A stretch of 64,000 nt of DNA from the IMG/VR virus record IMGVR_UViG_2778261035_000005; one strand, 5' to 3'. This document shows positions 1 through 64,000 of this stretch, one piece after another. The position numbers and the translations under genes were made by a program. This DNA is from a virus (taxonomy: Duplodnaviria; Heunggongvirae; Uroviricota; Caudoviricetes). The first letter of the stretch is position 1. Each line of letters begins with the position of its first letter. The notes beneath the pieces were generated by a model. The model was not told the DNA's origin. It worked only from the letters and a program-made list of their open reading frames with translations, and ran no database searches.

Positions 1-110
1 ATCTTTTTACAAAGATAAAAGAATCAGAAGAACAGGTTGAAGTTCTGGTTCATCAAAGAGAAGTAAGTGAGCAGGCGAACAAAAAAGAAACGGTTGTCAA
101 TTTATTTTTA

Positions 111-458
111 TTGTATGAAAAAAATAAATTGTTTAAAGCTAAGGGGTTGGCTGTGTTTCTTATAGTTATAAACTTAATTATAGTTGCGACTCTCGATCTT
201 CCAGCTTGGTCATTGATTATAAGTTTTTTTATTCTCTCTTTGATTATGTTGAAAGATCAGATACTTACTATTCGTGTCTCTAAAGGATATTTTGGCACAA
301 GTGCGTATGAAGCGGTTCAATTGCTTAAATTCATCAGAGAAAATTCAGACAAATTTGACTCAGATGATAATGACGGTAGCCCACGACGGATATTGAATCC
401 GAAGGGAACAACAAAAAAATCAGACAACCTATTCGATAAAGGGTGGCAAAATGTTTGA
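111..458 (+). CDS. hypothetical membrane protein (2 predicted TM helices)
   Basis: ORF track; hydrophobic segments LAVFLIVINLIIVATL and WSLIISFFILSLIML; A+T-rich; track start is TTG, no clear SD. Confidence 0.3.
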   Translation: MYEKNKLFKAKGLAVFLIVINLIIVATLDLPAWSLIISFFILSLIMLKDQILTIRVSKGYFGTSAYEAVQLLKFIRENSDKFDSDDNDGSPRRILNPKGTTKKSDNLFDKGWQNV

Positions 459-873
459 CCTTGACGCCATCACTAAGTTCTTAAATCAGTGTTTTGATCT
501 ACTTTTGCTCAAGCAGCCTTTAAGAACTGTTTTCGGAATACTGATTGGTTTCATTATTTTTGTTTTTGTTTACACGTTTAGGTTTGCGATAGCTCAAGAT
601 TTTTATGAAATAGATGGCGTGCATTACGCTGCATGTTTCGTCATCGGTGTTTTAGTTGTTCACACAAGAACATTTTTTGACGTTATCAAGGGCACCGCAG
701 TTGATGAAGAAATAGATAGTATGATCAGAGTTATTACGAAGCAGCCACACCTATCTAACCATCAAAAAAACATAATGATTGCTGAAATACTTCAAAAAGA
801 AATTGCAGCCATAAGTCAAAAGAGATTGGATAAAGTTGCACAAGAAATAACGGAGAAAAAGACAACTGATTAA
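451..873 (+). CDS. hypothetical membrane protein
   Basis: ORF track; ATG overlaps upstream ORF end; hydrophobic segment GILIGFIIFVFVYTF; A+T-rich. Confidence 0.4.
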   Translation: MFDLDAITKFLNQCFDLLLLKQPLRTVFGILIGFIIFVFVYTFRFAIAQDFYEIDGVHYAACFVIGVLVVHTRTFFDVIKGTAVDEEIDSMIRVITKQPHLSNHQKNIMIAEILQKEIAAISQKRLDKVAQEITEKKTTD

Positions 874-881
874 TTTAATTA

Positions 882-946
882 CCTGTTTCTGTATATAAAT
901 AATAAGTAACTTATTAAATATATATACGGAAGCAGGTCTTTTAAAA
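882..946 (+). terminator. long hairpin with A+T-rich loop followed by T-run (putative intrinsic terminator)
   Basis: arms cctgtttctgtatata (882-897) and tatatacggaagcagg (921-936), then cttttaaaag; near-identical element at 48816-48878. Confidence 0.45.
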
Positions 947-1053
947 GACACCCACCAGAACAACTCCCTTCCGTTTCCACTTCCAAAAACTGCCACCAGT
1001 CGCTATCATCCGCTCATTGTGATAAGTAAGTAACTACCTACCAGGTGAGCCAC

Positions 1054-1794
1054 ATGAGCCAAATCTTTTTCGATACCATCGACAACAACCAGTACGACTT
1101 CATGACAGAGTGGAATACCGCTGTTATGGACAAGTGGGTTGCTGAAAACATTGGTTTGTCGCGCTGCAAAGACGAGGCTGAACTCTTCGAGACGAAGTGG
1201 TTTGATTACCGCGACATGCATCCTCTCATGGCCACCTGCCTTTTTACGGAGGCATACAAACGTCAGTACTCAAATATCATGCTGACGCACGGTCGCGAAC
1301 ACTTTGAAACAGCTCCGTTCACCACCGGGTTAAAACGCCTGCCTTATCAGGAGTTGTCGACTGCCAATAAAACGTCTCTATGGAAAGCACGCCAGTTTGC
1401 TGACCGCTATTGCTGCTCATACGACTACTTTATCTCCACCGTTCTTTCCGCAGCTGCACGACGGCTGTGGGACAAGCTGCCGCGCCCACAGCATTTATGG
1501 CAGCCAGAACTGATTGAGATATTTGAAGAGAAATTAGCCAGACGCGCAACAACCCGTCTGGATGACTCTCTGGTTAGCTTTAAGCATATGGGAGACATGC
1601 AGTTCAACCCGATTCAGGAAAGCTATTTTGAATGGATTCTGGAGCGTTTGCGCACCATCCCTCGCAGTAAGCGCATACGCGCAATTTTCTCCGCTATCTG
1701 GCTAATGGAAATCGTTCCAGAGCGCCTTATTTCCGCCCACTTTCCAGAAGAACTGGAAGAAGCACGGCGGTTTATTGATCCCCTATCTAATTAA
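1054..1794 (+). CDS. hypothetical protein
   Basis: ORF track 1045-1794; ATG at 1054 preceded by aggtga SD. Confidence 0.5.
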   Translation: MSQIFFDTIDNNQYDFMTEWNTAVMDKWVAENIGLSRCKDEAELFETKWFDYRDMHPLMATCLFTEAYKRQYSNIMLTHGREHFETAPFTTGLKRLPYQELSTANKTSLWKARQFADRYCCSYDYFISTVLSAAARRLWDKLPRPQHLWQPELIEIFEEKLARRATTRLDDSLVSFKHMGDMQFNPIQESYFEWILERLRTIPRSKRIRAIFSAIWLMEIVPERLISAHFPEELEEARRFIDPLSN

Positions 1795-1837
1795 CTAATA
1801 CTAGAAAACAATTTGTTTAAAAAACAAAGGAAAGCAC

Positions 1838-3178
1838 ATGACCGAACTTTGCCATACAGGACGCGGGCTGTCCGAAGAGTTTGATGAAGATTTCCAGAAC
1901 AGACTGACGGCATATTTTTGTCGTGATCACGAGTTTCTTACTCGTGCGGGAGATCTGGTTGTGCCTAGCCAATTTGCCAATGCGGCCAATGCCATATTGG
2001 TTAATATGGTTTCGGGCTATTACCGTATGTACAAGAGCGCGCCTTCTTCATCTGCGATTCTGGATATGCTTAAGCGTGCGAAACGCGATAAGACCATCCG
2101 TGAGGAACTCTTCCCGGATGTTGTTGCTGCGTTTAAGCGCATCCTTGCAGAAAAATTGTCTGATACCTCGTACATGGTTGACCAGGTATCCACATTCGCA
2201 AAAAGTGTAGCGTTTGATGATGCTCTGATTAAAGCTGCTGAACTGAAAGAGAAGGGCGACTTTCAGGGGGCGATGGCAATCATGGCCAAGGTTCAGCAGA
2301 TAGGCTCGAACGAAGCGACCGGAATCTATGACTACTACACCTCCGCAAGTGAGCGATTGAAAGCGCGTGAATATGAGGCTTCAGAGGAGTATGTGCCAAA
2401 CAGCATTACAACTGGACTCCCTCTGCTTGATAGATTGCTGTACCAAAAAGGCTGGGCAAAGCGCGAAATGGTGCTCTTCATGGGTTTTGCTAAATCCGGT
2501 AAATCGACCGCAATGGGTGAGTTTTCCATAAACGCAACGCTTGCTGGCTACAATGTTCTGTATCTCTCGCTGGAGGTTCACACCACCATTTTATCCGACC
2601 GTTTTGATGCAAGATTGTCGGAGACAGAAATGTCCAAGCTGGTGGAACGGCGCGATGAGGTTCATCGTAAGTTGGCAGAGTTGGGAGCCACGAAGGGGAT
2701 TGGTAGTTTGTGGGTGGTTGAGCGTCCGTCAGGAAGTATGTCACCGGCAGATCTGGACCGTATGCTTAACAGCATGAAAGCCAACGGCATGGTGCCTGAC
2801 ATGGTTGTTGTCGACTACGCAGATTTGATGCGTGCCAGTTATGACCTTCGTGATGATCGCGCCAACATTCGTAGTATCTACACCGATTTACGTGCTCTTT
2901 ATGACAAGCATAACGTTGCTGGAATAACGGCATCGCAGACAAACCGTGAAGGTGGCGCGTCAGAAGTTGCCACAATGATGCACGCCGCCGACAACATCGA
3001 AAAAGTACGTATTGCTGACCTGGTAATAACGATCAACAAAACCGAAGAAGAAGAAGCGAAAGGAGAGGCTCGTCTCTACTTTGCTGGTTCGCGTAACCAG
3101 CAGGGAGGGATCAGCATTCGCGTTAAACAAAACCTCGAACAAATGCGCTTCATTGAGCGAATCTTAGACGTTACCTAA
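1838..3178 (+). CDS. replicative DNA helicase, DnaB family
   Basis: Walker A GFAKSGKST, Walker B VVVDYADLM, ITASQTNREG motif; conserved aaggaaagcacATG start context. Confidence 0.8.
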   Translation: MTELCHTGRGLSEEFDEDFQNRLTAYFCRDHEFLTRAGDLVVPSQFANAANAILVNMVSGYYRMYKSAPSSSAILDMLKRAKRDKTIREELFPDVVAAFKRILAEKLSDTSYMVDQVSTFAKSVAFDDALIKAAELKEKGDFQGAMAIMAKVQQIGSNEATGIYDYYTSASERLKAREYEASEEYVPNSITTGLPLLDRLLYQKGWAKREMVLFMGFAKSGKSTAMGEFSINATLAGYNVLYLSLEVHTTILSDRFDARLSETEMSKLVERRDEVHRKLAELGATKGIGSLWVVERPSGSMSPADLDRMLNSMKANGMVPDMVVVDYADLMRASYDLRDDRANIRSIYTDLRALYDKHNVAGITASQTNREGGASEVATMMHAADNIEKVRIADLVITINKTEEEEAKGEARLYFAGSRNQQGGISIRVKQNLEQMRFIERILDVT

Positions 3179-3259
3179 AAAATAAGCGTGGAGAACACCT
3201 CCACGCTTGATTCATTGGTGAAACAACTTTTCTTTTGCCAAACCACAAAAGAAAAACAC

Positions 3260-4441
3260 ATGAGCCTTTATGTTATATCAACATTTAGGTTGGTAACAAT
3301 ATTGCCTGTTAAAAGTGGAATTATCGTGAGCGAGCTGAAAGAGTTAATTACCGAATTAGATTTTGAACAATGGTTGGACACTGAAGGTATCGTTTATCGA
3401 CGTGGAGGCGTGAGTACTCGCGGTCGTGAAGTGAATATCAAGGAGTGTCCGGTATGCGGCAGCTCCAACTGGAAGGTATATTTCAATCTGACCAGTGGCG
3501 TCGGTAAATGCTTCGCTGGTGATCATCCCGAAGAGATTCAGTTCAATAAGCTGGTCTTCCTCAAGCACTACAGCGGCAAATCACGACGACAGTTCGAGGA
3601 ATATGTGCAGAACGCCCTTCTTTCCCAGGGGTGGGCACCAAAGAAAGAAGAGCTAGTGCTTGCAAGCACAGTCGAGTTAGAGGGGCCAGTTGCACTCCCT
3701 CGTCATTACGAACTTCCTATAGATGGCCGTCTTCCAGACTATCTGGTTGAACGAAATATATCGCCTGAAATGGCAAAGTATTTTGACCTACGATACTGCG
3801 TCGAAGGTAAGCACGCCTATGTAGATCCGTATACAGATCAGGTTAAAGGACAGATATTCGATATGCGAATACTGATACCGGTTTACGATCTGGATGGGGT
3901 AATGAAGACATTTCAGGGACGAGACATTACCGGTACAGCAGAACGCCGCTACCTCTTTCCTATGCAGCTTCCAGCTTCAGGTAAGTTTCTCTACAACGGC
4001 TATAATGCAGTCGGCAAACAGACTGTAGTTGTCTGTGAGGGGGCGTTCGATGTTATGGGGGTTAAACGAGCTATTTTTGACGAAGAAACATTACGTGATT
4101 ACGTGGAACCAATAGGAACGTTCGGGATGCATCTATCTGGTAACACCACTCAGGATGCAGAAGATCAGTTAGGCGCGTTCCTGACGCTCAAGGCGCGTGG
4201 GTTACGTAATGTGATCATGATGTGGGATAGTGAAAAGCAAGCTATACGAAACACTATGGCCGCAGCCAGGCGACTGACCAGTATCGGTCTTAATGTGAAA
4301 ATTGCATGTTTGGGCGAGGAAGGACTCGACCCCGGCGATGCGACCCCGGGGCAGATTATCAAAGCCTACTATTGCGCAAAACCTTACTCACGACAGCTTG
4401 AACTTTTAAGCAAGGTAAAAGGCATAGCAGCATTAGTTTGA
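3260..4441 (+). CDS. DNA primase (zinc-ribbon + TOPRIM)
   Basis: CPVCGSSNW...GKCFAGDH zinc motif; VVVCEGAFDVMGV and MWDSEKQ TOPRIM-like; start moved to ATG 3260 after conserved gaaaaacac context. Confidence 0.7.
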   Translation: MSLYVISTFRLVTILPVKSGIIVSELKELITELDFEQWLDTEGIVYRRGGVSTRGREVNIKECPVCGSSNWKVYFNLTSGVGKCFAGDHPEEIQFNKLVFLKHYSGKSRRQFEEYVQNALLSQGWAPKKEELVLASTVELEGPVALPRHYELPIDGRLPDYLVERNISPEMAKYFDLRYCVEGKHAYVDPYTDQVKGQIFDMRILIPVYDLDGVMKTFQGRDITGTAERRYLFPMQLPASGKFLYNGYNAVGKQTVVVCEGAFDVMGVKRAIFDEETLRDYVEPIGTFGMHLSGNTTQDAEDQLGAFLTLKARGLRNVIMMWDSEKQAIRNTMAAARRLTSIGLNVKIACLGEEGLDPGDATPGQIIKAYYCAKPYSRQLELLSKVKGIAALV

Positions 4442-5578
4442 ACCAGTATTAGTCACGTACACATTGACCGAAAATGATTTAACTTCTGTGTTGAAGTTGT
4501 CAGTCATTACCGCGAGGTAGGCATTCTTGGTATCTCTGAATTGCTTCAGTATGATTTGAACGTTATCGGTGCAAACAAACGAGGTAGCCAGATTGCCTCC
4601 TTTCTCTGAAAAATCCTTCAGGAAGGTGCAGTCAACTTTGCCATCATTAGCGGTGAAGGTAGCATCATCACCCTGCCAGGTAAATGTAGCGTTAACGCCC
4701 TTATCAATGGATTTAGCAATAAGTCGCTGGGTGGCGGATTTTGTTTTGGCTTTGGAAGCCGGCGCTCGATATTTGCCGCTTTCTTTCAGTTCTGCAATGT
4801 AATCACAGCCATTTTTATCTTCTTTATCACAAGCAGCCTGATAAAGCTCAGCTGCTTTTTTATAGTCTTTTTTAACCCCTTCACCATACTCATACATAAT
4901 GCCAAGATTTGTCATGGCATCGGCGTTTCCGAGTTCAGCAGCTTTTTTATACCACTTAATTGCTTCGGCATCGTTGCGTTTAACACCTAAACCGTCATCG
5001 TATAAGGTGCCTAATGCGAACATGCCATCTGAACTACCTTGATCCGCCGCTTTTTTGTAATAAGTAAAAGCTTTTTTATAACTCTTTTGTACACCTTTAC
5101 CATATTGGTAATACGCACCAAGAAGGTAGCTAGCTTTAACATACCCGGCATCAGAGGCTAGATTGAAGTATTTAATGGCGAGCGCATGATCTACTTTACC
5201 AAGCATCCCCTTTTGATAAATAGCACCAAGATTGTTATAGGCTCTACCTTCACGAGCATCTCCCGCAAGTTTGTAGTACTCAACTGCTTTATTTAAGTCT
5301 TTATCTACACCCTCGCCAAATGTGTACATAACCCCAAGTGCATAATATGCTACTTTGTCTCCCTTTTCTGCAGCGAGATCAATCCACTTCTTGGCCTCAA
5401 CTACATCCTTATCAAAACCATTGATACCATCAAAATAATTTGTCCCTAACTCACTTTGTGCTGCGGTATCCCCTGCGGTAGCGGCTTCTATCAGCGTTTG
5501 TTTATTGTCTGCGTTAACGAATCCAGAGCTAAAAAGCAAAGTTAATGCCAGCAACGATGAAGATTTTATGTATTTCAT
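4433..5578 (-). CDS. secreted Sel1-like repeat (TPR-like) protein
   Basis: signal peptide MKYIKSSSLLALTLLFSSGFVNA; repeated A..W/Y..AA..G...A...LG..Y..G.GV..D units; only minus-strand gene in its neighbourhood. Confidence 0.7.
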   Translation of the reverse strand: MKYIKSSSLLALTLLFSSGFVNADNKQTLIEAATAGDTAAQSELGTNYFDGINGFDKDVVEAKKWIDLAAEKGDKVAYYALGVMYTFGEGVDKDLNKAVEYYKLAGDAREGRAYNNLGAIYQKGMLGKVDHALAIKYFNLASDAGYVKASYLLGAYYQYGKGVQKSYKKAFTYYKKAADQGSSDGMFALGTLYDDGLGVKRNDAEAIKWYKKAAELGNADAMTNLGIMYEYGEGVKKDYKKAAELYQAACDKEDKNGCDYIAELKESGKYRAPASKAKTKSATQRLIAKSIDKGVNATFTWQGDDATFTANDGKVDCTFLKDFSEKGGNLATSFVCTDNVQIILKQFRDTKNAYLAVMTDNFNTEVKSFSVNVYVTNTGSN

Positions 5579-5811
5579 ATTTTTTGTTCTGTTGATATAG
5601 GATGAACAGTTTAGACGCGGCAAGTGTCAAGTGTGCGAAAAATGGTACTTAAATTTAGTTAATATGTCAGCTTTGTTGATTTAGTTTATGGTCGGTAAAG
5701 TTACTAGGAAACTAATAACCATAAGAAATAGTACGTCATTTAATTATTGTGGCACTGCTCGTGTTTTGATTAACTAATACCTGCGATAAATATAAATAAA
5801 GGGAAGCCAAC

Positions 5812-6225
5812 ATGAGCAAAAATAAGCTGATTTTAACAGGAGCTTTATTGTCTTTGTTTGCTTTAGTGGGGTGTAAGCCTACAGACGAGAAGGCTATTGC
5901 TCTGGGCCAACAAGCAATTGCGGATGATATGAAAGATCCCACGTCGGTGATGTTTAGGAAAGATAAGTTTGTCAGGACTGATCATGACGATGGGAGTGTG
6001 ACAGGCTTTGTGTGCGGAGAATTGAACGCCAAAAATGGCTTTGGTGCATACGTGGGCTATCACTCATATGTTGTTGAACTCGAAATGAAGCCAAAGGGCA
6101 TGTTTTCGAAAGGGGTGGTATACAAAATCCTATCGAAGTCGTTGGCACCTAATGATCCTCATGACTTACAGCGTTATAAGCAGGTCTACAGAAAGATGTG
6201 CAACAGTGAGGCTGTAGCTCATTAA
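5812..6225 (+). CDS. lipoprotein of unknown function
   Basis: signal peptide with lipobox LFALVGC; SD agggaag upstream. Confidence 0.6.
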   Translation: MSKNKLILTGALLSLFALVGCKPTDEKAIALGQQAIADDMKDPTSVMFRKDKFVRTDHDDGSVTGFVCGELNAKNGFGAYVGYHSYVVELEMKPKGMFSKGVVYKILSKSLAPNDPHDLQRYKQVYRKMCNSEAVAH

Positions 6226-6350
6226 TGGTGAATGCCGGGCAGACTATAAGCCCGGCATCTTCGTATAGGGAACTATTGCGCCTAAAATGATAAGTAGATA
6301 CATACTTAGTTTTTTGTAAGAATACTTTCATCTGTTAGCTAGGAGTTGGT

Positions 6351-7127
6351 ATGAAAGACGAAATTCAGAAATTGGCCTGTGACATCATTGATAAAACAGG
6401 TTTAGAAATCAGCGAGGGCAGTCGACTAGACATCATTGGAAAGGCCGTCAATACAGCAATGAATCATATCGCTGCTCGTATGGACGAGATCCCGCTACCA
6501 GGGTTGCCTTATCTGAAAGTTGAGTTACACGTATGGGGCGAACCTTCTTGTGCACGGCGTTCTGCATTAGTTGTTTTTATTAGCAAAGAAAACCCGCTCA
6601 GTCTTAAAGTGCAGGTTGGAGCATGGCTTGATGGCAGAGTGATCTACACAAATACCGTTTTTTGTCTTTCAAACGACGAAACTATTGAAGCGGCCATTCA
6701 AGAAGCAGTTCTAGCAATGCGCAGCAGCGGTTTGATGAAGAATAACTACGAAGAGTACTTGCGTTCGATAAGTGGTGAAAAGACATTATCTCTGAAAGCA
6801 GATTTCGTTACCCCGAAAAATCTGTTGGAAGTTTTGATTAATAAAGGGGCTAATAGTGCCGTAAATGTAATCAGAGAGAGTGAATACGCGTCTCTTTGGG
6901 ATATGTGCAAAAGCCAGTTGGATCTTGTGCATATCGTTGTTGATGCGGGGAAGGCTTGTGATGGCGTAATGGCGGAATTTGCTGGGAAGATGGTCAGGAT
7001 TGCTAACGAATTACCGATGATTAAGCAAGAGGCTAAATCATACGCCACCAATCATGTCACAGAGCTTCTTGCCCCTTATCGCTTAGAAAGCGATCAGCGC
7101 AAGATGATTAGCTGGGGAAGTTGGTAA
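6351..7127 (+). CDS. hypothetical protein
   Basis: ORF track; aggag SD before ATG. Confidence 0.5.
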   Translation: MKDEIQKLACDIIDKTGLEISEGSRLDIIGKAVNTAMNHIAARMDEIPLPGLPYLKVELHVWGEPSCARRSALVVFISKENPLSLKVQVGAWLDGRVIYTNTVFCLSNDETIEAAIQEAVLAMRSSGLMKNNYEEYLRSISGEKTLSLKADFVTPKNLLEVLINKGANSAVNVIRESEYASLWDMCKSQLDLVHIVVDAGKACDGVMAEFAGKMVRIANELPMIKQEAKSYATNHVTELLAPYRLESDQRKMISWGSW

Positions 7128-7194
7128 GCTCTCTGTGTGTCGTTTTTTACGCAAACAATGATAGGTAAGCACAAGATTATTTCTGGCGGTAATT

Positions 7195-7665
7195 GTGAAA
7201 GCTGATTTATCAAAAATCCCTTCTATTTCAGGAAATAACGGTTATTCACTTCGTTGTGAGGAAGTAAAGATAAACGGTGAGTCGGCATATTGCAGCTATT
7301 CCGTTTGCCAGCACACCATTCTTGCCTTCAAAGAAAACCGTCTTCCTCGAACTTCTTTCCAGTCGTGCGCAACCGCTATTAAAGCAGGCAAATGCAAGGC
7401 GTTAAAAATGATGGTTGAAGAGATTCGTAAAGGAGAATCTCTGTATTTCGAAGATATGACCGCACTCATTAAGGAGGTTGAAGAACGGAATAAACAAGCC
7501 AGAACTATAAAACGAAAACGTGACAGTGTAACGATTAATAGCATGGTTAAGAAGAGCGCCACATCACAAACAGCGATCACTGACGTGTATGCGGCGTTGC
7601 TTGAAGAAACAACAAAAGAAACACATGAGCAAATCGATCAACATATGGAGGCAAAACAACAATGA
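7195..7665 (+). CDS. hypothetical protein
   Basis: ORF track (GTG start); end overlaps ligase start. Confidence 0.4.
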   Translation: MKADLSKIPSISGNNGYSLRCEEVKINGESAYCSYSVCQHTILAFKENRLPRTSFQSCATAIKAGKCKALKMMVEEIRKGESLYFEDMTALIKEVEERNKQARTIKRKRDSVTINSMVKKSATSQTAITDVYAALLEETTKETHEQIDQHMEAKQQ

Positions 7666-8984
7666 AAAAGTTGATCGCACTTAAGCATAAGCTGGACGAA
7701 ATGAAAGCTATGGGAACCAATGCAAAAAAAGAGGCATTGGCCAACATGGATGACTTCGAGCAAAGCATGGTTTCATTGATGCTCAACCCTTTCATCCGTT
7801 TTGGGGTAAAGAAATACAAAGTGGTAGAGCCGCTTAGTGAGTCCGTCCCAAGTGACGAAAAAGCCATTGATATACTGAATAAGCTGGCCTCTCGCGAGCT
7901 GACGGGGAACGCAGCAATAGCTGCTGTTGAGTCTATCGTGGCGTCAATGTGCGCCGATGGGCAGGACGTCTTCCGTCGTTTCCTCTTAAAAGATCCGAAA
8001 GCTGGCGTTGGGATTAGCCTATGCAACAAGGTTTTTGAAAATCCCATTCCGAAATTCGAGGTGCAGCTGGCGTCACCGTATAAAGAAAAAGGCGACAAAT
8101 ACCCCTTCAAGCCAAACCCTAAAGCAAAATGGCCGATGATTGGCAGCCTTAAGCTCGATGGTTTGCGAGTAATTTGCGAGGTTATTGTTGACGAGGAAGA
8201 GGTTAACTTCCTTTCTCGTACTGGTAATCCAATCACGTCTCTCGATCACTTAAAGCCAGCCATGCTCGAATTAGGCAAACTTTCAGGCCACAAACACATC
8301 TTCTTCGATGGTGAAGGAACAGCCGGTTCATTTAACCAGTCCGTATCTGCATTGCGCAAAAAGAACGTGCAGGCAATTGGCGCTATTTATCATGTTTTCG
8401 ACTTCTTCCTACCGGAATGGCGAGCACAGGCTAAATCCAAAGAGTATGCAAAGACAGGTATGAAGCTGAAAGAGCGCCTGGCTATGCTGGTGGCGTTGTT
8501 CAAAAACGATCGCAGTGAAGGCTACACACAAGACATTCACCTGCATCCGTTCTACATCATCCATAGCCACGAAGACTTCATCGAACGCTTCATGAAACGC
8601 CTGGACGATAACGAAGAAGGGGAGATGGGCAAAGATCCGAACTCTGTTTACGAGTTTAAACGTACCCGCAGCTGGTGGAAGTTAAAAGACGAAGACTCAG
8701 AAGATGGTGAAATTATCGACTTTGAGCCGGGCGACCCGGACTCTGGTTTTGCCAACACGCTTGGAAAAATTGTTATTCGCCTTGAAAACGGTGTGATTGT
8801 TCGTGCGAGCGGCATTAAGCATAAATATCTGGACGAGATCTGGAACAACAAAGAGAAGTACCGTGGTCGTATTGTCGAGGTTCATTGTCACGAGAAAACG
8901 CCGGATGGCAGCTTACGCCACCCACGACTGAAATGGCCGCGTTGCTTACGCGATACAGAAGATCGAATCGGAGATAAAGAATGA
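7662..8984 (+). CDS. ATP-dependent DNA ligase
   Basis: nucleotidyltransferase motif I KLDGLR (SLKLDGLRVICEV); replication-gene context. Confidence 0.7.
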   Translation: MKKLIALKHKLDEMKAMGTNAKKEALANMDDFEQSMVSLMLNPFIRFGVKKYKVVEPLSESVPSDEKAIDILNKLASRELTGNAAIAAVESIVASMCADGQDVFRRFLLKDPKAGVGISLCNKVFENPIPKFEVQLASPYKEKGDKYPFKPNPKAKWPMIGSLKLDGLRVICEVIVDEEEVNFLSRTGNPITSLDHLKPAMLELGKLSGHKHIFFDGEGTAGSFNQSVSALRKKNVQAIGAIYHVFDFFLPEWRAQAKSKEYAKTGMKLKERLAMLVALFKNDRSEGYTQDIHLHPFYIIHSHEDFIERFMKRLDDNEEGEMGKDPNSVYEFKRTRSWWKLKDEDSEDGEIIDFEPGDPDSGFANTLGKIVIRLENGVIVRASGIKHKYLDEIWNNKEKYRGRIVEVHCHEKTPDGSLRHPRLKWPRCLRDTEDRIGDKE

Positions 8985-9160
8985 TGCTCGGCTGGATGAT
9001 TGCATTTTTAGCAGTTGGTTTTTTCATCGGTATTGTGGTGATGTCCAGTTGCATTAATGACTACATTAAAAACGGTGTTATAGAAAGACGCGGTCGCATT
9101 TATCGCATTGTAGAAATAACCAACACCGTGAAGGAGATTAAGGATGATCGTATTAAGTAA
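8981..9160 (+). CDS. small membrane protein (59 aa, not in ORF track)
   Basis: ATG overlaps ligase stop (ATGA); hydrophobic MIAFLAVGFFIGIVVM; paralogous to ORF at 9356. Confidence 0.4.
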   Translation: MMLGWMIAFLAVGFFIGIVVMSSCINDYIKNGVIERRGRIYRIVEITNTVKEIKDDRIK

Positions 9161-9359
9161 ACGGGAGAAGGAAACACTTTATGAAATCAGTAAGTGGCCG
9201 GAGTTCCCTGAGTACTGGAAGCCTAAAACGCGGGCTAAGTTAGAGCGGTTAGGGTTGGTTGCAAACGTTTCTGAAACGAGGGGGTCGGCCAACTACCAGT
9301 TAACTGATAAAGGGAAAGTATTGCTACAGCAATTAGTAGAATCAGGAGCGTTAAAATGA
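9144..9359 (+). CDS. hypothetical protein
   Basis: ORF track; aaggag SD 9 nt upstream. Confidence 0.45.
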   Translation: MIVLSKREKETLYEISKWPEFPEYWKPKTRAKLERLGLVANVSETRGSANYQLTDKGKVLLQQLVESGALK

Positions 9360-9508
9360 TTCCATACATCTCATTAGCTTTTATGGGTGGCTTTCTTATC
9401 GGCTTCGGCATCTGTCGTGATTTAATTAAGCAGGAACTTAAAACCAAAACACTGTGCATCGGAAAGCGTGTGTATCGGGTAGTTCATGAAACAAAGGTTA
9501 GAAAATGA
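9356..9508 (+). CDS. small membrane protein (50 aa, not in ORF track)
   Basis: ATGA overlap with upstream stop; MIPYISLAFMGGFLIGFGIC; start codon lies inside repeated AATGATTCCATAC element. Confidence 0.4.
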   Translation: MIPYISLAFMGGFLIGFGICRDLIKQELKTKTLCIGKRVYRVVHETKVRK

Positions 9509-9795
9509 GCAATTTAACTTCTTGGGACTGGTGGTTGGCCACCTATTTCTTAGCGGCCGGAGTCGCATTCGCCTTTTACGTAGGTCAGTTAGTCGTAAAA
9601 CTGTTGCTGATTAAATTTGCTAGTCATAAACGTATCGATGATGGTCTGTGGCGTCTTGGCACCCTGGTGGAAACTCGCTACGGGCAACTTAAGGAGAACG
9701 AAACCATTACTATCCAAGCGAAACGATTCACTGCCACCATCACAAGAACACCTAGTCGTAGAGTGGCCTTGATCAAAAAAGTCGCAACCGAATAA
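9505..9795 (+). CDS. hypothetical membrane protein
   Basis: ORF track; ATGA overlap with upstream ORF; hydrophobic N-terminus. Confidence 0.45.
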   Translation: MSNLTSWDWWLATYFLAAGVAFAFYVGQLVVKLLLIKFASHKRIDDGLWRLGTLVETRYGQLKENETITIQAKRFTATITRTPSRRVALIKKVATE

Positions 9796-10009
9796 AAACA
9801 CAATGATAAGTATTTACTTACTTATCTTTTATGTATAAGATGACTTTGTTTTCGTTGAGACGCGACTGTTTGAACTTAAATACAAGTGCAAACGAAGAAG
9901 TCTATCTGGCAGTAGCCTAATAAGCCAAACACCAGCGAGGTCAGTTTCCAGCCTCGTTACCGAAATGGGACACACTGAGCGAGTGTGATTGCAGAACGCA
10001 GGAGGGAAC

Positions 10010-10147
10010 ATGAATGTTCCCTCCGATGAAGTAACAGAATGGGCGGTCAGTATATTTTCAACTCATATACGACTCCCGGATTCTTATCCAATGACCGCCC
10101 ATCCTGTTACGTCATTTTGTTCAATTATGTCGTTTATACTGGGTTAA
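10010..10147 (+). CDS. possible small ORF (45 aa) with SD and start codon inside a perfect palindrome
   Basis: aggaggg SD then ATG at 10010; palindrome ggagggaacat-ga-atgttccctcc 10001-10024; may be RNA structure instead. Confidence 0.2.
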   Translation: MNVPSDEVTEWAVSIFSTHIRLPDSYPMTAHPVTSFCSIMSFILG

Positions 10148-10574
10148 AAAGCGGCGACGTAGCCCGGCTGGTATGGTTAGCCAGCACACAACGTTGAGGC
10201 CATTACATTTTTATCAATTCTAAGGTTCTATTCACAGAGATACCGGCGAGCGTTGATATGTAACATGTTGGGCAAACATTCAATCGGAGTAGTGGCCTCA
10301 ACGTTGTGAAGACAGGATAGTTGTGTAGGTTTAACCACTGTTGCCATTGGTGCCTGTTTTCACAACAAATGATTCCATACATCACATTGTATAAATTACA
10401 AAGTAAGTGCAGTCCTCAGAAACATCATCTACTTAAAGATTTTGCCTTCTACTATTGAGCGAAGTCGAAAGCGTCTGGCACTAACGAAAAGTGCAAGTAG
10501 CGGTGCGTTTCCTGGCAGAAACTAAACCGTCGCGATTGGCACTGTTGAGTAATAAATACTGGCAGTGCCGAATT

Positions 10575-10649
10575 GATGGTGTAGCTCAGCGGTAGAGCAG
10601 TTGGCTGTTAACCAACTGGTCGGTGGTTCGAATCCACCCACCATCGCCA
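10575..10649 (+). tRNA. tRNA-Asn (anticodon GTT)
   Basis: cloverleaf by hand: acceptor GATGGTG/CACCATC, D-stem GCTC/GAGC, anticodon loop CTGTTAA, T-loop TTCGAAT, CCA end; differs from host-type tRNA-Asn. Confidence 0.85.
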
Positions 10650-10651
10650 AT

Positions 10652-10727
10652 GCCGGTTTAGCTCAGTTGGTAGAGCACCTGCCTTGTAAGCAGGATGTCA
10701 GCGGTTCGAATCCGTTAACCGGCACCA
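10652..10727 (+). tRNA. tRNA-Thr (anticodon TGT)
   Basis: acceptor GCCGGTT/AACCGGC, anticodon stem CCTGC/GCAGG, loop CTTGTAA, T-loop TTCGAAT, CCA. Confidence 0.85.
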
Positions 10728-10940
10728 ACACAACAGGAAAGAGCATTGAGAACCGCCGAGACTGCCCTGTTTGAAGCGTAAGTCCGTGCAAACGTCATAC
10801 AGTGCTCTTTTCGTTGTGGTGAATGCGGCTAAGCGCACGCGGGGAAATGGTTATATTGATCCTTTGTGATGACTATTGGCTCCGTCCACGGTGGATAACC
10901 AGCCAAAGGACACCGGGAAGCACCCGGCACCACAACAATT

Positions 10941-11027
10941 GGAGAGTAGGGAGCATGGTGCTCAAGCGGTCTTGAAAACCGTCCCATTGCGCAAGCGATG
11001 ATGGTTCGATTCCATTACTCTCCGCCA
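10941..11027 (+). tRNA. tRNA-Ser (anticodon TGA), class II with long variable arm
   Basis: acceptor GGAGAGT/ACTCTCC, anticodon loop CTTGAAA, long variable arm, T-loop TTCGATT, CCA. Confidence 0.75.
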
Positions 11028-11182
11028 GACACAGCGTTGAGCGGTTTGGCCTTTTAATCACCCAGATTAAGACTCCGCTAACATAAACCAGACCGCTCAA
11101 CGCTGTGATAGACAATTACGGCAGACGTTCTTAACCATAGCTTGCTAACATCCTAGCAACACTTTTTTTCAGCGCAAAATTC

Positions 11183-11206
11183 AAAGGGGCTTCGGCCCCT
11201 TTTTGG
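11183..11206. terminator. bidirectional intrinsic terminator
   Basis: aaaggggc-ttcg-gcccc-tttttgg hairpin flanked by A-run and T-run; between tRNA cluster and convergent minus-strand gene. Confidence 0.7.
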
Positions 11207-11211
11207 CTGGG

Positions 11212-12492
11212 TTAATTAAAACCGAATGAATCAAGTTCTGCTTTTAATTTATCGACCATTTTTTCAACTTCAACCACAATTTCGCCAATCACCTTTTCTT
11301 TGTGTTGATTAGAGCTAAGTTCAAAATAGGCGTTATATAACGCATAACGAGACAGAAAATTTCTAATCTCATTAGCGGGTCTAATGGTGTAGCCATCGGT
11401 TAACACGATATCGGTCTGTCTAGAGTGCTTCTCGTTGAGTTTTATTAGCCGCTTTATCTGTTTTTCATCCTTGAGCACTATCACTTTGTTAGCTGCAATT
11501 TCAAGCTCCCAGCCGACAAAATAACGCAGCGTAGAATTTAATTTAGCCACTTCCTCGGCTGCAATTTCCATTTTCAGCTCAATGTAGTTTCGCATATGCA
11601 TAGGTAGGTCATTAAATCTTTGCAGCAAATGTTGTCGGCAGGGGTTGTTGTAAGACCAAAGAACTGCAAACGTAAGCCTATGATAACAGCTTATCGCATT
11701 GGTATTACAGGCCGAATCACCAACAATCATGCGATCAACATAAAACTCTACGTCTTTTTGGTATTCTTTATTGAATATATCAGCGGCATAGGTGTCCAGG
11801 TAATGAACTTTAGATATTGCATCTTCAAAGAAAAGTTCATTTTCGAAGAAGTTGTATTTGTTCAGGAGACGATAAAGTTTCTTTGCGTCGTAGGTTTTGC
11901 TATTGTCGACATTAAGACCAAAAATAGCAATCAGCAGACTTACTTTTGGACTAATGCTGTTGCGCAGTTGTTCTATGTAAGATCTCTTTTCACTATCCGC
12001 AGATGACGGCAGATAGAAGTCTTTATCTACATAATTTAGAATTAAAATAATGTGGTTAACATACTTAATATAAACAGGGTTTTTTGTTGCATAGTAATAA
12101 ACGCCCTTGACGACTTTTATATTCAATTTCAAATTGTACTGACTATCATCCAGTAAGGTTTTGTTAACATCCTCAAGTAATTTATTATGCTGTTCAAGTA
12201 ATATGCCGTACCATTCCTTAAAAGAAGATTTTTTCATTTCAAGAAGCGAAGCCGCCGTCAGCCTGGTCGCTCTCATTGCCGCCTTTGCACTATGCCTTGC
12301 CTCATAAGCGGCCCATGCTGTGGCTAAAAAGGCAAGTGAAGTAGCAAGCGTACCTATAACCTCTACGTTTTCCTTGACGGTATCCCAGAAAATAATCATC
12401 ACTGTCCCAAGTATGAGGATTAACAAAACAGGCATTTTATCAGTGTCTTTGGTTAATTTTGAAACTGAATGATACCTAATCGACCATACCAT
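11212..12492 (-). CDS. hypothetical membrane-anchored protein, A+T-rich (candidate exclusion/defence cargo)
   Basis: ORF track; two N-terminal hydrophobic helices then ~350 aa soluble domain; strongly A+T-rich versus neighbours; alternative ATG at 12435. Confidence 0.55.
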   Translation of the reverse strand: MVWSIRYHSVSKLTKDTDKMPVLLILILGTVMIIFWDTVKENVEVIGTLATSLAFLATAWAAYEARHSAKAAMRATRLTAASLLEMKKSSFKEWYGILLEQHNKLLEDVNKTLLDDSQYNLKLNIKVVKGVYYYATKNPVYIKYVNHIILILNYVDKDFYLPSSADSEKRSYIEQLRNSISPKVSLLIAIFGLNVDNSKTYDAKKLYRLLNKYNFFENELFFEDAISKVHYLDTYAADIFNKEYQKDVEFYVDRMIVGDSACNTNAISCYHRLTFAVLWSYNNPCRQHLLQRFNDLPMHMRNYIELKMEIAAEEVAKLNSTLRYFVGWELEIAANKVIVLKDEKQIKRLIKLNEKHSRQTDIVLTDGYTIRPANEIRNFLSRYALYNAYFELSSNQHKEKVIGEIVVEVEKMVDKLKAELDSFGFN

Positions 12493-12641
12493 TTCAGCTA
12501 GTTTAAAGCTGTCTTGCCGGTTCTAGTGTGTCAACCTCACAAAGCCATTTCTGCTTAGTAACCAAACACATTAAATAGGTAATGACTCACCTATTCATTT
12601 TAGCTATAGTCACGACACTTACTCACTTGAAAGGACTCTAT

Positions 12642-12767
12642 ATGGGAAACAAACGTAAACAGGCGCGTCGCGCAGCTCGTCAGGCAGTGAAGTCAAAGCC
12701 ACGCATCCACGGCTACGAAATTGACACAATCATCGTTAATGAACAGCAGTTGCACGAGGTGAAGTGA
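12642..12767 (+). CDS. small basic protein (41 aa)
   Basis: aagga SD 6 nt before ATG 12642; MGNKRKQARRAARQAVKSKPR; stop overlaps next start. Confidence 0.4.
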   Translation: MGNKRKQARRAARQAVKSKPRIHGYEIDTIIVNEQQLHEVK

Positions 12768-13012
12768 TGAAAGTCGTTATCTACGGACGAGATAACTGCT
12801 CATACTGCAAACGTGCGGTCGAGCTGGCGAAGCAACTAAAGGGACATGGCTACGGTGATTATGAGTACATAAACATCACCACTGCCGGTATCGATAAGGA
12901 AAAACTTAGCGAAATTGTTGGTAAACCGGTAGAGACTATCCCCCAGGTGCTGATCGATGGCCAGCCGATTGGCGGATACACAGAGATGGCATCTTTCGTA
13001 AGTTTCTTATAA
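12767..13012 (+). CDS. glutaredoxin / NrdH-like redoxin
   Basis: VVIYGRDNCSYCKRA CxxC motif, small thioredoxin-fold length. Confidence 0.75.
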   Translation: MKVVIYGRDNCSYCKRAVELAKQLKGHGYGDYEYINITTAGIDKEKLSEIVGKPVETIPQVLIDGQPIGGYTEMASFVSFL

Positions 13013-13050
13013 GTAAAAGCCACATCTTTGTACATATAGTACATATAACA

Positions 13051-13075
13051 AAAAAGGCCCATATGGGCCTTTTTC
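13051..13075. terminator. bidirectional intrinsic terminator
   Basis: aaaaaggcccatatgggcctttttc perfect hairpin with flanking A and T runs. Confidence 0.75.
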
Positions 13076-13196
13076 ATAACTTCTAGCTAACCACTACAGT
13101 GGCTTAAAGACCACTTCACCCTTGCGTTCAGCTTCAGCTTTAGCAGTCATGAATCGTTTGATCATTTCGACTTTGCTAGCATGGATAGTTTTAAAA

Positions 13197-13751
13197 TCAA
13201 TCTTCCCTTTGTTTTGGGTAGTGTTGTGTTCGTATCGCATAGGAAGCTCCGTCATTTAAATAAGTTAGGCCACGCTCTTGTGTAAATCTCTTCACATATC
13301 TCTTGTATGTGGCCATCAGTTCTTCGCGTTCTGCCGCAAAGAATAAAATCTGTATGCCTTCATTGTCGGCAACTTTGAGCATTAAGTCAACTAAAGTACC
13401 GTAAAGGTATTGAAGTTCACCTAAAGTAAGATTAAAAGACCCTTCGGGTTTGGCAAATACGTTAATTGGCTCTTCCGCTCCAAGAGCGACATTCTGGAGC
13501 TGTTCTTGCTGCCTGTCAAGTTGAATCATGTCCACAAAACTAACGACAGATACACACAACCCATAAACATCAGCACCTAACATATTATGCATAGTTTCTG
13601 CGGCAACAGGATCTAAAGAAGGAGGGCAAAAGACTAAACGGTATCTAGCCTTACGAGCTTCATTGCCAGAGAAAACAAAGTCTATATCTAAATATGACAG
13701 ATCACCCGGCAATGAAGCCAAACCAGGTGTAACCAACTTATGCAAGTGCAT
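13197..13751 (-). CDS. hypothetical protein
   Basis: ORF track; agaggga SD upstream of ATG on minus strand; divergent from recombinase gene. Confidence 0.5.
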   Translation of the reverse strand: MHLHKLVTPGLASLPGDLSYLDIDFVFSGNEARKARYRLVFCPPSLDPVAAETMHNMLGADVYGLCVSVVSFVDMIQLDRQQEQLQNVALGAEEPINVFAKPEGSFNLTLGELQYLYGTLVDLMLKVADNEGIQILFFAAEREELMATYKRYVKRFTQERGLTYLNDGASYAIRTQHYPKQRED

Positions 13752-13887
13752 CTGTCTCGAATCCCTCTTTATTAGTATAAGTTGTCTTATTGTACCCTAC
13801 CAAACGTTTATATGCATTGTTATGTATTATTTTGATTTTCAATATTACCTCCTAGAACGAAGGGTAGATTTCAAAAAACGCACCCTC

Positions 13888-13920
13888 AATGATTCCATAC
13901 CTACTATGTATGGAATCATT
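13888..13920. other. lox/dif-like recombination core site candidate (13-bp inverted arms, 7-bp spacer)
   Basis: AATGATTCCATAC-CTACTAT-GTATGGAATCATT perfect inverted repeat 98 bp upstream of recombinase ATG. Confidence 0.5.
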
Positions 13921-14018
13921 ACTGAAAATGAGTTACTTTTACTCTTGATCCTATAAGAATCTATGCCTAATATACTGTTTACTTATACAGTGCATCGGCG
14001 TAACTCGGTGATTGTCAT

Positions 14019-15122
14019 ATGAAAAATAGCTTTGACAGAGCACGCGCTGCGGAGAACACCTCAAAAGAGGCGATTGAGTATCTCGAAAGAGCATCTCAAA
14101 TGCAGGCCGTTATGATCTCCCAGGTCAGCAATGACATGAGATTCTCGGACGCATTCATGTTATTCACTCGCTTATCTCTGCTGATAACAAGACGTCGGCC
14201 AGAGATCGCTGTTCATTGTATTTTGATACATGTTTTGCCGCACATTGCCGATGTAAAAGTAAGTGATATTAATAGGTTCATGGTGAACCAACTGGTCAAC
14301 CCACTAATACTGGATGGCAAAATTGTTATGGGTCGCCGCGTTTTCTCTCTGATGAAGCAGTTCCTCAGCTGGTGCGCCTTCCAGGGGATGATCGACGTGT
14401 CACCGTTAAACGATATGTCACTTAACAAAGTTGCCGGTGGCGCAAAGCCCACACCTCGCGAGCGGAAGCTAACCGACGCAGAGGTATGGGTGTTCTGGAA
14501 TATATGGGACTACTTCAATGTGTGTGCTGGTACAAAATGGGCGGCCAGGCTATGTCTTGTATCCGCAAGACGACCTGACGAAGTACTGCGGGCTAAAAAA
14601 AGTGAGTTCAACCTCCAGCGTGGGGTTTGGAATCAAGGCAAGAGAAACAAATCAGCCCGTGAGCATTCTCTGCCTTTAAGCACATTAATGCGCACATGCA
14701 TTGAAGAGTTATTCGAATATGGTAAAGGCAGCCAGTGGCTTGTGCCTTCGAATAAAAAAATCGGGAAAGATCTTCCGATGTCTAAAGTGGCAATAGCCCA
14801 GGCATTACGCCGTATCCTGGAACGACCAGAACTGATGGAGCTTGAGCCATTTACACCACGAGATTTGCGTCGTACTGCGCGTAGTTACTTCCCAGCATTA
14901 GGCATAAGCCAGGAGGTATCACGTAAAATCATGAACCACAGTCTTGAGGGGATAGATCGGGTCTACGACCGGCACGATTATATGGACGAGATGCGAGACG
15001 CCTTAGAAAGTTTCTCGACGTACATCGCATCAATCGTAGAGCAACCGGATTTAGACGAAATTGACCACAAATTCAAGGGAGATCGTCTATCGACAGAGCT
15101 TATTCGTGTAAATTTTTCATAG
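14019..15122 (+). CDS. tyrosine site-specific recombinase (integrase/resolvase family)
   Basis: C-terminal catalytic region PRDLRRTARSYF...HSLEGIDRVYDRHD (R, HxxR, Tyr); N-terminal ~120 aa lacks an obvious arm-binding domain. Confidence 0.75.
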   Translation: MKNSFDRARAAENTSKEAIEYLERASQMQAVMISQVSNDMRFSDAFMLFTRLSLLITRRRPEIAVHCILIHVLPHIADVKVSDINRFMVNQLVNPLILDGKIVMGRRVFSLMKQFLSWCAFQGMIDVSPLNDMSLNKVAGGAKPTPRERKLTDAEVWVFWNIWDYFNVCAGTKWAARLCLVSARRPDEVLRAKKSEFNLQRGVWNQGKRNKSAREHSLPLSTLMRTCIEELFEYGKGSQWLVPSNKKIGKDLPMSKVAIAQALRRILERPELMELEPFTPRDLRRTARSYFPALGISQEVSRKIMNHSLEGIDRVYDRHDYMDEMRDALESFSTYIASIVEQPDLDEIDHKFKGDRLSTELIRVNFS

Positions 15123-15503
15123 AGACTTTATGGCCTCAACAACCTTTTGTGATGCGCCTTTCTCTTTACCGAATCGCTCGTTATATGCAGCAAGAACCTG
15201 TTTTTCGTCCTCGTTAAGAGGAGCAGTGCCTTCTTTGTATAAAAATGCTGCGAGTTCGGGTTGGCGTTCTTCCAGCACCATCATCATAAGACGACTTGGC
15301 TCAATACCCAGTGCCAGCGCCAGCGGACGAACCTTATCGATAGGCAAAGGAATTTTGCCGCTTTTAATTAAAGAAAGGTTGTTGGCGTTTTTATACCCAA
15401 TTGTTTTGGCTATCTGGGCCTGGCTCATAGGTGAGGATTCAATCAACCCTGCGATAAAAGCAGCGTAGCGACTTTCTATAAATTCAATCTTGTTGTCAGA
15501 CAT
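15117..15503 (-). CDS. XRE-family HTH transcriptional regulator (repressor-like)
   Basis: HTH-like MSQAQIAKTIGYKNANNLSLIKSGK; divergent from small ORF; palindromic motif in its upstream region. Confidence 0.6.
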   Translation of the reverse strand: MSDNKIEFIESRYAAFIAGLIESSPMSQAQIAKTIGYKNANNLSLIKSGKIPLPIDKVRPLALALGIEPSRLMMMVLEERQPELAAFLYKEGTAPLNEDEKQVLAAYNERFGKEKGASQKVVEAIKSL

Positions 15504-15534
15504 TGTTACAACCTTTGCGCGTTCAATTCTCTCT

Positions 15535-15548
15535 GGTAAGTGCTTACC
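15535..15548. promoter_or_regulatory. palindromic operator-like site GGTAAG-TG-CTTACC in regulator promoter region
   Basis: perfect inverted repeat; member of motif family recurring in >=15 intergenic regions. Confidence 0.4.
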
Positions 15549-15754
15549 GATATTACATCAAAGGTTAGGGTTGTAAAGCTATTATCATTTTTTTCGGCAG
15601 GCACTTTAAAGACCGGACAAAGACCAATGCATGGTGAAAAACTAGCCCCAAATAGGTAAGAAAATTAACTTGCATCTAATATGGATGTATTCAGTATTGA
15701 TATAAATTTTAGTAGTATTCCTTACAATAGTATAAGTAAGAATGGATTGATTGA

Positions 15755-15967
15755 ATGAACACCACTATTTCCAGCCTAATAGCTCTTGAGATCGGACACG
15801 TACAAAAATTAGCTGATGAGTGTGTAGCTGACATCCTCACCGAGCTACCGAATGAGCAGATTGAGGTTGGTGTGAATGACACAACTGGCTTTATATTCGA
15901 ACTTAACAACAAACGCTTCACGCTTATCAATACCGGCTCCGGGTCTTTAGCCGTCAGAACCTGTTAA
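15755..15967 (+). CDS. small hypothetical protein (Cro-like position)
   Basis: ORF track; divergent from XRE regulator. Confidence 0.4.
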   Translation: MNTTISSLIALEIGHVQKLADECVADILTELPNEQIEVGVNDTTGFIFELNNKRFTLINTGSGSLAVRTC

Positions 15968-16065
15968 TCCCTCTTCTACCTGCGCGAATGGCTTAGTTCC
16001 CTGTTCGCGCAGTGCTACATTAAACACACTAGTAAATAATTTGTTTTCATAACAAAGGATTAGCC

Positions 16066-18174
16066 ATGTCCAAAAAACGTTCCATCAAAGAGGTTCAGGA
16101 CTTCCGTGACAGTGTAAAACGAGTAGTCGCTCTCCTTTCAGGTAAAAACATCCCTGTTGCAGAACGAGGGGACGACGCTTATGTACGCTATAACGATGAT
16201 GGAGAGCCAATTCTCGTAAACATCCCATCAATCCCAGATAACGCAACACCGGCATTGATGAATGCAGTACGCGGATTTCTAGATCATGAAGTTGCTCACA
16301 TTTTGTTTACCGATATTCATGTGTCCAACAAAATGAGAGAAAAAGGACACGTCCCTTCCTGGTCACTATGGAATGCCTTAGAAGACGTGTTCATCGAGCG
16401 AAAAATGGGGCAGGTCTTTAACGGAACAAGACGTAATCTGATGGCAACTCAGCGCCTGATAATCGAAAAAGTCTTTAAACCAAAGGCTTCAGAGGCTATT
16501 ACTTATTGTGGCAAAGATCAGCGCGCGCTTTTTCTAAACTTCTTTCTCTGTCCGGTTGTAAGAGCCTGGGATGGCCAAGCACCGTTCGTAGATTTCATGG
16601 ATGAATACTGGCCTGTCATTGAGAAACCAATTTCATTATTAAAAGAACATGGTATCGATGTGGCCGTGCGTAACATGTCTTGCACCGAGGATTGTTTAAA
16701 GGTGGCTGCGACCATAGCTAAGATCCTCAAAGACACAGAAAGTGAAAGCAAAGGTAAGGAGTCAGCTCCGGGAAAAACTCCCGATCCTTCAGACGCTGAC
16801 CAAGCGGATTCCTCTGGAGAAAGTAATGAAGACAATGAAGATCACAAGACACATGAGATGCTAGATAACCACATATCTATAGATGATGAGTCACACGGTA
16901 AGTACATACATGATGATAACGATAGTGATGATTCAGATAATTCTGAATCATCAGAAACAATATTCGATGATACAAAAAATGATAAAGAGGTATTAGATTC
17001 TGATACTTCCAATAGCGCGACGACAGAAGCAACTACCTCGGATCACGAAAAAAGAAAAACGGCAGAAGACGGCTCTTCAGACATTCCCACTCCGTCCAAA
17101 ATGAGTCTGGAAGAGGCTTTAGAGGAGCTTGATAGCATGGAAGATGAAGTCGGAGGCATGACAGAAGATGCACTATCCGAAACGATTAAAAGCGAGTTAA
17201 CAGAAAGCTCGAAAAGCGAATACAGGCCATACAATCGCTCATACGACTTCATCGGTTCGATTGATCAGGCAGAAGCCCATATCAAACGGCTTATTAAAAC
17301 ATTCTCCGATATTGATTTAGGTGGATATCCAATCAGCCGTTATCGCATCGTTCCTGAAGGCAACCAACTCTTCGACAAATATATTGAAAAGCATCTTTCG
17401 TCAGGTGTTTCGTCGACGCTGGCAAAAGACCTGGAGCGTGCAATTGCAAGCAGAAACAGAGTTCAGTTTATACCGGGCCAGCGTCGGGGGCGCATTCATG
17501 GTTCTAGTATCTACAGATTAGCAATGAATGATGATCGCGTGTTTCGTAAAAAAGAAGAATCTAAGGCCGTTAACGCCTGTGTTCAACAAGTGATTGATTT
17601 ATCAGGTTCAATGAGCGGCGAAACGATTAAACTGGCTCTTGCAAGTGCATATACCATCGCCGATGCGCTTGATCGAATAAATGTTCCCAACATTATCACC
17701 GGCTTCACAACATTTGGTAGTCATATGGCAGCAGGAGAGCTTAAGGCAATCAAGTATGAGTTCTCTCGCTTTGAATCTTTAATGCTACCTATCATCAAAA
17801 ATTGGAATGAAAAGGCAAATTCTCGCGAAGTTCGCTCACGTATGGGGTGCGTAGGCTACACATTCCCACTTCTTAATAACGTGGATGGTGAAAGCATAGC
17901 CAGCCTTGCATCGTTATTTTCTGGTCGCATGGAGGACAAGAAGATCATGCTTGTTCTAAGCGATGGCGCGCCGTGGGCTGTTGGGAGAGGTTTTGACGCT
18001 CATTTGCGTTCGGTTGCGAAGCAAATTGAAACGCAGACTGACATTGATTTGATGGCAATTGGCATCATGACTGACGCACCGGAGAGATTTTACGCAAACC
18101 ATGCCCTAGTAACGAGCGTTGATAGTCTTGGTTCATCTGTAGTTACTGAACTATCTCGTATCATTTTGAAGTGA
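16066..18174 (+). CDS. cobT: CobT-like protein with von Willebrand factor A domain
   Basis: MIDAS motif VIDLSGSMSG; long acidic Asp/Glu/Ser-rich linker; adjacent CobS-like ATPase. Confidence 0.65.
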   Translation: MSKKRSIKEVQDFRDSVKRVVALLSGKNIPVAERGDDAYVRYNDDGEPILVNIPSIPDNATPALMNAVRGFLDHEVAHILFTDIHVSNKMREKGHVPSWSLWNALEDVFIERKMGQVFNGTRRNLMATQRLIIEKVFKPKASEAITYCGKDQRALFLNFFLCPVVRAWDGQAPFVDFMDEYWPVIEKPISLLKEHGIDVAVRNMSCTEDCLKVAATIAKILKDTESESKGKESAPGKTPDPSDADQADSSGESNEDNEDHKTHEMLDNHISIDDESHGKYIHDDNDSDDSDNSESSETIFDDTKNDKEVLDSDTSNSATTEATTSDHEKRKTAEDGSSDIPTPSKMSLEEALEELDSMEDEVGGMTEDALSETIKSELTESSKSEYRPYNRSYDFIGSIDQAEAHIKRLIKTFSDIDLGGYPISRYRIVPEGNQLFDKYIEKHLSSGVSSTLAKDLERAIASRNRVQFIPGQRRGRIHGSSIYRLAMNDDRVFRKKEESKAVNACVQQVIDLSGSMSGETIKLALASAYTIADALDRINVPNIITGFTTFGSHMAAGELKAIKYEFSRFESLMLPIIKNWNEKANSREVRSRMGCVGYTFPLLNNVDGESIASLASLFSGRMEDKKIMLVLSDGAPWAVGRGFDAHLRSVAKQIETQTDIDLMAIGIMTDAPERFYANHALVTSVDSLGSSVVTELSRIILK

Positions 18175-18269
18175 TTAGAATAGCCTTAATGATAAGTAAT
18201 CACTTACGATATTTGATGGTATATTTATATAAGAAGTTGAAAGCTCATTAGAAAACAAAGGAAAAACGC

Positions 18270-19505
18270 ATGACTACTACTGCACTGCAAAATGAAAAAA
18301 ATCCTTCTGATTACCTTGTTTGCAAGTGGTGCGGAAAATCATTTCACTATTTTAAGTCCCATGTAGCCAATGGTAATTGCGAGGGCATTCCTGAGTCAGT
18401 AAAAGATGCCGATCCTGACACCGTACTGAAAATGTACACAACGCAGTTTCCAGATGAGCCAACGCTATCGAAAAAGGCACTTGATGCAATTCAAGCTAAA
18501 CGTGCCGAGCAAACAAGCGAAATGGCCAAATCATCTGGCGTGACCAATAGCCCAGGCTATACAGGCACAGTTGAGTACAAGACAGATCTGGTCGCAGCTC
18601 ACGAACTGCTAAATGTAACGGTGAAAGAACTCGGAACAAAACGTGGGACGCCGCTCATGGTTAGCGTCAACGTCAATACGCCGTTTCCAGAGTTCGTTCC
18701 AGAAGTGAAGAAGGGATACGTATATGGCGACTTCGAACTGATCAAAGACATTTTCATGATGCTTGAACTTGGCATACCAGGCTATTTGTGGGGTCATGCA
18801 GGAACAGGCAAATCTTCATTGCCTACACAACTATGTGCTTTGCTCAATCGTCCGTTAATCCGTGCCCAACATACAGCATCAATGGAAGAGGCTCATGTTA
18901 CGGGACAAATTCTGGCGCGTGATGGCTCTACGTATTTCGAGCCTGGCTTGCTTGCGCTCGCAATGAAGCATGGCTGGGTTTACCTCGCGGATGAATACGA
19001 CTTTGCGTTTCCACAGATTCTTGGCGTGTATCAGCCAGTGCTGGAAGGTGAAGCGTTGGTCATCAAAGAGGCGACTCCAGAATGGCGTCGCATTACTCCG
19101 CATGAACGGTTTGCTTTCATTGGCACTGGCAACACGAACGGATCTGGTGATGAAACCGGCTTGTACCAGGGTACAAACATCCAGAACGCCGCTAACTTTT
19201 CGCGTTTTGGCATCGTTTCGAATGTGAAATACATGAGCAAAGAGGCAGAGATCAGCATGTTGATAAATGCTGGCATCGTGGATGAATACGCTGAAAAGAT
19301 GGTTAAGTTTGCCGGTATCGTTCGCGATGGATACGAAGAACACCTGATCAGTCAGCCGATTGGCCCTCGTGAACTTTTGTTGTCGGCCAAGATTGGAATG
19401 ATGCGAGGCGACTTTGTGACAGGTATTGAGCGTTCTTTCATTAACAAACTCCCTTCAGCTTCTGCGCAAGCGGCACGTGAAGTTGTTCAAAAAATATTTG
19501 GTTAA
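18270..19505 (+). CDS. cobS: CobS-like AAA+ ATPase (MoxR family)
   Basis: Walker A GHAGTGKSS, Walker B VYLADEYDF. Confidence 0.7.
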   Translation: MTTTALQNEKNPSDYLVCKWCGKSFHYFKSHVANGNCEGIPESVKDADPDTVLKMYTTQFPDEPTLSKKALDAIQAKRAEQTSEMAKSSGVTNSPGYTGTVEYKTDLVAAHELLNVTVKELGTKRGTPLMVSVNVNTPFPEFVPEVKKGYVYGDFELIKDIFMMLELGIPGYLWGHAGTGKSSLPTQLCALLNRPLIRAQHTASMEEAHVTGQILARDGSTYFEPGLLALAMKHGWVYLADEYDFAFPQILGVYQPVLEGEALVIKEATPEWRRITPHERFAFIGTGNTNGSGDETGLYQGTNIQNAANFSRFGIVSNVKYMSKEAEISMLINAGIVDEYAEKMVKFAGIVRDGYEEHLISQPIGPRELLLSAKIGMMRGDFVTGIERSFINKLPSASAQAAREVVQKIFG

Positions 19506-19507
19506 TC

Positions 19508-19711
19508 GTGCGTAAAGGATGTTTCGGCTCTCTTATCGCTGCTTCTGAAACTGGCAAGGCTTGTCTGGTGTGTCCAGACAAGCCCGATTGTCACCAATCA
19601 GCAAAAGAAGTTGCGATTTCGATGTATGGGAAGTTCGTAGGCTTCCCCAATGACAAAATCAAAAAAACCAGAAAGGTAAAAACACATGAAGGCTCTGATG
19701 GTTCGAACTGA
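19508..19711 (+). CDS. possible small Cys-rich protein
   Basis: ORF track (GTG start); overlaps polymerase start; no strong SD. Confidence 0.2.
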   Translation: MRKGCFGSLIAASETGKACLVCPDKPDCHQSAKEVAISMYGKFVGFPNDKIKKTRKVKTHEGSDGSN

Positions 19712-22700
19712 CTTCTCTCTTGGGGAGTCGGCTCTAAAAGCAGAAAACGCGGTGAAGATTGCCAGAGAAGCTGGCTACACCGCTGTAATTTCGGCAGATA
19801 GCATGAATATTGCGAGTGTTATTCCACTACAACGTGCCGCTGGTGACGACATGGCGGTTATTTGTGGTGTGAAACTAAACATTGTTGATGATCCCACATA
19901 CGAGCACCGGGCTAAACTTGCTAAAGAGTCTATGGGATGTATGGAATCATTAGAGCGTGGGCGGAACTACTCCTTTACCGCTCTAATTAAAAATGAGCAG
20001 GGATATCGAGACATCTGCGAACTAATGACGGCGGCCAACACACGAGAACAGTTCTACTTTGTACCGCGTCTCTCGCTCGAACAGTTGGTTTCTACATATG
20101 CCAAAGGCAACATCATCCTGCTCACTGCCGACATCGGTAGCGTGTTCCAACGCAACGATTTTGCAAAAATCATAAGCTCACTGATTACAGCGGGTGGAAA
20201 AGACAACTTCTATAGTGTGGTTTATCCGCACCCTACCCCATTCTACGACCAGATTAACGTCCGGGCGATGAAAGTCGCCAGCGCACTGAAAATAGAGCCA
20301 GTAGCGTTCTATCCCGCTTATTACGAATCGATCGACGATGCAGACATTAAAGACATTGCGCACATGGTTACGAACAACATCAAAATCGACCAGCCGCATC
20401 GTCTGCGTATCCCCCACCAGCGAGATAACGCCGTCAATGGTCGCCGCCATCTCCTTGAGGCGCTGAAAGCCTTCTCCGTTCGCATGGATGTGCCGGTAAC
20501 AGCTGCAATGGCCTCAACAACGCAGGATACCATTATCGATGCCTGCACATGGCGCTGGCATGAATTGCCACCAGCACTGCCAAAGATGGCAGACGACGAG
20601 CCTGCAACGCTGATGAAACTGGCCGTTGCTGGGCTGCGTAAACGTCTTACCACAAAAGAGTTTGGCTACACACCACCGGCTTCTGAGAACAGGGTTTATG
20701 TTGAGCGACTTAAGTACGAAATGGACACGCTTACTCGCCTGGGATTTTGTGGTTACTTCCTGATGGTACGCGATCTGATGAATCACAGCCGTGAAACTGG
20801 CATTCCTGTCGGGCCTGGTCGTGGTTCCTCCGCTGGCTCTTTGGTGGCATGGTGCATAGGCATAACCAACGTCGACCCTATCCGTCACGGTCTTCTGTTT
20901 GAACGTTTCATCAACCCTGAGCGTCTCGACTTGCCAGATGCGGACTTGGACTTCAGCCAGGCACGTCGCCATGAGGTGATCGAGTATCTGAATGAACGCT
21001 ACGGCGAAGATTACGTTGCAGGCATTCCGAACTTCACCTACCTGGGCGCGGCCTCTGCACTACGTGACACCGCTCGTATTTATGGTGTGGAGTCCGCAGA
21101 TATGGCGGTATCAAAAGAACTGAAGAACGTCGAGGATGATAGCCTTCCATTGGAAGAGCTGCGCGAACAACTGGCAAGCCTCGACAAATACGCGACAAAA
21201 TATCCTGATGCATTCAATGCAGCCTGCAAGTTACAAAGCCTTATGCGTGGCTATGGTAGACATGCGGCAGGGATGATCGTAGCAGGTGTTCCTCTGACAG
21301 AACGAACACCGGTTGAACGACGTGGTGACGCGCGTTGTATCGCATTTGACAAGCGTTACTGCGAGGCTATGGGCCTAATTAAGCTGGACGTACTTGGCCT
21401 GGCGACTCTCGATTTGCTCGATAGTGCAAAACGCTACATTAAAGAGAACACAGGTGAGGATATCAATCTTGATGCCATTTCTCTTGAAGATCGCAAGGTG
21501 CTGGATGGTTTTGCTGCTGGGTACACTCAAGGTGTTTTCCAGCTTGAATCAGGCCCAATGCGCAAGCTGCTTAAAGATTTAGGTGGTGGAATTGAGCCAA
21601 TGAGCTTTAAAACGGTCGTTGCTACGACTGCGCTCTTCCGGCCGGGGCCAATTCAGTCAGGCATGTTGGATGATTATGTTTCTGTCGCCAAAGGCTTTAT
21701 GACGCCGGAATCATTACACCCCGTTCTTGATGAACTTACCGCAGAAACAAATGGCGTGATTCTTTATCAGGAACAGACGATGAACGCGACTCGATTGCTT
21801 GCGGGCTTCACAATGGCTGAAGCTGACGGCGTTCGTAAAGCGATCGGCAAAAAAGACATGGAGAAAATGAAGAGCATGGGTGAGAAGTTCATCGTTCAGG
21901 CTCAAGCTGGCTGGATAGACGTTGAGCTGGAAGATGGCACTACACAGCGCATTCACCGTGCGGAACATTTTAAATGCGAAGACGGAACACTGAAAACTGT
22001 CGAAGAGGCGCTTGAACACGGCGCAAAACTACCTATAAACGCAGTACGCGTGACAGCGTCACACCCAGGGCTATCAGAGATGAAAGCGAAGGAGATCTGG
22101 ACCGCATTCGAAAAAAATGGTGCCTACCAGTTCAACAAATCACACTCTGTTGCTTACTCCTTGATCAGTTATCAATCTATGTGGTTGAAAACTCATTATC
22201 CCGCAGAGTTTTTCGCTGCTGCTCTCACTATTCTTGGCGAAGATAAACACCAGGGGCTGGTTAAAGATGCGCTGACCTATGGTATTCGCGTATTGCCACC
22301 AGACGTTAACGTGTCATCCAACCGAATCGAGATCCGCACGCTTGAAGATGGCAGCCAGGTGCTGTATGCGCCCTTCTCTGCTGTGAAGGGGTGTTCTGAG
22401 AATGGCTGCCAAGCCATCATGAGAGCGCGAGAAAAAGTTGGCGGCAAATTCGAGTCACTGGCGCAATTCGAAGAAGCTGTCGAGAAACGTGCCTGTAATA
22501 GTCGAGTGCGCGAATCGCTGCAAAAAGTAGGGGCGTTTGCATCCATCGAGCCAGGTAGTCTGCCAGCAACTGATCCAGAGCGCCTACGCGACCAGGCTGA
22601 ATTGATGGGAAACCTTGTCATAGACGCAGTTAAAGCCTCACGTCCGTTTGAGATGAACCCCAAACGTTCGGCTGAGATTAACGTGCTCATGACACGGATG

Positions 22701-23204
22701 GCGGCTGAAATGGGCTTAGGTGATGAACTAATCCGCCCCAGCATTGGTATTAAGCCGAAAATCATGATCATTCTGGACAATGCGAACGGCAATGATGCTC
22801 GAACCGGTTACTTTATGGAGAACGGATACGACGATTTTAAGGCCAAGCTATTGACGGCTGGAGATTTACGCATGGGCGATCTCTATGTCACAGGCGTTTG
22901 CAAGAAGGTTAAAGACAAAGAAAAAGACTACACCAAAGACGAGATCGGCCAGTTCACCGACTTTATGCGTGAAGAGATCAATCTGGTGCGTCCAACCTAT
23001 GTGCTGACGTGTGGCAGCCGGGCGACATCGCTCTTCAACAACAAGAGCAAACCATCCGACCTGGTTGGACGCAAAGAGTATCTGCCGGAGCTGGATGTGA
23101 CTGTTTTCTACGGATTTAACCCGAATATTTTGTACTTTCGCCCAGAGGAAGGCGAAAAGCTGGAAGCAATTCTTGCAGAGGTAGCGGAGACTATTAGCAA
23201 ATGA
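19686..23204 (+). CDS. dnaE: DNA polymerase III alpha-type (DnaE-family) replicative polymerase with C-terminal extension
   Basis: PHP N-terminus; palm motifs GFCGYFLMVRDL, PGRGSSAGSLVAW, PDADLDF; fingers KSHSVAYSLISYQ; unassigned ~150-200 aa C-terminal region. Confidence 0.85.
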   Translation: MKALMVRTDFSLGESALKAENAVKIAREAGYTAVISADSMNIASVIPLQRAAGDDMAVICGVKLNIVDDPTYEHRAKLAKESMGCMESLERGRNYSFTALIKNEQGYRDICELMTAANTREQFYFVPRLSLEQLVSTYAKGNIILLTADIGSVFQRNDFAKIISSLITAGGKDNFYSVVYPHPTPFYDQINVRAMKVASALKIEPVAFYPAYYESIDDADIKDIAHMVTNNIKIDQPHRLRIPHQRDNAVNGRRHLLEALKAFSVRMDVPVTAAMASTTQDTIIDACTWRWHELPPALPKMADDEPATLMKLAVAGLRKRLTTKEFGYTPPASENRVYVERLKYEMDTLTRLGFCGYFLMVRDLMNHSRETGIPVGPGRGSSAGSLVAWCIGITNVDPIRHGLLFERFINPERLDLPDADLDFSQARRHEVIEYLNERYGEDYVAGIPNFTYLGAASALRDTARIYGVESADMAVSKELKNVEDDSLPLEELREQLASLDKYATKYPDAFNAACKLQSLMRGYGRHAAGMIVAGVPLTERTPVERRGDARCIAFDKRYCEAMGLIKLDVLGLATLDLLDSAKRYIKENTGEDINLDAISLEDRKVLDGFAAGYTQGVFQLESGPMRKLLKDLGGGIEPMSFKTVVATTALFRPGPIQSGMLDDYVSVAKGFMTPESLHPVLDELTAETNGVILYQEQTMNATRLLAGFTMAEADGVRKAIGKKDMEKMKSMGEKFIVQAQAGWIDVELEDGTTQRIHRAEHFKCEDGTLKTVEEALEHGAKLPINAVRVTASHPGLSEMKAKEIWTAFEKNGAYQFNKSHSVAYSLISYQSMWLKTHYPAEFFAAALTILGEDKHQGLVKDALTYGIRVLPPDVNVSSNRIEIRTLEDGSQVLYAPFSAVKGCSENGCQAIMRAREKVGGKFESLAQFEEAVEKRACNSRVRESLQKVGAFASIEPGSLPATDPERLRDQAELMGNLVIDAVKASRPFEMNPKRSAEINVLMTRMAAEMGLGDELIRPSIGIKPKIMIILDNANGNDARTGYFMENGYDDFKAKLLTAGDLRMGDLYVTGVCKKVKDKEKDYTKDEIGQFTDFMREEINLVRPTYVLTCGSRATSLFNNKSKPSDLVGRKEYLPELDVTVFYGFNPNILYFRPEEGEKLEAILAEVAETISK

Positions 23205-23344
23205 ACAAAGCGAACACCATGAAGGTGGCCAAAGAGCAAAGAGTTTATGGAAGTAAACAAGATTGGCGATGTGAGACAGTACAGGCTGAAGCGCCAGACC
23301 AGAGTCACGCTATCCAATATTTTTGGTAAGAAAGTCGCCTAATG

Positions 23345-23370
23345 AAAAGCTCGTCAATTGACGAGCTTTT
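23345..23370. terminator. bidirectional intrinsic terminator
   Basis: aaaagctcgtc-aatt-gacgagctttt hairpin between convergent genes. Confidence 0.7.
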
Positions 23371-23377
23371 CATTTGA

Positions 23378-24361
23378 CTATCTTGAATTAGGGGCTTTCT
23401 CTATAATTATTCGATTCAGAATATGATTACGATCACTGTATGGTTCGAAATGTTCTGCAATCGAGTATGAACCGACACTACGTGCGACCACATCTTCAAA
23501 ATATTCAAGGATTTTAGGTAGATACTTTTCATAATTTTGTGAACAAATCGACACTACAGGATCGAATTCTACTAATCGACGCTTTACACGTATATGGTTA
23601 TTTATTTTTTCATATTCATTCATCATAGAGTTCAAGTCTGGTACTACCCGCTCAGGGCTACACAGGTAGGTGCTGCGGTCATACTCGTCTCCGAATTTAT
23701 CAAGAGGAACACCTATCTCTAGCAACGTCTTGTTTACTCGCTTTGCAAGCTCAATTATCTCTTTATCTTCTTCTGTAAGCCACATGTCGACCCACTTTTG
23801 TTTGTCTGCCCATTCAGACAGATAATCATCCTTATTGAAAGTTACAGGAGCACATCCAGAGTCACTTCTTAATGCTTTATCCTTTATTTTAGAAATTGTT
23901 TTTTTATCTAAATGCTTCCAATAAATAGCAGGTTCGTCTAATTCATTATCATCGTGTAGGCATATCAAAACAATTACCACAGGAAAATCACAACTTCCCC
24001 AATAGGTTATATTTTTATAAGGTATTTGTACGCTTAACCTTCTCTTCATTTTGCGTGAGGTGGTTTTTATCTGAACGCCGATAAAAAAACCTGTCGAAAG
24101 ATTATTTTCATATATTTCAACCTGAGCATCCAATCCCATATCAATATCTAGCAATCGACAAGGCCATCTGAAATAACGAGAAATCCAATAGGCAAACAAG
24201 TACTCTCCAGCGTGTCCATCCGCACTGGTTTTCGGATATGTCATACCTTCAGTTTTATTCTTTTCTGCCGCTGGCTTTACAGACTTAGCTTTTGGGGGGA
24301 GGGCTGTTTTTTTAGTCGGCACTGACTTTGTTGCTTTGACTTGTTTGTTAGCCTTATCCAT
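23378..24361 (-). CDS. A+T-rich protein with Lys/Pro-rich N-terminal tail and PD-(D/E)xK-like nuclease core (DUF4365-like by eye)
   Basis: N-terminus KANKQVKATKSVPTKKTALPPKAKSVKPAAEK; core GEYLFAYWISRYF...LLDIDMGLDAQVEIYE...GVQIKTT; track start is TTG, ATG at 24361 used. Confidence 0.5.
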   Translation of the reverse strand: MDKANKQVKATKSVPTKKTALPPKAKSVKPAAEKNKTEGMTYPKTSADGHAGEYLFAYWISRYFRWPCRLLDIDMGLDAQVEIYENNLSTGFFIGVQIKTTSRKMKRRLSVQIPYKNITYWGSCDFPVVIVLICLHDDNELDEPAIYWKHLDKKTISKIKDKALRSDSGCAPVTFNKDDYLSEWADKQKWVDMWLTEEDKEIIELAKRVNKTLLEIGVPLDKFGDEYDRSTYLCSPERVVPDLNSMMNEYEKINNHIRVKRRLVEFDPVVSICSQNYEKYLPKILEYFEDVVARSVGSYSIAEHFEPYSDRNHILNRIIIEKAPNSR

Positions 24362-24504
24362 TGGTTTTATTCTCAATTTGCTTTGCTCGGTGTGCCTCCT
24401 GATTCTGCACCTTAGCGCCGATACTGTCTACCGCCAATCATGACAGTAAAGCTCTATTTGTTTGATATAATCAGATACACGAAAGTAAGTTTGAGCATAT
24501 CAAT

Positions 24505-24957
24505 ATGAACACCGATATTTACGAGAAAATAATGTCTGATCTCGAGTTTGACAGAGACAATCTGGAAGACGTCTGGCGTAAACAACCTCGCCTGTTGATG
24601 GAGTATGGTTCAAAGCTCGCCCATGCAGAAAGAAGTGTCGCAGAGGCAAAACTTAACCTTGAAGCTGTTGAAGCAAAGCTATACGACACAGAGCGTAAAA
24701 ACTTGAGTATGAATGGCATTAAGTTTAACGAATCTGTACTAGACGCTAAGGTTAAAACAAACCCACAGTATCTGTCTAAACGGCAGAAGTTGGATGAAGC
24801 ACGGCACATCGCAGACATATACAAACATGCTGTCGCCGCCTTTTCGCATCGCCGAGACATGATCGTTCAGGCGTCGAAGATGGCTATCGTTGAATTAGAG
24901 CGATTAGGCTCTGAACGCTTTATTACTCCCCGTTTATTTTTGATAGATAATAAGTAA
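24505..24957 (+). CDS. hypothetical protein
   Basis: ORF track. Confidence 0.5.
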   Translation: MNTDIYEKIMSDLEFDRDNLEDVWRKQPRLLMEYGSKLAHAERSVAEAKLNLEAVEAKLYDTERKNLSMNGIKFNESVLDAKVKTNPQYLSKRQKLDEARHIADIYKHAVAAFSHRRDMIVQASKMAIVELERLGSERFITPRLFLIDNK

Positions 24958-25053
24958 GTACTGATCTATCATTTAACAGCTCGAAAGAGCCACGAATGAA
25001 CGAAAGCCCAACGCGCATAGCGCCATCGGCCAAATCACAACAAGGAGAAACAC

Positions 25054-26082
25054 ATGTCTAAGACATTACTTGATTTGCTTAACAAAACTCGTGAAGACAT
25101 TGCCGCCAAACGTGGCAACAACGTTGATCTGACTCGTTTAAAAGACGGCGTCAACTATATCCGCATCTTCCCGAATAAAGACGACGCAAACGGTAAGTTC
25201 TTCCAGACTTTCGGTATGCACTACGTTAAGTATCAGAACGAGGAAGGTAAAGAAGCAACCAACGCTTATATTTGTGAGCAACATACTCACGGTCGCGCTT
25301 GTCAGCTATGCGAAATGGTGATGGAAGGTCGCGCTCGTCACAAGGGTAACAAAGCAATGGAAGAACGCATCGGTCAAATGCGTGCCACTCCTCGCTACCT
25401 GGTCAACGGCATTCTTTCTGCTCGTGAGGATTTCGCAGATGCTGAGAAATGCCAGTTAATCGAGCTGCCGTCTACTGTATTCGATGATATCTGCAAAGCA
25501 ATCACCGAAGACATCGCTGATGATATCGGCAATCCACTGAGCAAAGAGGAAGGCTACGCATTCCTGATTAAACGTACTGGCTCTGGTCGCGATACCAAAT
25601 ATGACGTCTCGCCTAAGCGTAAAGTCTACAAAGGCGATATCGAAGATAAATTCTGGAACACCCAGCATGATCTGATCGCATACGCAAATCAGGCTGATGA
25701 AACTCGTCTTCTGTCGACAGTTCGCACTATGGGTCGTCTGATTGGCATCGCTGCACCAACTGCCGCAGCATCTGCACCAGCAATTTCCTCAACCGCGAAA
25801 ACATCGGCTGCGGCACTACCTGGATTTGGCTCTGTCACTGGTCATACAGAAGGAGCGACGGCTGTAGCAACCGCGCACACACCGGCTTCTGAACCAACCA
25901 GTCTGGTTGATGAAGAAATCCTCCGTGCCGTTGAAACTGAATTTAAACCAGAGGCAAGTTCCGCTGCCGTTGCCGTATCAGTCAAAGAGTCTGAAGCAGT
26001 CGCAGCGACATCTGTAGCAACCGCATCTGCGACGGAAGATGAAGGTCTGGATGACCTACTGAGAGAGCTGGACTCTCTGTAA
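25054..26082 (+). CDS. single-stranded DNA-binding protein, T4 gp32-like
   Basis: IRIFPNKDD and H..CEQHTHGRACQLC zinc-site pattern resembling gp32 as I recall it; Ala/Ser-rich linker and acidic C-terminal tail EDEGLDDLLRELDSL. Confidence 0.6.
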   Translation: MSKTLLDLLNKTREDIAAKRGNNVDLTRLKDGVNYIRIFPNKDDANGKFFQTFGMHYVKYQNEEGKEATNAYICEQHTHGRACQLCEMVMEGRARHKGNKAMEERIGQMRATPRYLVNGILSAREDFADAEKCQLIELPSTVFDDICKAITEDIADDIGNPLSKEEGYAFLIKRTGSGRDTKYDVSPKRKVYKGDIEDKFWNTQHDLIAYANQADETRLLSTVRTMGRLIGIAAPTAAASAPAISSTAKTSAAALPGFGSVTGHTEGATAVATAHTPASEPTSLVDEEILRAVETEFKPEASSAAVAVSVKESEAVAATSVATASATEDEGLDDLLRELDSL

Positions 26083-26100
26083 TCCCATTACGTGACCAGT

Positions 26101-26127
26101 AAGGCGTCTACGGACGCCTTACTTTTT
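26101..26127 (+). terminator. intrinsic terminator
   Basis: aaggcgtc-tacg-gacgcctt then ctttttgg; shares stem sequence with terminators at 28434 and 29573. Confidence 0.7.
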
Positions 26128-26142
26128 GGAAGGAATGTACCG

Positions 26143-27087
26143 GTGAATTATCTCTTCGTAGATGGCAATAGCCTGGGTTATTACCACCAACAATCTGACA
26201 AATTGCACAACGGCGAAATGGAAGTACAGGCTGCTTTCGGCTTTGTTAAGAACGTCCGTCGTTATGCCTCCATCCTCCATGCCCGACCTATGATTCTTTG
26301 GGATGGATTTAGTGACAAGCGTCGCGACTTTTACCCGGACTACAAAGCAAATCGCGACGACGATCCTGATATGAAAAAGATGAAGGAAGGCTTTGCTATC
26401 CAGAAGCCATACATCCTCAAAATGATGACCGCGCTTGGTATTAACCAAATCATTGCAAAAGATGCAGAAGCGGATGATCTGGCCGGGCTGCTGGTATCCC
26501 GCATGGCACCGCAGCCAACCGTTGAACACATCTATCTGTTAACAGGCGATAGCGACTGGCTTCAGTTAGTTCGCGAAAACGTAAGCTGGGTAAGCCTGCG
26601 TGAAGACGCCAAAAACAAGCAGGTTAATTTTGAGCAATTTGCGGAGCTGACAGGATTCGCCACGCCTCGCGCATTTTTGGAAGCAAAAGCATTACAAGGC
26701 GATAACTCGGACAACATTAGCGGTGTTGGTGGCATTGGTGCTGGCGGTGCGAAAGAGCTGCTGCATGAATGGGGAAGTGTCGCAACGATGGTACGCGGCA
26801 TCAACGACGGCTCAATCGTGGTTAATAAAGGGCGTCATAAGACCGCCTTCAACAAACTAGCGAAGAATGCCTTCAACGAGAAAACAGGCTGTCGAATGCT
26901 CGAAGCGTTCAAGAGAAACATCACGCTAATGAACCTGATTGAGACGAAGTTTCCGCCTACCGAAATCGAAACAATCAAAGGCAATCGTGACGTGAAAGCA
27001 TTCGAGCAACTGTGCTACGAGCTGAATTTCCGTTCGTTCCTTGAAGACCTTGAAGTGTTTGTTCTTCCATTCGAAAGGTATTGCTAA
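26143..27087 (+). CDS. 5'-3' exonuclease / flap endonuclease (FEN family)
   Basis: AEADDLAG, LTGDSDWLQLV, GDNSDNISGVGGIG (H3TH) motifs; start set to GTG 26143 downstream of terminator (track start 26092 lies inside the hairpin). Confidence 0.7.
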   Translation: MNYLFVDGNSLGYYHQQSDKLHNGEMEVQAAFGFVKNVRRYASILHARPMILWDGFSDKRRDFYPDYKANRDDDPDMKKMKEGFAIQKPYILKMMTALGINQIIAKDAEADDLAGLLVSRMAPQPTVEHIYLLTGDSDWLQLVRENVSWVSLREDAKNKQVNFEQFAELTGFATPRAFLEAKALQGDNSDNISGVGGIGAGGAKELLHEWGSVATMVRGINDGSIVVNKGRHKTAFNKLAKNAFNEKTGCRMLEAFKRNITLMNLIETKFPPTEIETIKGNRDVKAFEQLCYELNFRSFLEDLEVFVLPFERYC

Positions 27088-27353
27088 TGCTTAAATCGAT
27101 TATCAATGGCGCTACAACCACCCCTGCCCAACTGGCAAAAGAGATTGTCTTTTATCACGGTGAGTACGCTGTCATCGCACTGCCGTCAATTCTAGGCGCT
27201 GCCGGAATGAAAGCGACAGATCGCGAGTTTGGATTAGTCAGCGAGCAGGTCGTAAAAATCCTCGCTCGTGTATCCAGACTCCTTAACCACGATGCGATTG
27301 TATTCGATGAATCCGCCGCTTTAAAACGAATCAACGAAACAAAAGGAGCCTGA
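27087..27353 (+). CDS. hypothetical protein
   Basis: ORF track; ATG 27087 overlaps FEN stop (TAATG). Confidence 0.45.
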   Translation: MLKSIINGATTTPAQLAKEIVFYHGEYAVIALPSILGAAGMKATDREFGLVSEQVVKILARVSRLLNHDAIVFDESAALKRINETKGA

Positions 27354-27355
27354 TC

Positions 27356-28429
27356 ATGGCAAAAGGAAAATCCGCACTGGCACTTGCTCTGAAAAAGAAA
27401 ATCGGTAGCAACGACGAAATTCAGAAAGTAACTCATTGGATTGATACAGGCTTTCCACCGTTAAACAAAGCTATTTCTGGTCGTTACGATGGCGGCTTCC
27501 CATGTGGTCGTATCGTCGAAGTATTCGGTCCTCCAAGTGCAGGGAAAACGTTCCTTGCAACAGCAGCGATGATCTCCGCTCAAAAACAAGATGGTCTGGC
27601 GGTATTCCTCGATCATGAAAACAGTTTTGACGTTGGCCTGGCTGTAGCCAATGGCCTGAACGCAGATGAGGATGACGGTCAGTGGGTATACAAGCAGCCT
27701 GACACCTTCGAAGACTCTGTAGAGTTGATCGGCACAATACTTAAATTGGTACGTGATGAAGAGCTTATCCCTGAATCAGCACCTATCTGTATCGTGGCTG
27801 ACTCACTTGCGTCTATGGTTCCGAACTCCAAAGCCGAGAAGTTCGAAAAGATGGCTGAAGGCACTGCCAAAGACAAAGATCAGCTAAACATGAACGACAA
27901 TACGGCACTGGCTCGTGCGACAAGTGCGAACTTCCCTACTCTGGCTTTGTGGGCACGCAAATACAACGCCTGCATCATCTTCTTGAATCAGGTTCGCACA
28001 AAAATCGGTGTAATGTTTGGCGACCCTACTACGTCGCCAGGTGGAGATTCACCGAAGTTCTACGCTTCTGTACGTATCCGTCTTGGTGCATCGGTGATGA
28101 AGGATGGTAAAGAGAAGATCGGCCAGGACGTAGGCGCAGAATGCATCAAAAACAAAGTTGCACCACCGTATGGCAAATGCACCTGGAAATTCTACTTCGA
28201 TCCTACTCGTGGCCTCGACGTTATCGAATCGCTCGTCGAGTACATGCTGGAAGAAGGATACCTGCCAAAGAACGCCAGCGGGCGAGTTGAAATTGGTGAC
28301 AAGAAATACACCAAATCGCAGATCGTCGAGATGTATCGGGAGAAGCCACTGGCTGAAATCATTGCGGCTTTGCAGGCAATCGACGACCGAAGAGCAAAAG
28401 ACAACCCCACCGAGTCAGTAGAAGAGTAA
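27356..28429 (+). CDS. recA: RecA-family recombinase
   Basis: GRIVEVFGPPSAGKTFLA (Walker A), FLNQVRTKIGVMFGDPTTSPGGDSPKFYASVRIRLG, KNKVAPPY: near-colinear with bacterial RecA core. Confidence 0.85.
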   Translation: MAKGKSALALALKKKIGSNDEIQKVTHWIDTGFPPLNKAISGRYDGGFPCGRIVEVFGPPSAGKTFLATAAMISAQKQDGLAVFLDHENSFDVGLAVANGLNADEDDGQWVYKQPDTFEDSVELIGTILKLVRDEELIPESAPICIVADSLASMVPNSKAEKFEKMAEGTAKDKDQLNMNDNTALARATSANFPTLALWARKYNACIIFLNQVRTKIGVMFGDPTTSPGGDSPKFYASVRIRLGASVMKDGKEKIGQDVGAECIKNKVAPPYGKCTWKFYFDPTRGLDVIESLVEYMLEEGYLPKNASGRVEIGDKKYTKSQIVEMYREKPLAEIIAALQAIDDRRAKDNPTESVEE

Positions 28430-28433
28430 ACAC

Positions 28434-28458
28434 AAGGCGTCCACAGGACGCCTTTTTT
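28434..28458 (+). terminator. intrinsic terminator
   Basis: aaggcgtcc-acag-gacgcctt-ttttat. Confidence 0.75.
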
Positions 28459-28521
28459 ATCTCTTGAAAATATATAAGTACTTACTTATTATTTTCGCAT
28501 AACAACCACATAGGAAAACAC

Positions 28522-28722
28522 ATGATCAAAATCTATCTATTGGCAGTAGCCACAGGCCTTTCAGTGGCTCTCATCTACGGTTTACTGGTTCCGTCGCTGA
28601 TTTCTACCAAGAGTGATTTAGCCGTCATGTTTGGAGTTATCGTTGGTTTTGGTGCTCCTGTAATCGGTCTTATTGCTGGTCGTAAGTTTATCAACTCATT
28701 AATCAAAGCAAAGGGGAAATAA
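28522..28722 (+). CDS. small membrane protein
   Basis: ORF track; two hydrophobic helices; immediately upstream of SPFH lipoprotein gene. Confidence 0.45.
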   Translation: MIKIYLLAVATGLSVALIYGLLVPSLISTKSDLAVMFGVIVGFGAPVIGLIAGRKFINSLIKAKGK

Positions 28723-28725
28723 GTA

Positions 28726-29556
28726 ATGAAGAAAGGTTTACTTGCAGTTGCTCTGGCGGCTATTTGCACAATGGGTCTTACTGGCTGTGATCGCGTGGAG
28801 CCTGGATACGTTGGCATCAAAGTAAACAAATTAGGTGAAGACAAAGGGATCGGTGAAGTGGTTGGCGTTGGTCGCCAATGGACAGGTCTTAACACCGAAC
28901 TTTACGTATTCCCGACCTTCAAACAAATGAAGACCTACGACGAGCCGTTCACATTCCAGATGAGTGACGGTACTGCTATTGGTCACAAAATTGGCGTTGC
29001 GTATCTGGTTAATCGTGACAAGGTAACGACGGTGTTCCAGACCTATCGCAAAGGCGTAGACGATATCACCGAATCAGATCTGCGTCAGAAAATTGCCGAC
29101 TCTCTAAACCGTTTGGCCAGCCGTATGACCACTGACTCATTTATCGACGGTGGTAAGGCGCAATTGCTGGACAACGCACTGAAAGATATTCAGAAAGAGA
29201 TGTCTCCGGTTGGTATTGAGGTACTGAGCCTGTCATGGGTTGGAAAGCCTGATTACCCAAAAACCGTCATTGAATCTATCAACGCCAAAGTAACGGCTAA
29301 CCAGCGTACTCTGCAACGTCAGCAGGAAGTTGAACAGCGTAAAGCTGAGGCGAATATGCTACGTGAACAGGCTAATGGTGAAGCTGATGCTATCCGTGCT
29401 CGTGCGCAAGCAGAAGCCGACGCCATTCGTCTGCGCGGTGAAGCTCTGCGTCAAAACCCGAACGTTATGGAGCTGGAAGCCATCAATAAATGGAATGGCC
29501 AGTTACCGCAGTACATGACTCAAGGGGCTAACACTCCTTTCATTACAGTGAAATAA
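28726..29556 (+). CDS. SPFH/band-7-like lipoprotein
   Basis: lipobox LTGC; PGYVGIKV start and coiled-coil QRQQEVEQRKAEANMLREQANGEADAIRARAQAEADAIR region typical of SPFH proteins. Confidence 0.55.
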   Translation: MKKGLLAVALAAICTMGLTGCDRVEPGYVGIKVNKLGEDKGIGEVVGVGRQWTGLNTELYVFPTFKQMKTYDEPFTFQMSDGTAIGHKIGVAYLVNRDKVTTVFQTYRKGVDDITESDLRQKIADSLNRLASRMTTDSFIDGGKAQLLDNALKDIQKEMSPVGIEVLSLSWVGKPDYPKTVIESINAKVTANQRTLQRQQEVEQRKAEANMLREQANGEADAIRARAQAEADAIRLRGEALRQNPNVMELEAINKWNGQLPQYMTQGANTPFITVK

Positions 29557-29572
29557 CTCCCCTAAAAAGTTC

Positions 29573-29597
29573 AGGCGTCCAGTTGGACGCCTTTTTT
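29573..29597 (+). terminator. intrinsic terminator
   Basis: aggcgtcc-agtt-ggacgcct-tttttat. Confidence 0.75.
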
Positions 29598-29647
29598 ATC
29601 GCAATTATCTTATTAAGAAAACAATTTGTTTAAAAGGATAAGAAAAC

Positions 29648-30073
29648 ATGACAGTTATTAAGAAACTCTACGATGCCGCAAACGCGGCTCTGGATGTTAT
29701 TGATGATGAAGTATCAAAAGGCTTTCCTGAACCTGATTGGGCGCATCAGCTACGAAACGCTATCGCAGAAATGACCCCATCAGATCCAACCCCCGACGAG
29801 ACAGACTGGCAGCGATTCATCCGTATGTACGCTCAGGAAATAGGTCCAACGCCAACGGCAGAGCAGGCAATGCTGCTGAAATACTTCAAAGAGGCGGGAG
29901 AGGATTTACCAATTGATGACTCAGCATATTGGTTCCACTGCGCATGGCGTAAGTATGACGTGATATTCACACAAGGCATGGGAAGCAAAGATATGGTTGT
30001 GTGGCATCTACTCCATATAGACACAGCCGTTGACAGAGTTATTGAACAGTTTTTCCCTAACCAAGAAGATTGA
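29648..30073 (+). CDS. hypothetical protein
   Basis: ORF track; conserved aaaacaatttgttt element and SD upstream. Confidence 0.5.
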   Translation: MTVIKKLYDAANAALDVIDDEVSKGFPEPDWAHQLRNAIAEMTPSDPTPDETDWQRFIRMYAQEIGPTPTAEQAMLLKYFKEAGEDLPIDDSAYWFHCAWRKYDVIFTQGMGSKDMVVWHLLHIDTAVDRVIEQFFPNQED

Positions 30074-30128
30074 TCGCCTATTCATAACTAACAAAATAAG
30101 TAAACACTAACCACAAAAGGAAAAACAC

Positions 30129-30404
30129 ATGAGAGTTTTAGTTCGAATCGTTACCAGCACTGTCTATGACGTGTTTCCGCTTTTTATGGTCAAAGTCGAT
30201 GGCCTTAACGATGAAGAAACTGACGCGCTGATCCAGCGTACTCTTGTTGAATATACAGGTCATGACGCTGATTCAGTGATGGTTGATGATGATGGTGTTT
30301 GTTGGCATAACGGCAACTGTTGGTACGTAGAAGAGACTCAACAAATCAGTAATGAAGATGCTGAACATCTTGAGCGTATTTTAAGCATCAGCACTTTTGA
30401 GTGA
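30129..30404 (+). CDS. hypothetical protein
   Basis: ORF track; conserved aaaggaaaaacacATG start context. Confidence 0.45.
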   Translation: MRVLVRIVTSTVYDVFPLFMVKVDGLNDEETDALIQRTLVEYTGHDADSVMVDDDGVCWHNGNCWYVEETQQISNEDAEHLERILSISTFE

Positions 30405-30443
30405 GTTTACAGTAAAGTTTATATAAGTTAGTATTTACCTATC

Positions 30444-30623
30444 ATGAAGATTTTTATTGAATACTTGTTACTCATCGTTTCAATAGCTTTTGTCATCGAC
30501 TGCATTTTCACTGGTGTCATTCGTAAAGTCTTTTCCCCGGTGCACGACGTAGTCATAAACGCTTTGGCTATCGTGCTCGTATTTAATTCAGCATTTGATG
30601 TAATCAAAGAGGTGGCAGCATGA
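30444..30623 (+). CDS. small membrane protein (59 aa, not in ORF track)
   Basis: MKIFIEYLLLIVSIAFVIDCIF hydrophobic; stop overlaps next ATG (ATGA). Confidence 0.35.
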   Translation: MKIFIEYLLLIVSIAFVIDCIFTGVIRKVFSPVHDVVINALAIVLVFNSAFDVIKEVAA

Positions 30624-30955
30624 AGACCATCCCATTCGCGCTGTTGTTTCTTTCTTCGATCGTTGTGGCCGACACCACTGTTTATCAGTGTGAAATGTCT
30701 GTAGCCGACGTTAAGAATGGCGCTCTTACCGACGTCATAAAAGCACCATATGGAGCGATGGTCGTAGACAGCGGCGACCAGTTCTATGTTGTGCGTGACG
30801 ATCGAGTGTTGTCATCCCCATATCTCACAAATCGTAATGGCAAATTAACCGGCGTCGGAGAAGACCACTTCGTATACAACAAATACAAGGGCTTCTATGG
30901 CGTTCACGCTTCTCAGCAAAGCTACCTTTTCGATGACTGCAAGGAGGTTGGGTAA
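30620..30955 (+). CDS. secreted protein of unknown function
   Basis: signal peptide MKTIPFALLFLSSIVVA. Confidence 0.5.
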   Translation: MKTIPFALLFLSSIVVADTTVYQCEMSVADVKNGALTDVIKAPYGAMVVDSGDQFYVVRDDRVLSSPYLTNRNGKLTGVGEDHFVYNKYKGFYGVHASQQSYLFDDCKEVG

Positions 30956-31167
30956 TGGCATTAACACTGGCAGGTCTGGAAATCGAGAAAACAAGCGGCT
31001 ACTGGCGTGCTAAGGGTTTCAAGCAGCCTGGCATTCTTGAGCGTCTGGAACGTGAAGATGGGTATATCGTCCACCAGCGGCGTGAATGGCGTATGTACGA
31101 TCCAGAAACAGGAAAACTGACTACAAAAGCCGGAACACTTTGGGGTCTGTTAAAGAAAATACACTAA
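30955..31167 (+). CDS. hypothetical protein
   Basis: ORF track; start overlaps upstream stop. Confidence 0.4.
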   Translation: MALTLAGLEIEKTSGYWRAKGFKQPGILERLEREDGYIVHQRREWRMYDPETGKLTTKAGTLWGLLKKIH

Positions 31168-31213
31168 ATGCAAACTGACTGCGGCACGTTCCGCAGTCAT
31201 ATTTCATAGTCGT

Positions 31214-31748
31214 CACCGCTGACAGCATACACAATCAACTACCGCTGATAGCATATCGAGAGTCTATCTCACCGCTCACAGCATACTTTACTCGATTTTT
31301 TACCGCTGACAGCATACTTAAGACATTGCATGAATAATGTGTACCGGTATGGGTATAACCAGAACAAAATTACCGCTGGCAGCATACGAATGTCTGACAT
31401 ATGCCATTAATTACCGCTGATAGCATATCCAAACAAAAATTCCTCAATAAAACACCGCTGACAGCATACGTTCTATCAGGGAGTAGCAGGCAATAAATGC
31501 CTTTCACTACAAGCAATCAGCGCAATAGCAATAGAATGTTAGTGAGCGCAAACCTATATGGAATGCACTCTTCGAGGTTAGTAACCACTGGGGAGGTATG
31601 ACAGAGCATTGAGTGGTGATAGATGATTTACCGCTCACAGCATACGTTCATCTCACTATACCGCTGGTAGCATATCTTTAACCGTTCACAGCATACTTTT
31701 CAGAAAAATAGCCGCTGATAGCATACATTTCACCGCTGACAGCATATC
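31214..31748. repeat. iteron array downstream of rep gene (incA-like), ~12 copies of ACCGCTGACAGCATAC-like 17-mer
   Basis: copies at 31214, 31241, 31270, 31301, 31371, 31412, 31453, 31629, 31659, 31681, 31710, 31732 with irregular spacing. Confidence 0.7.
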
Positions 31749-32841
31749 AAAGCAGTTTGAGACTATTGGAAAGGATCTCAATCATCTTGATATTTTCAGG
31801 CGTCAAATTCTGCGAAAGTTCGGTTATCTTGTTGATAATGTTCTGTTTGGCATCAATTTCCCCAGCTTTCTCATCTGGTTTTTTGGGTTCGATGTCTTCA
31901 GGTTTTGGCGGTGCGACTTTGAGTTTTGGATTGCGGCTGTGAATCTGGATATAGATCGACCGCCCACGCTTAATCTCGCTGTATTCGAGATAGCCCAAAT
32001 CTTGGAGAGCTTTTAAGCCGTTACGTATAGTCTGATTCTGCGAGCTGACATTCCTGCTACTCAAATTGAGTCGCGCACGCAATCGAGCAAGCGATACCGG
32101 CGCAGGCTTGGTTGGAAGACTTTCGATGAAGGTGTACAGAGCCTGTGCTGTTTCTTTGCGTGGTAGCTTATTGATAACCTTTAACTGCAAAAGAACCTTA
32201 TGGTCAAAGCGATATAGTTCGGCCAGCTTCGGTTCTGCATAGAACACCACCGTATCTTTCTGCTCGTTGTAGTCCACGCTATTGATGAGGTGCACCATCA
32301 GAAGCGAGATCTTGTTAGAGCCGTCGACGTTCTTTTCTTCATACGTTCTCTGGAAAGACAGAGTTGTACGCATGATCTTCAAAAGACTGTTTGTAAGCCG
32401 GTCGCGGAGTGTTTTGCGGATCTGTGACGATGGATAGCCACAAAACTTAGCAAATTTCGTGATGCTTAACTCGACACGACCGTTAGGTTCGCCGTATTCT
32501 GCCAGCGAACGCACAACGCCCACCCACGTTTTGAAATCATGATCCATGTCGAGACGAGGACCGGTTATCTTGATATCGGAATAGCCTTCAGAACGGGCTA
32601 CTTCGAGCTGGACAAGCTCCTTTGAAGCATCGATCTCATTTGGCTTGTTACGTTTACTGTATTTTGTTCCCTTAAGCGTGGGGACGAACAACCCCAGTCG
32701 CATCAACGCAATTGGTTGGACTGTATTGTTGCTATTAGGGACAAGTTCCCCTGTGTACAATTCAAGGGAACCTTCTTCAAAGTTGTCGATGTTATCTTCT
32801 ACTTCTTTGTTATTTTTACCTTTTTTATTTTTTGTGGACAT
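31747..32841 (-). CDS. repA: plasmid-type replication initiator (RepA-like, iteron-binding)
   Basis: flanked on both sides by the same iterons; aaagg SD before ATG 32841; track ORF extended to 32961 across the upstream iterons. Confidence 0.65.
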   Translation of the reverse strand: MSTKNKKGKNNKEVEDNIDNFEEGSLELYTGELVPNSNNTVQPIALMRLGLFVPTLKGTKYSKRNKPNEIDASKELVQLEVARSEGYSDIKITGPRLDMDHDFKTWVGVVRSLAEYGEPNGRVELSITKFAKFCGYPSSQIRKTLRDRLTNSLLKIMRTTLSFQRTYEEKNVDGSNKISLLMVHLINSVDYNEQKDTVVFYAEPKLAELYRFDHKVLLQLKVINKLPRKETAQALYTFIESLPTKPAPVSLARLRARLNLSSRNVSSQNQTIRNGLKALQDLGYLEYSEIKRGRSIYIQIHSRNPKLKVAPPKPEDIEPKKPDEKAGEIDAKQNIINKITELSQNLTPENIKMIEILSNSLKLL

Positions 32842-32860
32842 GTGGACACCTTTGTCATTC

Positions 32861-32963
32861 AACCGCTGACAGCATACTTGATTTGCCGCTGACAGAATAC
32901 CAAAAACAGTTGGCAGCATACGGTGAACCGCTGACAGACTATCAATTACCGCTGACAGCATAC
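32861..32963. repeat. iteron array upstream of rep gene (incC-like), ~5 copies
   Basis: copies at 32861, 32884, 32909 (partial), 32926, 32947 of CCGCTGACAGCATAC-like repeat. Confidence 0.7.
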
Positions 32964-33000
32964 ATGAACATGACTTCAGACCAGTCGTGGCGCGGCTTAC

Positions 33001-33080
33001 AGCGATCGGGGATCTTATTTGATCTATATAAGGATCTATCTATGGATCTCTTTATTAGGATCTATCCTGTGGATATGTGA
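33001..33080. promoter_or_regulatory. origin-like region: clustered GATC-containing short repeats plus DnaA-box-like sequence
   Basis: six GATC within ~65 bp in GGATCTAT-like repeats; TGTGGATAT at 33068-33076 (complement of TTATCCACA-like box); adjacent to incC-like iterons. Confidence 0.5.
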
Positions 33081-33162
33081 ATAATTAAAACAGGCATTTA
33101 CTACCTTCGGCGCACCTGGTGGGTTATCGTTGCCTCGGCTAACAATCACAGAAAAATGACAT

Positions 33163-33807
33163 ATGGATCTAAAACGCACGCGCTGGGTTCGTCGTCTTGA
33201 AGACGGCTCCTACACTATCGAATCAAATTCCAACCTGAATAAGCAGAAGTTGCTTTGTGACATCTGCGGTATAGCGGCGAAGTGCCCGATCTACGAAACC
33301 AGAATTAAACTTGATAAGGCTGGTGTGAATTTTCATTTAAACAGTTGCATCAGGTACGTTCCATTACTCGCATTTCGTAAACCGATCATCGGATTGGATG
33401 CTCCCTACTTCAACACACTCCGTTCAGGTGTGACGTGGCGAGATCGTTTATCACCAGACAAGCTGATTTGCCTCGTATCCGCAGACACAGGGAAAATCAT
33501 CCGTTTTGGGAAAGTAGACAAGGTTTACTCAGGCCCAGTAGACGAAATGTTGCGGAAACACAGCCGGTTTAATCATCTCTGTATGGGTGGTGAGAAAATC
33601 GAGAAGGTAGAAGAAGTGATCCGCAAATCCTACGGACACTTTCTGACCAAAGATAGCCTGCTCACCGCAATCTACATCAGACATGTAAAACGTGAGTTCG
33701 ACCTCGAATACCACAGCGAAGAAGAGCTTAACCTTGTTGACCCACGTCCAAAAGCTGGCGTCATAAGCATAAACGCAGCGCGTAAAAAGCCCACTGACGC
33801 GCTGTAA
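33163..33807 (+). CDS. hypothetical protein
   Basis: ORF track. Confidence 0.5.
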   Translation: MDLKRTRWVRRLEDGSYTIESNSNLNKQKLLCDICGIAAKCPIYETRIKLDKAGVNFHLNSCIRYVPLLAFRKPIIGLDAPYFNTLRSGVTWRDRLSPDKLICLVSADTGKIIRFGKVDKVYSGPVDEMLRKHSRFNHLCMGGEKIEKVEEVIRKSYGHFLTKDSLLTAIYIRHVKREFDLEYHSEEELNLVDPRPKAGVISINAARKKPTDAL

Positions 33808-34061
33808 CCCTCCAGATCGTATATTGGCGTAGATAGAATCTACGCCTCCTCAAAATAGCTCTCATAGCGTTCTACAGTGATCCTGTCTTATTTTTAGTCA
33901 TACAGACAAGCAAAGTTGCGCCACAATAAATAGGTATATACTTACTTATAAATTTTGTATATTAAGGCGCTCGTTTCATTCCTAACATACCGTTATGCAT
34001 AGTTGTTTACCTCCTCATTGCTCTTAAAATTTGTATCAAAATAACCACAAAGGAAAAACAC

Positions 34062-35147
34062 ATGACTTTGCCATACGGCGTCATTTCTGACTGCCACTAC
34101 CACAAATGGGATGCGTTCTCCACGACGAACGCAGAGGGGCTTAACTCCAGACTTGAAATACAGTTGGAAGCAACGAAAGAAGCAGCCATCGCCATGAAGA
34201 AGGCCGGTTGTAAGTACATGTTGGTTGCCGGTGATACATTTCACGTCCGAGGAACTGTGTCCCCTTCTGTTTTGCATTACGTAACTGAAACGTACAAGTG
34301 GATTATCAACGAGCTTGATCTGACAGTAGTAATGCTGGCCGGTAATCACGATCTTGAAACCAACGATTCAGTATATAGCGCCAACGCAGCAGCATCGCTG
34401 AGTTCTATCGGCGTGGTAATCGTATGTGGCAAACGCCCACACTCAATAAAAATTGGTGATGTGACTGTCCACCTGATTAGCTGGCGTAACAATCATGCGG
34501 AGCTTATCAGCGATCTGAAAGCATTACGTAAGAGCGTAGAAGGTGATAATCATGACGTTGTTATCCATACATCCATTAACAAAGCCATTCCAACAATGCC
34601 TGACGTCGGTATCGATGCGCAGGAGTTAAAGGATATCGGCTTTCGTCTCGTGCTTAGTGGGCATTACCACAACCACAAAGAGGTCATTCCTGGAGTTATC
34701 AGTGTCGGTGCGCTGACCCATCAAAATTGGGGAGATGTTGGATCTCTGGCTGGTTACATGATCGTAAACCCGGACGGCAGTTTCAGTCACTACGAAACCA
34801 GTGCGCCTAAATTCATTAACCTGGAAGATTATGTTGCCGATGACCAAATTCGCGGCAACTACGTGCGTTTCCGCGCCGTAATTGAGAACGATGAAGAAGG
34901 CATTAAGTACCAGAACATCCTCAAAACAATGGGTGCAAAAGGTGTCGTGTGCAACTTCATCCGTAAGTCATCAATGATGGAAGGGACAGCAAGCACAACG
35001 GAAACCAGCAAAATCGATAGCCTGGGAGAGTCGGTATCTGCTTATTGCAAGATTGTCCACGATACTGACGGCGGATTTGATCTGAGCAAGTTGGATATTT
35101 TGTGTCAGGAAATCCTCACCGAAGCGGAGAGTTCGGAGGCTGTGTGA
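34062..35147 (+). CDS. sbcD: SbcD/Mre11-family nuclease (calcineurin-like phosphoesterase)
   Basis: metallophosphoesterase motifs SDCHYH, AGDTFH, GNHD, SGHYHNH. Confidence 0.75.
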   Translation: MTLPYGVISDCHYHKWDAFSTTNAEGLNSRLEIQLEATKEAAIAMKKAGCKYMLVAGDTFHVRGTVSPSVLHYVTETYKWIINELDLTVVMLAGNHDLETNDSVYSANAAASLSSIGVVIVCGKRPHSIKIGDVTVHLISWRNNHAELISDLKALRKSVEGDNHDVVIHTSINKAIPTMPDVGIDAQELKDIGFRLVLSGHYHNHKEVIPGVISVGALTHQNWGDVGSLAGYMIVNPDGSFSHYETSAPKFINLEDYVADDQIRGNYVRFRAVIENDEEGIKYQNILKTMGAKGVVCNFIRKSSMMEGTASTTETSKIDSLGESVSAYCKIVHDTDGGFDLSKLDILCQEILTEAESSEAV

Positions 35148-35188
35148 GGCAAAGTCGTTATGGGAGCTTTCGAGACTTTGCCATCACG

Positions 35189-35380
35189 ATGAAAAGACTT
35201 GAACGAGGCCAGACGGTGATGTTTCACAAGCCCTACCCGCCACAAGGAAATCCCGTAGCGTTTTATCTTGGAAGGTTAACCAGAAAAGGCGTATTGAGGC
35301 GCAGATCCTTCCCGGCGCATACGGAGTTCAGATTGAAAGAAGGTCAAAAGCTAACACACGGTATCAAAGGTGTTATATGA
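35189..35380 (+). CDS. possible small ORF between sbcD and sbcC
   Basis: stop overlaps sbcC ATG (ATGA); start uncertain, no clear SD. Confidence 0.2.
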   Translation: MKRLERGQTVMFHKPYPPQGNPVAFYLGRLTRKGVLRRRSFPAHTEFRLKEGQKLTHGIKGVI

Positions 35381-37293
35381 AGTTTTTAAAGCTCCAGGTT
35401 GAGAATTTTATGGCTATCGCCAGCGCGGAGGTCGAGTTAGATCAGCGTGGTTTAGTGCTCATTCAGGGTGTTAATAGTGATGATAGTTCCGCATCAAGTA
35501 ATGGCTCTGGAAAGTCAACGCTAATGAATAGCCTGATGTGGTGTCTTTATGGCGAAACAGCTCATGGTGTGAAGGGTGACGATGTGTTGTCTACCGACCA
35601 TGAAAAGAACTGTCGTGTTGCAGTAACCATCGAGGATGAAGGCAAGAGATATGCGATCATTCGTCACCGTAAACACAAAGAGTTCAAAAATCGGCTTATC
35701 GTTCGTGGTGAAGACGGCGATATGACGAAAGGCAAAGATGCGCTGACGCAAGAGTTCGTCGAGCGTCTGATCGGTGCATCTAAAGAGGTTTTCATGGCTT
35801 CCATCTATGCGAGCCAAGAAGCTATGCCAGATTTACCTGGAATGTCCGACAAAAACCTCAAAACCATCGTAGAAGAAGCCGCTGGCGTTGACAGACTGAC
35901 ACGCGCCTACGCTATTGCTCGTGAGCGAGCTAATGCAGCTGCCGCACGTATGGATGTGGTTAAAACCAAATTGGAGTCGACAATCTCGACCATTGAGGCA
36001 ACACAGTCAGAAATTGAGTCAGCGAAAGCCTCCTCTGAATCATGGGAGCAAGAGCGTTCTAAACGTTATGACGATGCCCTGGCTGGGCTGGCCAGTGCCG
36101 AAGTTGAGTTAACGGAAGTTGAACTTGAGATCCGCACTCTTCCCGAACAGATCCGTGATACCGAGAAGGCAATCGAAAGTGAGCGCAAAAAGTTAGCCTC
36201 AAAAGAAGAACATGACGCCAAGTTGCTCAAAGTTCGTGGTGCGATAACTGATATTCGGGCAAGCATCAAAGCTACAGAAAATAGTCAGGCTGATGCAATG
36301 AACCGCGCGCGTAATTTTAAGACCAAAGCAGAAGAGGTTGGTACTAAAGTGGGATCACCATGCCCTACTTGTGGCAAAGCCTACTGCGAAGAAGATCTAT
36401 CAACGGTGAAGGAGAATTTCATTGAACAAGCACGTCAGGAAATTGGTCAGGCGAAGACACTTGCAGAGGCAATGGCTAAACACAAAACGAATCTTGAGAA
36501 AGCGTTAAGCATTGAGTCTGCCCTTGTTAAAACGACACCTGATGTAACGGCTATCATTGCCCGGATTGAAGAGCTTACGAAACAACTCTCATCTTTGCGT
36601 CATCGTGAGAAGGAGGTTGTTGCTATTGAGTCTCTTGTGACTCGTGCTCGTACTGAGGTCGATCGTATATCAAAAGAGATTAATCCGTTTATTGCTCTTA
36701 TCGCCAGACACGAAGATAACCTGGTATCCAGTAAGTCTACCTTCAAGTCCTTAAAAGATGAGTTGAAGGCTATTCAGGAACAAACGTTGCTATTGGAAAA
36801 AGCTCGTCAGGTCTACTCTCCTGCCGGGGTGCGTTCTCATATTTTGACGTCTGTTACGCCTTTCCTGAATACACGCACTGCCGAGTATCTCAATACGTTG
36901 TCTGACGGGAATATTACTGCTGAGTGGTCGACGATGGATGTCACTAAAAAAGGTGAGTATCGCGACAAATTCAACATTAGTGTGCAGAAGAAAGGTTCAA
37001 GTAAGTCGTTCCAGACCCTCTCTGGTGGTGAGAAGCGGAAGGTTCGCATTGCGTGTTCTTTGGCATTGCAGGATCTGGTTAGTAACCGGGCGAGTAAAAA
37101 CATCGATTTGTTTATCGGCGACGAAATTGACGATGCACTCGATACAGCCGGTCTTGAACGCCTCATGGGTATTCTGGAGTCCAAAGCTCGCGAGCGAGGT
37201 ACTGTGCTGATTATCTCCCATAAAGAGATGAAGTCATGGTTCCGGGAAACTATTACGCTGGAAGTTAAAGAGGGGCGCAGCTATGTCGTTTAA
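35377..37293 (+). CDS. sbcC: SbcC/Rad50-family ATPase
   Basis: Walker A NGSGKSTLMN, coiled-coil middle, signature LSGGEKRKV, Walker B LFIGDEIDDALD. Confidence 0.75.
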   Translation: MKFLKLQVENFMAIASAEVELDQRGLVLIQGVNSDDSSASSNGSGKSTLMNSLMWCLYGETAHGVKGDDVLSTDHEKNCRVAVTIEDEGKRYAIIRHRKHKEFKNRLIVRGEDGDMTKGKDALTQEFVERLIGASKEVFMASIYASQEAMPDLPGMSDKNLKTIVEEAAGVDRLTRAYAIARERANAAAARMDVVKTKLESTISTIEATQSEIESAKASSESWEQERSKRYDDALAGLASAEVELTEVELEIRTLPEQIRDTEKAIESERKKLASKEEHDAKLLKVRGAITDIRASIKATENSQADAMNRARNFKTKAEEVGTKVGSPCPTCGKAYCEEDLSTVKENFIEQARQEIGQAKTLAEAMAKHKTNLEKALSIESALVKTTPDVTAIIARIEELTKQLSSLRHREKEVVAIESLVTRARTEVDRISKEINPFIALIARHEDNLVSSKSTFKSLKDELKAIQEQTLLLEKARQVYSPAGVRSHILTSVTPFLNTRTAEYLNTLSDGNITAEWSTMDVTKKGEYRDKFNISVQKKGSSKSFQTLSGGEKRKVRIACSLALQDLVSNRASKNIDLFIGDEIDDALDTAGLERLMGILESKARERGTVLIISHKEMKSWFRETITLEVKEGRSYVV

Positions 37294-38026
37294 ATTAAGC
37301 CGCTCGCAGTTTTTGCAGGTATTTGCAGTGATGCAGTCGATAAAACTGATCAATGGGCATACTTCCAATGGTGCGGCTCCACGTATTCTGTGGGGCAGCA
37401 ACAATATTGACGGAGTACAATTCGCCGCGTTGCTTGGTCTAATATCCGAGACGCCATTGATGCAAAGTTTGAAATCACTACCACCTGGATGTATTGCGCC
37501 GATCCTGATTAATCCTTTTGTTGAGGGGGGATATCTTCCCAACGTCGGGCCTGGGTTTATTGCATCCCATGAAACTGAAGATCTTAACATTAATAGCGAA
37601 GGGTTCTTTGGGGGTATGGGTGCGCATCACTGTATGGCTTTCACGAACCTTATTCGACTTGCCAATAAGCGGGTGGATAGTTTGGCATCGCCAGGTGATG
37701 CTTTTACTGGTTTCCTTATCCAAAGGAGGGATAAAAAGTACAGTGCGGACAAACTACAGTTTGTTGGTAAGTATGGAGAAATGGTAGAAATCGAACTTCA
37801 GCTCCCGCATGTTTTAGCAAACGATAGTGCAGACAGTCGGAGGCTGTTGGGCATCATGCGTCATTTCATAGCAAGTGGCGTTAAACATGCCGTAGATAAA
37901 CGTGTCACGCAGGAAAATGAGTATTCAGACTTTGCAAACTCTCCCCAACCAACGTTGCAAACGGCAATAGTAACCAATTCGTTGGAGGCGAGATTATTGG
38001 AAAACCCTATATGGGGAACATGGTAA
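37283..38026 (+). CDS. hypothetical protein
   Basis: ORF track; start overlaps sbcC end. Confidence 0.5.
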   Translation: MSFKLSRSQFLQVFAVMQSIKLINGHTSNGAAPRILWGSNNIDGVQFAALLGLISETPLMQSLKSLPPGCIAPILINPFVEGGYLPNVGPGFIASHETEDLNINSEGFFGGMGAHHCMAFTNLIRLANKRVDSLASPGDAFTGFLIQRRDKKYSADKLQFVGKYGEMVEIELQLPHVLANDSADSRRLLGIMRHFIASGVKHAVDKRVTQENEYSDFANSPQPTLQTAIVTNSLEARLLENPIWGTW

Positions 38027-38035
38027 GGAGACTAT

Positions 38036-38605
38036 ATGAGTAAAAAAATCAGCGTAGTTGGTGTTGATCCCTCAATGAGCAACTTTGGGCTTGCTGTGGG
38101 CACTTTAGACCTTGAGACGGACGAACTTGAGATTCACGGCCTTACTCTTGTTGAGACTAAAGCGGGGAGTAACAAAAAGACCGTTCGTGTGAACAGTGAC
38201 GATCTGCGCCGAGCCAGTGAAATATGGCGTGTTGCGAAGCCAATCATTGATAAGGCAAATATGGTTTTTTGTGAGCTACCGGTTGGGAGCCAAAACTCTC
38301 GTTCGCAGACGTCTTACGGTATTTGTATCGGTGTACTTGCGTGTGTGGATAAGCCATTGATCCAGGTTACTCCAAACGAAATCAAGCATTTTGTCGGCAA
38401 TAAACTTACTACATCGAAAGAAGAGATTATCCAGTGGGCTACGAAAAAACACCCTAAAGCACCGTGGCTGCGTCGTAAGCAATCTGGACAGGATGTTCTC
38501 GTGAACAAAAACGAACATTTGGCTGATGCGGTGGCTGCCATCCATACCGGTATGCAAACAGATCAGTTCCGCCAGGTGCGCGATGTTCTTAAGTCTCTCA
38601 TTTGA
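38036..38605 (+). CDS. RuvC-like Holliday junction resolvase (RNase H fold)
   Basis: N-terminal VVGVDPSMSNFGLAV, acidic CELPV, EHLADAVAA consistent with RuvC-type catalytic positions. Confidence 0.5.
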   Translation: MSKKISVVGVDPSMSNFGLAVGTLDLETDELEIHGLTLVETKAGSNKKTVRVNSDDLRRASEIWRVAKPIIDKANMVFCELPVGSQNSRSQTSYGICIGVLACVDKPLIQVTPNEIKHFVGNKLTTSKEEIIQWATKKHPKAPWLRRKQSGQDVLVNKNEHLADAVAAIHTGMQTDQFRQVRDVLKSLI

Positions 38606-38678
38606 TTTCATTGATAGGTAAGTGCTTATCTATTAACATGGGCCACTATATTTAGTGGCCCTCTTTATTTGGTGATAC

Positions 38679-40994
38679 ATGATAAGCATCGTAAAACGTA
38701 ACGGCCAAACAGAGCCGTTATCCGAAGAAAAATACAACCGCGTCGTAATGTATGGCGTAGAAGGCATTCGTGGTGTAAGCGCATCCGCTGTAGCAATGGG
38801 AGCTGCGGCCAGCATTTTTGATGGGATGACCACCAGCCAGTTGCATGAGGCTTTGGTTAAATCTGCCGCTGATTTGATCTCACCAGAAGCACCAAATTAC
38901 TCACAGGTGGCTGCCCGCCTGAACATTTTTAAAATCCGCAAAGATGCCTTCGGTCGTTACGACTATCCGAACTTCTACCAACACATTGTCAAGAACGTTA
39001 ACAAGGGCGTTTATGACAAGGATTTGCTGACACATTATTCGTTTGAAGAGATCGAAGAACTCGGCAATTACATTAAGCCGAAACGTGACGATCTTTTTGG
39101 CTATGCAGCTACGGTGCAGTTGCAAAGCAAATACCTCGTTCAAAACCGTGTTACTGGTGAGATTCATGAGGGGCCGCAACATATCTATATGCTGGTAGGC
39201 ATGTGTCTGTTCCAGAATTGGGAAGACGACTGCGCTGGCAAAACACGTATGGAGATGGTCAAAGGTTTCTATGACGTTACAAGTACGTTCAAACTGTCTC
39301 TGCCCACACCAATCATGGCCGGCGTCCGTACTCCAACCCGTCAGTTCTCCAGTTGTGTGCTGATTGAGTCTGGCGATAGTCTGAAAGGGATTAGTGCAGC
39401 TTCAGCCGCAATTATCGACTACGTTTCACGTCGTGCTGGAATTGGTATTGGTTTTGGCCGTATCCGTGCGCTGGGCAGCGAGATCCGCAATGGTGAAGCC
39501 ACCCATACCGGAGTTATTCCATTCCTGAAGCATTTCCAGACGGCTGTTAAATCTTGTTCGCAAGGTGGTGTTCGTGGTGGCGCAGCAACAGCGTTTTACC
39601 CGATCTGGCATCTTGAAGTTGAAAGTCTGCTGGTGGTGAAAAATAACCGTGGTATTGATGAAAACCGCGTTCGCCATCTTGATTACGGCGTCATGAGTAA
39701 CCGTCTAATGTACCGTCGACTCGTCAGAAGCGAGAACATCACTCTGTTCAGCCCGCATGATGTGCCTGATATGTACGAAGCCTTCTTCACAGACCAGGAG
39801 CTGTTTGAAAAGCTGTACCATAAATACGAAGCCGATGATTCAATTCGCAAGAAGTCAGTACCTGCCATTGAGCTGTTCTCATCTCTGATGCAGGAACGAG
39901 CGTCCACGGGCCGAATTTATATTGCGAACGTCGATCATATTAATGAGCATGGCGCTTTCATTCCTGCTCTTGCACCTGTCCGCCAGTCAAACCTGTGTAT
40001 GGAGATCACCCTACCCACCCGTCCACTGGCATTTACCGACGACCCGAACGGTGAGATCGCGCTATGCACTTTATCCGCTTTTAACCTCGGAGCCATCCGT
40101 TCACTGGAGTCTCTTAAAGAGGTGGCGTTCTATGCCGTTGCTGCACTGGATTCGTTACTGGATTATCAAGACTATCCGATGGAGGCAGCCGAAGTGCCTG
40201 CCAAAGCTCGTCGTAGCTTGGGAATTGGTGTAACCAACTTTGCTTATTACCTGGCAAAGAATGGCGTTCGTTATTCTGATACCGCTGGCAATAAACTGGT
40301 GCATGAAACGTTCGAAGCTATCCAGTATTACCTTCTTGATGCCAGCTGCCGACTTGCTGAAGCAAAAGGTGAGTGTGACTGGTTTGAGCAGACCAAATAC
40401 GCAATTGGTCAGTTGCCGATCGACCATTACCGTTCTTCATTAGACGAAAGTGGCGAAACCAACTTTGAGTTAAAGATGCCGTGGGAAGAACTGCGTGAAC
40501 GTATTGCAAAATACGGCCTTCGCAACTCCACACTGACGGCACAAATGCCATGCGAGACTTCCAGCCAGATCACTAATTCCACCAACGGCATCGAACCGCC
40601 TCGTGGCCCGGTGTCGGTGAAATCTTCTAAGGACGGCATCGTTAAGATGGTCGTGCCTGAGTTTGAAAAACTGAAGGAACAGTATGAATACCTGTGGGAT
40701 ATGCCGGACAACCGCGGCTATCTGACAAAGGTGGCGATCATCCAGAAGTTCTTTGACCAGGCTATTTCAGCCAATACCAACTATGACCCTTCTCGCTTTG
40801 AAGGCGATAAAGTCCCAATGATGACGCTACTGTCAGATTTGCTTCTCGCCTACAAGATGGGAGTTAAAACGCTTTACTACCACAACACCAGAGATGGTGC
40901 AGGAAAGCGTGATGACGACGAACCGCAGAATCCACTGGCGCAAGCTGTAGCCGTCGAGCCAGAAGATGAGTGCGACGGAGCCTGCAAAATCTGA
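38679..40994 (+). CDS. nrdA: ribonucleoside-diphosphate reductase alpha subunit (class Ia)
   Basis: near-colinear with enterobacterial NrdA as recalled: ATP-cone, SCVLIESGDSL, GGVRGGAATAFYPIWHLEVESLL, PCETSSQ, C-terminal Cys pair. Confidence 0.95.
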   Translation: MISIVKRNGQTEPLSEEKYNRVVMYGVEGIRGVSASAVAMGAAASIFDGMTTSQLHEALVKSAADLISPEAPNYSQVAARLNIFKIRKDAFGRYDYPNFYQHIVKNVNKGVYDKDLLTHYSFEEIEELGNYIKPKRDDLFGYAATVQLQSKYLVQNRVTGEIHEGPQHIYMLVGMCLFQNWEDDCAGKTRMEMVKGFYDVTSTFKLSLPTPIMAGVRTPTRQFSSCVLIESGDSLKGISAASAAIIDYVSRRAGIGIGFGRIRALGSEIRNGEATHTGVIPFLKHFQTAVKSCSQGGVRGGAATAFYPIWHLEVESLLVVKNNRGIDENRVRHLDYGVMSNRLMYRRLVRSENITLFSPHDVPDMYEAFFTDQELFEKLYHKYEADDSIRKKSVPAIELFSSLMQERASTGRIYIANVDHINEHGAFIPALAPVRQSNLCMEITLPTRPLAFTDDPNGEIALCTLSAFNLGAIRSLESLKEVAFYAVAALDSLLDYQDYPMEAAEVPAKARRSLGIGVTNFAYYLAKNGVRYSDTAGNKLVHETFEAIQYYLLDASCRLAEAKGECDWFEQTKYAIGQLPIDHYRSSLDESGETNFELKMPWEELRERIAKYGLRNSTLTAQMPCETSSQITNSTNGIEPPRGPVSVKSSKDGIVKMVVPEFEKLKEQYEYLWDMPDNRGYLTKVAIIQKFFDQAISANTNYDPSRFEGDKVPMMTLLSDLLLAYKMGVKTLYYHNTRDGAGKRDDDEPQNPLAQAVAVEPEDECDGACKI

Positions 40995-41101
40995 CATATG
41001 GTGGGGGATATCCCCACCTTCTCTTTGATTTGTAAGCCTTGTTTAAACACATAAGATAACAACTTGTTTAAACGCACCAAAAAAAGAAAAAGGAAAAACA
41101 C

Positions 41102-42244
41102 ATGTCATATTCAACGTTCCGTTTGGGTGCTAATGATGCAACCAAAGAGCCTATGTTCCTCGGACAATCTGTCAACGTGGCACGTTACGATCAGCAAAAA
41201 TACCGTGATTTTGAAAAGTTGATTGAACGTCAATTGTCTTTCTTCTGGCGGCCGGAAGAAGTTGATATTTCGAGCGATCGTATCGACTTCAACACGAAGC
41301 TGCGGGACCACGAACGTCACATTTTTCTGAGCAATCTCCGTTATCAAACGTTACTCGATTCAGTTCAGGGACGTAGCCCAAATGCAACGCTGCTGCCGCT
41401 TATCTCTATTCCTGAACTGGAAACGTGGGTTGAAACGTGGTCTTTCTCTGAGACTATCCATAGCCGTAGCTACACCCACATTATTCGTGGCATGGTGGAC
41501 GATCCGAGTATTGTTTTTGACGGTATTGTTACGGATGAAGAAATCATCAACCGAGCGATCAGTATCTCTGCTGAATATGACAGGCTTTATGGGATGACAT
41601 GCGAGCGCCAGTCGTTAGGTGAGAAGGAGTTTGAACGTCTGTACGTAAATGAATATGGCTGGGAGCCATACCCTTTGCATCGTCAGCTTTTCCGCACGTT
41701 GGTGTCCATTAATGCGCTTGAGGCGATCCGTTTCTATGTAAGTTTTGCATGTACGTTTGCCTTTGGCGAACGGAAGTTGCTTGAGGGTAACACCAAAATT
41801 ATGCGCTTTATTGCCCGTGATGAAGCTCTGCATTGCGAAGGAACTGAACGCATGATCCGCTTCATGCGTACCGGTCGCGAAGGTTTATTGTGGAAAGAGA
41901 TTGCTGCTGATGAAGAAAACGTCATTTACGACACCATGAAATCAGTCGCCGAACAAGAAATGAACTGGGCAGACTATCTCTTCAAAGACGGTTCGATGAT
42001 TGGTTTAAACGCGGATATTCTGAAGACCTATGTAAAATACCGCACCAATCTGGCTATGAATCGTCTTGGCCTGAAGGCTTTATTTCCAGAAGTTACCACA
42101 GATCCGCTGGTCTGGATGAACAAGTGGTTGTTAACCGACACACTGCAAATTGCACCACAAGAGGCAGAGCAAAGCACATATCTGGTAGGTCAGATCGATT
42201 CTACCGTGGATAAGGCTTCTCTAAGCCAGTTTGCAGACCTGTAA
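41102..42244 (+). CDS. nrdB: ribonucleoside-diphosphate reductase beta subunit
   Basis: [41 protein letters not shown]-terminal SQFADL tail. Confidence 0.95.
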
Positions 42245-42321
42245 ACCGATACAAAGCATTATGTGGCCTGGCAACGCTGGGCCACAATGGATCACAAGAA
42301 TTAAGAAGGAACAAAACTAGC

Positions 42322-43191
42322 ATGAACTTTACCAAACTGACTGACCACCTGAAACTTGCCACCGATCGTCTCATTGGATTTAAGCCAGAACCATATGAGT
42401 TGCATGAAGGTCATGGTGTAGCTACTGAAAGTATTTACAAGATGGTCGATCAGTTTCATGAACTCTTCCAGCATCCGAGACGCGTTATGCCGACACCAGA
42501 GCTGCTTCGTCTCCGTGCAAGCCTGATTCATGAAGAAGCTGTAGTGGAAGGTATTCCAGCCGCAATGAATGGGGATATTGAGCAACTGCTGGATGCAATG
42601 GCCGACTTTTTATACGTTGGTGTTGGTACGATGGTCGCCATCAAAGGTGGTATTTCTACCGGCATGACCTATTACACGCAGGAACAGAGCATTGATCGCT
42701 TTATGCAGACAATTTTTGTGCCCGGTAACACTGTTTTCGATGATATGGCAATGCCATTTCAGGAAGCTCGTGAGGCGTCATATATGCTCGAAGAGCTGGC
42801 AGATAAACTTGAGAACAAGACTGTTAAGGATTCTGAGCTGATTCAGGAACTGCGCCGTGTCATGAACAAAATCTATGTGGCGTGCATGATGACCTATCGA
42901 CTGGCTGATTTCCTCGGTATCAATGTAGTCGAGCTGGTTGGCGAAATTCATCGGTCTAACATGACAAAATTATGGCCTGCTGATGTCGAGGAACGTCGCC
43001 AGGCTGTGGCCAACTGCAAATACGACTCTTCAGACCTGGGATTTCGCCATGCTGATGGTACCGATAAGATGATCGGTTTTCGAATTTCCGATGGAAAGAT
43101 TCTGAAGTCTCCAACCTATAGTGATGTCGATTTATCCTCCTTTGTTGAGCAAGCTAAAGCCTCAGCAATGTACGGAATGATCAAAAAATAA
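42322..43191 (+). CDS. hypothetical protein (possibly all-alpha NTP pyrophosphohydrolase-like; weak)
   Basis: ORF track; location in nucleotide-metabolism block. Confidence 0.5.
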   Translation: MNFTKLTDHLKLATDRLIGFKPEPYELHEGHGVATESIYKMVDQFHELFQHPRRVMPTPELLRLRASLIHEEAVVEGIPAAMNGDIEQLLDAMADFLYVGVGTMVAIKGGISTGMTYYTQEQSIDRFMQTIFVPGNTVFDDMAMPFQEAREASYMLEELADKLENKTVKDSELIQELRRVMNKIYVACMMTYRLADFLGINVVELVGEIHRSNMTKLWPADVEERRQAVANCKYDSSDLGFRHADGTDKMIGFRISDGKILKSPTYSDVDLSSFVEQAKASAMYGMIKK

Positions 43192-43334
43192 TTGTAGGTA
43201 GTTATCTATCTATGTATATTGTGTTGGCGCGTTAAATTCCTGAAACAACTATTCGTTTTGGTGGCCTATGGCCACCATTTTTTTATCTATCTGGCCTTGT
43301 ACCCTCAATAAATGTAAACTCACGCAATGAATAA

Positions 43335-44465
43335 GTGATTACTTATCTTTGTGAGGTTTTTGTGTCACTCCTTTTGAATCGTGAGCATACGAACGGTCAG
43401 GTAACAAACGCATCGTATGCAAAAGTTATTGAGACGGTGCTTAAAAGCGGCGTGCAGGCTGATGATCGCACAGGCACTGGTACTTTAAGCACCTGCTACG
43501 TTCCCTCTTACTACATGCTTACTGGTGGGACTGTGCCGCTTATTTCTGGAAAGGCGGTAAATCTTAAGCCACTGCTTGTCGAACTTGAGTGGTATCTGAA
43601 AGGCACGGGCAACATCCAATTTCTCAAGGATAACGGCGTTAAGATTTGGGATGCATGGGCCGATGAGAATGGCGATTTGGGGCCAGTTTACGGTAAGCAG
43701 TGGCGTCGATGGGAAGATACCCGCATCGTGAGCCATAGTGAATATCTGAGCAAGATCGCTACTTTCCGTGAACGCGGGTACAAAGTCGAGGGATACCTAG
43801 GTATCAGTGAAGATCGCGTAGTGCTGTCCCGTGAAATCGATCAGCTACAGCGTATTGTCGATACACTGCGCACGAACCCTACCGATCGTCGCATCATGCT
43901 TAACGCATGGAACGTAGGCGAGCTTGAGGATATGAAACTGCCACCTTGCCACTTTGTCTTCTCTTTGTGGAGTCGTGAGCTTGATTTTGAAACCCGTTTA
44001 ACGATGGCAACTGACATTGGTCTTCAACACAGTCGCCTCGGTTACGAGTCTATCTACACCAAGATGCTATACGATCTGGAGATGGACGGCAGTGTTACTG
44101 AAGCTGAACTGGATGAACTTGGAATCCCCAAACGCATCCTCAACTCCTGCCTCGTACAGCGTAGCGTAGACACTTTTGTTGGTATGCCATTCAATATTGC
44201 TGGCTATGGCATTCTCACTCATTTTCTCGCGAAGATTACGGGTCACATGGCCGGTGCATTTGTGCATTTTGGCTTTGACGTGCATTTGTACAATAACCAC
44301 ATGGAAAGTGTGCGTGAGCTAATGCAACGACAGGCTCCAGAGCATTCAGATCCGGTCGTTATATTCCCTAATGAATGGTCTGAGCTGGATGATTTCAAAT
44401 GGGACGAGATTCTTATTCTTGGCTATGCCCCTCTACCGTGGATCAAGGTTCCAGTGGCGGTGTGA
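43335..44465 (+). CDS. thyA: thymidylate synthase homologue with two ~50-aa insertions
   Basis: DRTGTGT, WADENGDLGPVYGKQWR, active-site LPPCH, QRSVDTFVGMPFNIAGY; alternative GTG start at 43362. Confidence 0.85.
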   Translation: MITYLCEVFVSLLLNREHTNGQVTNASYAKVIETVLKSGVQADDRTGTGTLSTCYVPSYYMLTGGTVPLISGKAVNLKPLLVELEWYLKGTGNIQFLKDNGVKIWDAWADENGDLGPVYGKQWRRWEDTRIVSHSEYLSKIATFRERGYKVEGYLGISEDRVVLSREIDQLQRIVDTLRTNPTDRRIMLNAWNVGELEDMKLPPCHFVFSLWSRELDFETRLTMATDIGLQHSRLGYESIYTKMLYDLEMDGSVTEAELDELGIPKRILNSCLVQRSVDTFVGMPFNIAGYGILTHFLAKITGHMAGAFVHFGFDVHLYNNHMESVRELMQRQAPEHSDPVVIFPNEWSELDDFKWDEILILGYAPLPWIKVPVAV

Positions 44466-44466
44466 T

Positions 44467-44880
44467 ATGGCAAGAGGTATGTATGTCTTATGCGAAATTG
44501 AAGGTGTGCTGGCAAATACCAGCCATCGTAAATCTGTATCTGACTCGGATGCAGGCCAATTCATTGCCGGTGATGAACTCATTTTCCCCACCAGCCGTAT
44601 GTTGCGTGGTTTTGCTCGCTCAGGGGCTGAAGTGGTGCTTATCAGTAGCCGCTCTGAAACTCTTGAAGCGCCCACTAAACGATGGCTGAAAGATTTTGGT
44701 GTTGATTACGACTGGCTTCATCTCGTACCGAATAGCACTAGTTATGAGAAGCATATTAAGCGCACATTAGCGGAGCATAAAGGCGATCTGCTTATCGCTG
44801 CGCTGGTGCACGATCCTCGACTCCGTGCCGCTTTAGCTGACTCTCATCATAGACCGGTCATCTATGAGGTGAGCAAATGA
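44467..44880 (+). CDS. hypothetical protein
   Basis: in-frame ATG right after thyA stop; end overlaps DHFR start. Confidence 0.45.
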   Translation: MARGMYVLCEIEGVLANTSHRKSVSDSDAGQFIAGDELIFPTSRMLRGFARSGAEVVLISSRSETLEAPTKRWLKDFGVDYDWLHLVPNSTSYEKHIKRTLAEHKGDLLIAALVHDPRLRAALADSHHRPVIYEVSK

Positions 44881-45353
44881 AGATGATAGCTGCTGTTGGC
44901 CGTAACTATGAGATCGGCATAGCGAACGAACTGCCCTGGCGTTGTTCTACCGATCTGAAGCTATTTAAGAGACTCACCAAAAACGCCACTGTCGTTATGG
45001 GGCGTAAAACGATGGAAAGTCTCAAACGCCCTCTTCCAGAGCGTCATAACCTCGTTTTGACGCGCTCTCATGGCTTTGTACCAAATGGATTCTACCCTGC
45101 TGGTGTGGATGATGTGTTGCGATTACCAGAGCCTGTGTGGGTGATTGGCGGGGAACAAATTTACTCGCTATTCATGCCGCATGTTGAAGAGATTTGGCTC
45201 TCCCACATCGGCGTTGATGTGCCAAACGCCGATGCATTCTTCCCGGCAAGCATGATGCGTAATTTAGGCTTTGTGCCTGTTGAAACAGCTTATACCCAAC
45301 GAGCCAGCGAGGAAGAGCCTGGCTTTTCGCAGATCGTATACAGAAGGTCGTAA
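44877..45353 (+). CDS. folA: dihydrofolate reductase
   Basis: MIAAVGRNYEIGIANELPWR, VVMGRKT, WVIGGEQIY. Confidence 0.85.
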   Translation: MKMIAAVGRNYEIGIANELPWRCSTDLKLFKRLTKNATVVMGRKTMESLKRPLPERHNLVLTRSHGFVPNGFYPAGVDDVLRLPEPVWVIGGEQIYSLFMPHVEEIWLSHIGVDVPNADAFFPASMMRNLGFVPVETAYTQRASEEEPGFSQIVYRRS

Positions 45354-45997
45354 TGGATTACCGGATTGGGATCACTGGTGCTCAGGGCAGTGGGAAAACA
45401 ACCCTGGCTAAATATATCGACAAACATTACGGAATCCCTTACGTGGATGCTGGTGTCGGAAGTTTGATGAGCCGCCTCGGTGTTCGAGTAGGTGAGTCTA
45501 TGCCTCTATATGAGCGGCTTCAGATTCAAATGGAAATAGCAAAGCATATAGAGCTACTTACACGTGGTGTTGAAGGCTTTGTTATCGATCGCACACCTGC
45601 TGATGTTATGGCCTACACGTTGGATTTGGTCGGCCATACAAATGAAGATCGGTGTATTGAGTTAGCCCTCGATATCGAAAAGTTTTGCCACAAAACTGCT
45701 ATTTCAAACTTTAACGCCATTGCTGGCCTACGCCCGGGGGTCGCTCTCTCAGAGCGAGATTACTTGCGGTCACAACGAGCATCATTAGACCGTCTGTATG
45801 TCGCTCGTATTGATGCGTTGATGTGCGGGGAACTGACAAAAATTCACCTGCATCCGCAAAGGGGAGATCTGCAAACCTTCGTCGTTTCCAACCGGTATCG
45901 CACAGTTGAAGCAAGAGCCAGATCAGTAATGAGAATGCTCGATAACGCGGTAGAAAAGATAGAAAACCGCTTCTGTGGCCGAGTTACCGTTCATTAG
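45353..45997 (+). CDS. P-loop nucleoside/nucleotide kinase-like protein
   Basis: Walker A GITGAQGSGKTTLAK; position after folA. Confidence 0.5.
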   Translation: MDYRIGITGAQGSGKTTLAKYIDKHYGIPYVDAGVGSLMSRLGVRVGESMPLYERLQIQMEIAKHIELLTRGVEGFVIDRTPADVMAYTLDLVGHTNEDRCIELALDIEKFCHKTAISNFNAIAGLRPGVALSERDYLRSQRASLDRLYVARIDALMCGELTKIHLHPQRGDLQTFVVSNRYRTVEARARSVMRMLDNAVEKIENRFCGRVTVH

Positions 45998-46058
45998 AAA
46001 TTGTTCGCCTCTTCGACATTGCGACAATAAAACTCTCAAAATGGGTTAAGGATAAAAA

Positions 46059-46478
46059 ATGTTTAGTGAACTGTTGCTTGAAGATGAACTGGATCGGAAA
46101 ACAACAGAGGCTTTGATTCGTGTAGCGGACGAACATTCACGGTCGCTTATGAGCGATCGAGAGGCTCGTCTGGCTATTCGTGCCATATTCGAAACTGTGC
46201 AGGGGCTTGTTGGCGCACAAGTAGGTGAAGCCATTAACATCGCCATGTCTCAGTTCAGTGAAGGCAGTAAAAAGCCTCTGTTTCCTATGCATTTGATGCT
46301 GGCTGGTGGCACGGTGCTTTATATCTCTGTTTGTCTGGATAGCAACCAAATCAATATTCTCAATACTGCGTCAGGTAAGTGGAAAGATCCGATGGTCTGT
46401 GAAACCAGTGAAGAAACTTTGAAAAAAGCGGCTCAATTTGTACGTAGCGCACTACTTAAGGGCGCTAAGAAGTTGTAA
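46059..46478 (+). CDS. hypothetical protein
   Basis: ORF track; aagga SD. Confidence 0.5.
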   Translation: MFSELLLEDELDRKTTEALIRVADEHSRSLMSDREARLAIRAIFETVQGLVGAQVGEAINIAMSQFSEGSKKPLFPMHLMLAGGTVLYISVCLDSNQINILNTASGKWKDPMVCETSEETLKKAAQFVRSALLKGAKKL

Positions 46479-46487
46479 GGAGTTCTG

Positions 46488-47045
46488 ATGACAACGATTG
46501 TTGCAGGCATCGATATCGAGTCTACGGGACTGGATTTCTTTGCTGGTCATAAAATTATTGAAATCGCAATTACCCGCTATGAACTGGAGACACAGAGACA
46601 TATTGATAGTCTGGAGATGCGTTTTAACCCTCGCAGAAACATAGATCCGAAAGCTCAAGCCGTTCATGGCATTTCATTAGAACAGCTCGCAGCTGAACCT
46701 TTGTTGTCAAATCATGCCAGCGAAATTGGCGCTTATATGGGGGCATGTAGTGCGTGGATTGCTCATAACGGCGAAGCGTTTGATATACCATTTATTCGAC
46801 ACGAGTTTTCAGGGTATGGAGTAAGACTGCCAGACGTTCCCGTTATAGATACTATGTTATCGGGATTGTGGGCCACAGAAGACGGTAAACGTCCTCGCCT
46901 TGAAGAATTGGCCTTCTCTCTTGGCTTTATATACGATCATGCCAAAGCACATAGTGCCTTATATGACACAAACTTAATGATGCAATGCTTCTTTAAGGCA
47001 CGTAATAAATACGGATTTTTTAAATTACCCTCTGAAATTGTGTAA
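46488..47045 (+). CDS. DnaQ-like 3'-5' exonuclease (DEDDh)
   Basis: Exo motifs GIDIESTGL, HNGEAFDIPF, HSALYD. Confidence 0.7.
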   Translation: MTTIVAGIDIESTGLDFFAGHKIIEIAITRYELETQRHIDSLEMRFNPRRNIDPKAQAVHGISLEQLAAEPLLSNHASEIGAYMGACSAWIAHNGEAFDIPFIRHEFSGYGVRLPDVPVIDTMLSGLWATEDGKRPRLEELAFSLGFIYDHAKAHSALYDTNLMMQCFFKARNKYGFFKLPSEIV

Positions 47046-47051
47046 AACAAA

Positions 47052-47089
47052 AGCCTGCTTTAAAGAGAGTTTGAAGCAGGCTTTCTTTT
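47052..47089 (+). terminator. intrinsic terminator
   Basis: agcctgctt ... aagcaggct stem followed by ttctttt. Confidence 0.5.
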
Positions 47090-47205
47090 AAAGAACAGTC
47101 GCCTTTCAATCATTTCCTGCCTGTATTTAATACTTTTCCGCCTGATAGGTTTAGTCAAAATGTAGCCATCGAAACGCAAATGCAACTAAACAGAAGGAGA
47201 CTTAC

Positions 47206-48015
47206 ATGAGTTCGGTTGAAAATGTAATGACAAATGATGATCTGGATGAGCTGACAGCCATGTTGCAATCACTTGATGAACCAGTAAAAAAAGCTGCACA
47301 GGTTGAAAATACTGATGATATTGACGATCTGCTTCTCGGCCTCGATGCTGGCGTAGCCATGAGTTCTGATGATGTTGCCGAAGAACAGTTCAATGAAGAA
47401 AAAGCAGGTGATTTCAGCTCCGCTTTAAATGAGTTGGAGTTAGCTCATGAGCCTATAAACGTAATTAAGGCTGAAAGTGTTGAATCTGCCGAAAACGAGC
47501 CAGAACAATTGGGATTTATTGAGGTTGAAGAGTGTGTTGAGGTTAATGATGAATTAAAAGTTCAACAGTCAAATGATAGCAATACAAATAAAAAAGCTCG
47601 TACTGCAAGAGGTCCTCGTTTTACTTTAAGTGATAAAGATGATTTGTTTTTCAATAAAGCAGGCTTAGAAAAAGATATTTTCTTAGACGCTTACGAAAAC
47701 GCGCCTGTCAAAGCAAAGGATAAGATATTAAACCTTCTTAATTGGTTTAGCGGAGGTCCAGATATTAGTGTTTACACGGTAATTTCCATGAGACACCTTC
47801 TCACAGAAAAGAAGGCTACAAGTAATAGTATTAAGATTGCTTTAATGAGCAATCCAGAAAAACCGTATCCGCTTAACACTGCGTCAACTCAGGCTGGGCA
47901 AATGATGGCTGTATTTCCAGCTACAGGAATTGCTGTTAGAGACGGTGGAAATCTAACATTGAACGAAGAATCACCGATCGTTAAGAAGTTTGTCGCGGAG
48001 TACACTATTGGATGA
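47206..48015 (+). CDS. acidic protein of unknown function
   Basis: ORF track; N-terminal ~110 aa strongly Asp/Glu-rich. Confidence 0.5.
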   Translation: MSSVENVMTNDDLDELTAMLQSLDEPVKKAAQVENTDDIDDLLLGLDAGVAMSSDDVAEEQFNEEKAGDFSSALNELELAHEPINVIKAESVESAENEPEQLGFIEVEECVEVNDELKVQQSNDSNTNKKARTARGPRFTLSDKDDLFFNKAGLEKDIFLDAYENAPVKAKDKILNLLNWFSGGPDISVYTVISMRHLLTEKKATSNSIKIALMSNPEKPYPLNTASTQAGQMMAVFPATGIAVRDGGNLTLNEESPIVKKFVAEYTIG

Positions 48016-48091
48016 CGTTCCCCTACTGAAAATAAAGCCCATAGAGAGCTTTATAGTGCTGGGTAAGCCAATCACATACCCAGCACCACAA

Positions 48092-48140
48092 AAACGCGCC
48101 AGAGAGCTTCTTGTTCGCATTTCTGGCGCGTTTTATTTGA
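48092..48140 (+). terminator. intrinsic terminator
   Basis: 11-bp perfect stem aacgcgccaga / tctggcgcgtt followed by ttatttg. Confidence 0.55.
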
Positions 48141-48198
48141 TTACCATACATAAAATCAAATGCAAAAATAGGTAATCACTTACCTATCGAGAAAGAAG

Positions 48199-48792
48199 AT
48201 GATTGCAGCCGAAAAAATCAAACAGCGAAAGCGCGACAACTCTCTTCGTGACCTCTGGAGAACACCTGATTGGCTGTTTTCTGCCATTCAACGTTATCTT
48301 GGAGTGACATTTGATGTTGACGTTGCCTGCAACAAGGACAACGCAAAGCTGCCTAATTTCATAGGCATTGAGCGTGATGCTTTGAAATCTGAATGGGGAC
48401 AGCCAGGTACAATTGCCTTCCTCAATCCACCCTACTCCAAAATCTCCCCCTGGATTGATGCTGCTATACGTGAGCAGGCTCGCGGAGTTACAACAGTGAT
48501 GCTAATTCCTCAATCCCTCGATACAAAGTGGTATGAGCGTGCAACAGAGTATGCGAATGAGACGATTATTCTGTCTGGTGGCCGCGTAGCGTTTGTCGAG
48601 CCTGACGTAAATCTGGGTCAGGTAGAAGTAAACATCAACCCAGGTGGCAGTATGCTCGTTGTTTTTCGAGGATTCTGTCAGGACGCTGGGCACTCTATAA
48701 GCAAGATCCCTTTGGACGTCATGAAAAGTCTGGGAGGGTATGATCCTGCGAATGTGATCAGGAAAAAAAGACCATCAAAGAAGGCTGCTTAG
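48199..48792 (+). CDS. phage-type DNA N6-adenine methyltransferase (Dam-like)
   Basis: WRTPDWLF N-terminal motif and FLNPPYS catalytic motif. Confidence 0.65.
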   Translation: MIAAEKIKQRKRDNSLRDLWRTPDWLFSAIQRYLGVTFDVDVACNKDNAKLPNFIGIERDALKSEWGQPGTIAFLNPPYSKISPWIDAAIREQARGVTTVMLIPQSLDTKWYERATEYANETIILSGGRVAFVEPDVNLGQVEVNINPGGSMLVVFRGFCQDAGHSISKIPLDVMKSLGGYDPANVIRKKRPSKKAA

Positions 48793-48815
48793 TTTGTTCT
48801 GGCGTCTGTAATTAG

Positions 48816-48878
48816 CCTGCTTCTGTATATATAAATAACTACATATTAATTATTAATATACGGAAGCAGGCTGTTTTG
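48816..48878 (+). terminator. long hairpin with A+T-rich loop followed by T-run (copy of element at 882-946)
   Basis: arms cctgcttctgtatat / atatacggaagcagg then ctgttttg. Confidence 0.45.
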
Positions 48879-48977
48879 TATCAGAGACTCCAGACCTGAA
48901 CATCACTACAGAATCCACTAGAACCCCTTCCCAGACGCTTTAAAATCGATTTTATGAACCACTTTAAGGAAACCAAC

Positions 48978-49208
48978 ATGTCATACCCGACTAATGTCGT
49001 TGCGCTCGTAGAGAGCGATTTTCTGGCCCAGGCTCGTGAAATGATGAAAGATCGTGAGCAGGCTTTCAACTTGTACGAATGGGCAATTAAGTGCTTGCAT
49101 CTTGGCGAGCATCGCGAACTTGTTGAACAGCTTTTAGGTGAGTTGATCAATGAGGTGTTTGCCTTGAATGTTCAACTACATGGTAGAGAAAATAATCAAT
49201 CACAATGA
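48978..49208 (+). CDS. hypothetical protein
   Basis: aagga SD 7 nt before ATG 48978 (track start 48954). Confidence 0.4.
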   Translation: MSYPTNVVALVESDFLAQAREMMKDREQAFNLYEWAIKCLHLGEHRELVEQLLGELINEVFALNVQLHGRENNQSQ

Positions 49209-49791
49209 TAGATAAGTACAAACCATTCATAAAGTGAATTGTAAGTGCTAAGATCTGATAGTTTCCAGTCGTAGACTGGAGACTCGACCTGATGGGTGGG
49301 GGTAAGCGTCACTGGCGTCAGGTTTAAAAAAGCTCACTACCAGCGTAGAACTGGTGCCGTTTAGGTGTCGGGGAAGGGGGAACCAAAGTGAGCAGAGACA
49401 AGGGTCACTTTATGATTGTCGAGTCTGGGGTGTTTCGAGAGGTTGAATCCAGTACTCCCCTTCATAAAGTGTGGGAAGATCTCGGTTCTGGGGTGCTGTC
49501 ATCCATAACTTCCCAAGTCTAAGCTGGCAGTAGACTTAGACCATAACTTTTCAGGTTATGAAACGACCAGGTTGGTGAGAGATTTTTATACTCACCTCCC
49601 TGGGAGAGTATTACCTGAAAAGACAACCTCTCACTTCGTTCGAGGTGAACTTCACTCACTTCGTTCGTTCAGTTCAGGTTTATAAAAACCTGTTCTGGGA
49701 AGTAATTTGTTTATTTTAATAATTATTAACACGCACGCGTGTGCGCACGCGCGAGGAAAAAATCGGCGCGGCGCTTGATTCAGGAGTTTAT

Positions 49792-50385
49792 ATGACGACG
49801 AAGACACCAGCCCGATCGCAAGCAAAAACTCGCAAAAAAGCCAAAAACAAAAATTCTCCCCGCACCAATCCCACAACGCCTGTCGTAGAGTTCAATCCCC
49901 AGCTTAAAACCGTGAAAATCTTCAGTGATGGCTCTTGCCTTAAAAATCCGGGTGGCCCGGGCGGTTACGGTATCGTTCTTCAGTATCGTGGAGAGGAACG
50001 CGAGTTCTCAGATGGTTTTCATAGCACCACCAATAACCGCATGGAGATGATGGGGGCACTTATCGGGCTGGAGCGTTTGAAATATCCATGCAACGTTATT
50101 TTGCACTCTGATAGCCAGTATCTGAAAAACGGCATGACACTGTGGATGAAATGGTGGAAACGCAATGGATGGATGACTTCTGACAAAAAACCGGTAAAGA
50201 ATGTTGATCTGTGGAAGCGTCTGGATGAGGCCGCAAGTCGACATAATGTTCGCTGGAAGTGGGTTAAAGGCCACGCCGGGCATCGTGAAAATGAAATATG
50301 TGATCGACTCGCGAAGATCGCAGCTTTTTCCGCAGCAGATATGCCTCACAAGAAAGATATTGGTTTTGTTTATAACAAACAGTAA
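49792..50385 (+). CDS. rnhA: ribonuclease HI with basic N-terminal extension
   Basis: [61 protein letters not shown] near-colinear with bacterial RnhA; aggag SD before ATG 49792. Confidence 0.9.
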
Positions 50386-50530
50386 GTAAGTGTTTACCTA
50401 TCATTTTAAATCATGTATCTTATCGGCGTCAGGATGACAATGTGTCGGTAAGACACAGTTCCAGGATGGAACGAGAAAGGCGGCTGGCAATCGCCAGCCG
50501 CAACTCTTTCTGACACTGGATGGAGTCCAA

Positions 50531-51025
50531 ATGGCACGTCAATTTTTTTTAACTCCTGCAACTAAACGCCCTCGTTCTTTACGTCAAATTTTGGCCGAAT
50601 TATTTAGCGGTCGCCTTCTATCACGTCTTGATGAATTAGAGACTACCGTTCTGTTGCTTAAGGCACGTTTAGATGAGCAAGCGTCAGTTGTTGCGAACGT
50701 GGGGGTGATTGTTACCTCCGGTTCTTCACGTGAGGCGAAAAATGCACGGCCTTTAGTGAAGGAGAAAAACAACAAGGATCGTTCGGATGGAAAATTTTCA
50801 AAGAAAGAGACTGAAACCAATGGCCTACGTTCTCATTATAGTTTCACTGGCGACGGTAGCCGTTCCAGCCGGCCAGAGCCTTTTGATGCCGGATTTATCC
50901 ATCACCACACCTTCGTCGACGACCATTACCACCACTCCAGTGGAGCGTCCTGTCATTCTGGATGGGATGACGGTGGATGCGATACCTCAAGTTCATCCAG
51001 TTACTCTGGATCATGCTGTGACTAA
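50531..51025 (+). CDS. hypothetical protein (frame ambiguous; +1 ORF embedded)
   Basis: ORF track; C-terminal half low-complexity His/Ser/Cys-rich; overlapped by ORF 50787-51038. Confidence 0.3.
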   Translation: MARQFFLTPATKRPRSLRQILAELFSGRLLSRLDELETTVLLLKARLDEQASVVANVGVIVTSGSSREAKNARPLVKEKNNKDRSDGKFSKKETETNGLRSHYSFTGDGSRSSRPEPFDAGFIHHHTFVDDHYHHSSGASCHSGWDDGGCDTSSSSSYSGSCCD

Positions 51026-51034
51026 GGCGGTTGT

Positions 51035-51232
51035 ATGAACTGGTTTTCAAATCACTTTGGAAAAAGTTGGCTGGCGATTCTGGCTTTCATAGCTCTCATG
51101 GCCGCCGGTTGGGTATCGAACATTATAAAACTTGTTTGCTCTGGCGATCTCCAGTTTCAGGCTGGTATGACCTTGGCTCGTGTAGTTGGGATTTTTATTT
51201 TTCCAGTCGGTTCGGTACTTGGTTATTTCTGA
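51035..51232 (+). CDS. small membrane protein
   Basis: ORF track; hydrophobic helices; ATG overlaps stop of +1 ORF (ATGA). Confidence 0.4.
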   Translation: MNWFSNHFGKSWLAILAFIALMAAGWVSNIIKLVCSGDLQFQAGMTLARVVGIFIFPVGSVLGYF

Positions 51233-51325
51233 CGGTTGTTAGTGCATATGCATTGACCGTCTTTGCGTAAGCAATTTATGTAACCAGAAAACAATTTGTT
51301 TTGACAAATAGCAAAAGGAAAACAC

Positions 51326-51751
51326 ATGTTAGGTTTCTTCAAAAAGAAAACTCGTAAAGCCGTTATCGAAGTCAAAAAAATGGAGAACCGTGATGCGGTT
51401 GAAGCCACCGTGTGGGGCGGGTACATGATCTCCTATGCCAACGGTACATGCGATGCAAAAGAAATTTCCATTCTTGAGAAAACAATTGCAGCTCTGCCTG
51501 CATTTTCTCCTTTTGCTGGTGAGATTGCCCAGATGAGCGCCAATATCCGCGCTCAATACGAAGCCTCACCGCGCCGTGCTAATGCCCAGGCTTTACGTGA
51601 GCTGGCGGATGTGGCCGGGACTGATGATGCAGTAGATGTACTGTGTCTGTGCCTTGATATTGCCGACCAAGACGGCATTGATGAACCAGAAGAGCAGGCG
51701 CTGAAGAAGATCGCCCAGGCGCTTCAGTTGTCACTGGATGCTTATCTCTAA
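51326..51751 (+). CDS. TerB-like domain protein
   Basis: C-terminal LCLCLDIADQDGIDEPEEQALKKIAQAL resembles TerB/DjlA-N ADG...E...L motif. Confidence 0.5.
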   Translation: MLGFFKKKTRKAVIEVKKMENRDAVEATVWGGYMISYANGTCDAKEISILEKTIAALPAFSPFAGEIAQMSANIRAQYEASPRRANAQALRELADVAGTDDAVDVLCLCLDIADQDGIDEPEEQALKKIAQALQLSLDAYL

Positions 51752-51909
51752 TGCTTGAGAGATTCCGGCTTGTGACCGTCATTGCTCTTCTGGTGATGGC
51801 GGTGTTGGTGGATTTTACGGGAAAGATGATGTCTGTCATTTCTGATGGCGTCCTCATTGGTCTGGCGATCTACTTCGCTTATCCGCTAGTCCGTAAAGCA
51901 ACGTGTTAA
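51751..51909 (+). CDS. small membrane protein (52 aa, not in ORF track)
   Basis: TAATG overlap with upstream gene; LVTVIALLVMAVLV hydrophobic. Confidence 0.35.
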   Translation: MLERFRLVTVIALLVMAVLVDFTGKMMSVISDGVLIGLAIYFAYPLVRKATC

Positions 51910-51912
51910 TGA

Positions 51913-51938
51913 CAAGGGCCATTTGGCCCTTGTGTTTC
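51913..51938 (+). terminator. intrinsic terminator
   Basis: caagggcc-attt-ggcccttg then tgtttcg. Confidence 0.5.
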
Positions 51939-52048
51939 GTTGACCGAAATAGAGAGTTTGCACCTTTACGTTTAGCTTGCTCCCCTTTTATGCCACATCA
52001 CAATAAAGCCAATAAGAAAACAACTTGTTTAAGCATTAGGAAAAACAC

Positions 52049-52618
52049 ATGTGCAAGAAATGCAAAGCGATAGCTGATGAACAAAACGCCTTATTCGAAG
52101 AAATGGATGCTAATGAACTGGTCAAAATGTTAGCCATTCTTCGAGGAATAGAAGACGTTTCCATATTTGAGAGAGTGGTTACAGCACTTAATTTTGAGTC
52201 CACCTTTGAAGAGCCAACTCAGGTTGTAGCTTTAGCACATCATTTCGGTGTTCATTATCTTGCTGAAAAAGAGCGCGCTGATAAGTTGCAGGCGACTTTG
52301 GATATGGTGAGCGAGACTCAACGAACTGATGACACTAACAAGAGTGAGGCGATTATTGCCAGCAAAGATCGTGAAATTGCTGGGCTTAAATCCTCTCTAA
52401 CGATGTTGATGTCTGCGTTCAATCTTATGTCTTCTCAGGCGGGTTATAAAATGCCATCACTAAACAGCGATGATCCGATGGCCGTTCGTCAGCTTTTGGG
52501 AGCAATGGCCGACCAACTCGACGACACAAAGAGTCGCCTTGAAGACATGATGCGTGAGTTAAGCCATCGACATAACCTCGCAACACAACCACACAAAGTC
52601 TTTCAAAGCTCTAATTGA
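52049..52618 (+). CDS. hypothetical protein
   Basis: ORF track; conserved upstream palindrome and SD context. Confidence 0.5.
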   Translation: MCKKCKAIADEQNALFEEMDANELVKMLAILRGIEDVSIFERVVTALNFESTFEEPTQVVALAHHFGVHYLAEKERADKLQATLDMVSETQRTDDTNKSEAIIASKDREIAGLKSSLTMLMSAFNLMSSQAGYKMPSLNSDDPMAVRQLLGAMADQLDDTKSRLEDMMRELSHRHNLATQPHKVFQSSN

Positions 52619-52672
52619 TCTGATATGGCCGCATGATCGGCCATATTGTGTTGATAAAAACAAGGATGAAAA

Positions 52673-52954
52673 ATGGCATACGGTACAGGGATTTACAACA
52701 ATAAAGGAATTAACGTTACTGGCTTCCTTACACCTATTTTTTTTCTTGATCGATTTACGGCGTCATCAGGCTCTAAGACGTACTCTAATCCGCCACCGGG
52801 TAAATCACTTCATGCCGTGTGGTCATTGATGCCTCTTAACAACGACAACTACATCAATTTACCTGTTCCAAAAGTTACTATTAATGGAAATACGGTTAGT
52901 TGGTCAAATTTATATACGGGGCTTGGTTCTTACATATATACATACTGGGGATAA
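52673..52954 (+). CDS. hypothetical A+T-rich protein (Asn/Gly/Thr/Tyr-rich)
   Basis: ORF track; compositionally distinct from neighbours. Confidence 0.4.
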   Translation: MAYGTGIYNNKGINVTGFLTPIFFLDRFTASSGSKTYSNPPPGKSLHAVWSLMPLNNDNYINLPVPKVTINGNTVSWSNLYTGLGSYIYTYWG

Positions 52955-52956
52955 TT

Positions 52957-53571
52957 ATGTTCGGGATGTCAATTACTCAATCAGATGGAAGTTTGTGGAT
53001 GAGTCCAGAATTTACTCCGCAAAATCTGATTAATAAAGGGACAATGTCTGCATCTAAAGGTTCTGTTTTTAAAACATCAATCCCATCAAACAAATCATGC
53101 TTTTTCTTCATAAAAAGCAGTAATAAGGCGAACATGATGTTTATTCATGAACATAGTAACGGATACAATTCTCTCAGATTGCATCAGGTAAATGGTAGCC
53201 CCGGAACAATAACAGTTTATGCTTTTTCTGATATGGTGTTACCACATTCTGGCTATGGCATTGCCATGTATAACAGCGCAGGCGCAATGGTGTATCACGG
53301 TGAGATGATGCCCCTTGATGCGAAACTTATCACTATTTCGGACCCTCAATTTACCATAGATGTGGGGTATCCGTGTGCGGTAATGCCTGCTATGGTTGGG
53401 GTTTATAACTATAGACGAACCGATTACGACAGACCTGTCTATGTAACTATGACCGGTGCAACTGGAAACCAAGTATATAACGGTCAATGGTATTCCGGTA
53501 ATGTCACATGGGATATTAAGAAGATTTATACAAACAAAATCCTGGTTATAAATACCTCAAAGTATGATTAG
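52957..53571 (+). CDS. hypothetical A+T-rich protein (beta-rich composition)
   Basis: ATG 2 nt after upstream stop with ggggataa SD; Asn/Ser/Tyr/Gly-rich. Confidence 0.45.
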   Translation: MFGMSITQSDGSLWMSPEFTPQNLINKGTMSASKGSVFKTSIPSNKSCFFFIKSSNKANMMFIHEHSNGYNSLRLHQVNGSPGTITVYAFSDMVLPHSGYGIAMYNSAGAMVYHGEMMPLDAKLITISDPQFTIDVGYPCAVMPAMVGVYNYRRTDYDRPVYVTMTGATGNQVYNGQWYSGNVTWDIKKIYTNKILVINTSKYD

Positions 53572-53674
53572 CAAATACCTTTATTTAAAGGATTGCCTGT
53601 TAATTTCTATTTAGCACCTTTTCATTTTTGAAATAATTGCACTATTAAACAAATCTTTTCTTAATGGTGCAATT

Positions 53675-55360
53675 ATGAATACAACTCTTTCCATCATCGA
53701 CGATACCAACTCAAACACTGCTATCGATTATCGTCAGGAAATGAACGTCATCCACGAAATCGTAGCCGAGTGCGAGAAAGAGATCGCCTTCATGTATCAG
53801 GTTCACGACTTCGTTTATTGCGATGAACGCCACAACATGATTAATCGCCTGCTTCGACTAAACCATAGACCAGATGAAGATCGCTCCCGTTTGAATCGAA
53901 TCTGGCTGGATAAAGTCGATCTGGAATGGGTGAAACAGAATATTTGGGCCGAGTACTGGAGGAAGGTCACGGACATGACTAACGTTCTGCTGATCATGCC
54001 AGCTTCCCGTCGCGACGAGTGGCGTGAGCAGTTTATCGAGGGCAAGCAGGAAGTCACCAAAACTGACAGAACCGGCTACCAGATGAAGGTTAAAGAGTTC
54101 GTTGGTGTACCGGAGTTCAAAGCAGAAACGGTCATACCAACGATGCTTAATTTGCTGAATGACAGGCACAAATATCTCTCCGAGCGCGTGTATGGCTTGT
54201 TTAAGGCGCTGAGTCCTGCGCACAAGACAAATAAGACGAACGGTTTCAGCGAGCGTCTGATAATCGCTGACTGCATTTCTGATTTCTGGCGGGACAGCGT
54301 TAGTGTGAACTATCGCAAAGAGGACTATATCGACGATCTGCGTGTCTTGCTTCATTTCTTCGCGCACAAAGAATTTATTACCATCAACCGCACTGCTGAG
54401 GTGCTATCAGCTGCGTATCGGGCAAACGACTGCCAGACCGGTGACTGGATGAACGTCGATGGAAATCTGATGCGCGTGAAGATGTTCAAGAACGGCAATG
54501 TTCACTTTGAAATACATCCTGACGTGGCTTGGAAGTTGAATGAGGTGCTGGCTTACAGTATGCCTGCTGCAATCCCCGCACCATGCCGCACTGCGCCAAA
54601 AACACGGGCACCAAAGCAGTTCGGGTTAATCCAGAAGACGATCTCCGTGCCGGTTCGCACTGCGCTTCGTGACGGGCGATTTAGCAAAGACAAAGGCGTA
54701 TGGTACTTCTCTGATTCAGCTCTCCAGAAGTCGCAGGTGGAAGAGCTTGAGCGCACACTGAGCTTCATTGGCGGCGTGCAGGAGAAAAAGCACTGGCAGT
54801 TCCCGTATGAGATCGGCCATACGCTAAATACGATTGTGGCTACTGGTTTAATACCGGATACAAAATCACACCAGTTCTACCCTACCCCACGCTTGATTGC
54901 TGAGTACGTTGCCAGAGCCACTGAATTGAAGCCTGGTGAGAAGCTGTTGGAGCCTCAAGCCGGACGTGGGGATCTTATGGCCTATATTAACGCCGATCTG
55001 GAAGATGTTACCTGCATAGAAATCGCACCTCTCTTCGCTGATATCCTGCGTGGAAAAGGGTATACGAACACGATTTGCTGCGACTTCATAAAGTGGTCTG
55101 AGGACAACGCAGGTTATCAGTTCGACAAAATCGTTATGAACCCGCCGTACTCGCTTGGTCGTCATAGAGAGCACACGCTGGCTGCGCTGGGGCATCTGAA
55201 AGTCGGCGGGCGTCTTGTAGCAGTATTGCCGGGCACTGCGCCAATACTGGACTGGATGACGATGGATAATTACGTTTATGCCAGAGGGAAGTCGTTTACC
55301 AACGAGTTTGAAGACACAGGGATCACAGTCAGCGTATACGTTTTCAAACGCGTTAAATGA
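53675..55360 (+). CDS. DNA methyltransferase (N6-adenine type, motif I then NPPY) with ~400-aa N-terminal domain of unknown function
   Basis: LEPQAGRGDL (motif I) and IVMNPPYS (motif IV) in the C-terminal third. Confidence 0.65.
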   Translation: MNTTLSIIDDTNSNTAIDYRQEMNVIHEIVAECEKEIAFMYQVHDFVYCDERHNMINRLLRLNHRPDEDRSRLNRIWLDKVDLEWVKQNIWAEYWRKVTDMTNVLLIMPASRRDEWREQFIEGKQEVTKTDRTGYQMKVKEFVGVPEFKAETVIPTMLNLLNDRHKYLSERVYGLFKALSPAHKTNKTNGFSERLIIADCISDFWRDSVSVNYRKEDYIDDLRVLLHFFAHKEFITINRTAEVLSAAYRANDCQTGDWMNVDGNLMRVKMFKNGNVHFEIHPDVAWKLNEVLAYSMPAAIPAPCRTAPKTRAPKQFGLIQKTISVPVRTALRDGRFSKDKGVWYFSDSALQKSQVEELERTLSFIGGVQEKKHWQFPYEIGHTLNTIVATGLIPDTKSHQFYPTPRLIAEYVARATELKPGEKLLEPQAGRGDLMAYINADLEDVTCIEIAPLFADILRGKGYTNTICCDFIKWSEDNAGYQFDKIVMNPPYSLGRHREHTLAALGHLKVGGRLVAVLPGTAPILDWMTMDNYVYARGKSFTNEFEDTGITVSVYVFKRVK

Positions 55361-55421
55361 TAGGTAAACACTTACTTAATTTGTGTAAGAATATAATAAC
55401 TAAACGATAAGAGAAAAACAC

Positions 55422-56126
55422 ATGAACAACCTCCAGTTAGAGCATTTTAACGCCACAGGCCATTCCGATTTTCCTTTCAAGTTTACATTGAAAGGTTATG
55501 CGGAGGATGCGGTAGGCCAGATCATTATTGATAAAGGCATCGTTAAGTTTGAGGGGAATTTTGATGAATCCGCGAAAACATTCATAGACTTCGTTGCCAA
55601 ACGTTGGAGCGAGCAATGGAAAGACCTGGAAAAGCGCGCCAATGAGTTTGATCGGTTCATGGATGCAATGGATACAGCAAAAGAGGCTCTGGCTGCCGGG
55701 ACTCCGTTAGATCTGGAGTCACTTTTCAACGGCACAATGGCCTCTGCGATGTTCGCCACCATGTTCGCGGGTGAGTTCGTCCGCAGCGGTGCCAAAAACT
55801 ATCTTGAGCTGGATTACAACGTCCCTGAAATTGGCGATTTCGTCGTTACCATCCAACGCAAAGAAGGTAAGACGCCAGGTGAACGCGTCGCAGAGCTTGA
55901 GACCGTTGTGGATCAGCGTAACGGAGAGTGTGACCGTTTGGTCAACGAGCTTCATGCACTTCGGGAAGAAAGAATATGCGCGGGTAGCAATACACGTAAT
56001 GCAGCGGATATCTACTTCCAGTTAGTCGAGGAATGCCAAATTCCACCAGGTGGCTCTCTTGTCGATTACGTCAGACTTTTAATGGCGGAAGTTAACTCCA
56101 GCCATAAAAATGGTGAGGTGCGCTGA
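55422..56126 (+). CDS. hypothetical protein
   Basis: ORF track; conserved gagaaaaacacATG context. Confidence 0.5.
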   Translation: MNNLQLEHFNATGHSDFPFKFTLKGYAEDAVGQIIIDKGIVKFEGNFDESAKTFIDFVAKRWSEQWKDLEKRANEFDRFMDAMDTAKEALAAGTPLDLESLFNGTMASAMFATMFAGEFVRSGAKNYLELDYNVPEIGDFVVTIQRKEGKTPGERVAELETVVDQRNGECDRLVNELHALREERICAGSNTRNAADIYFQLVEECQIPPGGSLVDYVRLLMAEVNSSHKNGEVR

Positions 56127-56506
56127 TGTTTGGCATTGACGCACAGCGTATAGCCGCTTTTGCAAAAAACCCTCTTGATAATCCCTTGTCTCGTAGTGAG
56201 CAAATGGAGCTGGCAAGGCTTTTTCTTCACATTCAAAAACAGGCAGACATTTTCAATAACATGCCTAATCAACCTATTCTGGATGGTCACATCCAGATGG
56301 TCATTAACAGTCATGAGAAAGGCTGGGCTGCAATCGTCCCCTGCACAATTACATACAAGTTGGCGAAAGAGGTTCAAGAGTTTCGAAAAGCCAGTGTCGA
56401 ATCGGAGTCTACCAAAGCCGCAATAAACACTCTTATTCGCATGGGGTTCACATGGGACGGTGGAGTTTACTGGCAAGCACCTCAACCCATTTTATCCGGC
56501 AATTAG
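56126..56506 (+). CDS. hypothetical protein
   Basis: ORF track; start overlaps upstream stop. Confidence 0.45.
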   Translation: MFGIDAQRIAAFAKNPLDNPLSRSEQMELARLFLHIQKQADIFNNMPNQPILDGHIQMVINSHEKGWAAIVPCTITYKLAKEVQEFRKASVESESTKAAINTLIRMGFTWDGGVYWQAPQPILSGN

Positions 56507-56644
56507 GCGCTACAAATCCTTCTGCATGAATAAATAAAGGCCATAACTTATGGCCTTAAATAAATTGTTTTCTACCTTTTCTTATTTGTGAAAATAAACC
56601 AGCACTTGGTAGTGCTTATGTAACAGCAAAGAAGAGAAAAACAC

Positions 56645-57094
56645 ATGAGTAACAAAATCGAAAACCCCGTAGTTCTCATTCACAAGCGTGAGAACCACGA
56701 CTCCTATGCAGTGACGATCACCAATGGGAGTCACGATTTTTACGATGGTCTGCTAATGGCCTCAGTGTCGCCTGATGAGGCAGACAACTCTTTTGCCGTC
56801 TTCGCTATGGTTGGTTACTACATGGCTGCCGAAATTGAGAAGTTGCGGGCGCAGAGAGAAGCATTAGCGGCGGAGAATGCAGCCCTGAAAGAATCTGAGC
56901 GAGCATTCGATGCGATGTGTGCCGAGGAACACGGAGATAATTGGGTTAGCGAATTAACGGAAACCCCTGCTACCGACGCTTTTCTGGCTGAGATACGAGC
57001 GCAGGGCGTGGAGATGTTTGCTGAGTGCGCATACACACTTGAACATCATGATCACGCAGTAGCCTTCGCCGCTGAGCTTCGCAAAGGAGCATGA
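56645..57094 (+). CDS. hypothetical protein
   Basis: ORF track. Confidence 0.5.
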   Translation: MSNKIENPVVLIHKRENHDSYAVTITNGSHDFYDGLLMASVSPDEADNSFAVFAMVGYYMAAEIEKLRAQREALAAENAALKESERAFDAMCAEEHGDNWVSELTETPATDAFLAEIRAQGVEMFAECAYTLEHHDHAVAFAAELRKGA

Positions 57095-57095
57095 T

Positions 57096-57341
57096 ATGGC
57101 AACCAATAAAACGTTAGAAGCCGCCAACTTATGGCAGATTGAGCGTGCAAGGTTTGAAGCGGAACACCCGGATTTGCGAATAATGCTTAACCGTGTCGAA
57201 GAGCAACTGCATTGCAATATTATGGCGTCGGTCATCATGCTTAATGACCTTTCTTATACCGTTCGAGAAGTTAAGCGCAAAGCTAACGCGAAAGAAGTAA
57301 ATAGCTCACCGAATACAAATGGTGATGTGAAATGCAGATAG
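57096..57341 (+). CDS. hypothetical protein
   Basis: ORF track; aaaggag SD. Confidence 0.4.
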   Translation: MATNKTLEAANLWQIERARFEAEHPDLRIMLNRVEEQLHCNIMASVIMLNDLSYTVREVKRKANAKEVNSSPNTNGDVKCR

Positions 57342-57505
57342 TGTTCTTCGGCTTGCTTCCACACCCAATTCGCCTTTGGGCGTCAACATCACTCATAAAG
57401 CCGCATGTCTTTTCTGATGGAACCGGTATTCCTGCATCAAAGCGTCGTACCGGTATCGCGGCGGCACGGCGTGCAGCAAGGAAACGCAGGAGAGCAAAAC
57501 GATGA
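57332..57505 (+). CDS. possible small basic protein (57 aa, not in ORF track)
   Basis: ggtga SD; Arg/Lys-rich C-terminus; stop overlaps next ATG. Confidence 0.3.
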   Translation: MQIVFFGLLPHPIRLWASTSLIKPHVFSDGTGIPASKRRTGIAAARRAARKRRRAKR

Positions 57506-57672
57506 AAAACCGTAAAGCAAAGATTCTATTAGTTCGTAGAAACGACCCTCGAGTCTTGCAATGGACAAGAATCAGCAACAGGAGAACGGGATTGTTCACT
57601 CATGTTGGTCAGATTATGCACTCATTTCGGGATGGTGGATTTTGGTTAAATCATGATCGTGTCGAAAATTAA
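57502..57672 (+). CDS. possible small protein (56 aa, not in ORF track)
   Basis: ATGA-coupled to upstream ORF; preferred over overlapping minus-strand track ORFs. Confidence 0.3.
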   Translation: MKNRKAKILLVRRNDPRVLQWTRISNRRTGLFTHVGQIMHSFRDGGFWLNHDRVEN

Positions 57673-57683
57673 GGTGAAAGAAG

Positions 57684-58007
57684 ATGACCACATCGCATTC
57701 TGCTATTACCCAGGAAAAAGCCTTCCACATACTCGAACGATTAGAGGCGCTTGCTACGGAGGAAGATATATCACTGGAGAAACTGGTTGAGTTCAGCCGT
57801 GTGATATTGCGTCGCAAGAACGATATGGAGCGACTGACATCTGGCGCTCCATCCTTATCAGTCAGGCGAACACTTTGTTGCAGCTTCTGCAACAAATCCC
57901 AGTACGCCGTCAAAAAGTTAATTGCTGGGGACGCCGTTTTCATCTGCGACGAGTGTGTGGATGTGTGCAACAGAATTATCCGGGGAGAGAAAGAGGGATC
58001 AGCATGA
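57684..58007 (+). CDS. protein with C-terminal ClpX-type C4 zinc-binding domain (no AAA+ module)
   Basis: [39 protein letters not shown] closely matches the ClpX N-terminal zinc-binding domain as I recall it. Confidence 0.7.
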
Positions 58008-58534
58008 AATTTTCCAAATTTTCTGAGTTGGTGAATCGTATTTTGTCCAACAACCACAGCCATCGTCGCGATATGGATGTAACGATCGTTGTTCATTCGC
58101 CTGGTCGCATCGGTTCAATACCATCAGTTGAGGTTCAGTCAATTAAGGCGGGTTTTGATTGGGATGCCGGGCAAGTGATGATTTTTCCATCACAGCCACT
58201 GACCACGCTAACACCAGAGCAGGTTGCTGATATCACTGATAGTGTGCGCAAAGGTCAGTCTTGGCACGCGTATCAGGAATACAAGAAGCATAAAGAGCAG
58301 TTGGAAAAATTGTCGATGGAGTTGGAAGCCGCTAAACAGCGGGAAAAAGATCTGTTTATGGAAAATGTTCGACTTAAGTCAGGTATAGCCGGTCTGATAC
58401 ACCTCGGTATTCGATATGCGGATGTTGAGGTCATGAAAATTGCTGGAGATGCCCAGCTTTCTACTCCATGCACTGACAGCATCATAAACAGCATTGCAGC
58501 AGGCATTTTCACCAAAGAGGGGGCAGCACGATGA
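58004..58534 (+). CDS. hypothetical protein
   Basis: ATG 58004 overlaps upstream stop (ATGA); gaggga SD. Confidence 0.5.
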
Positions 58535-58716
58535 GAACACTAGAGGTTCGCGCTGAAGACGTAATCCCTGGTGATGTGCTCATAACATCTAAAGGTCAAC
58601 AATGTGCGGTTAAATCTTTTTGGATGGAAAATGACAAAGTGACTCTGTTCGGTACGGATGGTTCCGAAACTGATTATGACTACGACGAATTGCTTGTTGT
58701 TGAGAGAGCTGCCTAA
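58531..58716 (+). CDS. hypothetical protein
   Basis: ORF track; ATGA overlap. Confidence 0.4.
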   Translation: MRTLEVRAEDVIPGDVLITSKGQQCAVKSFWMENDKVTLFGTDGSETDYDYDELLVVERAA

Positions 58717-59369
58717 TGACCACCGTTAACAATAAGAAATGCTACCCAAGCGAGAAATATCTTAATGAGCTGATCACCAACATTGAGTTTGCTGCAAGGG
58801 CACCAGTTGAAGTCGTGAGAGCGATTGCAGCAGAGCTACAGAAGCACCGTAAGGCCTATGCCAATACAGCCGCATCTAAGGATGGTTGGATAAGCTGTAG
58901 TGAGCGAATGCCTGTAATTGGCGAGCTAAATTGGAGAACTAGTTTTCCTTTACTGGTTACGTGTGAGATCGGCGTTATACCTGCTTATTACGGCTTTGTG
59001 AGTGTTAATGGTGATAGGCATTATGGCTTTATGGAGAGTCTTAAATACGGAGACGATAACGGCAACCATCCTCAAACTAATGAATATGGTCTGATTAGCA
59101 ATGTCACACACTGGATGCCACTACCAGAACGCCGCAGGAGTCGAACAGTGAATAATGCAGAGTTATTTCAGAAAATATCGGCTCTCGCGACTGAATGCCA
59201 CGCTATAGCATCTGAGCTTGATGTTGGCGATGAACGAACCGAGATGTTCGAAATATACAGTGTGCTGCGCAATCTCTGTCGGCGTGGCTACGCCACTCAA
59301 GTAGGGCGAATGACTAACCCACTACTCTCATCCTGTGATGAGGATGACTCGGATGAGGATGACGAATGA
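58716..59369 (+). CDS. hypothetical protein, DUF551-like
   Basis: W..CSERMP ... THWMPLPE pattern; acidic C-terminal tail. Confidence 0.45.
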   Translation: MTTVNNKKCYPSEKYLNELITNIEFAARAPVEVVRAIAAELQKHRKAYANTAASKDGWISCSERMPVIGELNWRTSFPLLVTCEIGVIPAYYGFVSVNGDRHYGFMESLKYGDDNGNHPQTNEYGLISNVTHWMPLPERRRSRTVNNAELFQKISALATECHAIASELDVGDERTEMFEIYSVLRNLCRRGYATQVGRMTNPLLSSCDEDDSDEDDE

Positions 59370-59749
59370 TGCATAAATCAGTAGCCGGTGAGTTTCAGAA
59401 GGAAGTCGATAATACCACTGATCTATTGGACGATATTTTAAGCATTCTCGCGCTGCTTGAGGCTGGCGATTGGTCAGAACATTGCACTAAAACAGAGCTA
59501 GGCGGTCGGCTTGAAAGAGAGATTACACGACTGATTAGCGATGCCCAAAATGATTTGTCACCTGAGCATCTCCCCTGCGATGTAGTTCTTGTGCCAGGGA
59601 TGAGGATACACGAAGGCGTCAGAACGAAAACATTATTAACCGCATTACAGAGAAGAGTCGAACTAAGCTCGCGGATAAAGTTGATGCCATCCAAAATATT
59701 TGATGTCGTCAAATTTACGCCATCGCAACATACTGAGAGAGATAAATGA
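59366..59749 (+). CDS. hypothetical protein
   Basis: ORF track; overlapping start/stop. Confidence 0.45.
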   Translation: MMHKSVAGEFQKEVDNTTDLLDDILSILALLEAGDWSEHCTKTELGGRLEREITRLISDAQNDLSPEHLPCDVVLVPGMRIHEGVRTKTLLTALQRRVELSSRIKLMPSKIFDVVKFTPSQHTERDK

Positions 59750-60378
59750 GCACGGTAGCGAAAGATCTCACAGAAGATATTCTCAATGAAATTATTGCTG
59801 GTGCAAATACCTCGCTTGAGCAACTTCTTGCGTTAGCACTGAGAGCCGAACGTCGAGACAGAAATCGTTTTTATGAGCGATTACCAGGGAAGCGACCAGA
59901 TAGATCGGATGAAGAAGGTTGCGATATAGACTACATGGAGCCTTCAGAGATTTATCAACTTGGTAAAGATGACGGCTGGAACGCTTATCACGATGCTGTG
60001 ATGAAGTTGGATGAAAAAGTTAAACCTCTTTCTCGACCGGTAGATCACGGTTTCCGCGATAACTGCGAATGCTCTAGTTGCCAGACCACGGCCCGTATTT
60101 GTTCCGAATTGACAGATAAGTCCAGCCTAATCTACGAAGTTAATGTAGGCGGTAATACATGGGTCGAATGCACAAGAGCTGCATACGTAAGAGCAAAAGA
60201 CAAGGGTGAATTAACCAGAGTTGTTGCCCATCACCCAAATAATGAGCTTAAAGATCACCAGATTAGAGAACTGGTGAACGAGTTGCGGGATATTGCGGTT
60301 CAGTACCACGGAACGCAGCAATTGCGGGAGAAAATTGCCAGAGCAGTGAACAACTCAATTAGATCAGAAAGTATGTAG
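59746..60378 (+). CDS. hypothetical protein
   Basis: ORF track; last gene of the plus-strand block. Confidence 0.5.
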   Translation: MSTVAKDLTEDILNEIIAGANTSLEQLLALALRAERRDRNRFYERLPGKRPDRSDEEGCDIDYMEPSEIYQLGKDDGWNAYHDAVMKLDEKVKPLSRPVDHGFRDNCECSSCQTTARICSELTDKSSLIYEVNVGGNTWVECTRAAYVRAKDKGELTRVVAHHPNNELKDHQIRELVNELRDIAVQYHGTQQLREKIARAVNNSIRSESM

Positions 60379-60781
60379 TCAATACAATAAAATGGCCCCA
60401 TTTGGATGGGGCCGGTAACAACTAGCATTATGGGCGCTGGTTGACGTACTCAATGATCGCTTCGATGATTGCGAACATAGGCGGCACGATTTTGAAAAGT
60501 AAGTTAAGCACTATAGGCCTCACTTAGTTTTATCGCACCTAGCTGCAAATACCTTTGAGCTTGCCTTTGCAGTTGCAATATCTGTAGTCGCCAGATACTT
60601 ACGGCACGATTTCGAGTTAAGGTAAGGTTTTAGAGTCACCAAAAACCTGGACTTAAATCTTCTTTGAGAACAACGATGTTTGGTAAATGGTCATTATTAC
60701 CTAGCATGACGGCTCAACGTTTCTTGATGAATCCAGTACATTCGGTTAATCTTAGCTCAGTCGCCAGATACTTATGGCTCA

Positions 60782-60852
60782 GGAACAGAGGCGCAAACTC
60801 TGTTTCCTTTTAAAAAGCCCAGCCTAGTCAACTGGGCTTTTTAATGTCCGTT
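60782..60852 (+). terminator. tandem intrinsic terminators closing an ORF-free region
   Basis: ggaacagag-gcgcaaa-ctctgtttcc-tttt and agcccag-cctagtcaa-ctgggct-ttttt. Confidence 0.6.
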
Positions 60853-61137
60853 TTTAACCAAATGTACCCACAATACCGCAACATCAGTGTCTTGCGAATT
60901 AAGATAGGATTTATAGAGACTATGTGCAAGTGCATAACTTTGTGGATAACTCGTAAAGGAAAAAGTGGTTTCCGCGGACATTAGTTCAGACAAGGAGTCT
61001 GGGAAAGTCAATGGGAAGTAAAAATTTGTTAAAAATAACGTTTGTTGGAATTGTATATATTTATGCCTTTCAATAGTTAGCATCTTATTAACATCTTTTT
61101 TAAGAGATAGAGTTCAAAAATATATAGCTTCAACATA

Positions 61138-61157
61138 TACTGTATGCATATACAGTA
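61138..61157. promoter_or_regulatory. LexA (SOS) box
   Basis: TACTGTATGCATATACAGTA, perfect CTGT-N8-ACAG, 17 bp upstream of the umuD'-like ATG. Confidence 0.75.
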
Positions 61158-61173
61158 TTAAGAGGCGAGTATT

Positions 61174-61563
61174 ATGGGCTTCCCTTCTCCTGCGGCGGAT
61201 TATGCTGAGAGCCGTATTTCTCTTGATCAGCAGATAATTAGACATCCTTCAGCGACCTACTTCATGAGGGCAGCTGATAGTCATCATCGTGAGGGAATAT
61301 TACAGGGTGCATTGCTGGTGGTCGATTCCTCACTTACCCCGGTTGATGGTTCTCTGCTTGTATGCGCTCTGGATGGGGAATATCGCGTAAAAAGATACCG
61401 GAAGTATCCACGTCAGCATCTGGAGGATTTAAGAACCGGTAAGAAGGAAGCATTGCCAAAGGATGACGATGGATGCACGGGCAGCAATGCCGTGTTTGGT
61501 GTGATCACTCACATTATCAACGACGCAAGAAGTGGCGAGTTTGATGATTGTCCCGTGATGTAG
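61174..61563 (+). CDS. UmuD'-like protein (S24 peptidase fold, begins at the position of the UmuD cleavage site)
   Basis: GFPSPAADYAESRISLDQQIIRHPSATYF aligns to UmuD from the cleavage-site Gly; Ser and Lys catalytic positions present; LexA box upstream. Confidence 0.8.
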   Translation: MGFPSPAADYAESRISLDQQIIRHPSATYFMRAADSHHREGILQGALLVVDSSLTPVDGSLLVCALDGEYRVKRYRKYPRQHLEDLRTGKKEALPKDDDGCTGSNAVFGVITHIINDARSGEFDDCPVM

Positions 61564-61575
61564 GAGAACTGATTA

Positions 61576-61599
61576 GGCGGTGCAATGCACCGCCTTTTT
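61576..61599 (+). terminator. intrinsic terminator
   Basis: ggcggtgc-aat-gcaccgcc-ttttt; abuts the apbC stop codon. Confidence 0.6.
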
Positions 61600-61600
61600 A

Positions 61601-62701
61601 TCACACTGCGCGGAATGCGATTTCGCCAGGTATTACTTCACCTTGCCAATACATTTGGGCAGCAACGCGATCTGCGAGGTCACGATAAATAGCCGTAAAT
61701 TCGCTATCTGGACGACTAATAACGGTTGGTGTTCCGTTATCCAGATCTTCACGAAGAGAGATATGAAGTGGCATTTGGCCTAACAACTGCGTGTTGTATT
61801 TCTCGGCCAGTTTCTGTGCGCCACCGGTGCCAAAAATTGGCTCGTGATGACCGCAGTTACTGCAAATATGCACACTCATGTTTTCGACGATACCCAGTAC
61901 CGGCACTTCGACTTTTTCGAACATCACAATGCCTTTCTTCGCATCGATCAGCGCGATGTCTTGCGGCGTAGTTACCACAACCGCACCAGTTACAGGAATG
62001 TTCTGCGCCAGCGTCAACTGAATATCACCAGTGCCCGGCGGCATATCGAGAACGAGATAGTCCAGATCAGGCCACAGTGTTTCCTGCAACATCTGCATCA
62101 GCGCCTTGCTGGCCATCGGTCCACGCCACACCATTGCATTGTCGTCGGTGACCAGATAGCCAATTGAATTGGTTGCCAGGCCATGAGACATGATAGGTGC
62201 CATGTGAGTACCGTCCGGTGAGGTTGGACGTTGGTTTTCCGCGCCCAGCATGGTTGGAATTGATGGCCCGTAGATATCGGCATCCAGAATACCAACTTTC
62301 GCACCTTCAGCCGCCAGCGCCAGCGCCAGGTTTACCGCCGTGGAGGATTTACCCACGCCGCCTTTACCGGAGCTGACCGCAATGATGTTCTTCACGCCAT
62401 TAATGCCTGGTTGGTTTTTGACGCGCTTAAGCGTGGCAATGTTGTACGACAGCTTCCAGTCAATAGCCTTTGCGCCAGTGATACGGAGCAGATCACCACT
62501 ACATTGCTCTTTCAGGTCTTCAAAAGACTTATTCCACACGAAAGGCATGATTAGTTCGACATGCAGTGTGTCATCCATCAACGCAACATGGTGTAACGCT
62601 TTAAGCGTAGTCAGGTTGTGTTTCAGGGTTGGGTGCTGAAAATTAGCCAGCGTACCGGCTACCATTGCTCTCAGGGCATCCGGCGATTTGGACTCGCTCA
62701 T
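61601..62701 (-). CDS. apbC: iron-sulfur cluster carrier ATPase ApbC/Mrp (chromosomal)
   Basis: near-identical to enterobacterial Mrp as recalled: SSGKGGVGKSSTAVNLALALA, CSNCGHHEPIFG. Confidence 0.95.
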   Translation of the reverse strand: MSESKSPDALRAMVAGTLANFQHPTLKHNLTTLKALHHVALMDDTLHVELIMPFVWNKSFEDLKEQCSGDLLRITGAKAIDWKLSYNIATLKRVKNQPGINGVKNIIAVSSGKGGVGKSSTAVNLALALAAEGAKVGILDADIYGPSIPTMLGAENQRPTSPDGTHMAPIMSHGLATNSIGYLVTDDNAMVWRGPMASKALMQMLQETLWPDLDYLVLDMPPGTGDIQLTLAQNIPVTGAVVVTTPQDIALIDAKKGIVMFEKVEVPVLGIVENMSVHICSNCGHHEPIFGTGGAQKLAEKYNTQLLGQMPLHISLREDLDNGTPTVISRPDSEFTAIYRDLADRVAAQMYWQGEVIPGEIAFRAV

Positions 62702-62858
62702 CCCGTCTCCTTTATTTTAATTTGCGCAATTGTCGCCTTGTAGTGTACTCCAGCTACGACATTTAATCATTTATGAGAAATGCTGTTATCACATGGCAGA
62801 CATAAGGCCATTTTGTTACTATCAAGCCCCTTTTCACTACAAAGAAGTAATGCCTACT

Positions 62859-64000
62859 ATGACCCAAGTCGCGAAGAAAATTCTGGTGACGTGCGCGCTG
62901 CCGTACGCTAACGGCTCAATCCACCTCGGCCATATGCTGGAGCACATCCAGGCTGATGTCTGGGTTCGTTACCAGCGAATGCGCGGCCACGAGGTTAATT
63001 TCATCTGTGCCGACGATGCCCACGGCACACCGATCATGCTGAAAGCACAGCAGCTTGGTATCACACCGGAACAGATGATTGGCGAAATGAGTCAGGAACA
63101 CCAGACTGATTTTGCAGGCTTTAACATCAGCTATGACAACTATCACTCGACGCACAGCGAAGAGAACCGTCAGTTGTCCGAGCTTATCTATACTCGCCTG
63201 AAAGAGAACGGTTTTATTAAAAACCGCACCATCTCTCAGCTGTACGATCCGGAAAAAGGCATGTTCCTGCCGGACCGTTTTGTGAAAGGCACCTGCCCGA
63301 AATGTAAAGCACCGGATCAATACGGCGATAACTGTGAAGTCTGCGGCGCTACTTACAGCCCGACTGAACTGATCGAGCCGAAATCGGTAGTTTCTGGTGC
63401 TACGCCGGTAATGCGTGATTCCGAACACTTCTTCTTTGATCTGCCTTCTTTCAGCGAAATGTTGCAGGCATGGACCCGCAGCGGTGCGTTGCAGGAGCAG
63501 GTGGCAAACAAAATGCAGGAGTGGTTTGAATCTGGCCTGCAACAGTGGGATATCTCCCGCGATGCGCCGTACTTCGGTTTTGAAATTCCGAACGCACCGG
63601 GCAAATATTTCTACGTCTGGCTGGACGCGCCGATTGGCTACATGGGTTCCTTCAAGAATCTGTGCGACAAACGCGGCGACACTACCAGCTTCGACGAATA
63701 CTGGAAGAAAGACTCCACCGCCGAGCTGTACCACTTCATCGGTAAAGATATCGTTTACTTCCACAGCCTGTTCTGGCCTGCCATGCTGGAAGGCAGCAAT
63801 TTCCGCAAGCCGACCAACCTGTTTGTTCATGGCTATGTGACGGTGAACGGTGCGAAGATGTCCAAGTCTCGCGGCACCTTTATTAAAGCCAGCACCTGGC
63901 TGAATCATTTTGACGCTGACAGCCTGCGTTACTACTACACTGCGAAACTCTCTTCGCGCATTGATGATATCGATCTCAACCTGGAGGATTTCGTTCAGCG
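62859..64000 (+). CDS. metG: methionine--tRNA ligase, 5' portion (runs off window end)
   Basis: [44 protein letters not shown] (HIGH motif), zinc knuckle CPKC...CEVCG; no stop within window. Confidence 0.95.

Follow-up and report, generated by a model that had tools for sequence, protein, structure and literature searches.

The plasmid-prophage P1 carries 22 C1 operators (PMC8546580), copies of one short operator scattered at many promoters through which a single protein holds lytic genes off, including the dnaB analogue. Plasmids of the IncP-1 group (RK2/RP4) likewise use short palindromic operators at many promoters of one replicon, through which KorA and KorB control replication, partition and further functions together. 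OB, the operator of KorB (TTTAGCGGCTAAA), is a 13-bp palindrome with a 6-1-6 layout, and the KorA operator OA (GTTTAGCTAAAC) overlaps the -10 element (PMC11790492). At the RNA level, the translational operators of T4 RegA and Salmonella FljA consist of a short A/U-rich leader sequence through which one protein acts on many mRNAs. At lac O1/O3 and gal OE/OI, a palindrome 10-15 bp after the transcription start is combined with an upstream copy at an integral number of helical turns, the classical arrangement for looping repression. T4-type phages reportedly carry PeSL cassettes (a name attributed to Arbiol et al. in 2010), units of a stem-loop and an early promoter that flank small variable-region genes and provide them with their own promoters and with homology for modular shuffling.

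We analysed a 64,000-nt stretch of phage DNA (the window; IMG/VR record IMGVR_UViG_2778261035_000005). It belongs to an SSU5-like phage-plasmid and is ~96% identical to Escherichia phage Cyrano. Such elements include pHCM2 of S. Typhi, pLF82/Cyrano and many plasmids of Klebsiella, Enterobacter and E. coli, and the helicase of the window alone has matches in 930 PLSDB records. Some carry resistance genes, and next to nothing has been described about how their genes are regulated or how they choose between lysis and lysogeny. We find that the palindrome AAACAA-N-TTGTTT (13 bases, AAACAAnTTGTTT), for which our literature search found no describing publication, is the best-conserved element of a promoter-leader cassette of which SSU5-like phage-plasmids of Enterobacteriaceae carry ~20 paralogous copies. 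The evidence favours recognition of the motif as double-stranded DNA over an RNA element. It most likely reflects operator-type control of a familiar kind that had not previously been described for these phage-plasmids.

A preliminary description of the window had placed the palindrome before the starts at 1838, 16066, 29648, 41102, 51326 and 52049, and we found it at all six, 12-33 nt upstream. A scan for AAACAANTTGTTT with at most one mismatch returned 8 sites, all of them intergenic, against 0.44 expected from 100 dinucleotide shuffles; the largest count in a shuffle was 2 and none of the 100 reached 8 (see table). Two of these sites were absent from the preliminary list: 122-134 (before the ORF at 153), in a region without counterpart in Cyrano, and 56558-56570 (before the ATG at 56645). 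The sequence around the helicase start (1798-1840) reads ctagaAAACAATTTGTTTaaaaaacaaaggaaagcacATG. Downstream of the palindromes in the window lie genes for a DnaB-like helicase, a cobT-like protein, NrdB, a DUF7238 protein and a TerB-like protein, as well as genes of no assigned function. Complete genomes of relatives have further copies before parA, before the small terminase gene and in a cluster of small genes of the early region, so its description as the mark of a replication-gene set was too narrow.

Table. Motif copies, promoter-like elements and start contexts in the window.
Feature	Position	Strand	Context
AAACAANTTGTTT site starts, scan with at most 1 mismatch	122, 1806, 16034, 29619, 41057, 51289, 52018, 56558	+	all reported on this strand
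Palindrome copy AAATAAATTGTTT, 1 mismatch	122..134	+	intergenic; 19 nt before GTG at 153
Weak -10-like hexamer TCTAAT	1786..1791	+	14 nt before helicase palindrome; just before stop of upstream ORF (1792-1794)
Class A copy AGA-AAACAATTTGTTT-AA	1803..1820	+	before ATG 1838 of DnaB-like helicase
Degenerate copy AAACAACTTTTCT, 2 mismatches	3221..3233	+	3' of terminator-like hairpin, 5' of primase ATG 3260
Extended -10 TGcTACATT	16013..16021	+	12 nt before palindrome of cobT-like gene
Class A copy AAATAATTTGTTT	16034..16046	+	before ATG 16066 of cobT-like gene
Left half-site only, AGAAAACAA	18250..18258	+	fused to SD of cobS-like gene, ATG 18270
Intrinsic-terminator-like hairpin aggcgtccagttggacgcc + T-run	29573..29598	+	directly upstream of cassette at 29619
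Class A copy AGA-AAACAATTTGTTT-AA	29616..29633	+	before ATG 29648, DUF7238 protein
Class A-like copy AGA-TAACAACTTGTTT-AA	41054..41071	+	nrdA-nrdB gap, ATG 41102
Start context AAGGAAAAACACATG, example	41090..41104	+	ATG 41102
Class A copy AGA-AAACAATTTGTTT-TG	51286..51303	+	before ATG 51326; TerB-like, P1 TciA-like
CCTTTT box, 9 nt, -10-like CACAAT	51984..52004	+	belongs to cassette at 52018
Class A copy AGA-AAACAACTTGTTT-AA	52015..52032	+	13 nt after CACAAT, before ATG 52049
Class B module: hairpin aaggccataacttatggcctt, palindrome AAATAAATTGTTT (56558-56570), tcta-CCTTTT (56575-56580), 9 nt, -10 GAAAAT (56590-56595)	56535..56595	+	
Other AAGGAAAAACACATG copies, by ATG	3260, 18270, 19686, 25054, 30129, 34062, 51326, 52049, 55422, 56645	+	
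Start-context variants, by ATG	1838, 28522	+	spacer one base shorter

The palindrome is shared with related elements. Cyrano, SSU5 and K. oxytoca pCAV1015-111 each carry ~20 copies, whose central position accepts any base (T, A, C or G), and the set is present in pCAV1015-111 even though its helicase is only 69% identical. In the same genome AAACAA is the commonest arm among all 6-1-6 palindromes, with 12 occurrences against at most 2 for any other. Across lineages, the palindrome is retained at orthologous genes (helicase, parA, terminase and the gene at 52049) whose intergenic flanks have diverged. At the helicase, TAGAAAACAAnTTGTTTAA is almost invariant among 80 IMG/VR relatives with diverged flanks and a central T, A or C, and the palindrome also persists at this gene in pCAV1015-111. 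The cobT-like site has the SSU5 orthologue AAACAAATTGTTT, the site at 52018 corresponds to SSU5 81751 and K. oxytoca 63407, and the module at 56535..56595 recurs at Cyrano 85824 and SSU5 85608. The nrdB copy is conserved in Cyrano and SSU5 and absent before nrdB in K. oxytoca. A pattern scan of IMG/VR for the motif was uninformative, returning mostly single chance matches in unrelated contigs. A relative from Acinetobacter shares the gene order but not the palindrome, and has a different one fused to TATAAT at ~17 promoters; we conclude that members of this supergroup generally embed palindromes specific to their lineage in promoters.

The copies fall into two arrangements relative to a predicted promoter. 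In class A, a gCCTT(T/A)T box is followed after 8-9 nt by a -10 hexamer (GATAAT, often as TGnGATAAT), by 13 nt (aACaCCAAnAAGA) and by AAACAAnTTGTTT; a short A-rich leader with an SD and the ATG come next, and a terminator hairpin often stands at the 5' end of the cassette. The box, 8-9 nt upstream of the -10, replaces a TTGACA-like -35, and a strict scan of positions 1-20000, which covers the first three sites of the window, found no canonical pair, with a TTGACA-like hexamer 16-18 nt before the -10, at motif sites. The hexamer is close to the TATAAT of sigma-70 promoters, in which the second base is A and the sixth T. The highest-scoring -10-like hexamer falls 12-14 nt before the palindrome at 22 of 42 class A sites, compared with ~17% at random positions, and the mean -10 score is 3.8 vs 1.5 bits. 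Hexamers include GATAAT, TATTAT, GAAAAT and TAAAAT, and a TG stands one base upstream at 12 of the 42 sites, within the window only at 16013. The candidates in the window (TACATT, CACAAT, TCTAAT) are weaker than those of the early region outside it, and hexamer scoring found no convincing -10 upstream of the nrdB palindrome at 41054..41071. Before the helicase, an alternative hexamer (TAATAC) lies 4 nt from the palindrome, and relatives have CATAAT (K. oxytoca) or TAGTAT (SSU5) 4-5 nt upstream.

The geometry of these cassettes is strict. The CCTT(T/A)T-N7-10-GATAAT-like pattern occurs on the gene strand only, and a logo of 39 unique class A sites shows conservation of the AAT of the -10, the 13-nt spacer and the palindrome, whose information content is far above that of the cassette flanks. 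Class A palindromes stand 13 +/- 1 nt after the -10, which places their centre at about +14 from the predicted start; a role as the -10 itself was rejected on this geometry, the -10 being 13 nt upstream. Class B copies are flipped and centred around -38, before the predicted start. In three lineages a class A and a class B copy are paired at a distance of 51 bp; 39 of ~55 copies are centred near +14, and class B stands without class A at window 56558 (centre about -38) and at Cyrano 97196. The module at 56535..56595 feeds the gene at 56645, with the palindrome 75 nt before its ATG. The distance from palindrome centre to start codon is by comparison loose, at 11-91 nt (median 27.5, sd ~18). The proposal that the palindrome lies where an operator or mRNA leader would be is thus borne out as far as promoter prediction goes, with the centre at about +14 and 13 nt between palindrome and -10-like hexamer. 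The terminator-like hairpin at 29573..29598 leaves only ~48 nt to the ATG, and any promoter there must therefore overlap the motif region.

We consider a dispersed DNA operator for a putative dimeric regulator the best reading of these patterns, and one for which our confidence is about even. An enriched inverted repeat lies in promoter regions at a constant position and in either orientation, and its conservation is symmetric with a tolerated centre. Recognition as DNA is favoured because copies occur flipped at -38, spacing is fixed to the -10, no hairpin is shared and variants change single arms without compensation. Where transcription starts, that a protein binds, whether it represses or activates and which protein it is are all matters of inference. 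Host RNA polymerase would start ~7 nt after the -10, and a dimeric regulator, probably encoded by the element, would bind the palindrome at +14 and block open-complex formation, promoter escape or early elongation. Where a promoter also carries a flipped copy near -38, exactly 51 bp upstream, the two sites may be bound cooperatively or joined by a loop around the core promoter. Occupancy of the sites would hold many transcription units off in the plasmid-prophage state, or stop them together in lytic growth. The arrangement of a near-start palindrome and a second copy 51 bp upstream is that of lac and gal, but these are single operons with known repressors, whereas here the geometry is repeated in many cassettes whose starts are predicted. 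Coordinated transcriptional or translational control, as first suggested, is supported in that the motif is a conserved, non-random signal shared by many transcription units; how control is split between the two levels is a matter of interpretation.

Several features complicate a simple operator. Class A flanks are consistently asymmetric, with AGA on one side and AA or AAGG on the other, and the left arm and leader are conserved even in the absence of the right arm, as the half-site at 18250..18258 indicates; the same is seen at several promoters of K. oxytoca and of SSU5. A function of the leader, or common descent of the cassettes, may thus account for some of this conservation. Only 7 bp separate the centres of the two arms, a short distance for an HTH dimer of the classical type; this objection would fall away if the 19-bp AGAAAACAAnTTGTTTTCT were the actual site. 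Compared with P1, where monomeric C1 binds a 17-bp asymmetric site (ATTGCTCTAATAAATTT), the SSU5-like site, of 13 bp or possibly 19 bp, is palindromic around a free centre, fixed in position after the -10 and recognised by a putative binder. The IncP-1 parallel extends to the two ParB-family proteins that SSU5-like elements encode and to the copy of the motif before parA. However, KorB is a CTP-dependent sliding clamp that acts from variable and even distant positions, whereas the SSU5-like motif has a strict position (+14 or -38), and lysogen values of 5.0 and 9.5, against a median of 9.8, show no expression of Cyrano's ParB-like genes.

Published gene-level counts from the LF82 lysogen transcriptome place the Cyrano genes behind the motif at background (median 9.8; PMC9928086 supplement), with values of 7.1 (CYRAN_1), 7.8 (CYRAN_47), 5.7 (CYRAN_58), 12.9 (CYRAN_70), 7.0 (CYRAN_85), 7.1 (CYRAN_87), 7.5 (CYRAN_101), 12.8 (CYRAN_105), 12.2 (CYRAN_106) and 6.7 (CYRAN_110). 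Several of these silent genes have consensus-like extended -10 elements. The silence would also fit promoters needing an activator, and in an alternative that we regard as unlikely the palindrome and the CCTTTT box would be positive signals, recognised by an activator or by RNA polymerase that the phage has modified. Class B, around -38, would then be a class II activator-like site in place of a -35, and class A an initial-transcribed or discriminator signal, unless one protein activates from -38 and represses from +14 in an early-to-middle switch. The cassettes do lack a usable -35, class B occupies the position where activators of -35-less promoters bind, some promoters have class B only, and the geometry relative to the -10 is strict. 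Against this, the predominant position near +14 is unusual for activation, and many cassettes carry TGnGATAAT, an extended -10 that normally works without a -35 or an activator. The scanned proteins included none recognisable as sigma-like, MotA-like or an RNA polymerase.

We hold it slightly less probable still that the motif works as RNA, with transcribed AAGAAAACAAnUUGUUUAA at mRNA 5' ends bound by a protein (the FljA-like protein, host Hfq through the A-rich ARN-like run and the U-run, or ribosomal protein S1) that would set translation or mRNA stability of the gene set. Class A copies are indeed predicted to form part of the 5' leader, with 11-91 nt to the start codon, the left arm and the AAnAAGA run before it are A-rich and stay conserved at sites that lack the right arm, and the nrdB copy sits in an intercistronic gap without a detectable promoter. 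SSU5-like elements also have a gene for a full-length FljA-like protein, matched by Pfam Flag1_repress at E 1e-80 and faintly, at its C-terminus, by an Hfq-like entry, and Salmonella FljA acts on the fliC mRNA leader. However, the flipped class B copies stand upstream of the predicted start and therefore outside the regulated mRNA, the distance to SD or AUG is not fixed, whereas RegA sites overlap the AUG, and a free centre between symmetric arms is typical of a dimer on duplex DNA. Folding revealed no common hairpin across sites (z -2.3 to +0.7, minimum free energies -0.6 to -6 kcal/mol, structures varying by site), and Rfam has no family at any palindrome site. When sites were anchored on the left half, right-arm complementarity was bimodal (6/6 in 22 sites, 5/6 in 20), and the variants at intergenic sites judged plausible were all uncompensated single-arm changes; a pair-count test on palindrome-matched sites was dropped because such selection makes the test circular. 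A hairpin or riboswitch-like element was rejected on the lack of a shared fold, covariation and Rfam match. The FljA-like gene itself lies outside the window, reaches only ~2x background in the lysogen, and its product may simply act on host flagellin. These results argue against the emphasis that had been placed on a small RNA-binding protein, given the flipped copies and the spacing fixed to the -10 and not to the AUG.

That the cassettes are merely alike by duplication or recombination of mobile modules, the palindrome being a recombination or terminator-tail sequence without a regulator of its own, seems very doubtful: BLAST does place the cassette at 5-6 sites per genome, in SSU5-like phages only, with a ~60-nt stretch alike between copies, many of them flank small genes of a variable region and several class B copies follow hairpins directly, so that the T-rich right arm could be a terminator tail, but the palindrome is far richer in information than its flanks and is kept at the helicase, parA, terminase and 52049 genes across lineages with diverged intergenic flanks, and arms that are fixed while the central base varies freely indicate selection on symmetry and not simple copying. 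The palindrome as terminator or terminator tail was rejected, as it is A/T-only with a 1-nt centre, unlike the G+C-rich hairpin and adjoining T-run of an intrinsic terminator, and the hairpins before some copies (29573-29598, 56535-56557) are elements distinct from it. The PeSL cassettes are similar in repeating stem-loop and promoter units beside small genes of variable regions, but they belong to virulent myoviruses and have no operator palindrome, whereas the core of the SSU5-like cassette is a palindrome in a temperate phage-plasmid.

Returning to a DNA operator, scans of candidate proteins against Pfam, PHROG and PDB gave nothing decisive for the cognate protein. The HTH protein encoded at 15117-15503, a homologue of the Cyrano 'putative repressor', is an unlikely binder because no copy of the palindrome precedes its own gene and SSU5 has the motif without the gene; a perfect GGTAAGTGCTTACC lies upstream of this gene. 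The UmuD-like protein (61174-61563) has an S24 peptidase domain only and no DNA-binding domain. The homologue of CYRAN_43 (13197-13751), by far the highest-expressed gene in the lysogen, has no Pfam or PDB similarity, and the two ParB-family proteins are candidates without a link to the motif. The CYRAN_117-like protein looks ribbon-helix-helix-like by eye, with no Pfam match and a poor AF2 model (pLDDT 53.6), and is only a lead; like the HTH protein, it has no link to the motif. A class A-like site inside the start of CYRAN_117 was taken as chance because neither SSU5 nor K. oxytoca retains it.

A second dispersed palindrome, GTAAGnnCTTAC, was also found in these elements. The two motifs alternate even between neighbouring genes of one pathway, with nrdA carrying the second and nrdB the first, and cobT the first and cobS the second. 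It is conceivable, if improbable, that SSU5-like phage-plasmids run their whole programme on a two-palindrome code, in which AAACAAnTTGTTT (at +14/-38 of extended -10 cassettes) and (ATAG)GTAAGnnCTTAC(CTAT) would define two interleaved regulons. One putative small protein, other than a classical repressor of the CI type, would then repress from +14 and activate from -38, yielding both an early-to-middle switch and prophage silencing. A motif with ~20 sites at a defined cassette position provides a regulon map, a bait for the regulator and a basis for reporters of how ~100 kb of phage genes are kept silent during plasmid replication. Its value is practical and not conceptual, because the expected mechanism is a conventional operator.

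Finally, the preliminary description had named the palindrome together with a fixed start context. Both are indeed enriched: AAGGAAAAACACATG, allowing up to two mismatches, has 11 matches in the window compared with 0.28 expected, all 11 on the + strand and ending in the ATG of ORFs of 91-1172 aa. The estimate of at least 12 genes with this context agrees with our count of 13-14 distinct gene starts when a 1-nt change in spacer length is allowed. The start context is nevertheless a feature separate from the palindrome, because genes without a palindrome (3260, 19686, 25054, 30129, 34062 and 55422) also have it.

The 13-base palindrome AAACAA-N-TTGTTT (the original site, upstream of the DnaB-like helicase gene, reads ctagaAAACAATTTGTTTaaaaaacaaaggaaagcacATG) is a conserved, functional-looking element, and the finding is real. 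We counted eight copies of AAACAANTTGTTT (≤1 mismatch) in the window versus 0.44 expected from shuffles, all eight of them intergenic. The recurrence claimed in the preliminary description is therefore borne out, and two copies that it had overlooked, at 122 and 56558, can be added. The start context, a separate conserved sequence ending in the gene ATG (AAGGAAAAACACATG, ≤2 mismatches), also recurs as claimed: 11 copies are present versus 0.28 expected, all on the + strand and each closing with the start codon ATG of a real ORF, and 13-14 genes carry it when one base of spacer variation is allowed. CAC is the triplet before the ATG at 13-14 window genes, and CACATG is found at 24 places on the + strand versus 6 on the - strand. 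The A-run and CAC spacer of the start context resemble the left arm of the palindrome (GAAAAACAC vs GAAAACAA). The CAC triplet may reflect common ancestry of the promoter-leader unit or a translation signal.

Over its first 8 kb, the window shares 95-96% identity with Escherichia phage Cyrano (pLF82) and ~80% with Salmonella phage SSU5. Cyrano 31155-92137 is collinear with the whole window, bar a few swapped modules. This makes the window that half of an SSU5-like phage-plasmid which serves replication and nucleotide metabolism, with almost all genes on the + strand. Tandem tRNA genes at 10575-10646 and 10652-10724 (Rfam tRNA, 75.5 and 76.5 bits) match Cyrano's annotated tRNA cluster.

We scanned three complete genomes, those of Cyrano, SSU5 and K. 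oxytoca plasmid pCAV1015-111, the last more distant with a helicase at 69% identity, and found ~20 copies (≤1 mismatch) in each. In the K. oxytoca plasmid, no other 6-1-6 palindrome arm comes close to AAACAA in number (12 vs at most 2). The palindrome occupies orthologous places in all three lineages, before the helicase gene, parA, the small terminase gene and the 52049-type and 29648-type genes. In 80 IMG/VR relatives, TAGAAAACAAnTTGTTTAA ahead of the helicase gene is almost invariant (n = T, A or C, the central base being free), with intergenic flanks that vary by lineage. Many small genes of the early-looking region beyond the window's end are also preceded by the palindrome, and the genes concerned are therefore not the replication set originally proposed. 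Just upstream of the small terminase gene, which lies outside the window, Cyrano (49-100) and SSU5 (49-99) have two copies 25 bp apart and the K. oxytoca plasmid a single one (83418-83430); these lie near the genome end, ahead of a G+C-rich hairpin and T-run. Late or packaging genes may be controlled from here.

Alignment of the sites on the palindrome showed it to be one component of a longer repeated promoter-leader unit, or cassette. Class A (39 unique sites, four genomes) begins with a gCCTT(T/A)T box; after 8-9 nt comes a -10 hexamer (GATAAT, TATTAT or GAAAAT, often as TGnGATAAT), and then 13 nt (aACaCCAAnAAGA), AAACAAnTTGTTT and aa...SD...ATG. The best -10-like hexamer falls 12-14 nt before the palindrome at 22 of 42 sites, versus ~17% at random positions, with a mean score of 3.8 bits versus 1.5 bits and a TG extension at 12 of the 42; the CCTT(T/A)T-N-GATAAT pattern occurs on the gene strand only. 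As transcription is predicted to start ~7 nt after the -10, the palindrome would be centered near +14. Class B (~14 sites) often reads hairpin, gCCTT, palindrome, tCTnCCTTTT, 9 nt, and GAAAAT or GATAAT, with the palindrome flipped relative to class A and centered near -38 from the predicted start. Class A and B copies are paired around one promoter, exactly 51 bp apart, in Cyrano (93120/93171), SSU5 (88325/88376) and the K. oxytoca plasmid (66906/66957). The -10 candidates within the window are weaker than those outside, and none was found for the nrdB copy. Immediately upstream of the cobT-like promoter (15980-16012) is a hairpin with a 9-bp stem (ctgcgcgaa...ttcgcgcag); the equivalent place in SSU5 has a 12-bp stem of other sequence (ctgtacgaacag...ctgttcgtacag), and thus the structure is kept and the sequence is not.

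Positions in the window of both palindromes, -10 candidates and gene starts preceded by CAC
Feature	Position	Detail
Palindrome (≤1 mismatch to AAACAANTTGTTT)	122	
Palindrome	1806	class A
Palindrome	16034	class A
Palindrome	29619	class A
Palindrome	41057	class A
Palindrome	51289	class A
Palindrome	52018	class A
Palindrome	56558	class B (sole copy)
-10 candidate	1786	TCTAAT
-10 candidate	16013	TGcTACATT
-10 candidate	51999	CACAAT
CAC gene starts	1838, 3260, 19686, 25054, 28522, 30129, 34062, 41102, 51326, 52049, 55422, 56645	
Second palindrome	15536-15547	
Second palindrome	18196-18207	before cobS
Second palindrome	28474-28485	before gene 28522
Second palindrome	38618-38629	before nrdA
Second palindrome	48172-48183	before Dam-like gene
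Second palindrome	50386-50397	before gene 50531
Second palindrome	55364-55375	before gene 55422

The reading that fits best, and that we hold about evenly probable, is that the palindrome is a dispersed DNA operator, still putative, inside this cassette. In the transcriptome of the LF82 lysogen (normalized counts per Cyrano gene, median 9.8), many genes behind a palindrome are at background: CYRAN_1 (7.1), CYRAN_47 (7.8), CYRAN_58 (5.7), CYRAN_70 (12.9), CYRAN_85 (7.0), CYRAN_87 (7.1), CYRAN_101 (7.5), CYRAN_105 (12.8), CYRAN_106 (12.2) and CYRAN_110 (6.7) (PMC9928086, supplementary file 2). The helicase gene has a count of 21, and the parA operon, another unit with a copy, is moderately expressed at 50-89 (PMC9928086). 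Several of the promoters at background have consensus-like extended -10 elements. Such elements normally fire without an activator, and the background counts thus argue for, but do not prove, repression of these genes in the lysogen. A promoter scan found no usable -35 at the sites checked. That the palindrome is instead a positive promoter or activator element is unlikely.

The palindrome could also act as RNA, in the transcribed leader, a reading that we consider improbable. Its flanks are consistently asymmetric, some promoters, such as that at 18250 before the cobS-like gene, retain the A-rich left arm and leader without the right arm, and the nrdB copy lacks its own promoter, so the leader may have some role. 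Against this, five results favor an element recognized as duplex DNA and acting on transcription. Class B copies precede the predicted start and face the other way. The distance to the -10 is constant, but that to the start codon varies over 11-91 nt (sd about 18). The six leaders named initially share no common hairpin (MFE -0.6 to -6 kcal/mol, z -2.3 to +0.7). Among sites picked on their left half only, right-arm complementarity was 6/6 positions in 22 sites, 5/6 in 20 and at random levels in the remainder, and arm variants in plausible intergenic sites were all uncompensated single-arm changes. Finally, Rfam gave no match at palindrome sites. That the palindrome is a mere by-product of cassette spread is very doubtful.

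Among known systems, the closest functional analogues of such an operator include the 22 dispersed C1 operators of the P1 phage-plasmid, which differ in being asymmetric 17-mers (PMC8546580), and the KorA/KorB regulon of IncP plasmids, whose KorB operator OB (TTTAGCGGCTAAA) shares the 13-bp 6-1-6 form (PMC11790492). The +14/-38 geometry resembles lac- and gal-type operator pairs. The repeated unit is also similar to the PeSL cassettes of T4-type phages, which are repeated hairpin and promoter units. These likenesses place the palindrome in no protein-defined family. Our literature search found no account containing any motif string, nor one of SSU5-group promoters or operators. The main use of the palindrome is as a way into the regulation, so far unstudied, of a phage-plasmid group that is widespread in the clinic.

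Cassette matches are limited to SSU5-like phages, at 5-6 places per genome, which favors a regulator encoded by the element itself. The HTH protein at 15117-15503 (- strand; weak HTH_19 match, PHROG 'transcriptional regulator') is a homologue of the lysogen-expressed 'putative repressor' of Cyrano. It is an unlikely binder of the palindrome: its own upstream region has no copy, and SSU5 retains the palindrome without the gene. SSU5 (42525-42761 vs window 14019-15503) lacks the entire integrase and HTH regulator module, including the CYRAN_43-like gene; relatives from E. coli, K. oxytoca and Acinetobacter have this module upstream of cobT. Its absence may account for the isolation of SSU5 as a plaque-forming phage. 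The CYRAN_43 homologue in this module (13197-13751, - strand, 184 aa, PHROG 28788, function not annotated) has no Pfam or PDB similarity. CYRAN_43 is by a wide margin the top-expressed Cyrano gene in the lysogen, at about 7084 versus the median of 9.8 (PMC9928086). Candidates outside the window are a FljA-family protein, two ParB-like proteins and the conserved, lysogen-expressed 92-aa CYRAN_117, which is ribbon-helix-helix-like by eye (AF2 model pLDDT only 53.6) and has no Pfam match. The FljA-family protein is full-length (Pfam Flag1_repress, E 1e-80) in Cyrano (CYRAN_114, L003:780-1301) and SSU5 (SSU5_121, L204:46897-47343). FljA is the post-transcriptional repressor of phase-1 flagellin, and this homologue may act on host flagellin or phage leaders.

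The A. baumannii plasmid pORAB01-1 (CP015484.1; helicase 37% identical) has the gene order of the window, with common neighborhoods at primase, cobT, cobS, SbcD-like and nrdB genes. We found no AAACAAnTTGTTT cassettes in its positions 1-50000. A different palindrome, ttATT-AGTAAGCGCTTACT-ATAAT, in which a GTAAG..CTTAC core is joined to a perfect -10, has ~17 copies per 50 kb there, all intergenic. Lineage-specific promoter-embedded palindromes are thus general in the supergroup, and the Acinetobacter one, lying upstream of the -10, could not act as RNA. Its core prompted a search that yielded a second palindrome, (ATAG)GTAAGnnCTTAC(CTAT), of up to 20 bp, with 10 copies in the window (≤1 mismatch; 1.26 expected), 12 in Cyrano, 17 in SSU5, where it also precedes portal, tail, tail-fibre and holin genes, and 15 in K. 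oxytoca. It probably marks a separate regulon, and adjacent genes alternate between the two palindromes (nrdA/nrdB, cobT/cobS). At 15536, a perfect copy is next to where the gene for the HTH regulator starts. Regulators at this conserved position are homologous in E. coli, K. oxytoca and Acinetobacter (44% and 31% identity), and the second palindrome is just upstream in the first two and degenerate (3 mismatches) in Acinetobacter. It is therefore a better candidate operator of that repressor than the AAACAA palindrome; possibly it is such an operator, or a P1-late-promoter-like element. In the gap that separates the second palindrome from the nrdA start codon, a conserved hairpin (gggccactatatttagtggccc, 38640-38672) runs into a T-rich stretch and resembles a terminator or attenuator. 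SSU5 and K. oxytoca retain this hairpin, and its loop contains the best -10-like hexamer, TATATT.

Follow-up and report, generated by a model that had tools for sequence, protein, structure and literature searches.

A putative lox-like recombinase site, its solitary arm copies and a separate cargo slot in SSU5/pHCM2-type phage-plasmids

Exact copies of the 13-mer AATGATTCCATAC surround a tyrosine recombinase gene (int) in a phage-derived stretch of 64,000 nucleotides (the window, meaning the whole stretch analysed), and their arrangement raises the question of whether they are traces of repeated DNA insertion or elements that the backbone retains. The window is 100% identical to the E. coli plasmid NZ_AP022089.1, an SSU5/pHCM2-type phage-plasmid. 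An earlier note on this DNA had proposed that the adjacent recombinase inserted cassettes repeatedly in the 5' end of a gene, duplicating the gene start each time, as in an integron-like system or nested att sites. The genes on which that account drew (the 50-aa, 29-codon, 426-aa and 184-aa ORFs, the three tRNAs and glutaredoxin) were all found (Table 1).

We identified exact matches to the 13-mer at 9355-9367 (+), 10368-10380 (+), 13888-13900 (+), 13908-13920 (-) and 19939-19951 (-), five where 0.10 would be expected even with one mismatch allowed. These confirm the three direct copies starting at 9355, 10368 and 13888 that had been described before, and add a minus-strand copy inside dnaE that had been missed. 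Copies 1 and 2, said to match over about 21 bp, have 22 nt in common with one mismatch. When the whole 110,167-bp plasmid was scanned, the core 10-mer GATTCCATAC had no further occurrence, and the solitary copies were confined to 10.6 kb around int.

Table 1. Features of the recombinase locus and its surroundings, in window coordinates
Feature	Position	Strand	Remarks
71-aa ORF	9144-9359		stop codon inside copy 1
Solitary copy 1 (AATGATTCCATACATC)	9355-9370	+	13-mer match; conserved in relatives
50-aa membrane ORF	9356-9508		start overlaps copy 1
Conserved multi-hairpin non-coding region	9960-10330	+	segment A, just upstream of copy 2
Solitary copy 2	10368-10383	+	non-coding DNA, ~190 bp upstream of tRNA-Asn
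tRNA-Asn, tRNA-Thr, tRNA-Ser cluster	10575-11027	+	
Terminator hairpin and T-run (GGGGCTTCGGCCCCTTTTT)	11183-11204		constant left border of cargo slot; read from sequence
Variable cargo slot	11206-13862		tRNA-operon terminator to conserved left flank of site
426-aa ORF	11212-12492	-	weak AbiC-like match; in cargo slot
61-aa ORF			in cargo slot
Glutaredoxin	12764-13012		in cargo slot
Terminator	13050-13074		in cargo slot
184-aa moron	13197-13751	-	in cargo slot
Conserved left flank, pattern CAGAWTTYAAAAAA-N9	13862-13887	+	conservation at -25 to -1
Palindromic core site AATGATTCCATAC-CTACTAT-GTATGGAATCATT	13888-13920		13-7-13; 7-nt spacer CTACTAT
Predicted int promoter TTGATC-17-TAATAT	13945-13990	+	
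LexA box TACTGTTTACTTATACAG	13973-13990		overlaps predicted int promoter
int, tyrosine recombinase, 367 aa	14019-15122	+	PF00589 and weak PF22022 match
Degenerate int-internal copy (GATTCCAAAC)	14625-14634	-	codons for VWNQ
HTH regulator, putative prophage repressor	15117-15503	-	converges on int, 6-bp overlap
Solitary dnaE copy	19936-19951	-	codons C-M-E-S-L, hypervariable protein loop

The recombinase and its putative site

Two of the five matches form the arms of a palindromic core site that lies 98 bp upstream of the int start codon. In all homologues examined, down to 44-47% Int identity, int is preceded by a 13-7-13 palindrome at a distance of 45-110 bp. Enterobacterial phage-plasmids, with an Int 56-100% identical, have arms of the GATTCCATAC type; Pantoea megaplasmids and the phage-plasmids of Xenorhabdus and Providencia, with an Int 44-47% identical, have arms of the GACTCCAGAC type. 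The arm type switches along with the recombinase clade. The spacers comprise 15 lineage-specific sequences, three of them found in both orientations, which fits an exchange region and not a sequence-specific element. The HTH regulator encoded next to int was considered as the protein that binds the palindrome (CYRAN_45 has been called a putative repressor (PMC9928086)). However, this candidate was rejected: the Pantoea loci have the palindrome and int but lack a neighbouring HTH regulator, which pairs the site with int. The int-linked position and the arms that track the recombinase clade support the earlier suggestion: judged from its sequence context, the palindrome very likely serves the adjacent tyrosine recombinase as its crossover site.

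Conservation at the site extends beyond the arms. Among 71 distinct left flanks it spans positions -25 to -1 with none farther out, and on the right side of the core it covers about 20 bp. The conserved 25-bp left flank suggests accessory factors, and the site may be less simple than loxP. One full site was found in the whole plasmid and one in every viral stretch of a set of 114. Of the 219 E. coli places, none was chromosomal, and a scan of the genome collection found no chromosomal palindrome, with all enterobacterial matches on contigs of 169 kb or less; attP-type chromosomal integration was rejected because chromosomal copies are missing. A comparison of identity to the left and right of the palindrome showed no lineage switch there, the local cargo alone being different. 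Literature searches on the SSU5, pHCM2 and pFra integrase returned nothing on this site, and a search for the motif returned primers.

Residues R185, R284 and Y316 of Int are the same in all 33 homologues compared, and K211 and H307 in nearly all. The closest fold to its AlphaFold model (pLDDT 85) is that of lambda Int, with further matches to Tn1549 Int and Xer; the integron integrase IntI (PDB 2a3v) ranked below all three. The sole NCBIfam match was a weak one to a P4-like integrase domain, and P4-like integrases are the nearest outgroup. The PF13356 arm-binding domain is absent from Int, and the first 130 N-terminal residues are modelled as all-helical. A LexA box (TACTGT-N8-ACAG) overlaps the predicted -10 element and was found in 101 of 120 loci; int is apparently under SOS control. 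Such LexA control would not be expected of a housekeeping resolution system.

We propose that the 33-bp palindrome and about 25 bp of left flank would serve as the crossover site of this apparently SOS-controlled recombinase in a simple lox-like module, whose most likely job would be multimer resolution and recombination between phage-plasmid copies. As in P1 Cre-loxP and Flp-FRT, a single recombinase gene lies beside its own inverted-repeat site; the arms here are 13 bp and the asymmetric spacer is 7 bp, where that of loxP is 8 bp. The locus also resembles Cre-loxP in having one site per replicon in an extrachromosomal prophage for which no chromosomal integration was found. Unlike Cre, Int is nearer by sequence and fold to lambda and P4-type integrases, and the conserved 25-bp flank and the LexA box in the int promoter are further differences. 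The extra single-arm copies lie kilobases away, whereas the third arm of FRT adjoins the core.

The cargo slot and the cassette proposal

The earlier note had the copies partition a cargo region. The DNA between the tRNA cluster and the palindrome is indeed hypervariable, with 40 different lengths in 48 loci (1.2 to 11.5 kb). However, segment A (9368-10367), which had been counted as cargo, is backbone that is present in all relatives examined and never absent. Homology to relatives stops at 11203-11213, by the tRNA-operon terminator near 11205 that forms the left cargo border, and in a minimal locus (L109) the same terminator element precedes a single cargo gene. Module borders are the terminator, grxA and the flank of the site; attC-like or other repeated structured sites were not found at module ends. 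The outer edge of the palindrome is the exact end point of several cargo replacements, and among the relatives compared neither copy 1 nor copy 2 coincides with a cargo junction.

Relatives carry AbiGi, YafO, HEPN/Toprim, type I restriction-modification, RelE/ParE or caf1 genes in this slot. Cargo genes lie in both orientations and have their own promoters and terminators. PADLOC recognised no known defence model among the cargo ORFs of the window. In a lysogen, expression of the 184-aa ORF homologue reaches 723x above background (PMC9928086). The slot of Yersinia pestis pFra holds the F1 capsule operon: the caf1 block replaces roughly the segment from copy 2 to the palindrome, with its right junction exactly at the arm edge and its left junction 42 bp from copy 2, which was removed. 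The ends of the deletions and replacements in SSU5 and pFra do not coincide with the repeats.

These observations bear on repeated cassette insertion. The int gene has its 5' end toward the site and the variable cargo on the far side, and a LexA box controls the recombinase; both features recall integrons, the second as a resemblance only, and the hypervariable cargo and the right junction of the pFra replacement also speak for insertion. However, Int is not of the IntI type, the modules lack attC sites and form no cassette array, the cargo is bidirectional, and the repeats do not bound the modules. Each genome has one full site, and the sequence after the arm in the solitary copies is not homologous to the palindrome spacer. 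The left pFra junction lies away from copy 2, and no junction was seen at a solitary copy. Aligning relatives revealed no absence of segment A with a junction at a repeat, and copies 1 and 2 stay in place in almost all relatives compared, an arrangement that the earlier note had named as part of what would refute its model. The further copy, inverted and inside dnaE, also speaks against it. The idea that each copy is an ORF start held for copy 1, a conserved gene start; the 29-codon ORF that begins at 10369 in copy 2 stops after 6 codons (MIPYIQ) in SSU5 and pHCM2 and is not conserved. Comparative data thus largely refute cassette insertion, which we regard as very improbable. The locus also resembles the pdif modules of Acinetobacter plasmids, where recombinase sites are tied to exchangeable cargo, but the cargo here does not lie between pairs of full sites. 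Cargo turnover takes place in a slot of its own, which has the tRNA-operon terminator as its left anchor and the recombinase site as its right one.

Conservation of the solitary copies

Copies 1 and 2 occupy homologous positions in every relative with the same arm type that was examined, except pFra, which lost copy 2, and two loci (L012/L013) without copy 1; copy 1 is kept in E. coli, Klebsiella, Cronobacter, pHCM2, pFra and SSU5. The same four solitary positions recur across lineages that are about 75% identical in DNA, the fourth lying inside int, where the copy that is degenerate in the window is intact (GATTCCATACAT) in the pHCM2, pFra and Klebsiella lineages. The non-consensus fraction is 0.039 in copy 1 against 0.22-0.24 in its flanks and 0.006 in the dnaE copy against 0.14-0.15. 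Third codon positions of dnaE are frozen inside the motif only, while the codons beside it change non-synonymously. Copy 2 is the longest invariant block in a 5-lineage alignment with otherwise unalignable flanks. About 230 solitary copies all had parental flank pairs, with no recombinant combinations. Shared positions, motif variability of 0.006-0.04 against 0.14-0.24 in flanks, and parental flanks indicate that the solitary copies are, at the level of sequence comparison, conserved and selected and not scars of cassette insertion.

The solitary copies consist of one recombinase arm followed by ATC, without a second arm. An invariant 14-16-mer is common to them, but their match to the palindrome arms covers only 13 nt, of which 11 are invariant; the positions after the arm read ATCNCAT, unlike the palindrome spacer. 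Polarity is perfect, with 85 plus-strand copies at the left and 94 minus-strand copies at the right, so that every solitary copy points toward the palindrome; because the four sites are homologous across genomes, this amounts to four independent sites and a chance of about 1/8. Phage-plasmids with the other arm type have no solitary copies. Since arms are invariant within the clade, co-variation of arms and solitary copies could be judged only as presence or absence against the other arm type. A 15-mer scan of viral contigs gave mostly chance matches, the useful loci being those with two copies about 1 kb apart. The 13-nt arm identity, the clustering within 10.6 kb, the polarity and the absence with other arms speak for a link of the solitary copies to Int.

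One relative, SSU5, lacks int and keeps the solitary copies, copy 2 having 2 substitutions in 16 nt. We rejected it as an int-less control: the deletion is unique and recent, and at 96-98% identity to pHCM2 its retention of the copies says little.

The copies might instead be single-arm sites of a shufflon, with Int flipping the 9.5-10.6 kb that separate a left copy from the dnaE copy and switching dnaE on or off. As in the sfx sites of the R64 shufflon (Rci), one arm is conserved, the start of the 7-bp spacer partly so and the second arm not; left copies are inverted relative to right ones, and copy 1 equals the dnaE copy over 20 nt in several E. coli relatives. However, no inverted isoform appeared among about 230 copies (consensus assemblies could miss rare events), in most lineages the copies disagree over the 7 bp that follow the arm, and inversion would destroy an essential replication gene. 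The sites are also kilobases apart, unlike those of R64, with one in that essential gene. We consider such switching highly unlikely.

Possible roles of the solitary copies and their significance

Our preferred explanation, which we hold to be probable, is that the palindrome is a lox-like site of Int, that the solitary copies are selected one-arm elements and that the cargo slot is separate from both. The copies at 9355, 10368 and 19936 (-), with the int-internal fourth in many relatives, are selected backbone DNA elements that would bind recombinase monomers through a single arm and would not recombine. They may act as regulatory or architectural sites at the start of the small membrane-protein gene, before the tRNA operon, within int and near the beginning of dnaE. 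The conserved ATC of the solitary copies never occurs in palindrome spacers and is not predicted by simple half-site recognition by Int. This extension fits RNA pairing or another reader equally well.

RNA-RNA pairing would have rightward left-side transcripts that contain AAUGAUUCCAUACAUC, namely the mRNA of the small ORF and either a structured non-coding RNA or a tRNA leader with copy 2, pair over 14-16 nt with the dnaE and int mRNAs, controlling replication and recombination genes. With respect to rightward transcription the left copies are all sense and the right copies all antisense, and the copies match each other over more nucleotides than they match the arms. Copy 2 lies just 3' of a structure supported by covariation (89 pairs, 12 with compensatory changes, by RNAalifold on 5 lineages; fold z-scores of -5.0 and -3.0; no Rfam family matched) and is unpaired in centroid folds, and the A-to-G change in SSU5 copy 2 would preserve a G-U pair. 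However, pairing leaves the 13-nt identity to the Int arm unexplained. The palindrome is upstream of the predicted int promoter and so probably not in the int mRNA, and neither a promoter nor a terminator was found around copy 2, where reading by eye and a promoter scan gave no convincing sigma-70 promoter. Variants at the motif edges mix wobble-compatible and incompatible changes, and a seeming co-variation of bases outside the 16-mer was not sustained once more genomes were included. On balance we consider pairing unlikely.

Another backbone protein could read the 14-16-mers, the likeness to the Int arm then being historical. This would account for the conserved ATC extension that palindromes lack. 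One candidate is the 71-aa product, which has a weak EarA-like winged-helix match and whose gene stops inside copy 1, but nothing ties this protein to the motif. The 13-nt identity to the arm is too long for coincidence, and the copies are missing from phage-plasmids with the other arm type; we judge a different binder quite improbable.

A bolder form of the one-arm reading, which we put forward tentatively and think rather doubtful, is that a polar array of single arms converging on the site gives the recombinase a second function, or else that the 16-mer is an sRNA-mRNA seed. Int may control a small regulon, blocking or tuning dnaE, int, the tRNA operon and the membrane-protein gene after SOS induction; the copies may be directional barriers, concentrating replication termination close to the resolution site; or the 16-mer may seed an sRNA-mRNA circuit that controls the phage DNA polymerase. 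The arrangement also recalls XerCD/dif with KOPS or Ter, in which oriented motifs flank and converge on a resolution site, although the polar motifs here are recombinase-arm copies and number only 3-4. The YopR (SPbeta) and SroF (phi3T) repressors have a tyrosine-recombinase fold and are a precedent for site-specific DNA-binding regulators in prophages. Both are weak fold matches of Int (ranks 33 and 39), but they have lost catalysis, whereas Int keeps all catalytic residues and a crossover-type site.

The phage-plasmid family is common and includes S. Typhi pHCM2 and Y. pestis pFra/pMT1; 218 of 5,426 complete E. coli genomes carry the locus. The slot beside the site houses defence, toxin-antitoxin and highly expressed moron genes, and the F1 capsule operon in the plague plasmid. 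Its true borders, and any part of the recombinase in exchange, matter for the movement of virulence and defence cargo between these elements. This natural 13-7-13 lox-like system, with its 15 spacer variants, might supply orthogonal recombination tools. The frozen recombinase-arm copies, one of them in a tolerant dnaE loop, are a testable feature, and any of the candidate second functions, if true, would be a mechanism undescribed for tyrosine recombinase systems.

The repeat and its surroundings

Bases 9000-16000 of the window show 100% identity to the E. coli plasmid NZ_AP022089.1 (110,167 bp) and ~98% identity to the phage-plasmid Cyrano (pLF82); kin of the locus include Salmonella phage SSU5, S. 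Typhi pHCM2 and Y. pestis pFra. A block of replication genes encloses the locus, with the gene order ligase, small ORFs, tRNAs, cargo, int (tyrosine recombinase), HTH regulator (putative repressor), cobT-like, AAA ATPase and dnaE.

An earlier note had described three direct repeats, and exact copies of AATGATTCCATAC are present on the plus strand at all three positions, the third forming the left arm of a palindrome whose right arm is the same sequence inverted. A minus-strand copy within dnaE had been overlooked. In all, 5 exact matches were found vs 0.10 expected. We reconstructed the whole plasmid and searched it for the 10-bp core GATTCCATAC, which did not occur anywhere else, so all copies are confined to 10.6 kb around int. 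The repeat observation is confirmed and extended. The copies outside the palindrome (solitary copies) share a longer motif, AATGATTCCATACATC, have no second arm, and in the window are followed by the 7 nt ATCNCAT, unlike the palindrome spacer (CTACTAT). The suggestion that the copies are gene starts held for copy 1, which lies at a conserved start, but not for copy 2, where SSU5 and pHCM2 have an ORF of just six codons. Close to copy 1, ORFs of 59 and 50 aa are apparent paralogues, each with a single hydrophobic helix and, after it, the sequence G-(R/K)-R-(I/V)-Y-R-(I/V)-V-(E/H).

Features of the repeat region and of the second LexA box in the window
Feature	Position	Strand
59-aa ORF	8981-9160	
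Copy 1	9355	+
50-aa ORF	9356-9508	
Segment A	9368-10367	
Multi-hairpin non-coding region	9960-10330	
First long hairpin	10187-10308	
Copy 2	10368	+
STnc100 family match	10795-10963	
Second long hairpin	11030-11107	
Cargo slot	11206-13862	
Homology to relatives at grxA (glutaredoxin)	12574-12990	
Palindrome (left arm at 13888, right arm at 13908)	13888-13920	
LexA box of int	13973-13990	
int	14019-15122	+
Degenerate copy within int	14625	-
Putative repressor gene	15117-15503	-
dnaE copy (AATGATTCCATAC at 19939-19951)	19936-19951	-
Second LexA box	61138-61157	
UmuD-like S24 peptidase gene	61174-61563	

The palindrome and its recombinase

Every homologue examined has a 13-7-13 palindrome 45-110 bp upstream of int, and each of 114 viral stretches contains exactly one. 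Its arms carry GATTCCATAC in enterobacterial phage-plasmids (Int 56-100% identical) and GACTCCAGAC in Pantoea megaplasmids and in Xenorhabdus and Providencia phage-plasmids (Int 44-47% identical). Because the Pantoea loci have the palindrome without a neighbouring HTH regulator, we assign the palindrome to int. There are 15 lineage-specific versions of the spacer, of which three were found in both orientations between similar flanks in related lineages (CTATTAA/TTAATAG in loci L178 and L162, CTATAGA/TCTATAG in L157 and L184, and TTATATA/TATATAA in L151 and L156). Such variable, two-orientation spacers would be expected of a crossover region that needs only to match its partner.

Int matches PF00589 and, weakly, PF22022, with full conservation of R185, R284 and Y316 and near-complete conservation of K211 and H307. 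Its N-terminal part consists of helices only and lacks a recognised arm-binding domain, and lambda Int is the nearest solved fold. Domain and family matches and fold comparison led us to reject Int as an integron integrase. All 219 places in 5,426 complete E. coli genomes were outside the chromosome, and in a palindrome scan of 185,579 species genomes all Enterobacterales matches fell on contigs ≤169 kb, consistent with phage-plasmids. The only other matches of the scan, three Amycolatopsis contigs (L020, L022 and L023), have the same 10-7-10 pattern within longer palindromes and unrelated flanks, and probably have no relation to this module.

The pairing of palindrome and int, the single site, the spacers, the features of Int and the lack of chromosomal copies point to a lox-like module, in which the palindrome is the predicted site of the adjacent recombinase and would support recombination between copies of the element, an activity that we infer from these comparisons. 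On either side of the palindrome is an A-tract on the same strand, AAAAAA near -15 to -10 and AAAA near +4 to +8 (within 13862-13887 and 13921-13940); these tracts are kept across the family, which suggests a bend or host-factor site.

A LexA box, TACTGTTTACTTATACAG, overlaps the predicted int -10 and is found in 101 of 120 related loci; the sole other LexA box in the window lies ahead of the UmuD-like S24 peptidase gene. As int and the putative repressor gene are convergent with a 6-bp overlap (15117-15122), SOS-induced transcription of int would run antisense into the latter.

Solitary copies of the arm

The earlier note had proposed that the copies arose by integron-like cassette insertion, each event duplicating a gene start. 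However, every copy is exact and in the same position in all close relatives, and the copies are likewise retained in lineages of ~75% DNA identity (Klebsiella pJN2-26, Cronobacter, pHCM2 and pFra, the last without copy 2). Segment A, taken there to be cargo, was never absent in the relatives examined, and holds conserved small ORFs and structured non-coding DNA. The flank pairs of ~230 solitary copies from all loci fetched were parental upstream and downstream only, indicating no deletions or inversions between copies in the assemblies. With fixed positions, a constant segment A, parental flanks, unlike spacers and an Int that is no integron integrase, the integron-like mechanism is not supported, and the genome comparisons argue that the solitary copies are not cassette scars.

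Sequence conservation points instead to selection on the solitary copies at the nucleotide level. The dnaE motif encodes C-M-E-S-L within a loop that is unrelated at this position in more distant relatives. The residues beside it vary freely (MG, MR, MV, NG, GG, KG, ER), yet the nucleotides TGTATGGAATCATT are the same in eight lineages, and third codon positions are variable everywhere but inside the motif. Across 32 distinct sequences the non-consensus fraction was 0.006 for motif positions and 0.14-0.15 for flanking ones; for copy 1 it was 0.039 vs 0.22-0.24. Copy 2 is the longest invariant block of a five-lineage alignment in which its flanks are otherwise unalignable.

The multi-hairpin region upstream of copy 2 is conserved, with 12 compensatory base pairs over five lineages and no Rfam match, and may be an undescribed structured RNA or origin-like element. 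Two long hairpins with a common stem foot, CACARCGTTGAG...CTCAACGYTGTG (4 matches vs 0.69 expected), bracket copy 2 and the tRNA cluster. The interval between tRNA-Thr and tRNA-Ser contains a match to the STnc100 sRNA family (44.1 bits, near but under the gathering score of 47).

We favor a role for Int, whose monomers would bind these one-arm sites, which could not recombine. A solitary copy equals the palindrome arm over 13 nt, 11 bases (TGATTCCATAC) are invariant in both, and the solitary copies cluster around int. In 120 loci oriented by int, 85/85 plus-strand copies are to the left of the palindrome and 94/94 minus-strand copies to its right, although these counts rest on four homologous positions, with a chance probability of ~1 in 8. 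The fourth position is inside int, on the minus strand over codons D-V-W-N-Q, and is degenerate in the window. Neither type of solitary copy was present within 10 kb in phage-plasmids and megaplasmids that carry the alternative arms.

The main rival explanation is RNA pairing between transcripts bearing the motif. Relative to rightward transcription, copies on the left are sense and those on the right antisense, the solitary copies share an extra ATC that is never found in the palindrome spacer, and copy 2, predicted to be unpaired, directly follows the structured region with its compensatory pairs. Pairing would leave the identity of motif and arm unaccounted for, and the predicted int promoter is downstream of the palindrome; binding by Int remains our preferred reading. 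SSU5 still has solitary copies without int, regulator or cargo (copy 2 with two substitutions in 16 nt), but this retention says little because SSU5 has a unique deletion and shares 96-98% identity with pHCM2. SSU5 is a deletion derivative of a pHCM2-like element (13588-13753 of the SSU5 locus, L010, vs 3446-10980 of the pHCM2 locus, L146), and no other plasmid in PLSDB has the junction. The loss of cargo, int and putative repressor would fit a lytic derivative.

The adjoining cargo slot

Among 48 loci, copy 2 and the palindrome were separated by 40 different distances, between 1,190 and 11,491 bp. The minimal locus consists of copy 2, tRNA-Asn, hairpin, terminator, a single ORF and the palindrome. 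In the window, homology to relatives ends on the left at 10651-10741 or 11203-11213 and returns at grxA, then at 13865-13870, 13884 or exactly 13888. A profile of 71 distinct left flanks was conserved from -25 to -1 and nowhere farther out. These breakpoints and the conserved flank delimit the slot, within which grxA serves as an anchor. Next to the E. coli spacer CTACTAT are eight families of left flank and a single family of right flank.

Among the cargo of relatives are AbiGi, YafO, HEPN/Toprim, a type I restriction system and RelE/ParE. In the window the slot carries an ORF with weak similarity to AbiC and a 184-aa ORF; in lysogens, the Cyrano homologue of the latter reaches an expression 723-fold above background (PMC9928086). 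Identity to relatives is alike on both sides of the slot, so local cargo alone was exchanged. Homologous crossovers in the anchors would suffice to explain this exchange, and Int may have a role at the right-hand end.

In pFra, the F1 capsule operon caf1R-caf1M-caf1A-caf1 (3126-8869 of locus L147) replaces 3106-8870 of the pHCM2 locus (L146). On the right, the replacement abuts the outer edge of the left arm exactly. Its left junction falls 42 bp to the left of copy 2, at the base of a conserved hairpin, with loss of copy 2 and the tRNA. This is the closest case to the cassette junctions at repeats that had been predicted, yet the left junction is off the repeat and no duplicated site remains.

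The recombination module would itself be of an ordinary kind. What is unusual is the set of apparently selected single-arm copies that accompanies it. Module and copies adjoin an important cargo slot, the one that holds the F1 capsule operon in pFra.

Follow-up and report, generated by a model that had tools for sequence, protein, structure and literature searches.

The two long inverted-repeat pairs near the tRNA genes of this phage DNA, which we call H-B (upstream pair) and H-C (downstream pair), are real RNA hairpins of the + strand, maintained in evolution. Structures of this kind exist, are selected on the + strand, follow a rule of position and recur in several phage families. The window (the whole stretch of 64,000 nucleotides that was analyzed) matches an E. 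coli SSU5-like plasmid with 99.9% identity, and the element that hosts the operon described here is an SSU5/pHCM2-type phage-plasmid.

Structure and conservation of H-B and H-C

Both inverted-repeat pairs were found where the initial annotation had placed them. The pairs had been described as 16-bp stems, which proved too short, since each arm has 20 nt and each stem 20 bp:

10187-10206/10289-10308, + strand: hairpin H-B (upstream pair); stem of 20 bp, loop of 82 nt that contains two further hairpins
11030-11049/11088-11107, + strand: hairpin H-C (downstream pair); stem of 20 bp, loop of 38 nt

Each hairpin has 19 Watson-Crick pairs and one G.U pair on the + strand, and the pairing of both far exceeds chance. 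As + strand RNA, H-B folds with -47.8 kcal/mol (z -6.1) and H-C with -41.2 kcal/mol (z -9.8), with 0 of 200 dinucleotide shuffles as good in either case. The common core that had been proposed for the two pairs, CACARCGTTGAG, is indeed present at all four arms, and a scan of the 64 kb window at 0 mismatches found it at these arms only.

Across 19 sequences, 98.3% of the cells in the 19 pairs of H-B are paired and four pairs are changed on both sides. For H-C (20 pairs, same number of sequences), the corresponding values are 97.6% and two pairs, vs 19-45% paired when the partners were slid as a control. One-sided changes in H-B give G.U on the + strand, which is the strand of the tRNAs, at 6 sites vs A.C-type mismatches at 2 sites, and a few A.C mismatches are present in the hairpin stems. 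Because wobble pairs favor the tRNA strand, H-B and H-C are RNA structures. This agrees with the earlier suggestion of structured RNAs, the stems being kept across genera by compensatory changes, and conservation in related elements, which had been named as a check, extends to divergent SSU5/pHCM2/pMT1-type phage-plasmids.

Two related pairs with a common 12-nt core might also be read as the terminal inverted repeats of a miniature transposable element or as chance palindromes. However, the restriction of the core to four arms and the unrelated internal sequences of H-B and H-C do not fit dispersed repeats of the REP/MITE kind, and the hairpins occupy orthologous positions, with covarying arms, in plasmids of seven enterobacterial genera (Escherichia, Klebsiella, Enterobacter, Salmonella, Cronobacter, Citrobacter, and Yersinia), which leaves this explanation barely credible.

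Layout of the noncoding RNA operon

H-B and H-C belong to an ORF-free operon of ~1.36 kb (about 9846-11205, + strand), whose order is a leader with a tag template, tRNA-Asn, tRNA-Thr, H-D, an STnc100-like domain, tRNA-Ser, H-C, and terminators. A protein-coding reading of the stretch was rejected, the mechanical ORFs being frameshifted or stop-interrupted in relatives and without Pfam match. Apart from H-B, H-C, and the elements of the tag region given below, its features are as follows:

9815..9841, + strand: promoter-like TTTACT ... TATAAG/TAAGAT, putative, read from sequence; near-invariant conservation starts just downstream
9855..9876, + strand: leader 5' hairpin GUUGAGAC...GUUUGAAC, RNAalifold consensus
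10002..10024, + strand: variable hairpin, six base pairs changed on both sides (strong covariation)
10025..10116 (10025-10049/10092-10116), + strand: hairpin H-A, 25 bp with 2 mismatches here, z -7.6
10303..10366 (10303-10316/10353-10366), + strand: hairpin H-B', 14 bp stem
10575-10649, + strand: tRNA-Asn(GUU), ARAGORN and Rfam
10652-10727, + strand: tRNA-Thr(UGU), ARAGORN and Rfam
10729..10818, + strand: hairpin H-D, CACAAC[A]GGAAAGAGCA ... UGCUCUUUUCGUUGUG, beginning 1 nt past the tRNA-Thr CCA
10812..10934, + strand: tRNA-derived STnc100-like domain; closing helix GUUGUGGUG/CACCACAAC, also present in the MFE fold
10941..11027, + strand: tRNA-Ser(UGA), ARAGORN
11143-11170, + strand: putative terminator-like hairpin UUGCUA/UAGCAA then U7, read from sequence
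11187-11205, + strand: putative terminator-like hairpin GGGGC-UUCG-GCCCC then U5, read from sequence

In the promoter-like region, TTTACTTACTTAT and TATAAGAT are conserved in the alignment of relatives, and a promoter consensus scan made no call at 9815..9841. The whole leader (730 nt) is structured, with a fold z of -8.5. The pairing of its 5' hairpin survives one-sided changes (C-G to U-G and G.U to A-U), and the H-A stem measures 25-28 bp. H-B and H-B' have one strand in common, GUUGUG, the last 6 nt of the 3' arm of H-B being also part of the 5' arm of H-B', and the stem of H-B' covaries (GAAGACAGG/CCUGUUUUC, GAAAGCAGG/CCUGGUUUC, GGUCACGG/CCGUGGCC). A long-range helix obtained from RNAalifold, CUGGC (9906-10)/GCCAG (10180-84), fits four wobble-preserving changes; a local hairpin that competes with it has a true double change in one relative (L008, GCUGA/UCAGC).

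The picture of a tRNA cluster bracketed by two repeat pairs is misleading in the light of this layout. H-B is part of the conserved leader RNA and marks no cluster boundary, and the operon has five or more long hairpins, of which H-B and H-C are but two, H-A, H-B', and H-D having been overlooked. H-B does lie upstream of the tRNAs, yet it does not adjoin them, with 266 nt from its end to tRNA-Asn (10575); H-C, as had been described, directly follows tRNA-Ser (10941-11027), beginning 2 nt past its CCA. Termination or attenuation of transcription, a role also suggested in the initial annotation, would be in keeping with strong hairpins and with the location of H-C near the operon end. However, after H-B the conserved leader goes on for those 266 nt and three tRNAs come next, no U tract comes after either stem (the 3' flanks are AAGACAGG for H-B and AUAGACAA for H-C), and the two separate terminator-like hairpins, which were absent from the list of the terminator scan, lie farther downstream, so we consider such a role very improbable.

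The domain between H-D and tRNA-Ser was aligned over its full length by the Rfam STnc100 model (RF02076) in a local search, with 44.1 bits vs a gathering score of 47 (E = 1.6e-8); the P1 sequence reached 33.4 bits. Its closing helix covaries (P1 has GUUGCGGUG/CACCGCAAC and pIS4-A a G.U pair), and the homologous position in relative L115 scores as a tRNA, which suggests that the STnc100-like family is tRNA-derived. With the STnc100/PasD prophage small RNAs, which are likewise phage-borne, window positions 10795-10963 share the whole model, including the GGUG/CACC closing helix and the CCGGG-loop-CCCGG hairpin (here CCGGG-AAGCA-CCCGG, at the 3' end) followed by CACCA. Besides the score, the context differs, as the domain is found here between two tRNAs and after a CACAAC hairpin with which it has a GUUGUG strand in common. 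That hairpin, H-D, shares about 90% identity with the tRNA region of phage P1, and its loop is a paralog of the 5' part of the leader.

Position rule and candidate roles of the hairpins

The hairpins obey a simple grammar, in which CACA(A/G)C begins 0-3 nt past the CCA end of a tRNA and a terminal G(U/C)UGUG strand, which can pair alternatively with the next module, finishes the structure. Among 46 distinct tRNA contexts, nearly all tRNAs without a directly following tRNA are succeeded by a hairpin at -3 to +2 nt of the CCA, the clear exceptions being the tRNA-Asn of L007 and L080 and the P1 tRNA(CAU). A scan of IMG/VR with a hairpin pattern that names no tRNA recovered 44 distinct hairpins, 26 of which begin no more than 3 nt past a tRNA 3' end. 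Fifteen of the 44 have no tRNA inside 1.5 kb; several of those examined lie before a tRNA-like domain, and a motif search found no tag templates beside these 15. H-B itself is preceded by a leader hairpin, not by a tRNA. The grammar is found again in SSU5-like phage-plasmids, among them S. Typhi pHCM2 and Y. pestis pMT1, as well as in P1-like phages and in several groups of lytic phages. The same hairpins are found in terminator-bounded noncoding RNA operons beside lysis genes in phages of about 47 kb, and the loops of those in P1 and related phages hold T-arm-like hairpins (e.g., GAGGGTTCGAATCCC and GGGTTCATATCCC).

We give about even weight to the proposal that the hairpins are spacer modules for RNase III-type cutting or insulation of a polycistronic tRNA/small-RNA precursor. 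Each hairpin places an almost perfect RNA duplex of about 20 bp between modules. Host RNase III would cut the duplex, or the duplex would mark a cut site in some other way; the cut would split the precursor between modules, and exonucleases would then trim back to the CCA. RNase E normally acts at A/U-rich sites, and the trailers (CCA-A-CACAAC...) offer no sites of this usual kind. The stems may also stop neighboring tRNA or tRNA-like modules from misfolding together, while the GUUGUG strand could pair alternatively with the next downstream CACAAC and so close the following module.

E. coli RNase III requires substrates of about two helical turns (about 20 bp) or longer, and RNase III takes part in the processing of phage T4 tRNAs. 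The hairpins provide uninterrupted duplexes of this size: stems of the CACA family have 19-24 bp and that of H-A has 25-28 bp, in each case with no more than 1-2 noncanonical pairs. A processing role for H-B and H-C is plausible, and we infer RNase III cleavage and a part in maturation from these features. As in the RNase III processing stems of the 16S/23S rRNA operon and of T7 early mRNA, double-stranded RNA stems of about 20 bp lie in the spacers of a polycistronic stable-RNA precursor, beside the ends of the mature products. The phage hairpins differ in being local, with a structured loop of 37-82 nt and no product enclosed by the stem, in their conserved CACAAC/GUUGUG base, and in starting 0-3 nt after the CCA; cleavage here is putative.

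Against the processing proposal, conservation of the invariant CACAAC/GUUGUG base and of the invariant loop motif GACUCCGC in H-C goes beyond what a generic site for cutting double-stranded RNA would call for, an excess that may reflect a specific partner or a function of their own. The location of H-B after a leader hairpin, the 15 scanned hairpins with no tRNA inside 1.5 kb, and the few A.C mismatches in the stems also speak against it.

The hairpins could instead have a function of their own, as small RNAs or as scaffolds for protein binding that RNase P and 3' processing set free, with the long stem as the binding platform and the loop motifs as the active part, comparable to the stable non-tRNA RNAs of the T4 tRNA cluster or to Y-RNA-like modules of a stem and a tRNA-like part. 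Such a function would fit the invariance of GACUCCGC in the H-C loop (19/19 variants) beside a small covarying hairpin, the retention of the stem base among otherwise diverged paralogous hairpins, the T-arm-like hairpins in P1-type loops, and the proximity of the STnc100 family, a known prophage sRNA related to PasD. We nevertheless regard it as unlikely, since the loops of paralogous hairpins have no sequence in common and a perfect 20 bp RNA duplex would be expected to be cut by RNase III in E. coli and not to persist. Some P1-type hairpins do share with YrlA a long stem and a T-arm-like element; however, matches to the Rfam model (RF02553) reach 24-26 bits and cover tRNAs only, the one in the window (24.1 bits vs a gathering score of 69) overlying tRNA-Asn/Thr and not the hairpins.

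Another alternative is that the repeats act as DNA, being recombination sites or hotspots (attC-like or short repeats) that shuffle tRNA/sRNA cassettes. Module content does vary among close relatives (Asn; Asn-Ser; Asn-Thr-Ser; Asn-Tyr-Thr-hairpin-Ser), and phage Cyrano lacks 10742-10923, exactly the segment that two copies of the direct repeat CCGGCACCA(A)CACAA (10719-10741 and 10924-10946) enclose. In Y. pestis pMT1, homology ends 2 nt past H-B and caf1R follows. A tyrosine recombinase gene lies 3 kb downstream, and G.T wobble is also compatible with folded single-stranded DNA. Integron attC sites resemble the hairpins in that they are imperfect palindromes at the borders of variable cassettes and have a CAAC...GTTG-like core, but the phage stems are essentially perfect over 20 bp, with neither the extrahelical bases nor the unpaired central spacer by which attC is defined, and they covary within a transcribed RNA operon. 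Furthermore, the hairpins always have the orientation of the tRNAs, they are found in the terminator-bounded operons by the lysis genes, and orthologous hairpins are fixed in position across genera while they covary, which points to selection on the fold and not on mobility. A DNA function is accordingly improbable, and the repeated junction motif may lead to cassette shuffling as a side effect.

A tmRNA-like tag template in the leader

The leader that contains H-B also contains a short reading frame of 10 codons and two stops, followed by a putative pseudoknot:

9888..9923, + strand: tag template GCA AAC GAA GAA GUC UAU CUG GCA GUA GCC UAA UAA (ANEEVYLAVA and two stops), no start codon
9936..9965, + strand: putative H-type pseudoknot after the tag, S1 CGAGG/CCUCG (9936-40/9952-56), S2 UUUC/GAAA (9945-48/9962-65)

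We found 27 distinct coding versions of the frame across phages, with synonymous changes and all three stops (TAA, TAG, TGA) in use, while the frame upstream is not conserved, being broken by indels of 1-2 nt and, in L003, by an in-frame TGA. Selection at the peptide level acts on the tag frame in P1, Felix O1-like phages, Kuttervirus, and others (at least 405 phage records). The tag element has at least 129 variants, and the P1 tag reads ANDDLMMVAA. Both stems of the pseudoknot covary between phage families when read by eye (S1: CAAGG/CCTTG, TGAGG/CCTCA, ACGGGG/CCCCGT; S2: CCGA/TCGG, CCAA/TTGG, CCAG/CTGG, GTCG/CGAC).

Positions 9888-9923 have the elements of the mRNA-like region of tmRNA, namely, a resume codon, a short tag with a hydrophobic end, and an in-frame stop. 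With tmRNA (SsrA), including its two-piece and permuted forms, the leader shares a GCA-start frame without start codon after an A-rich, UAAAU-like context, an AN(D/E)xx(Y/F)LAVA tag (ANDENYALAA in E. coli) with one or two stops, and, as read by eye, a candidate covarying pseudoknot after it. In contrast, the phage tag ends in LAVA and that of E. coli in ALAA, and no canonical tRNA-like domain (acceptor stem with G3.U70, T-arm, 3' CCA) was found around the tag by ARAGORN or Rfam. A simple 5' hairpin takes the place of PK1, no equivalent of which was found in the leader.

The Rfam tmRNA, beta_tmRNA, and tmRNA_permuted models gave weak matches on exactly the tag part in six independent phage lineages, the best with 14-25 bits vs gathering scores of 47-84 and covering the tag region only. 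Local alignment of E. coli ssrA to 9800-10600 scored 31, vs a shuffled mean of 24.8 +/- 3.3 and maximum of 36, which is not significant beyond the tag. With default thresholds, and with thresholds of 90% or 80%, ARAGORN called no tmRNA in the window. Lowering them to 70% made it pair the tag with an implausible tRNA-like domain inside the upstream ORF, a call we rejected, and the calls for P1 and D6, made only at 85% thresholds, had domains that we judged unreliable. Two candidate acceptor partners for the conserved 5' GUUUUCGU were also rejected: the loop AACGAAA at 10483-10489, without covariation and with AACGUAA in most SSU5-like relatives, and the loop ACGAAAC in P1-type phages, likewise without covariation.

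Our literature search found no link of tmRNA to P1, SSU5, pHCM2, pMT1, or Felix O1, no occurrence of six tag strings, and no data on P1 transcript ends; such tag-bearing phages are not reported in an exhaustive published survey of ssrA (PMC4131195). To judge from this search, the leader tag RNA is an undescribed look-alike of tmRNA, the ribosome-rescue RNA of bacteria, and hundreds of phage genomes carry it.

A tentative reading, possible but to be held with some doubt, is that of a modular phage noncoding RNA array not described before (tag-template RNA, CACAAC hairpins, and tRNAs or tRNA-like domains) whose core is a tmRNA-like RNA without a tRNA-like domain of its own, acting as the coding piece of a new split tmRNA or as a decoy. 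The partner could be the adjacent STnc100-like domain here, a D-armless tRNA-like RNA with CCA in Cba120, and a G3.U70/A73 tRNA-like RNA in some Felix O1-like phages. If this is true, stalled host proteins would receive a phage-specified ...LAVA tag, or trans-translation of the host would be diverted, in infections by phages such as P1, Felix O1 relatives, Kuttervirus, and SSU5-like phage-plasmids, and the hairpins would be processing or assembly joints of this system.

Phage tRNA clusters are usually annotated as tRNAs and empty spacers, those of P1 even with the dubious antisense ORFs plp and upl. The spacers are instead conserved, covarying RNA modules, in which a CCA end is followed by a CACAAC hairpin and by a GUUGUG strand common to the next module. 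Even as mere processing sites, the hairpins would provide units by which phage tRNA arrays can be annotated and engineered. The tag frame, if functional, would explain the long-unexplained stable RNAs of phage tRNA regions and would offer a testable route by which phages may manipulate ribosome rescue and proteolysis.

Hairpins of a noncoding tRNA operon

The window is of the SSU5/pHCM2 phage-plasmid type. Over 9800-11250 it shares 99.9% identity with E. coli plasmid pWP4-S18-ESBL-07_2, and relatives of this segment number in the hundreds on non-mobilizable IncFIB plasmids from Escherichia, Klebsiella, Enterobacter, Salmonella (pHCM2), Citrobacter, Cronobacter, and Yersinia pestis (pMT1). No annotated protein gene lies between the two bordering ORFs, and mechanical ORFs inside the region have no Pfam match and carry frameshifts or many stops in relatives. 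The conserved upstream ORF (96 amino acids) has no Pfam match either, and because of this its RefSeq name, "C-type natriuretic protein," is probably an annotation artifact.

Features of the operon and its borders (window coordinates)
9505-9795, small conserved ORF, upstream border of the operon
9888-9923, tag template in the leader, the structured RNA 5' of tRNA-Asn
10025-10116, hairpin H-A, 25 bp
10187-10206/10289-10308, plus strand, hairpin H-B, 20-bp stem, 82-nt loop
10303-10366, hairpin H-B', 14 bp
10575-10649, plus strand, tRNA-Asn (ARAGORN)
10652-10727, plus strand, tRNA-Thr (ARAGORN)
10719-10741 and 10924-10946, direct repeats CCGGCACCA(A)CACAA bordering the H-D/STnc100-like module (3917-3939 in the compared locus L002)
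10729-10818, hairpin H-D
10812-10934, STnc100-like domain, of the same kind as the domain after tRNA-less hairpins
10941-11027, plus strand, tRNA-Ser (ARAGORN)
11030-11049/11088-11107, plus strand, hairpin H-C, 20-bp stem, 38-nt loop
11143-11170 and 11187-11205, two terminator-like hairpins downstream of H-C, read from the sequence
11212-12492, minus strand, convergent ORF

The two inverted-repeat pairs that the initial annotation placed around the tRNAs, H-B and H-C, are present where it located them, by sequence and by fold statistics (RNA fold z-scores of -6.1 and -9.8, respectively), and their stems, described as 16 bp, are real and 20 bp long. The exact core CACARCGTTGAG is confined to their four arms across the 64-kb window. 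The image of a bracketed cluster did not hold; H-A, H-B', and H-D had been overlooked. The 5' arm of H-B' is the final six bases of the H-B 3' arm, and H-D starts one base 3' of the tRNA-Thr CCA.

Conservation in related elements was borne out in 14 annotated relatives and in 75 IMG/VR loci with the upstream ORF as anchor, where hairpins occupy orthologous positions and their arms carry compensatory changes (GUUGAGC/GCUCAAC to GCUGAAC/GUUCAGC; GGCC/GGCC to GACC/GGUC or GAUC/GAUC). The 20 pairs of H-C are 97.6% paired over 19 distinct sequences (19-45% in slid controls), two of them with both sides changed, and the 19 pairs of H-B are 98.3% paired, four with both sides changed. One-sided changes in H-B give G.U on the plus strand at six sites versus A.C-type mismatches at two, and therefore point to a fold selected on the tRNA-sense strand, which speaks against an operator in double-stranded DNA and against a transposon end. 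These comparisons show the hairpins to be selected RNA structures. In the H-C loop (11049-11087), an invariant motif, GACUCCGC, adjoins a small covarying hairpin.

Position and possible role of the hairpins

Among 46 distinct tRNA contexts inspected, a tRNA without a directly adjoining tRNA is followed, with few exceptions, by a hairpin starting (A)CACA(A/G)C at -3 to +2 nt from the CCA; the clear exceptions are tRNA-Asn of loci L007 and L080 and the P1 tRNA(CAU). An IMG/VR scan with a pattern naming no tRNA retrieved 44 distinct hairpins: 26 start within 3 nt past a tRNA 3' end, a tRNA lies nearby for three, and for the other 15 there is none within 1.5 kb. Several inspected tRNA-less hairpins are followed by a GUGAAUGCG... 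domain ending in a T-arm-like hairpin and CACCACAAC, and in the phage segment L115 the GUGAAUGCG-type domain directly 3' of the hairpin scores as a tRNA in Rfam.

A role in termination, also proposed initially, found no support, since neither the H-B nor the H-C stem is followed by a U tract in the sequence and terminator-like hairpins lie downstream instead. The initial interpretation is thus supported in part, as structured RNA with a probable link to processing. E. coli RNase III classically requires about two helical turns of double-stranded RNA, and the stems offer about two turns of nearly perfect duplex; the trailers past the CCA (A-CACAAC...) hold no A/U-rich RNase E sites. Together with the position of the terminator-like hairpins, these features point to processing or insulating spacers, a reading to which we give an even chance. 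The hairpins would part the modules of a polycistronic precursor, and their cleavage, probably by RNase III, would open the 3' trailers to trimming. Structured spacers in stable-RNA operons are a known kind, of which these would be a new variant. The main rival, in which the hairpins themselves act as functional RNAs, draws on the invariance of GACUCCGC, on T-arm-like elements in the loops of P1-type hairpins, and on an invariant stem base that suggests a specific partner; we consider it unlikely.

STnc100-like domain and module turnover

Between tRNA-Thr and tRNA-Ser, positions 10795-10963 align to the full Rfam model of STnc100, a known prophage sRNA related to PasD, with 44.1 bits, below the gathering score of 47; the matched region and the P1 tRNA region are about 90% identical. 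The closing helix GUUGUGGUG/CACCACAAC covaries (GUUGCGGUG/CACCGCAAC in P1, G.U in pIS4-A) and is used by the minimum-free-energy fold; therefore, the terminal GUUGUG strand of the hairpin is common to the closing helix of the next module. H-B and H-B' share a GUUGUG strand in the same way. The domain has an acceptor-like closing helix, a T-arm-like hairpin, and a CCGGCACCA 3' end as in tRNA-Thr. It appears to be tRNA derived.

Module content varies in close relatives, from Asn alone to Asn and Ser, Asn-Thr-Ser, or Asn-Tyr-Thr with one or two different hairpins and Ser. In phage Cyrano, 10742-10923 is missing, precisely the segment between the direct repeats, which indicates module gain or loss by recombination at the junction motif. 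In Y. pestis pMT1 (L005 2501-2515), leader homology ends 2 nt past H-B and gives way to the F1 capsule regulator gene caf1R; judging from this alignment, the caf locus took the place of the tRNA array at a hairpin boundary. Cassette gain and loss are probably helped by the repeated junction motif; we regard this turnover as a by-product and not as the selected function. GUN anticodons abound in the variable tRNA set of these phage-plasmids (Asn GUU, Tyr GUA, and, replacing Asn in locus L066, His GUG). Such tRNAs are the targets of colicin E5-type anticodon nucleases, which hints at a counter-defense function of the set.

A tag template in the leader

The leader also contains H-B. In an alignment of 17 diverse leaders, positions 9846-10005 are almost invariant among SSU5-like plasmids. 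They include GCA AAC GAA GAA GUC UAU CUG GCA GUA GCC UAA UAA, which reads ANEEVYLAVA and two stops (compare ANDENYALAA, the SsrA tag of E. coli). Neither a start codon nor an upstream frame is conserved among the aligned relatives, in which 1-2 nt indels, and in locus L003 an in-frame TGA, lie 5' of the tag frame. The tag piece matches 405 phage records.

Tags in other phages
P1 and D6 (ban-operon leader), ANDDLMMVAA
Felix O1-like phage UAB_Phi87, ANDNVFLAVA
Klebsiella phage KpV2811, ANEEMYLAVA
Aeromonas phage pIS4-A, ANEEMYLAVA
Kuttervirus Cba120, ANDNTFLAVA (GCU AAU GAU AAC ACG UUC ...)

Anchoring a scan on CTGGCAGTAGC...ACACCAG alone retrieved 129 distinct elements with 27 distinct coding versions, all of which fit A-(N/K)-(D/E/S)-(E/N/D/T)-x-(Y/F)-L-A-V-A; synonymous variants are present, and TAA, TAG, and TGA all serve as stops. 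The codon patterns indicate that the frame, without a start codon, is under peptide-level selection. Like tmRNA resume sites, it has an A-rich ...AUAAAU 5' of it. A putative pseudoknot, with covariation read by eye in both stems, follows it 3', as does, only in other phage groups and not in the window, a hairpin with the conserved loop GGUGUGAUUAAUAAU. Rfam tmRNA-type models match exactly the tag part in every lineage tested, weakly and below threshold (RF00023 positions 56-294 in the Felix O1-like phage, E = 0.003). A search around the tag element turned up no canonical tRNA-like domain, and plain alignment of the leader to ssrA was not significant. A published survey that searched RefSeq viruses and plasmids exhaustively for ssrA listed only mycobacteriophages, Bacillus phage G, and DS6A (PMC4131195), and the tag sequences were not found in the literature searched. 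In other lineages, a tRNA or an unusual tRNA-like RNA comes next after the tag element, which makes a split, tmRNA-like system conceivable, if rather doubtful.

Several tag-bearing phages carry further RNAs. In some Felix O1-like phages (segment coordinates L228 466-548 and L258 437-519), a noncanonical tRNA-like RNA, not called by ARAGORN, lies directly 3' of the tag element; it has an acceptor stem CGGGGCG/CGCCUCG with G3.U70, A73, and CCA (alanine identity marks) and a UCU anticodon-like loop and lacks a D-arm. Cba120 (L098) holds two unannotated tRNA-like RNAs (1638-1706 and 1193-1295), one of which, about 150 nt 3' of the tag element, lacks a D-arm and combines a perfect T-arm and CCA with a 7-bp stem that has a GAAA tetraloop and replaces the anticodon arm. 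In ~47-kb phages (L218, L236), a terminator-bounded noncoding operon of ~600 nt just 5' of the lysis genes comprises, in order, a degenerate hairpin, the tag element, CACAAC hairpins, an ACGAAAC-loop hairpin, and an STnc100-like domain. The P1 leader has an annotated "dicF-like region" and a terminator just 5' of the tag template, and P1 plp and upl (L094 1629-2198) may be spurious ORFs, since they are antisense to a covarying hairpin/tRNA-like RNA region 3' of tRNA-Thr. This widespread tag-template RNA without a tRNA-like domain of its own is the part most deserving of experimental follow-up.
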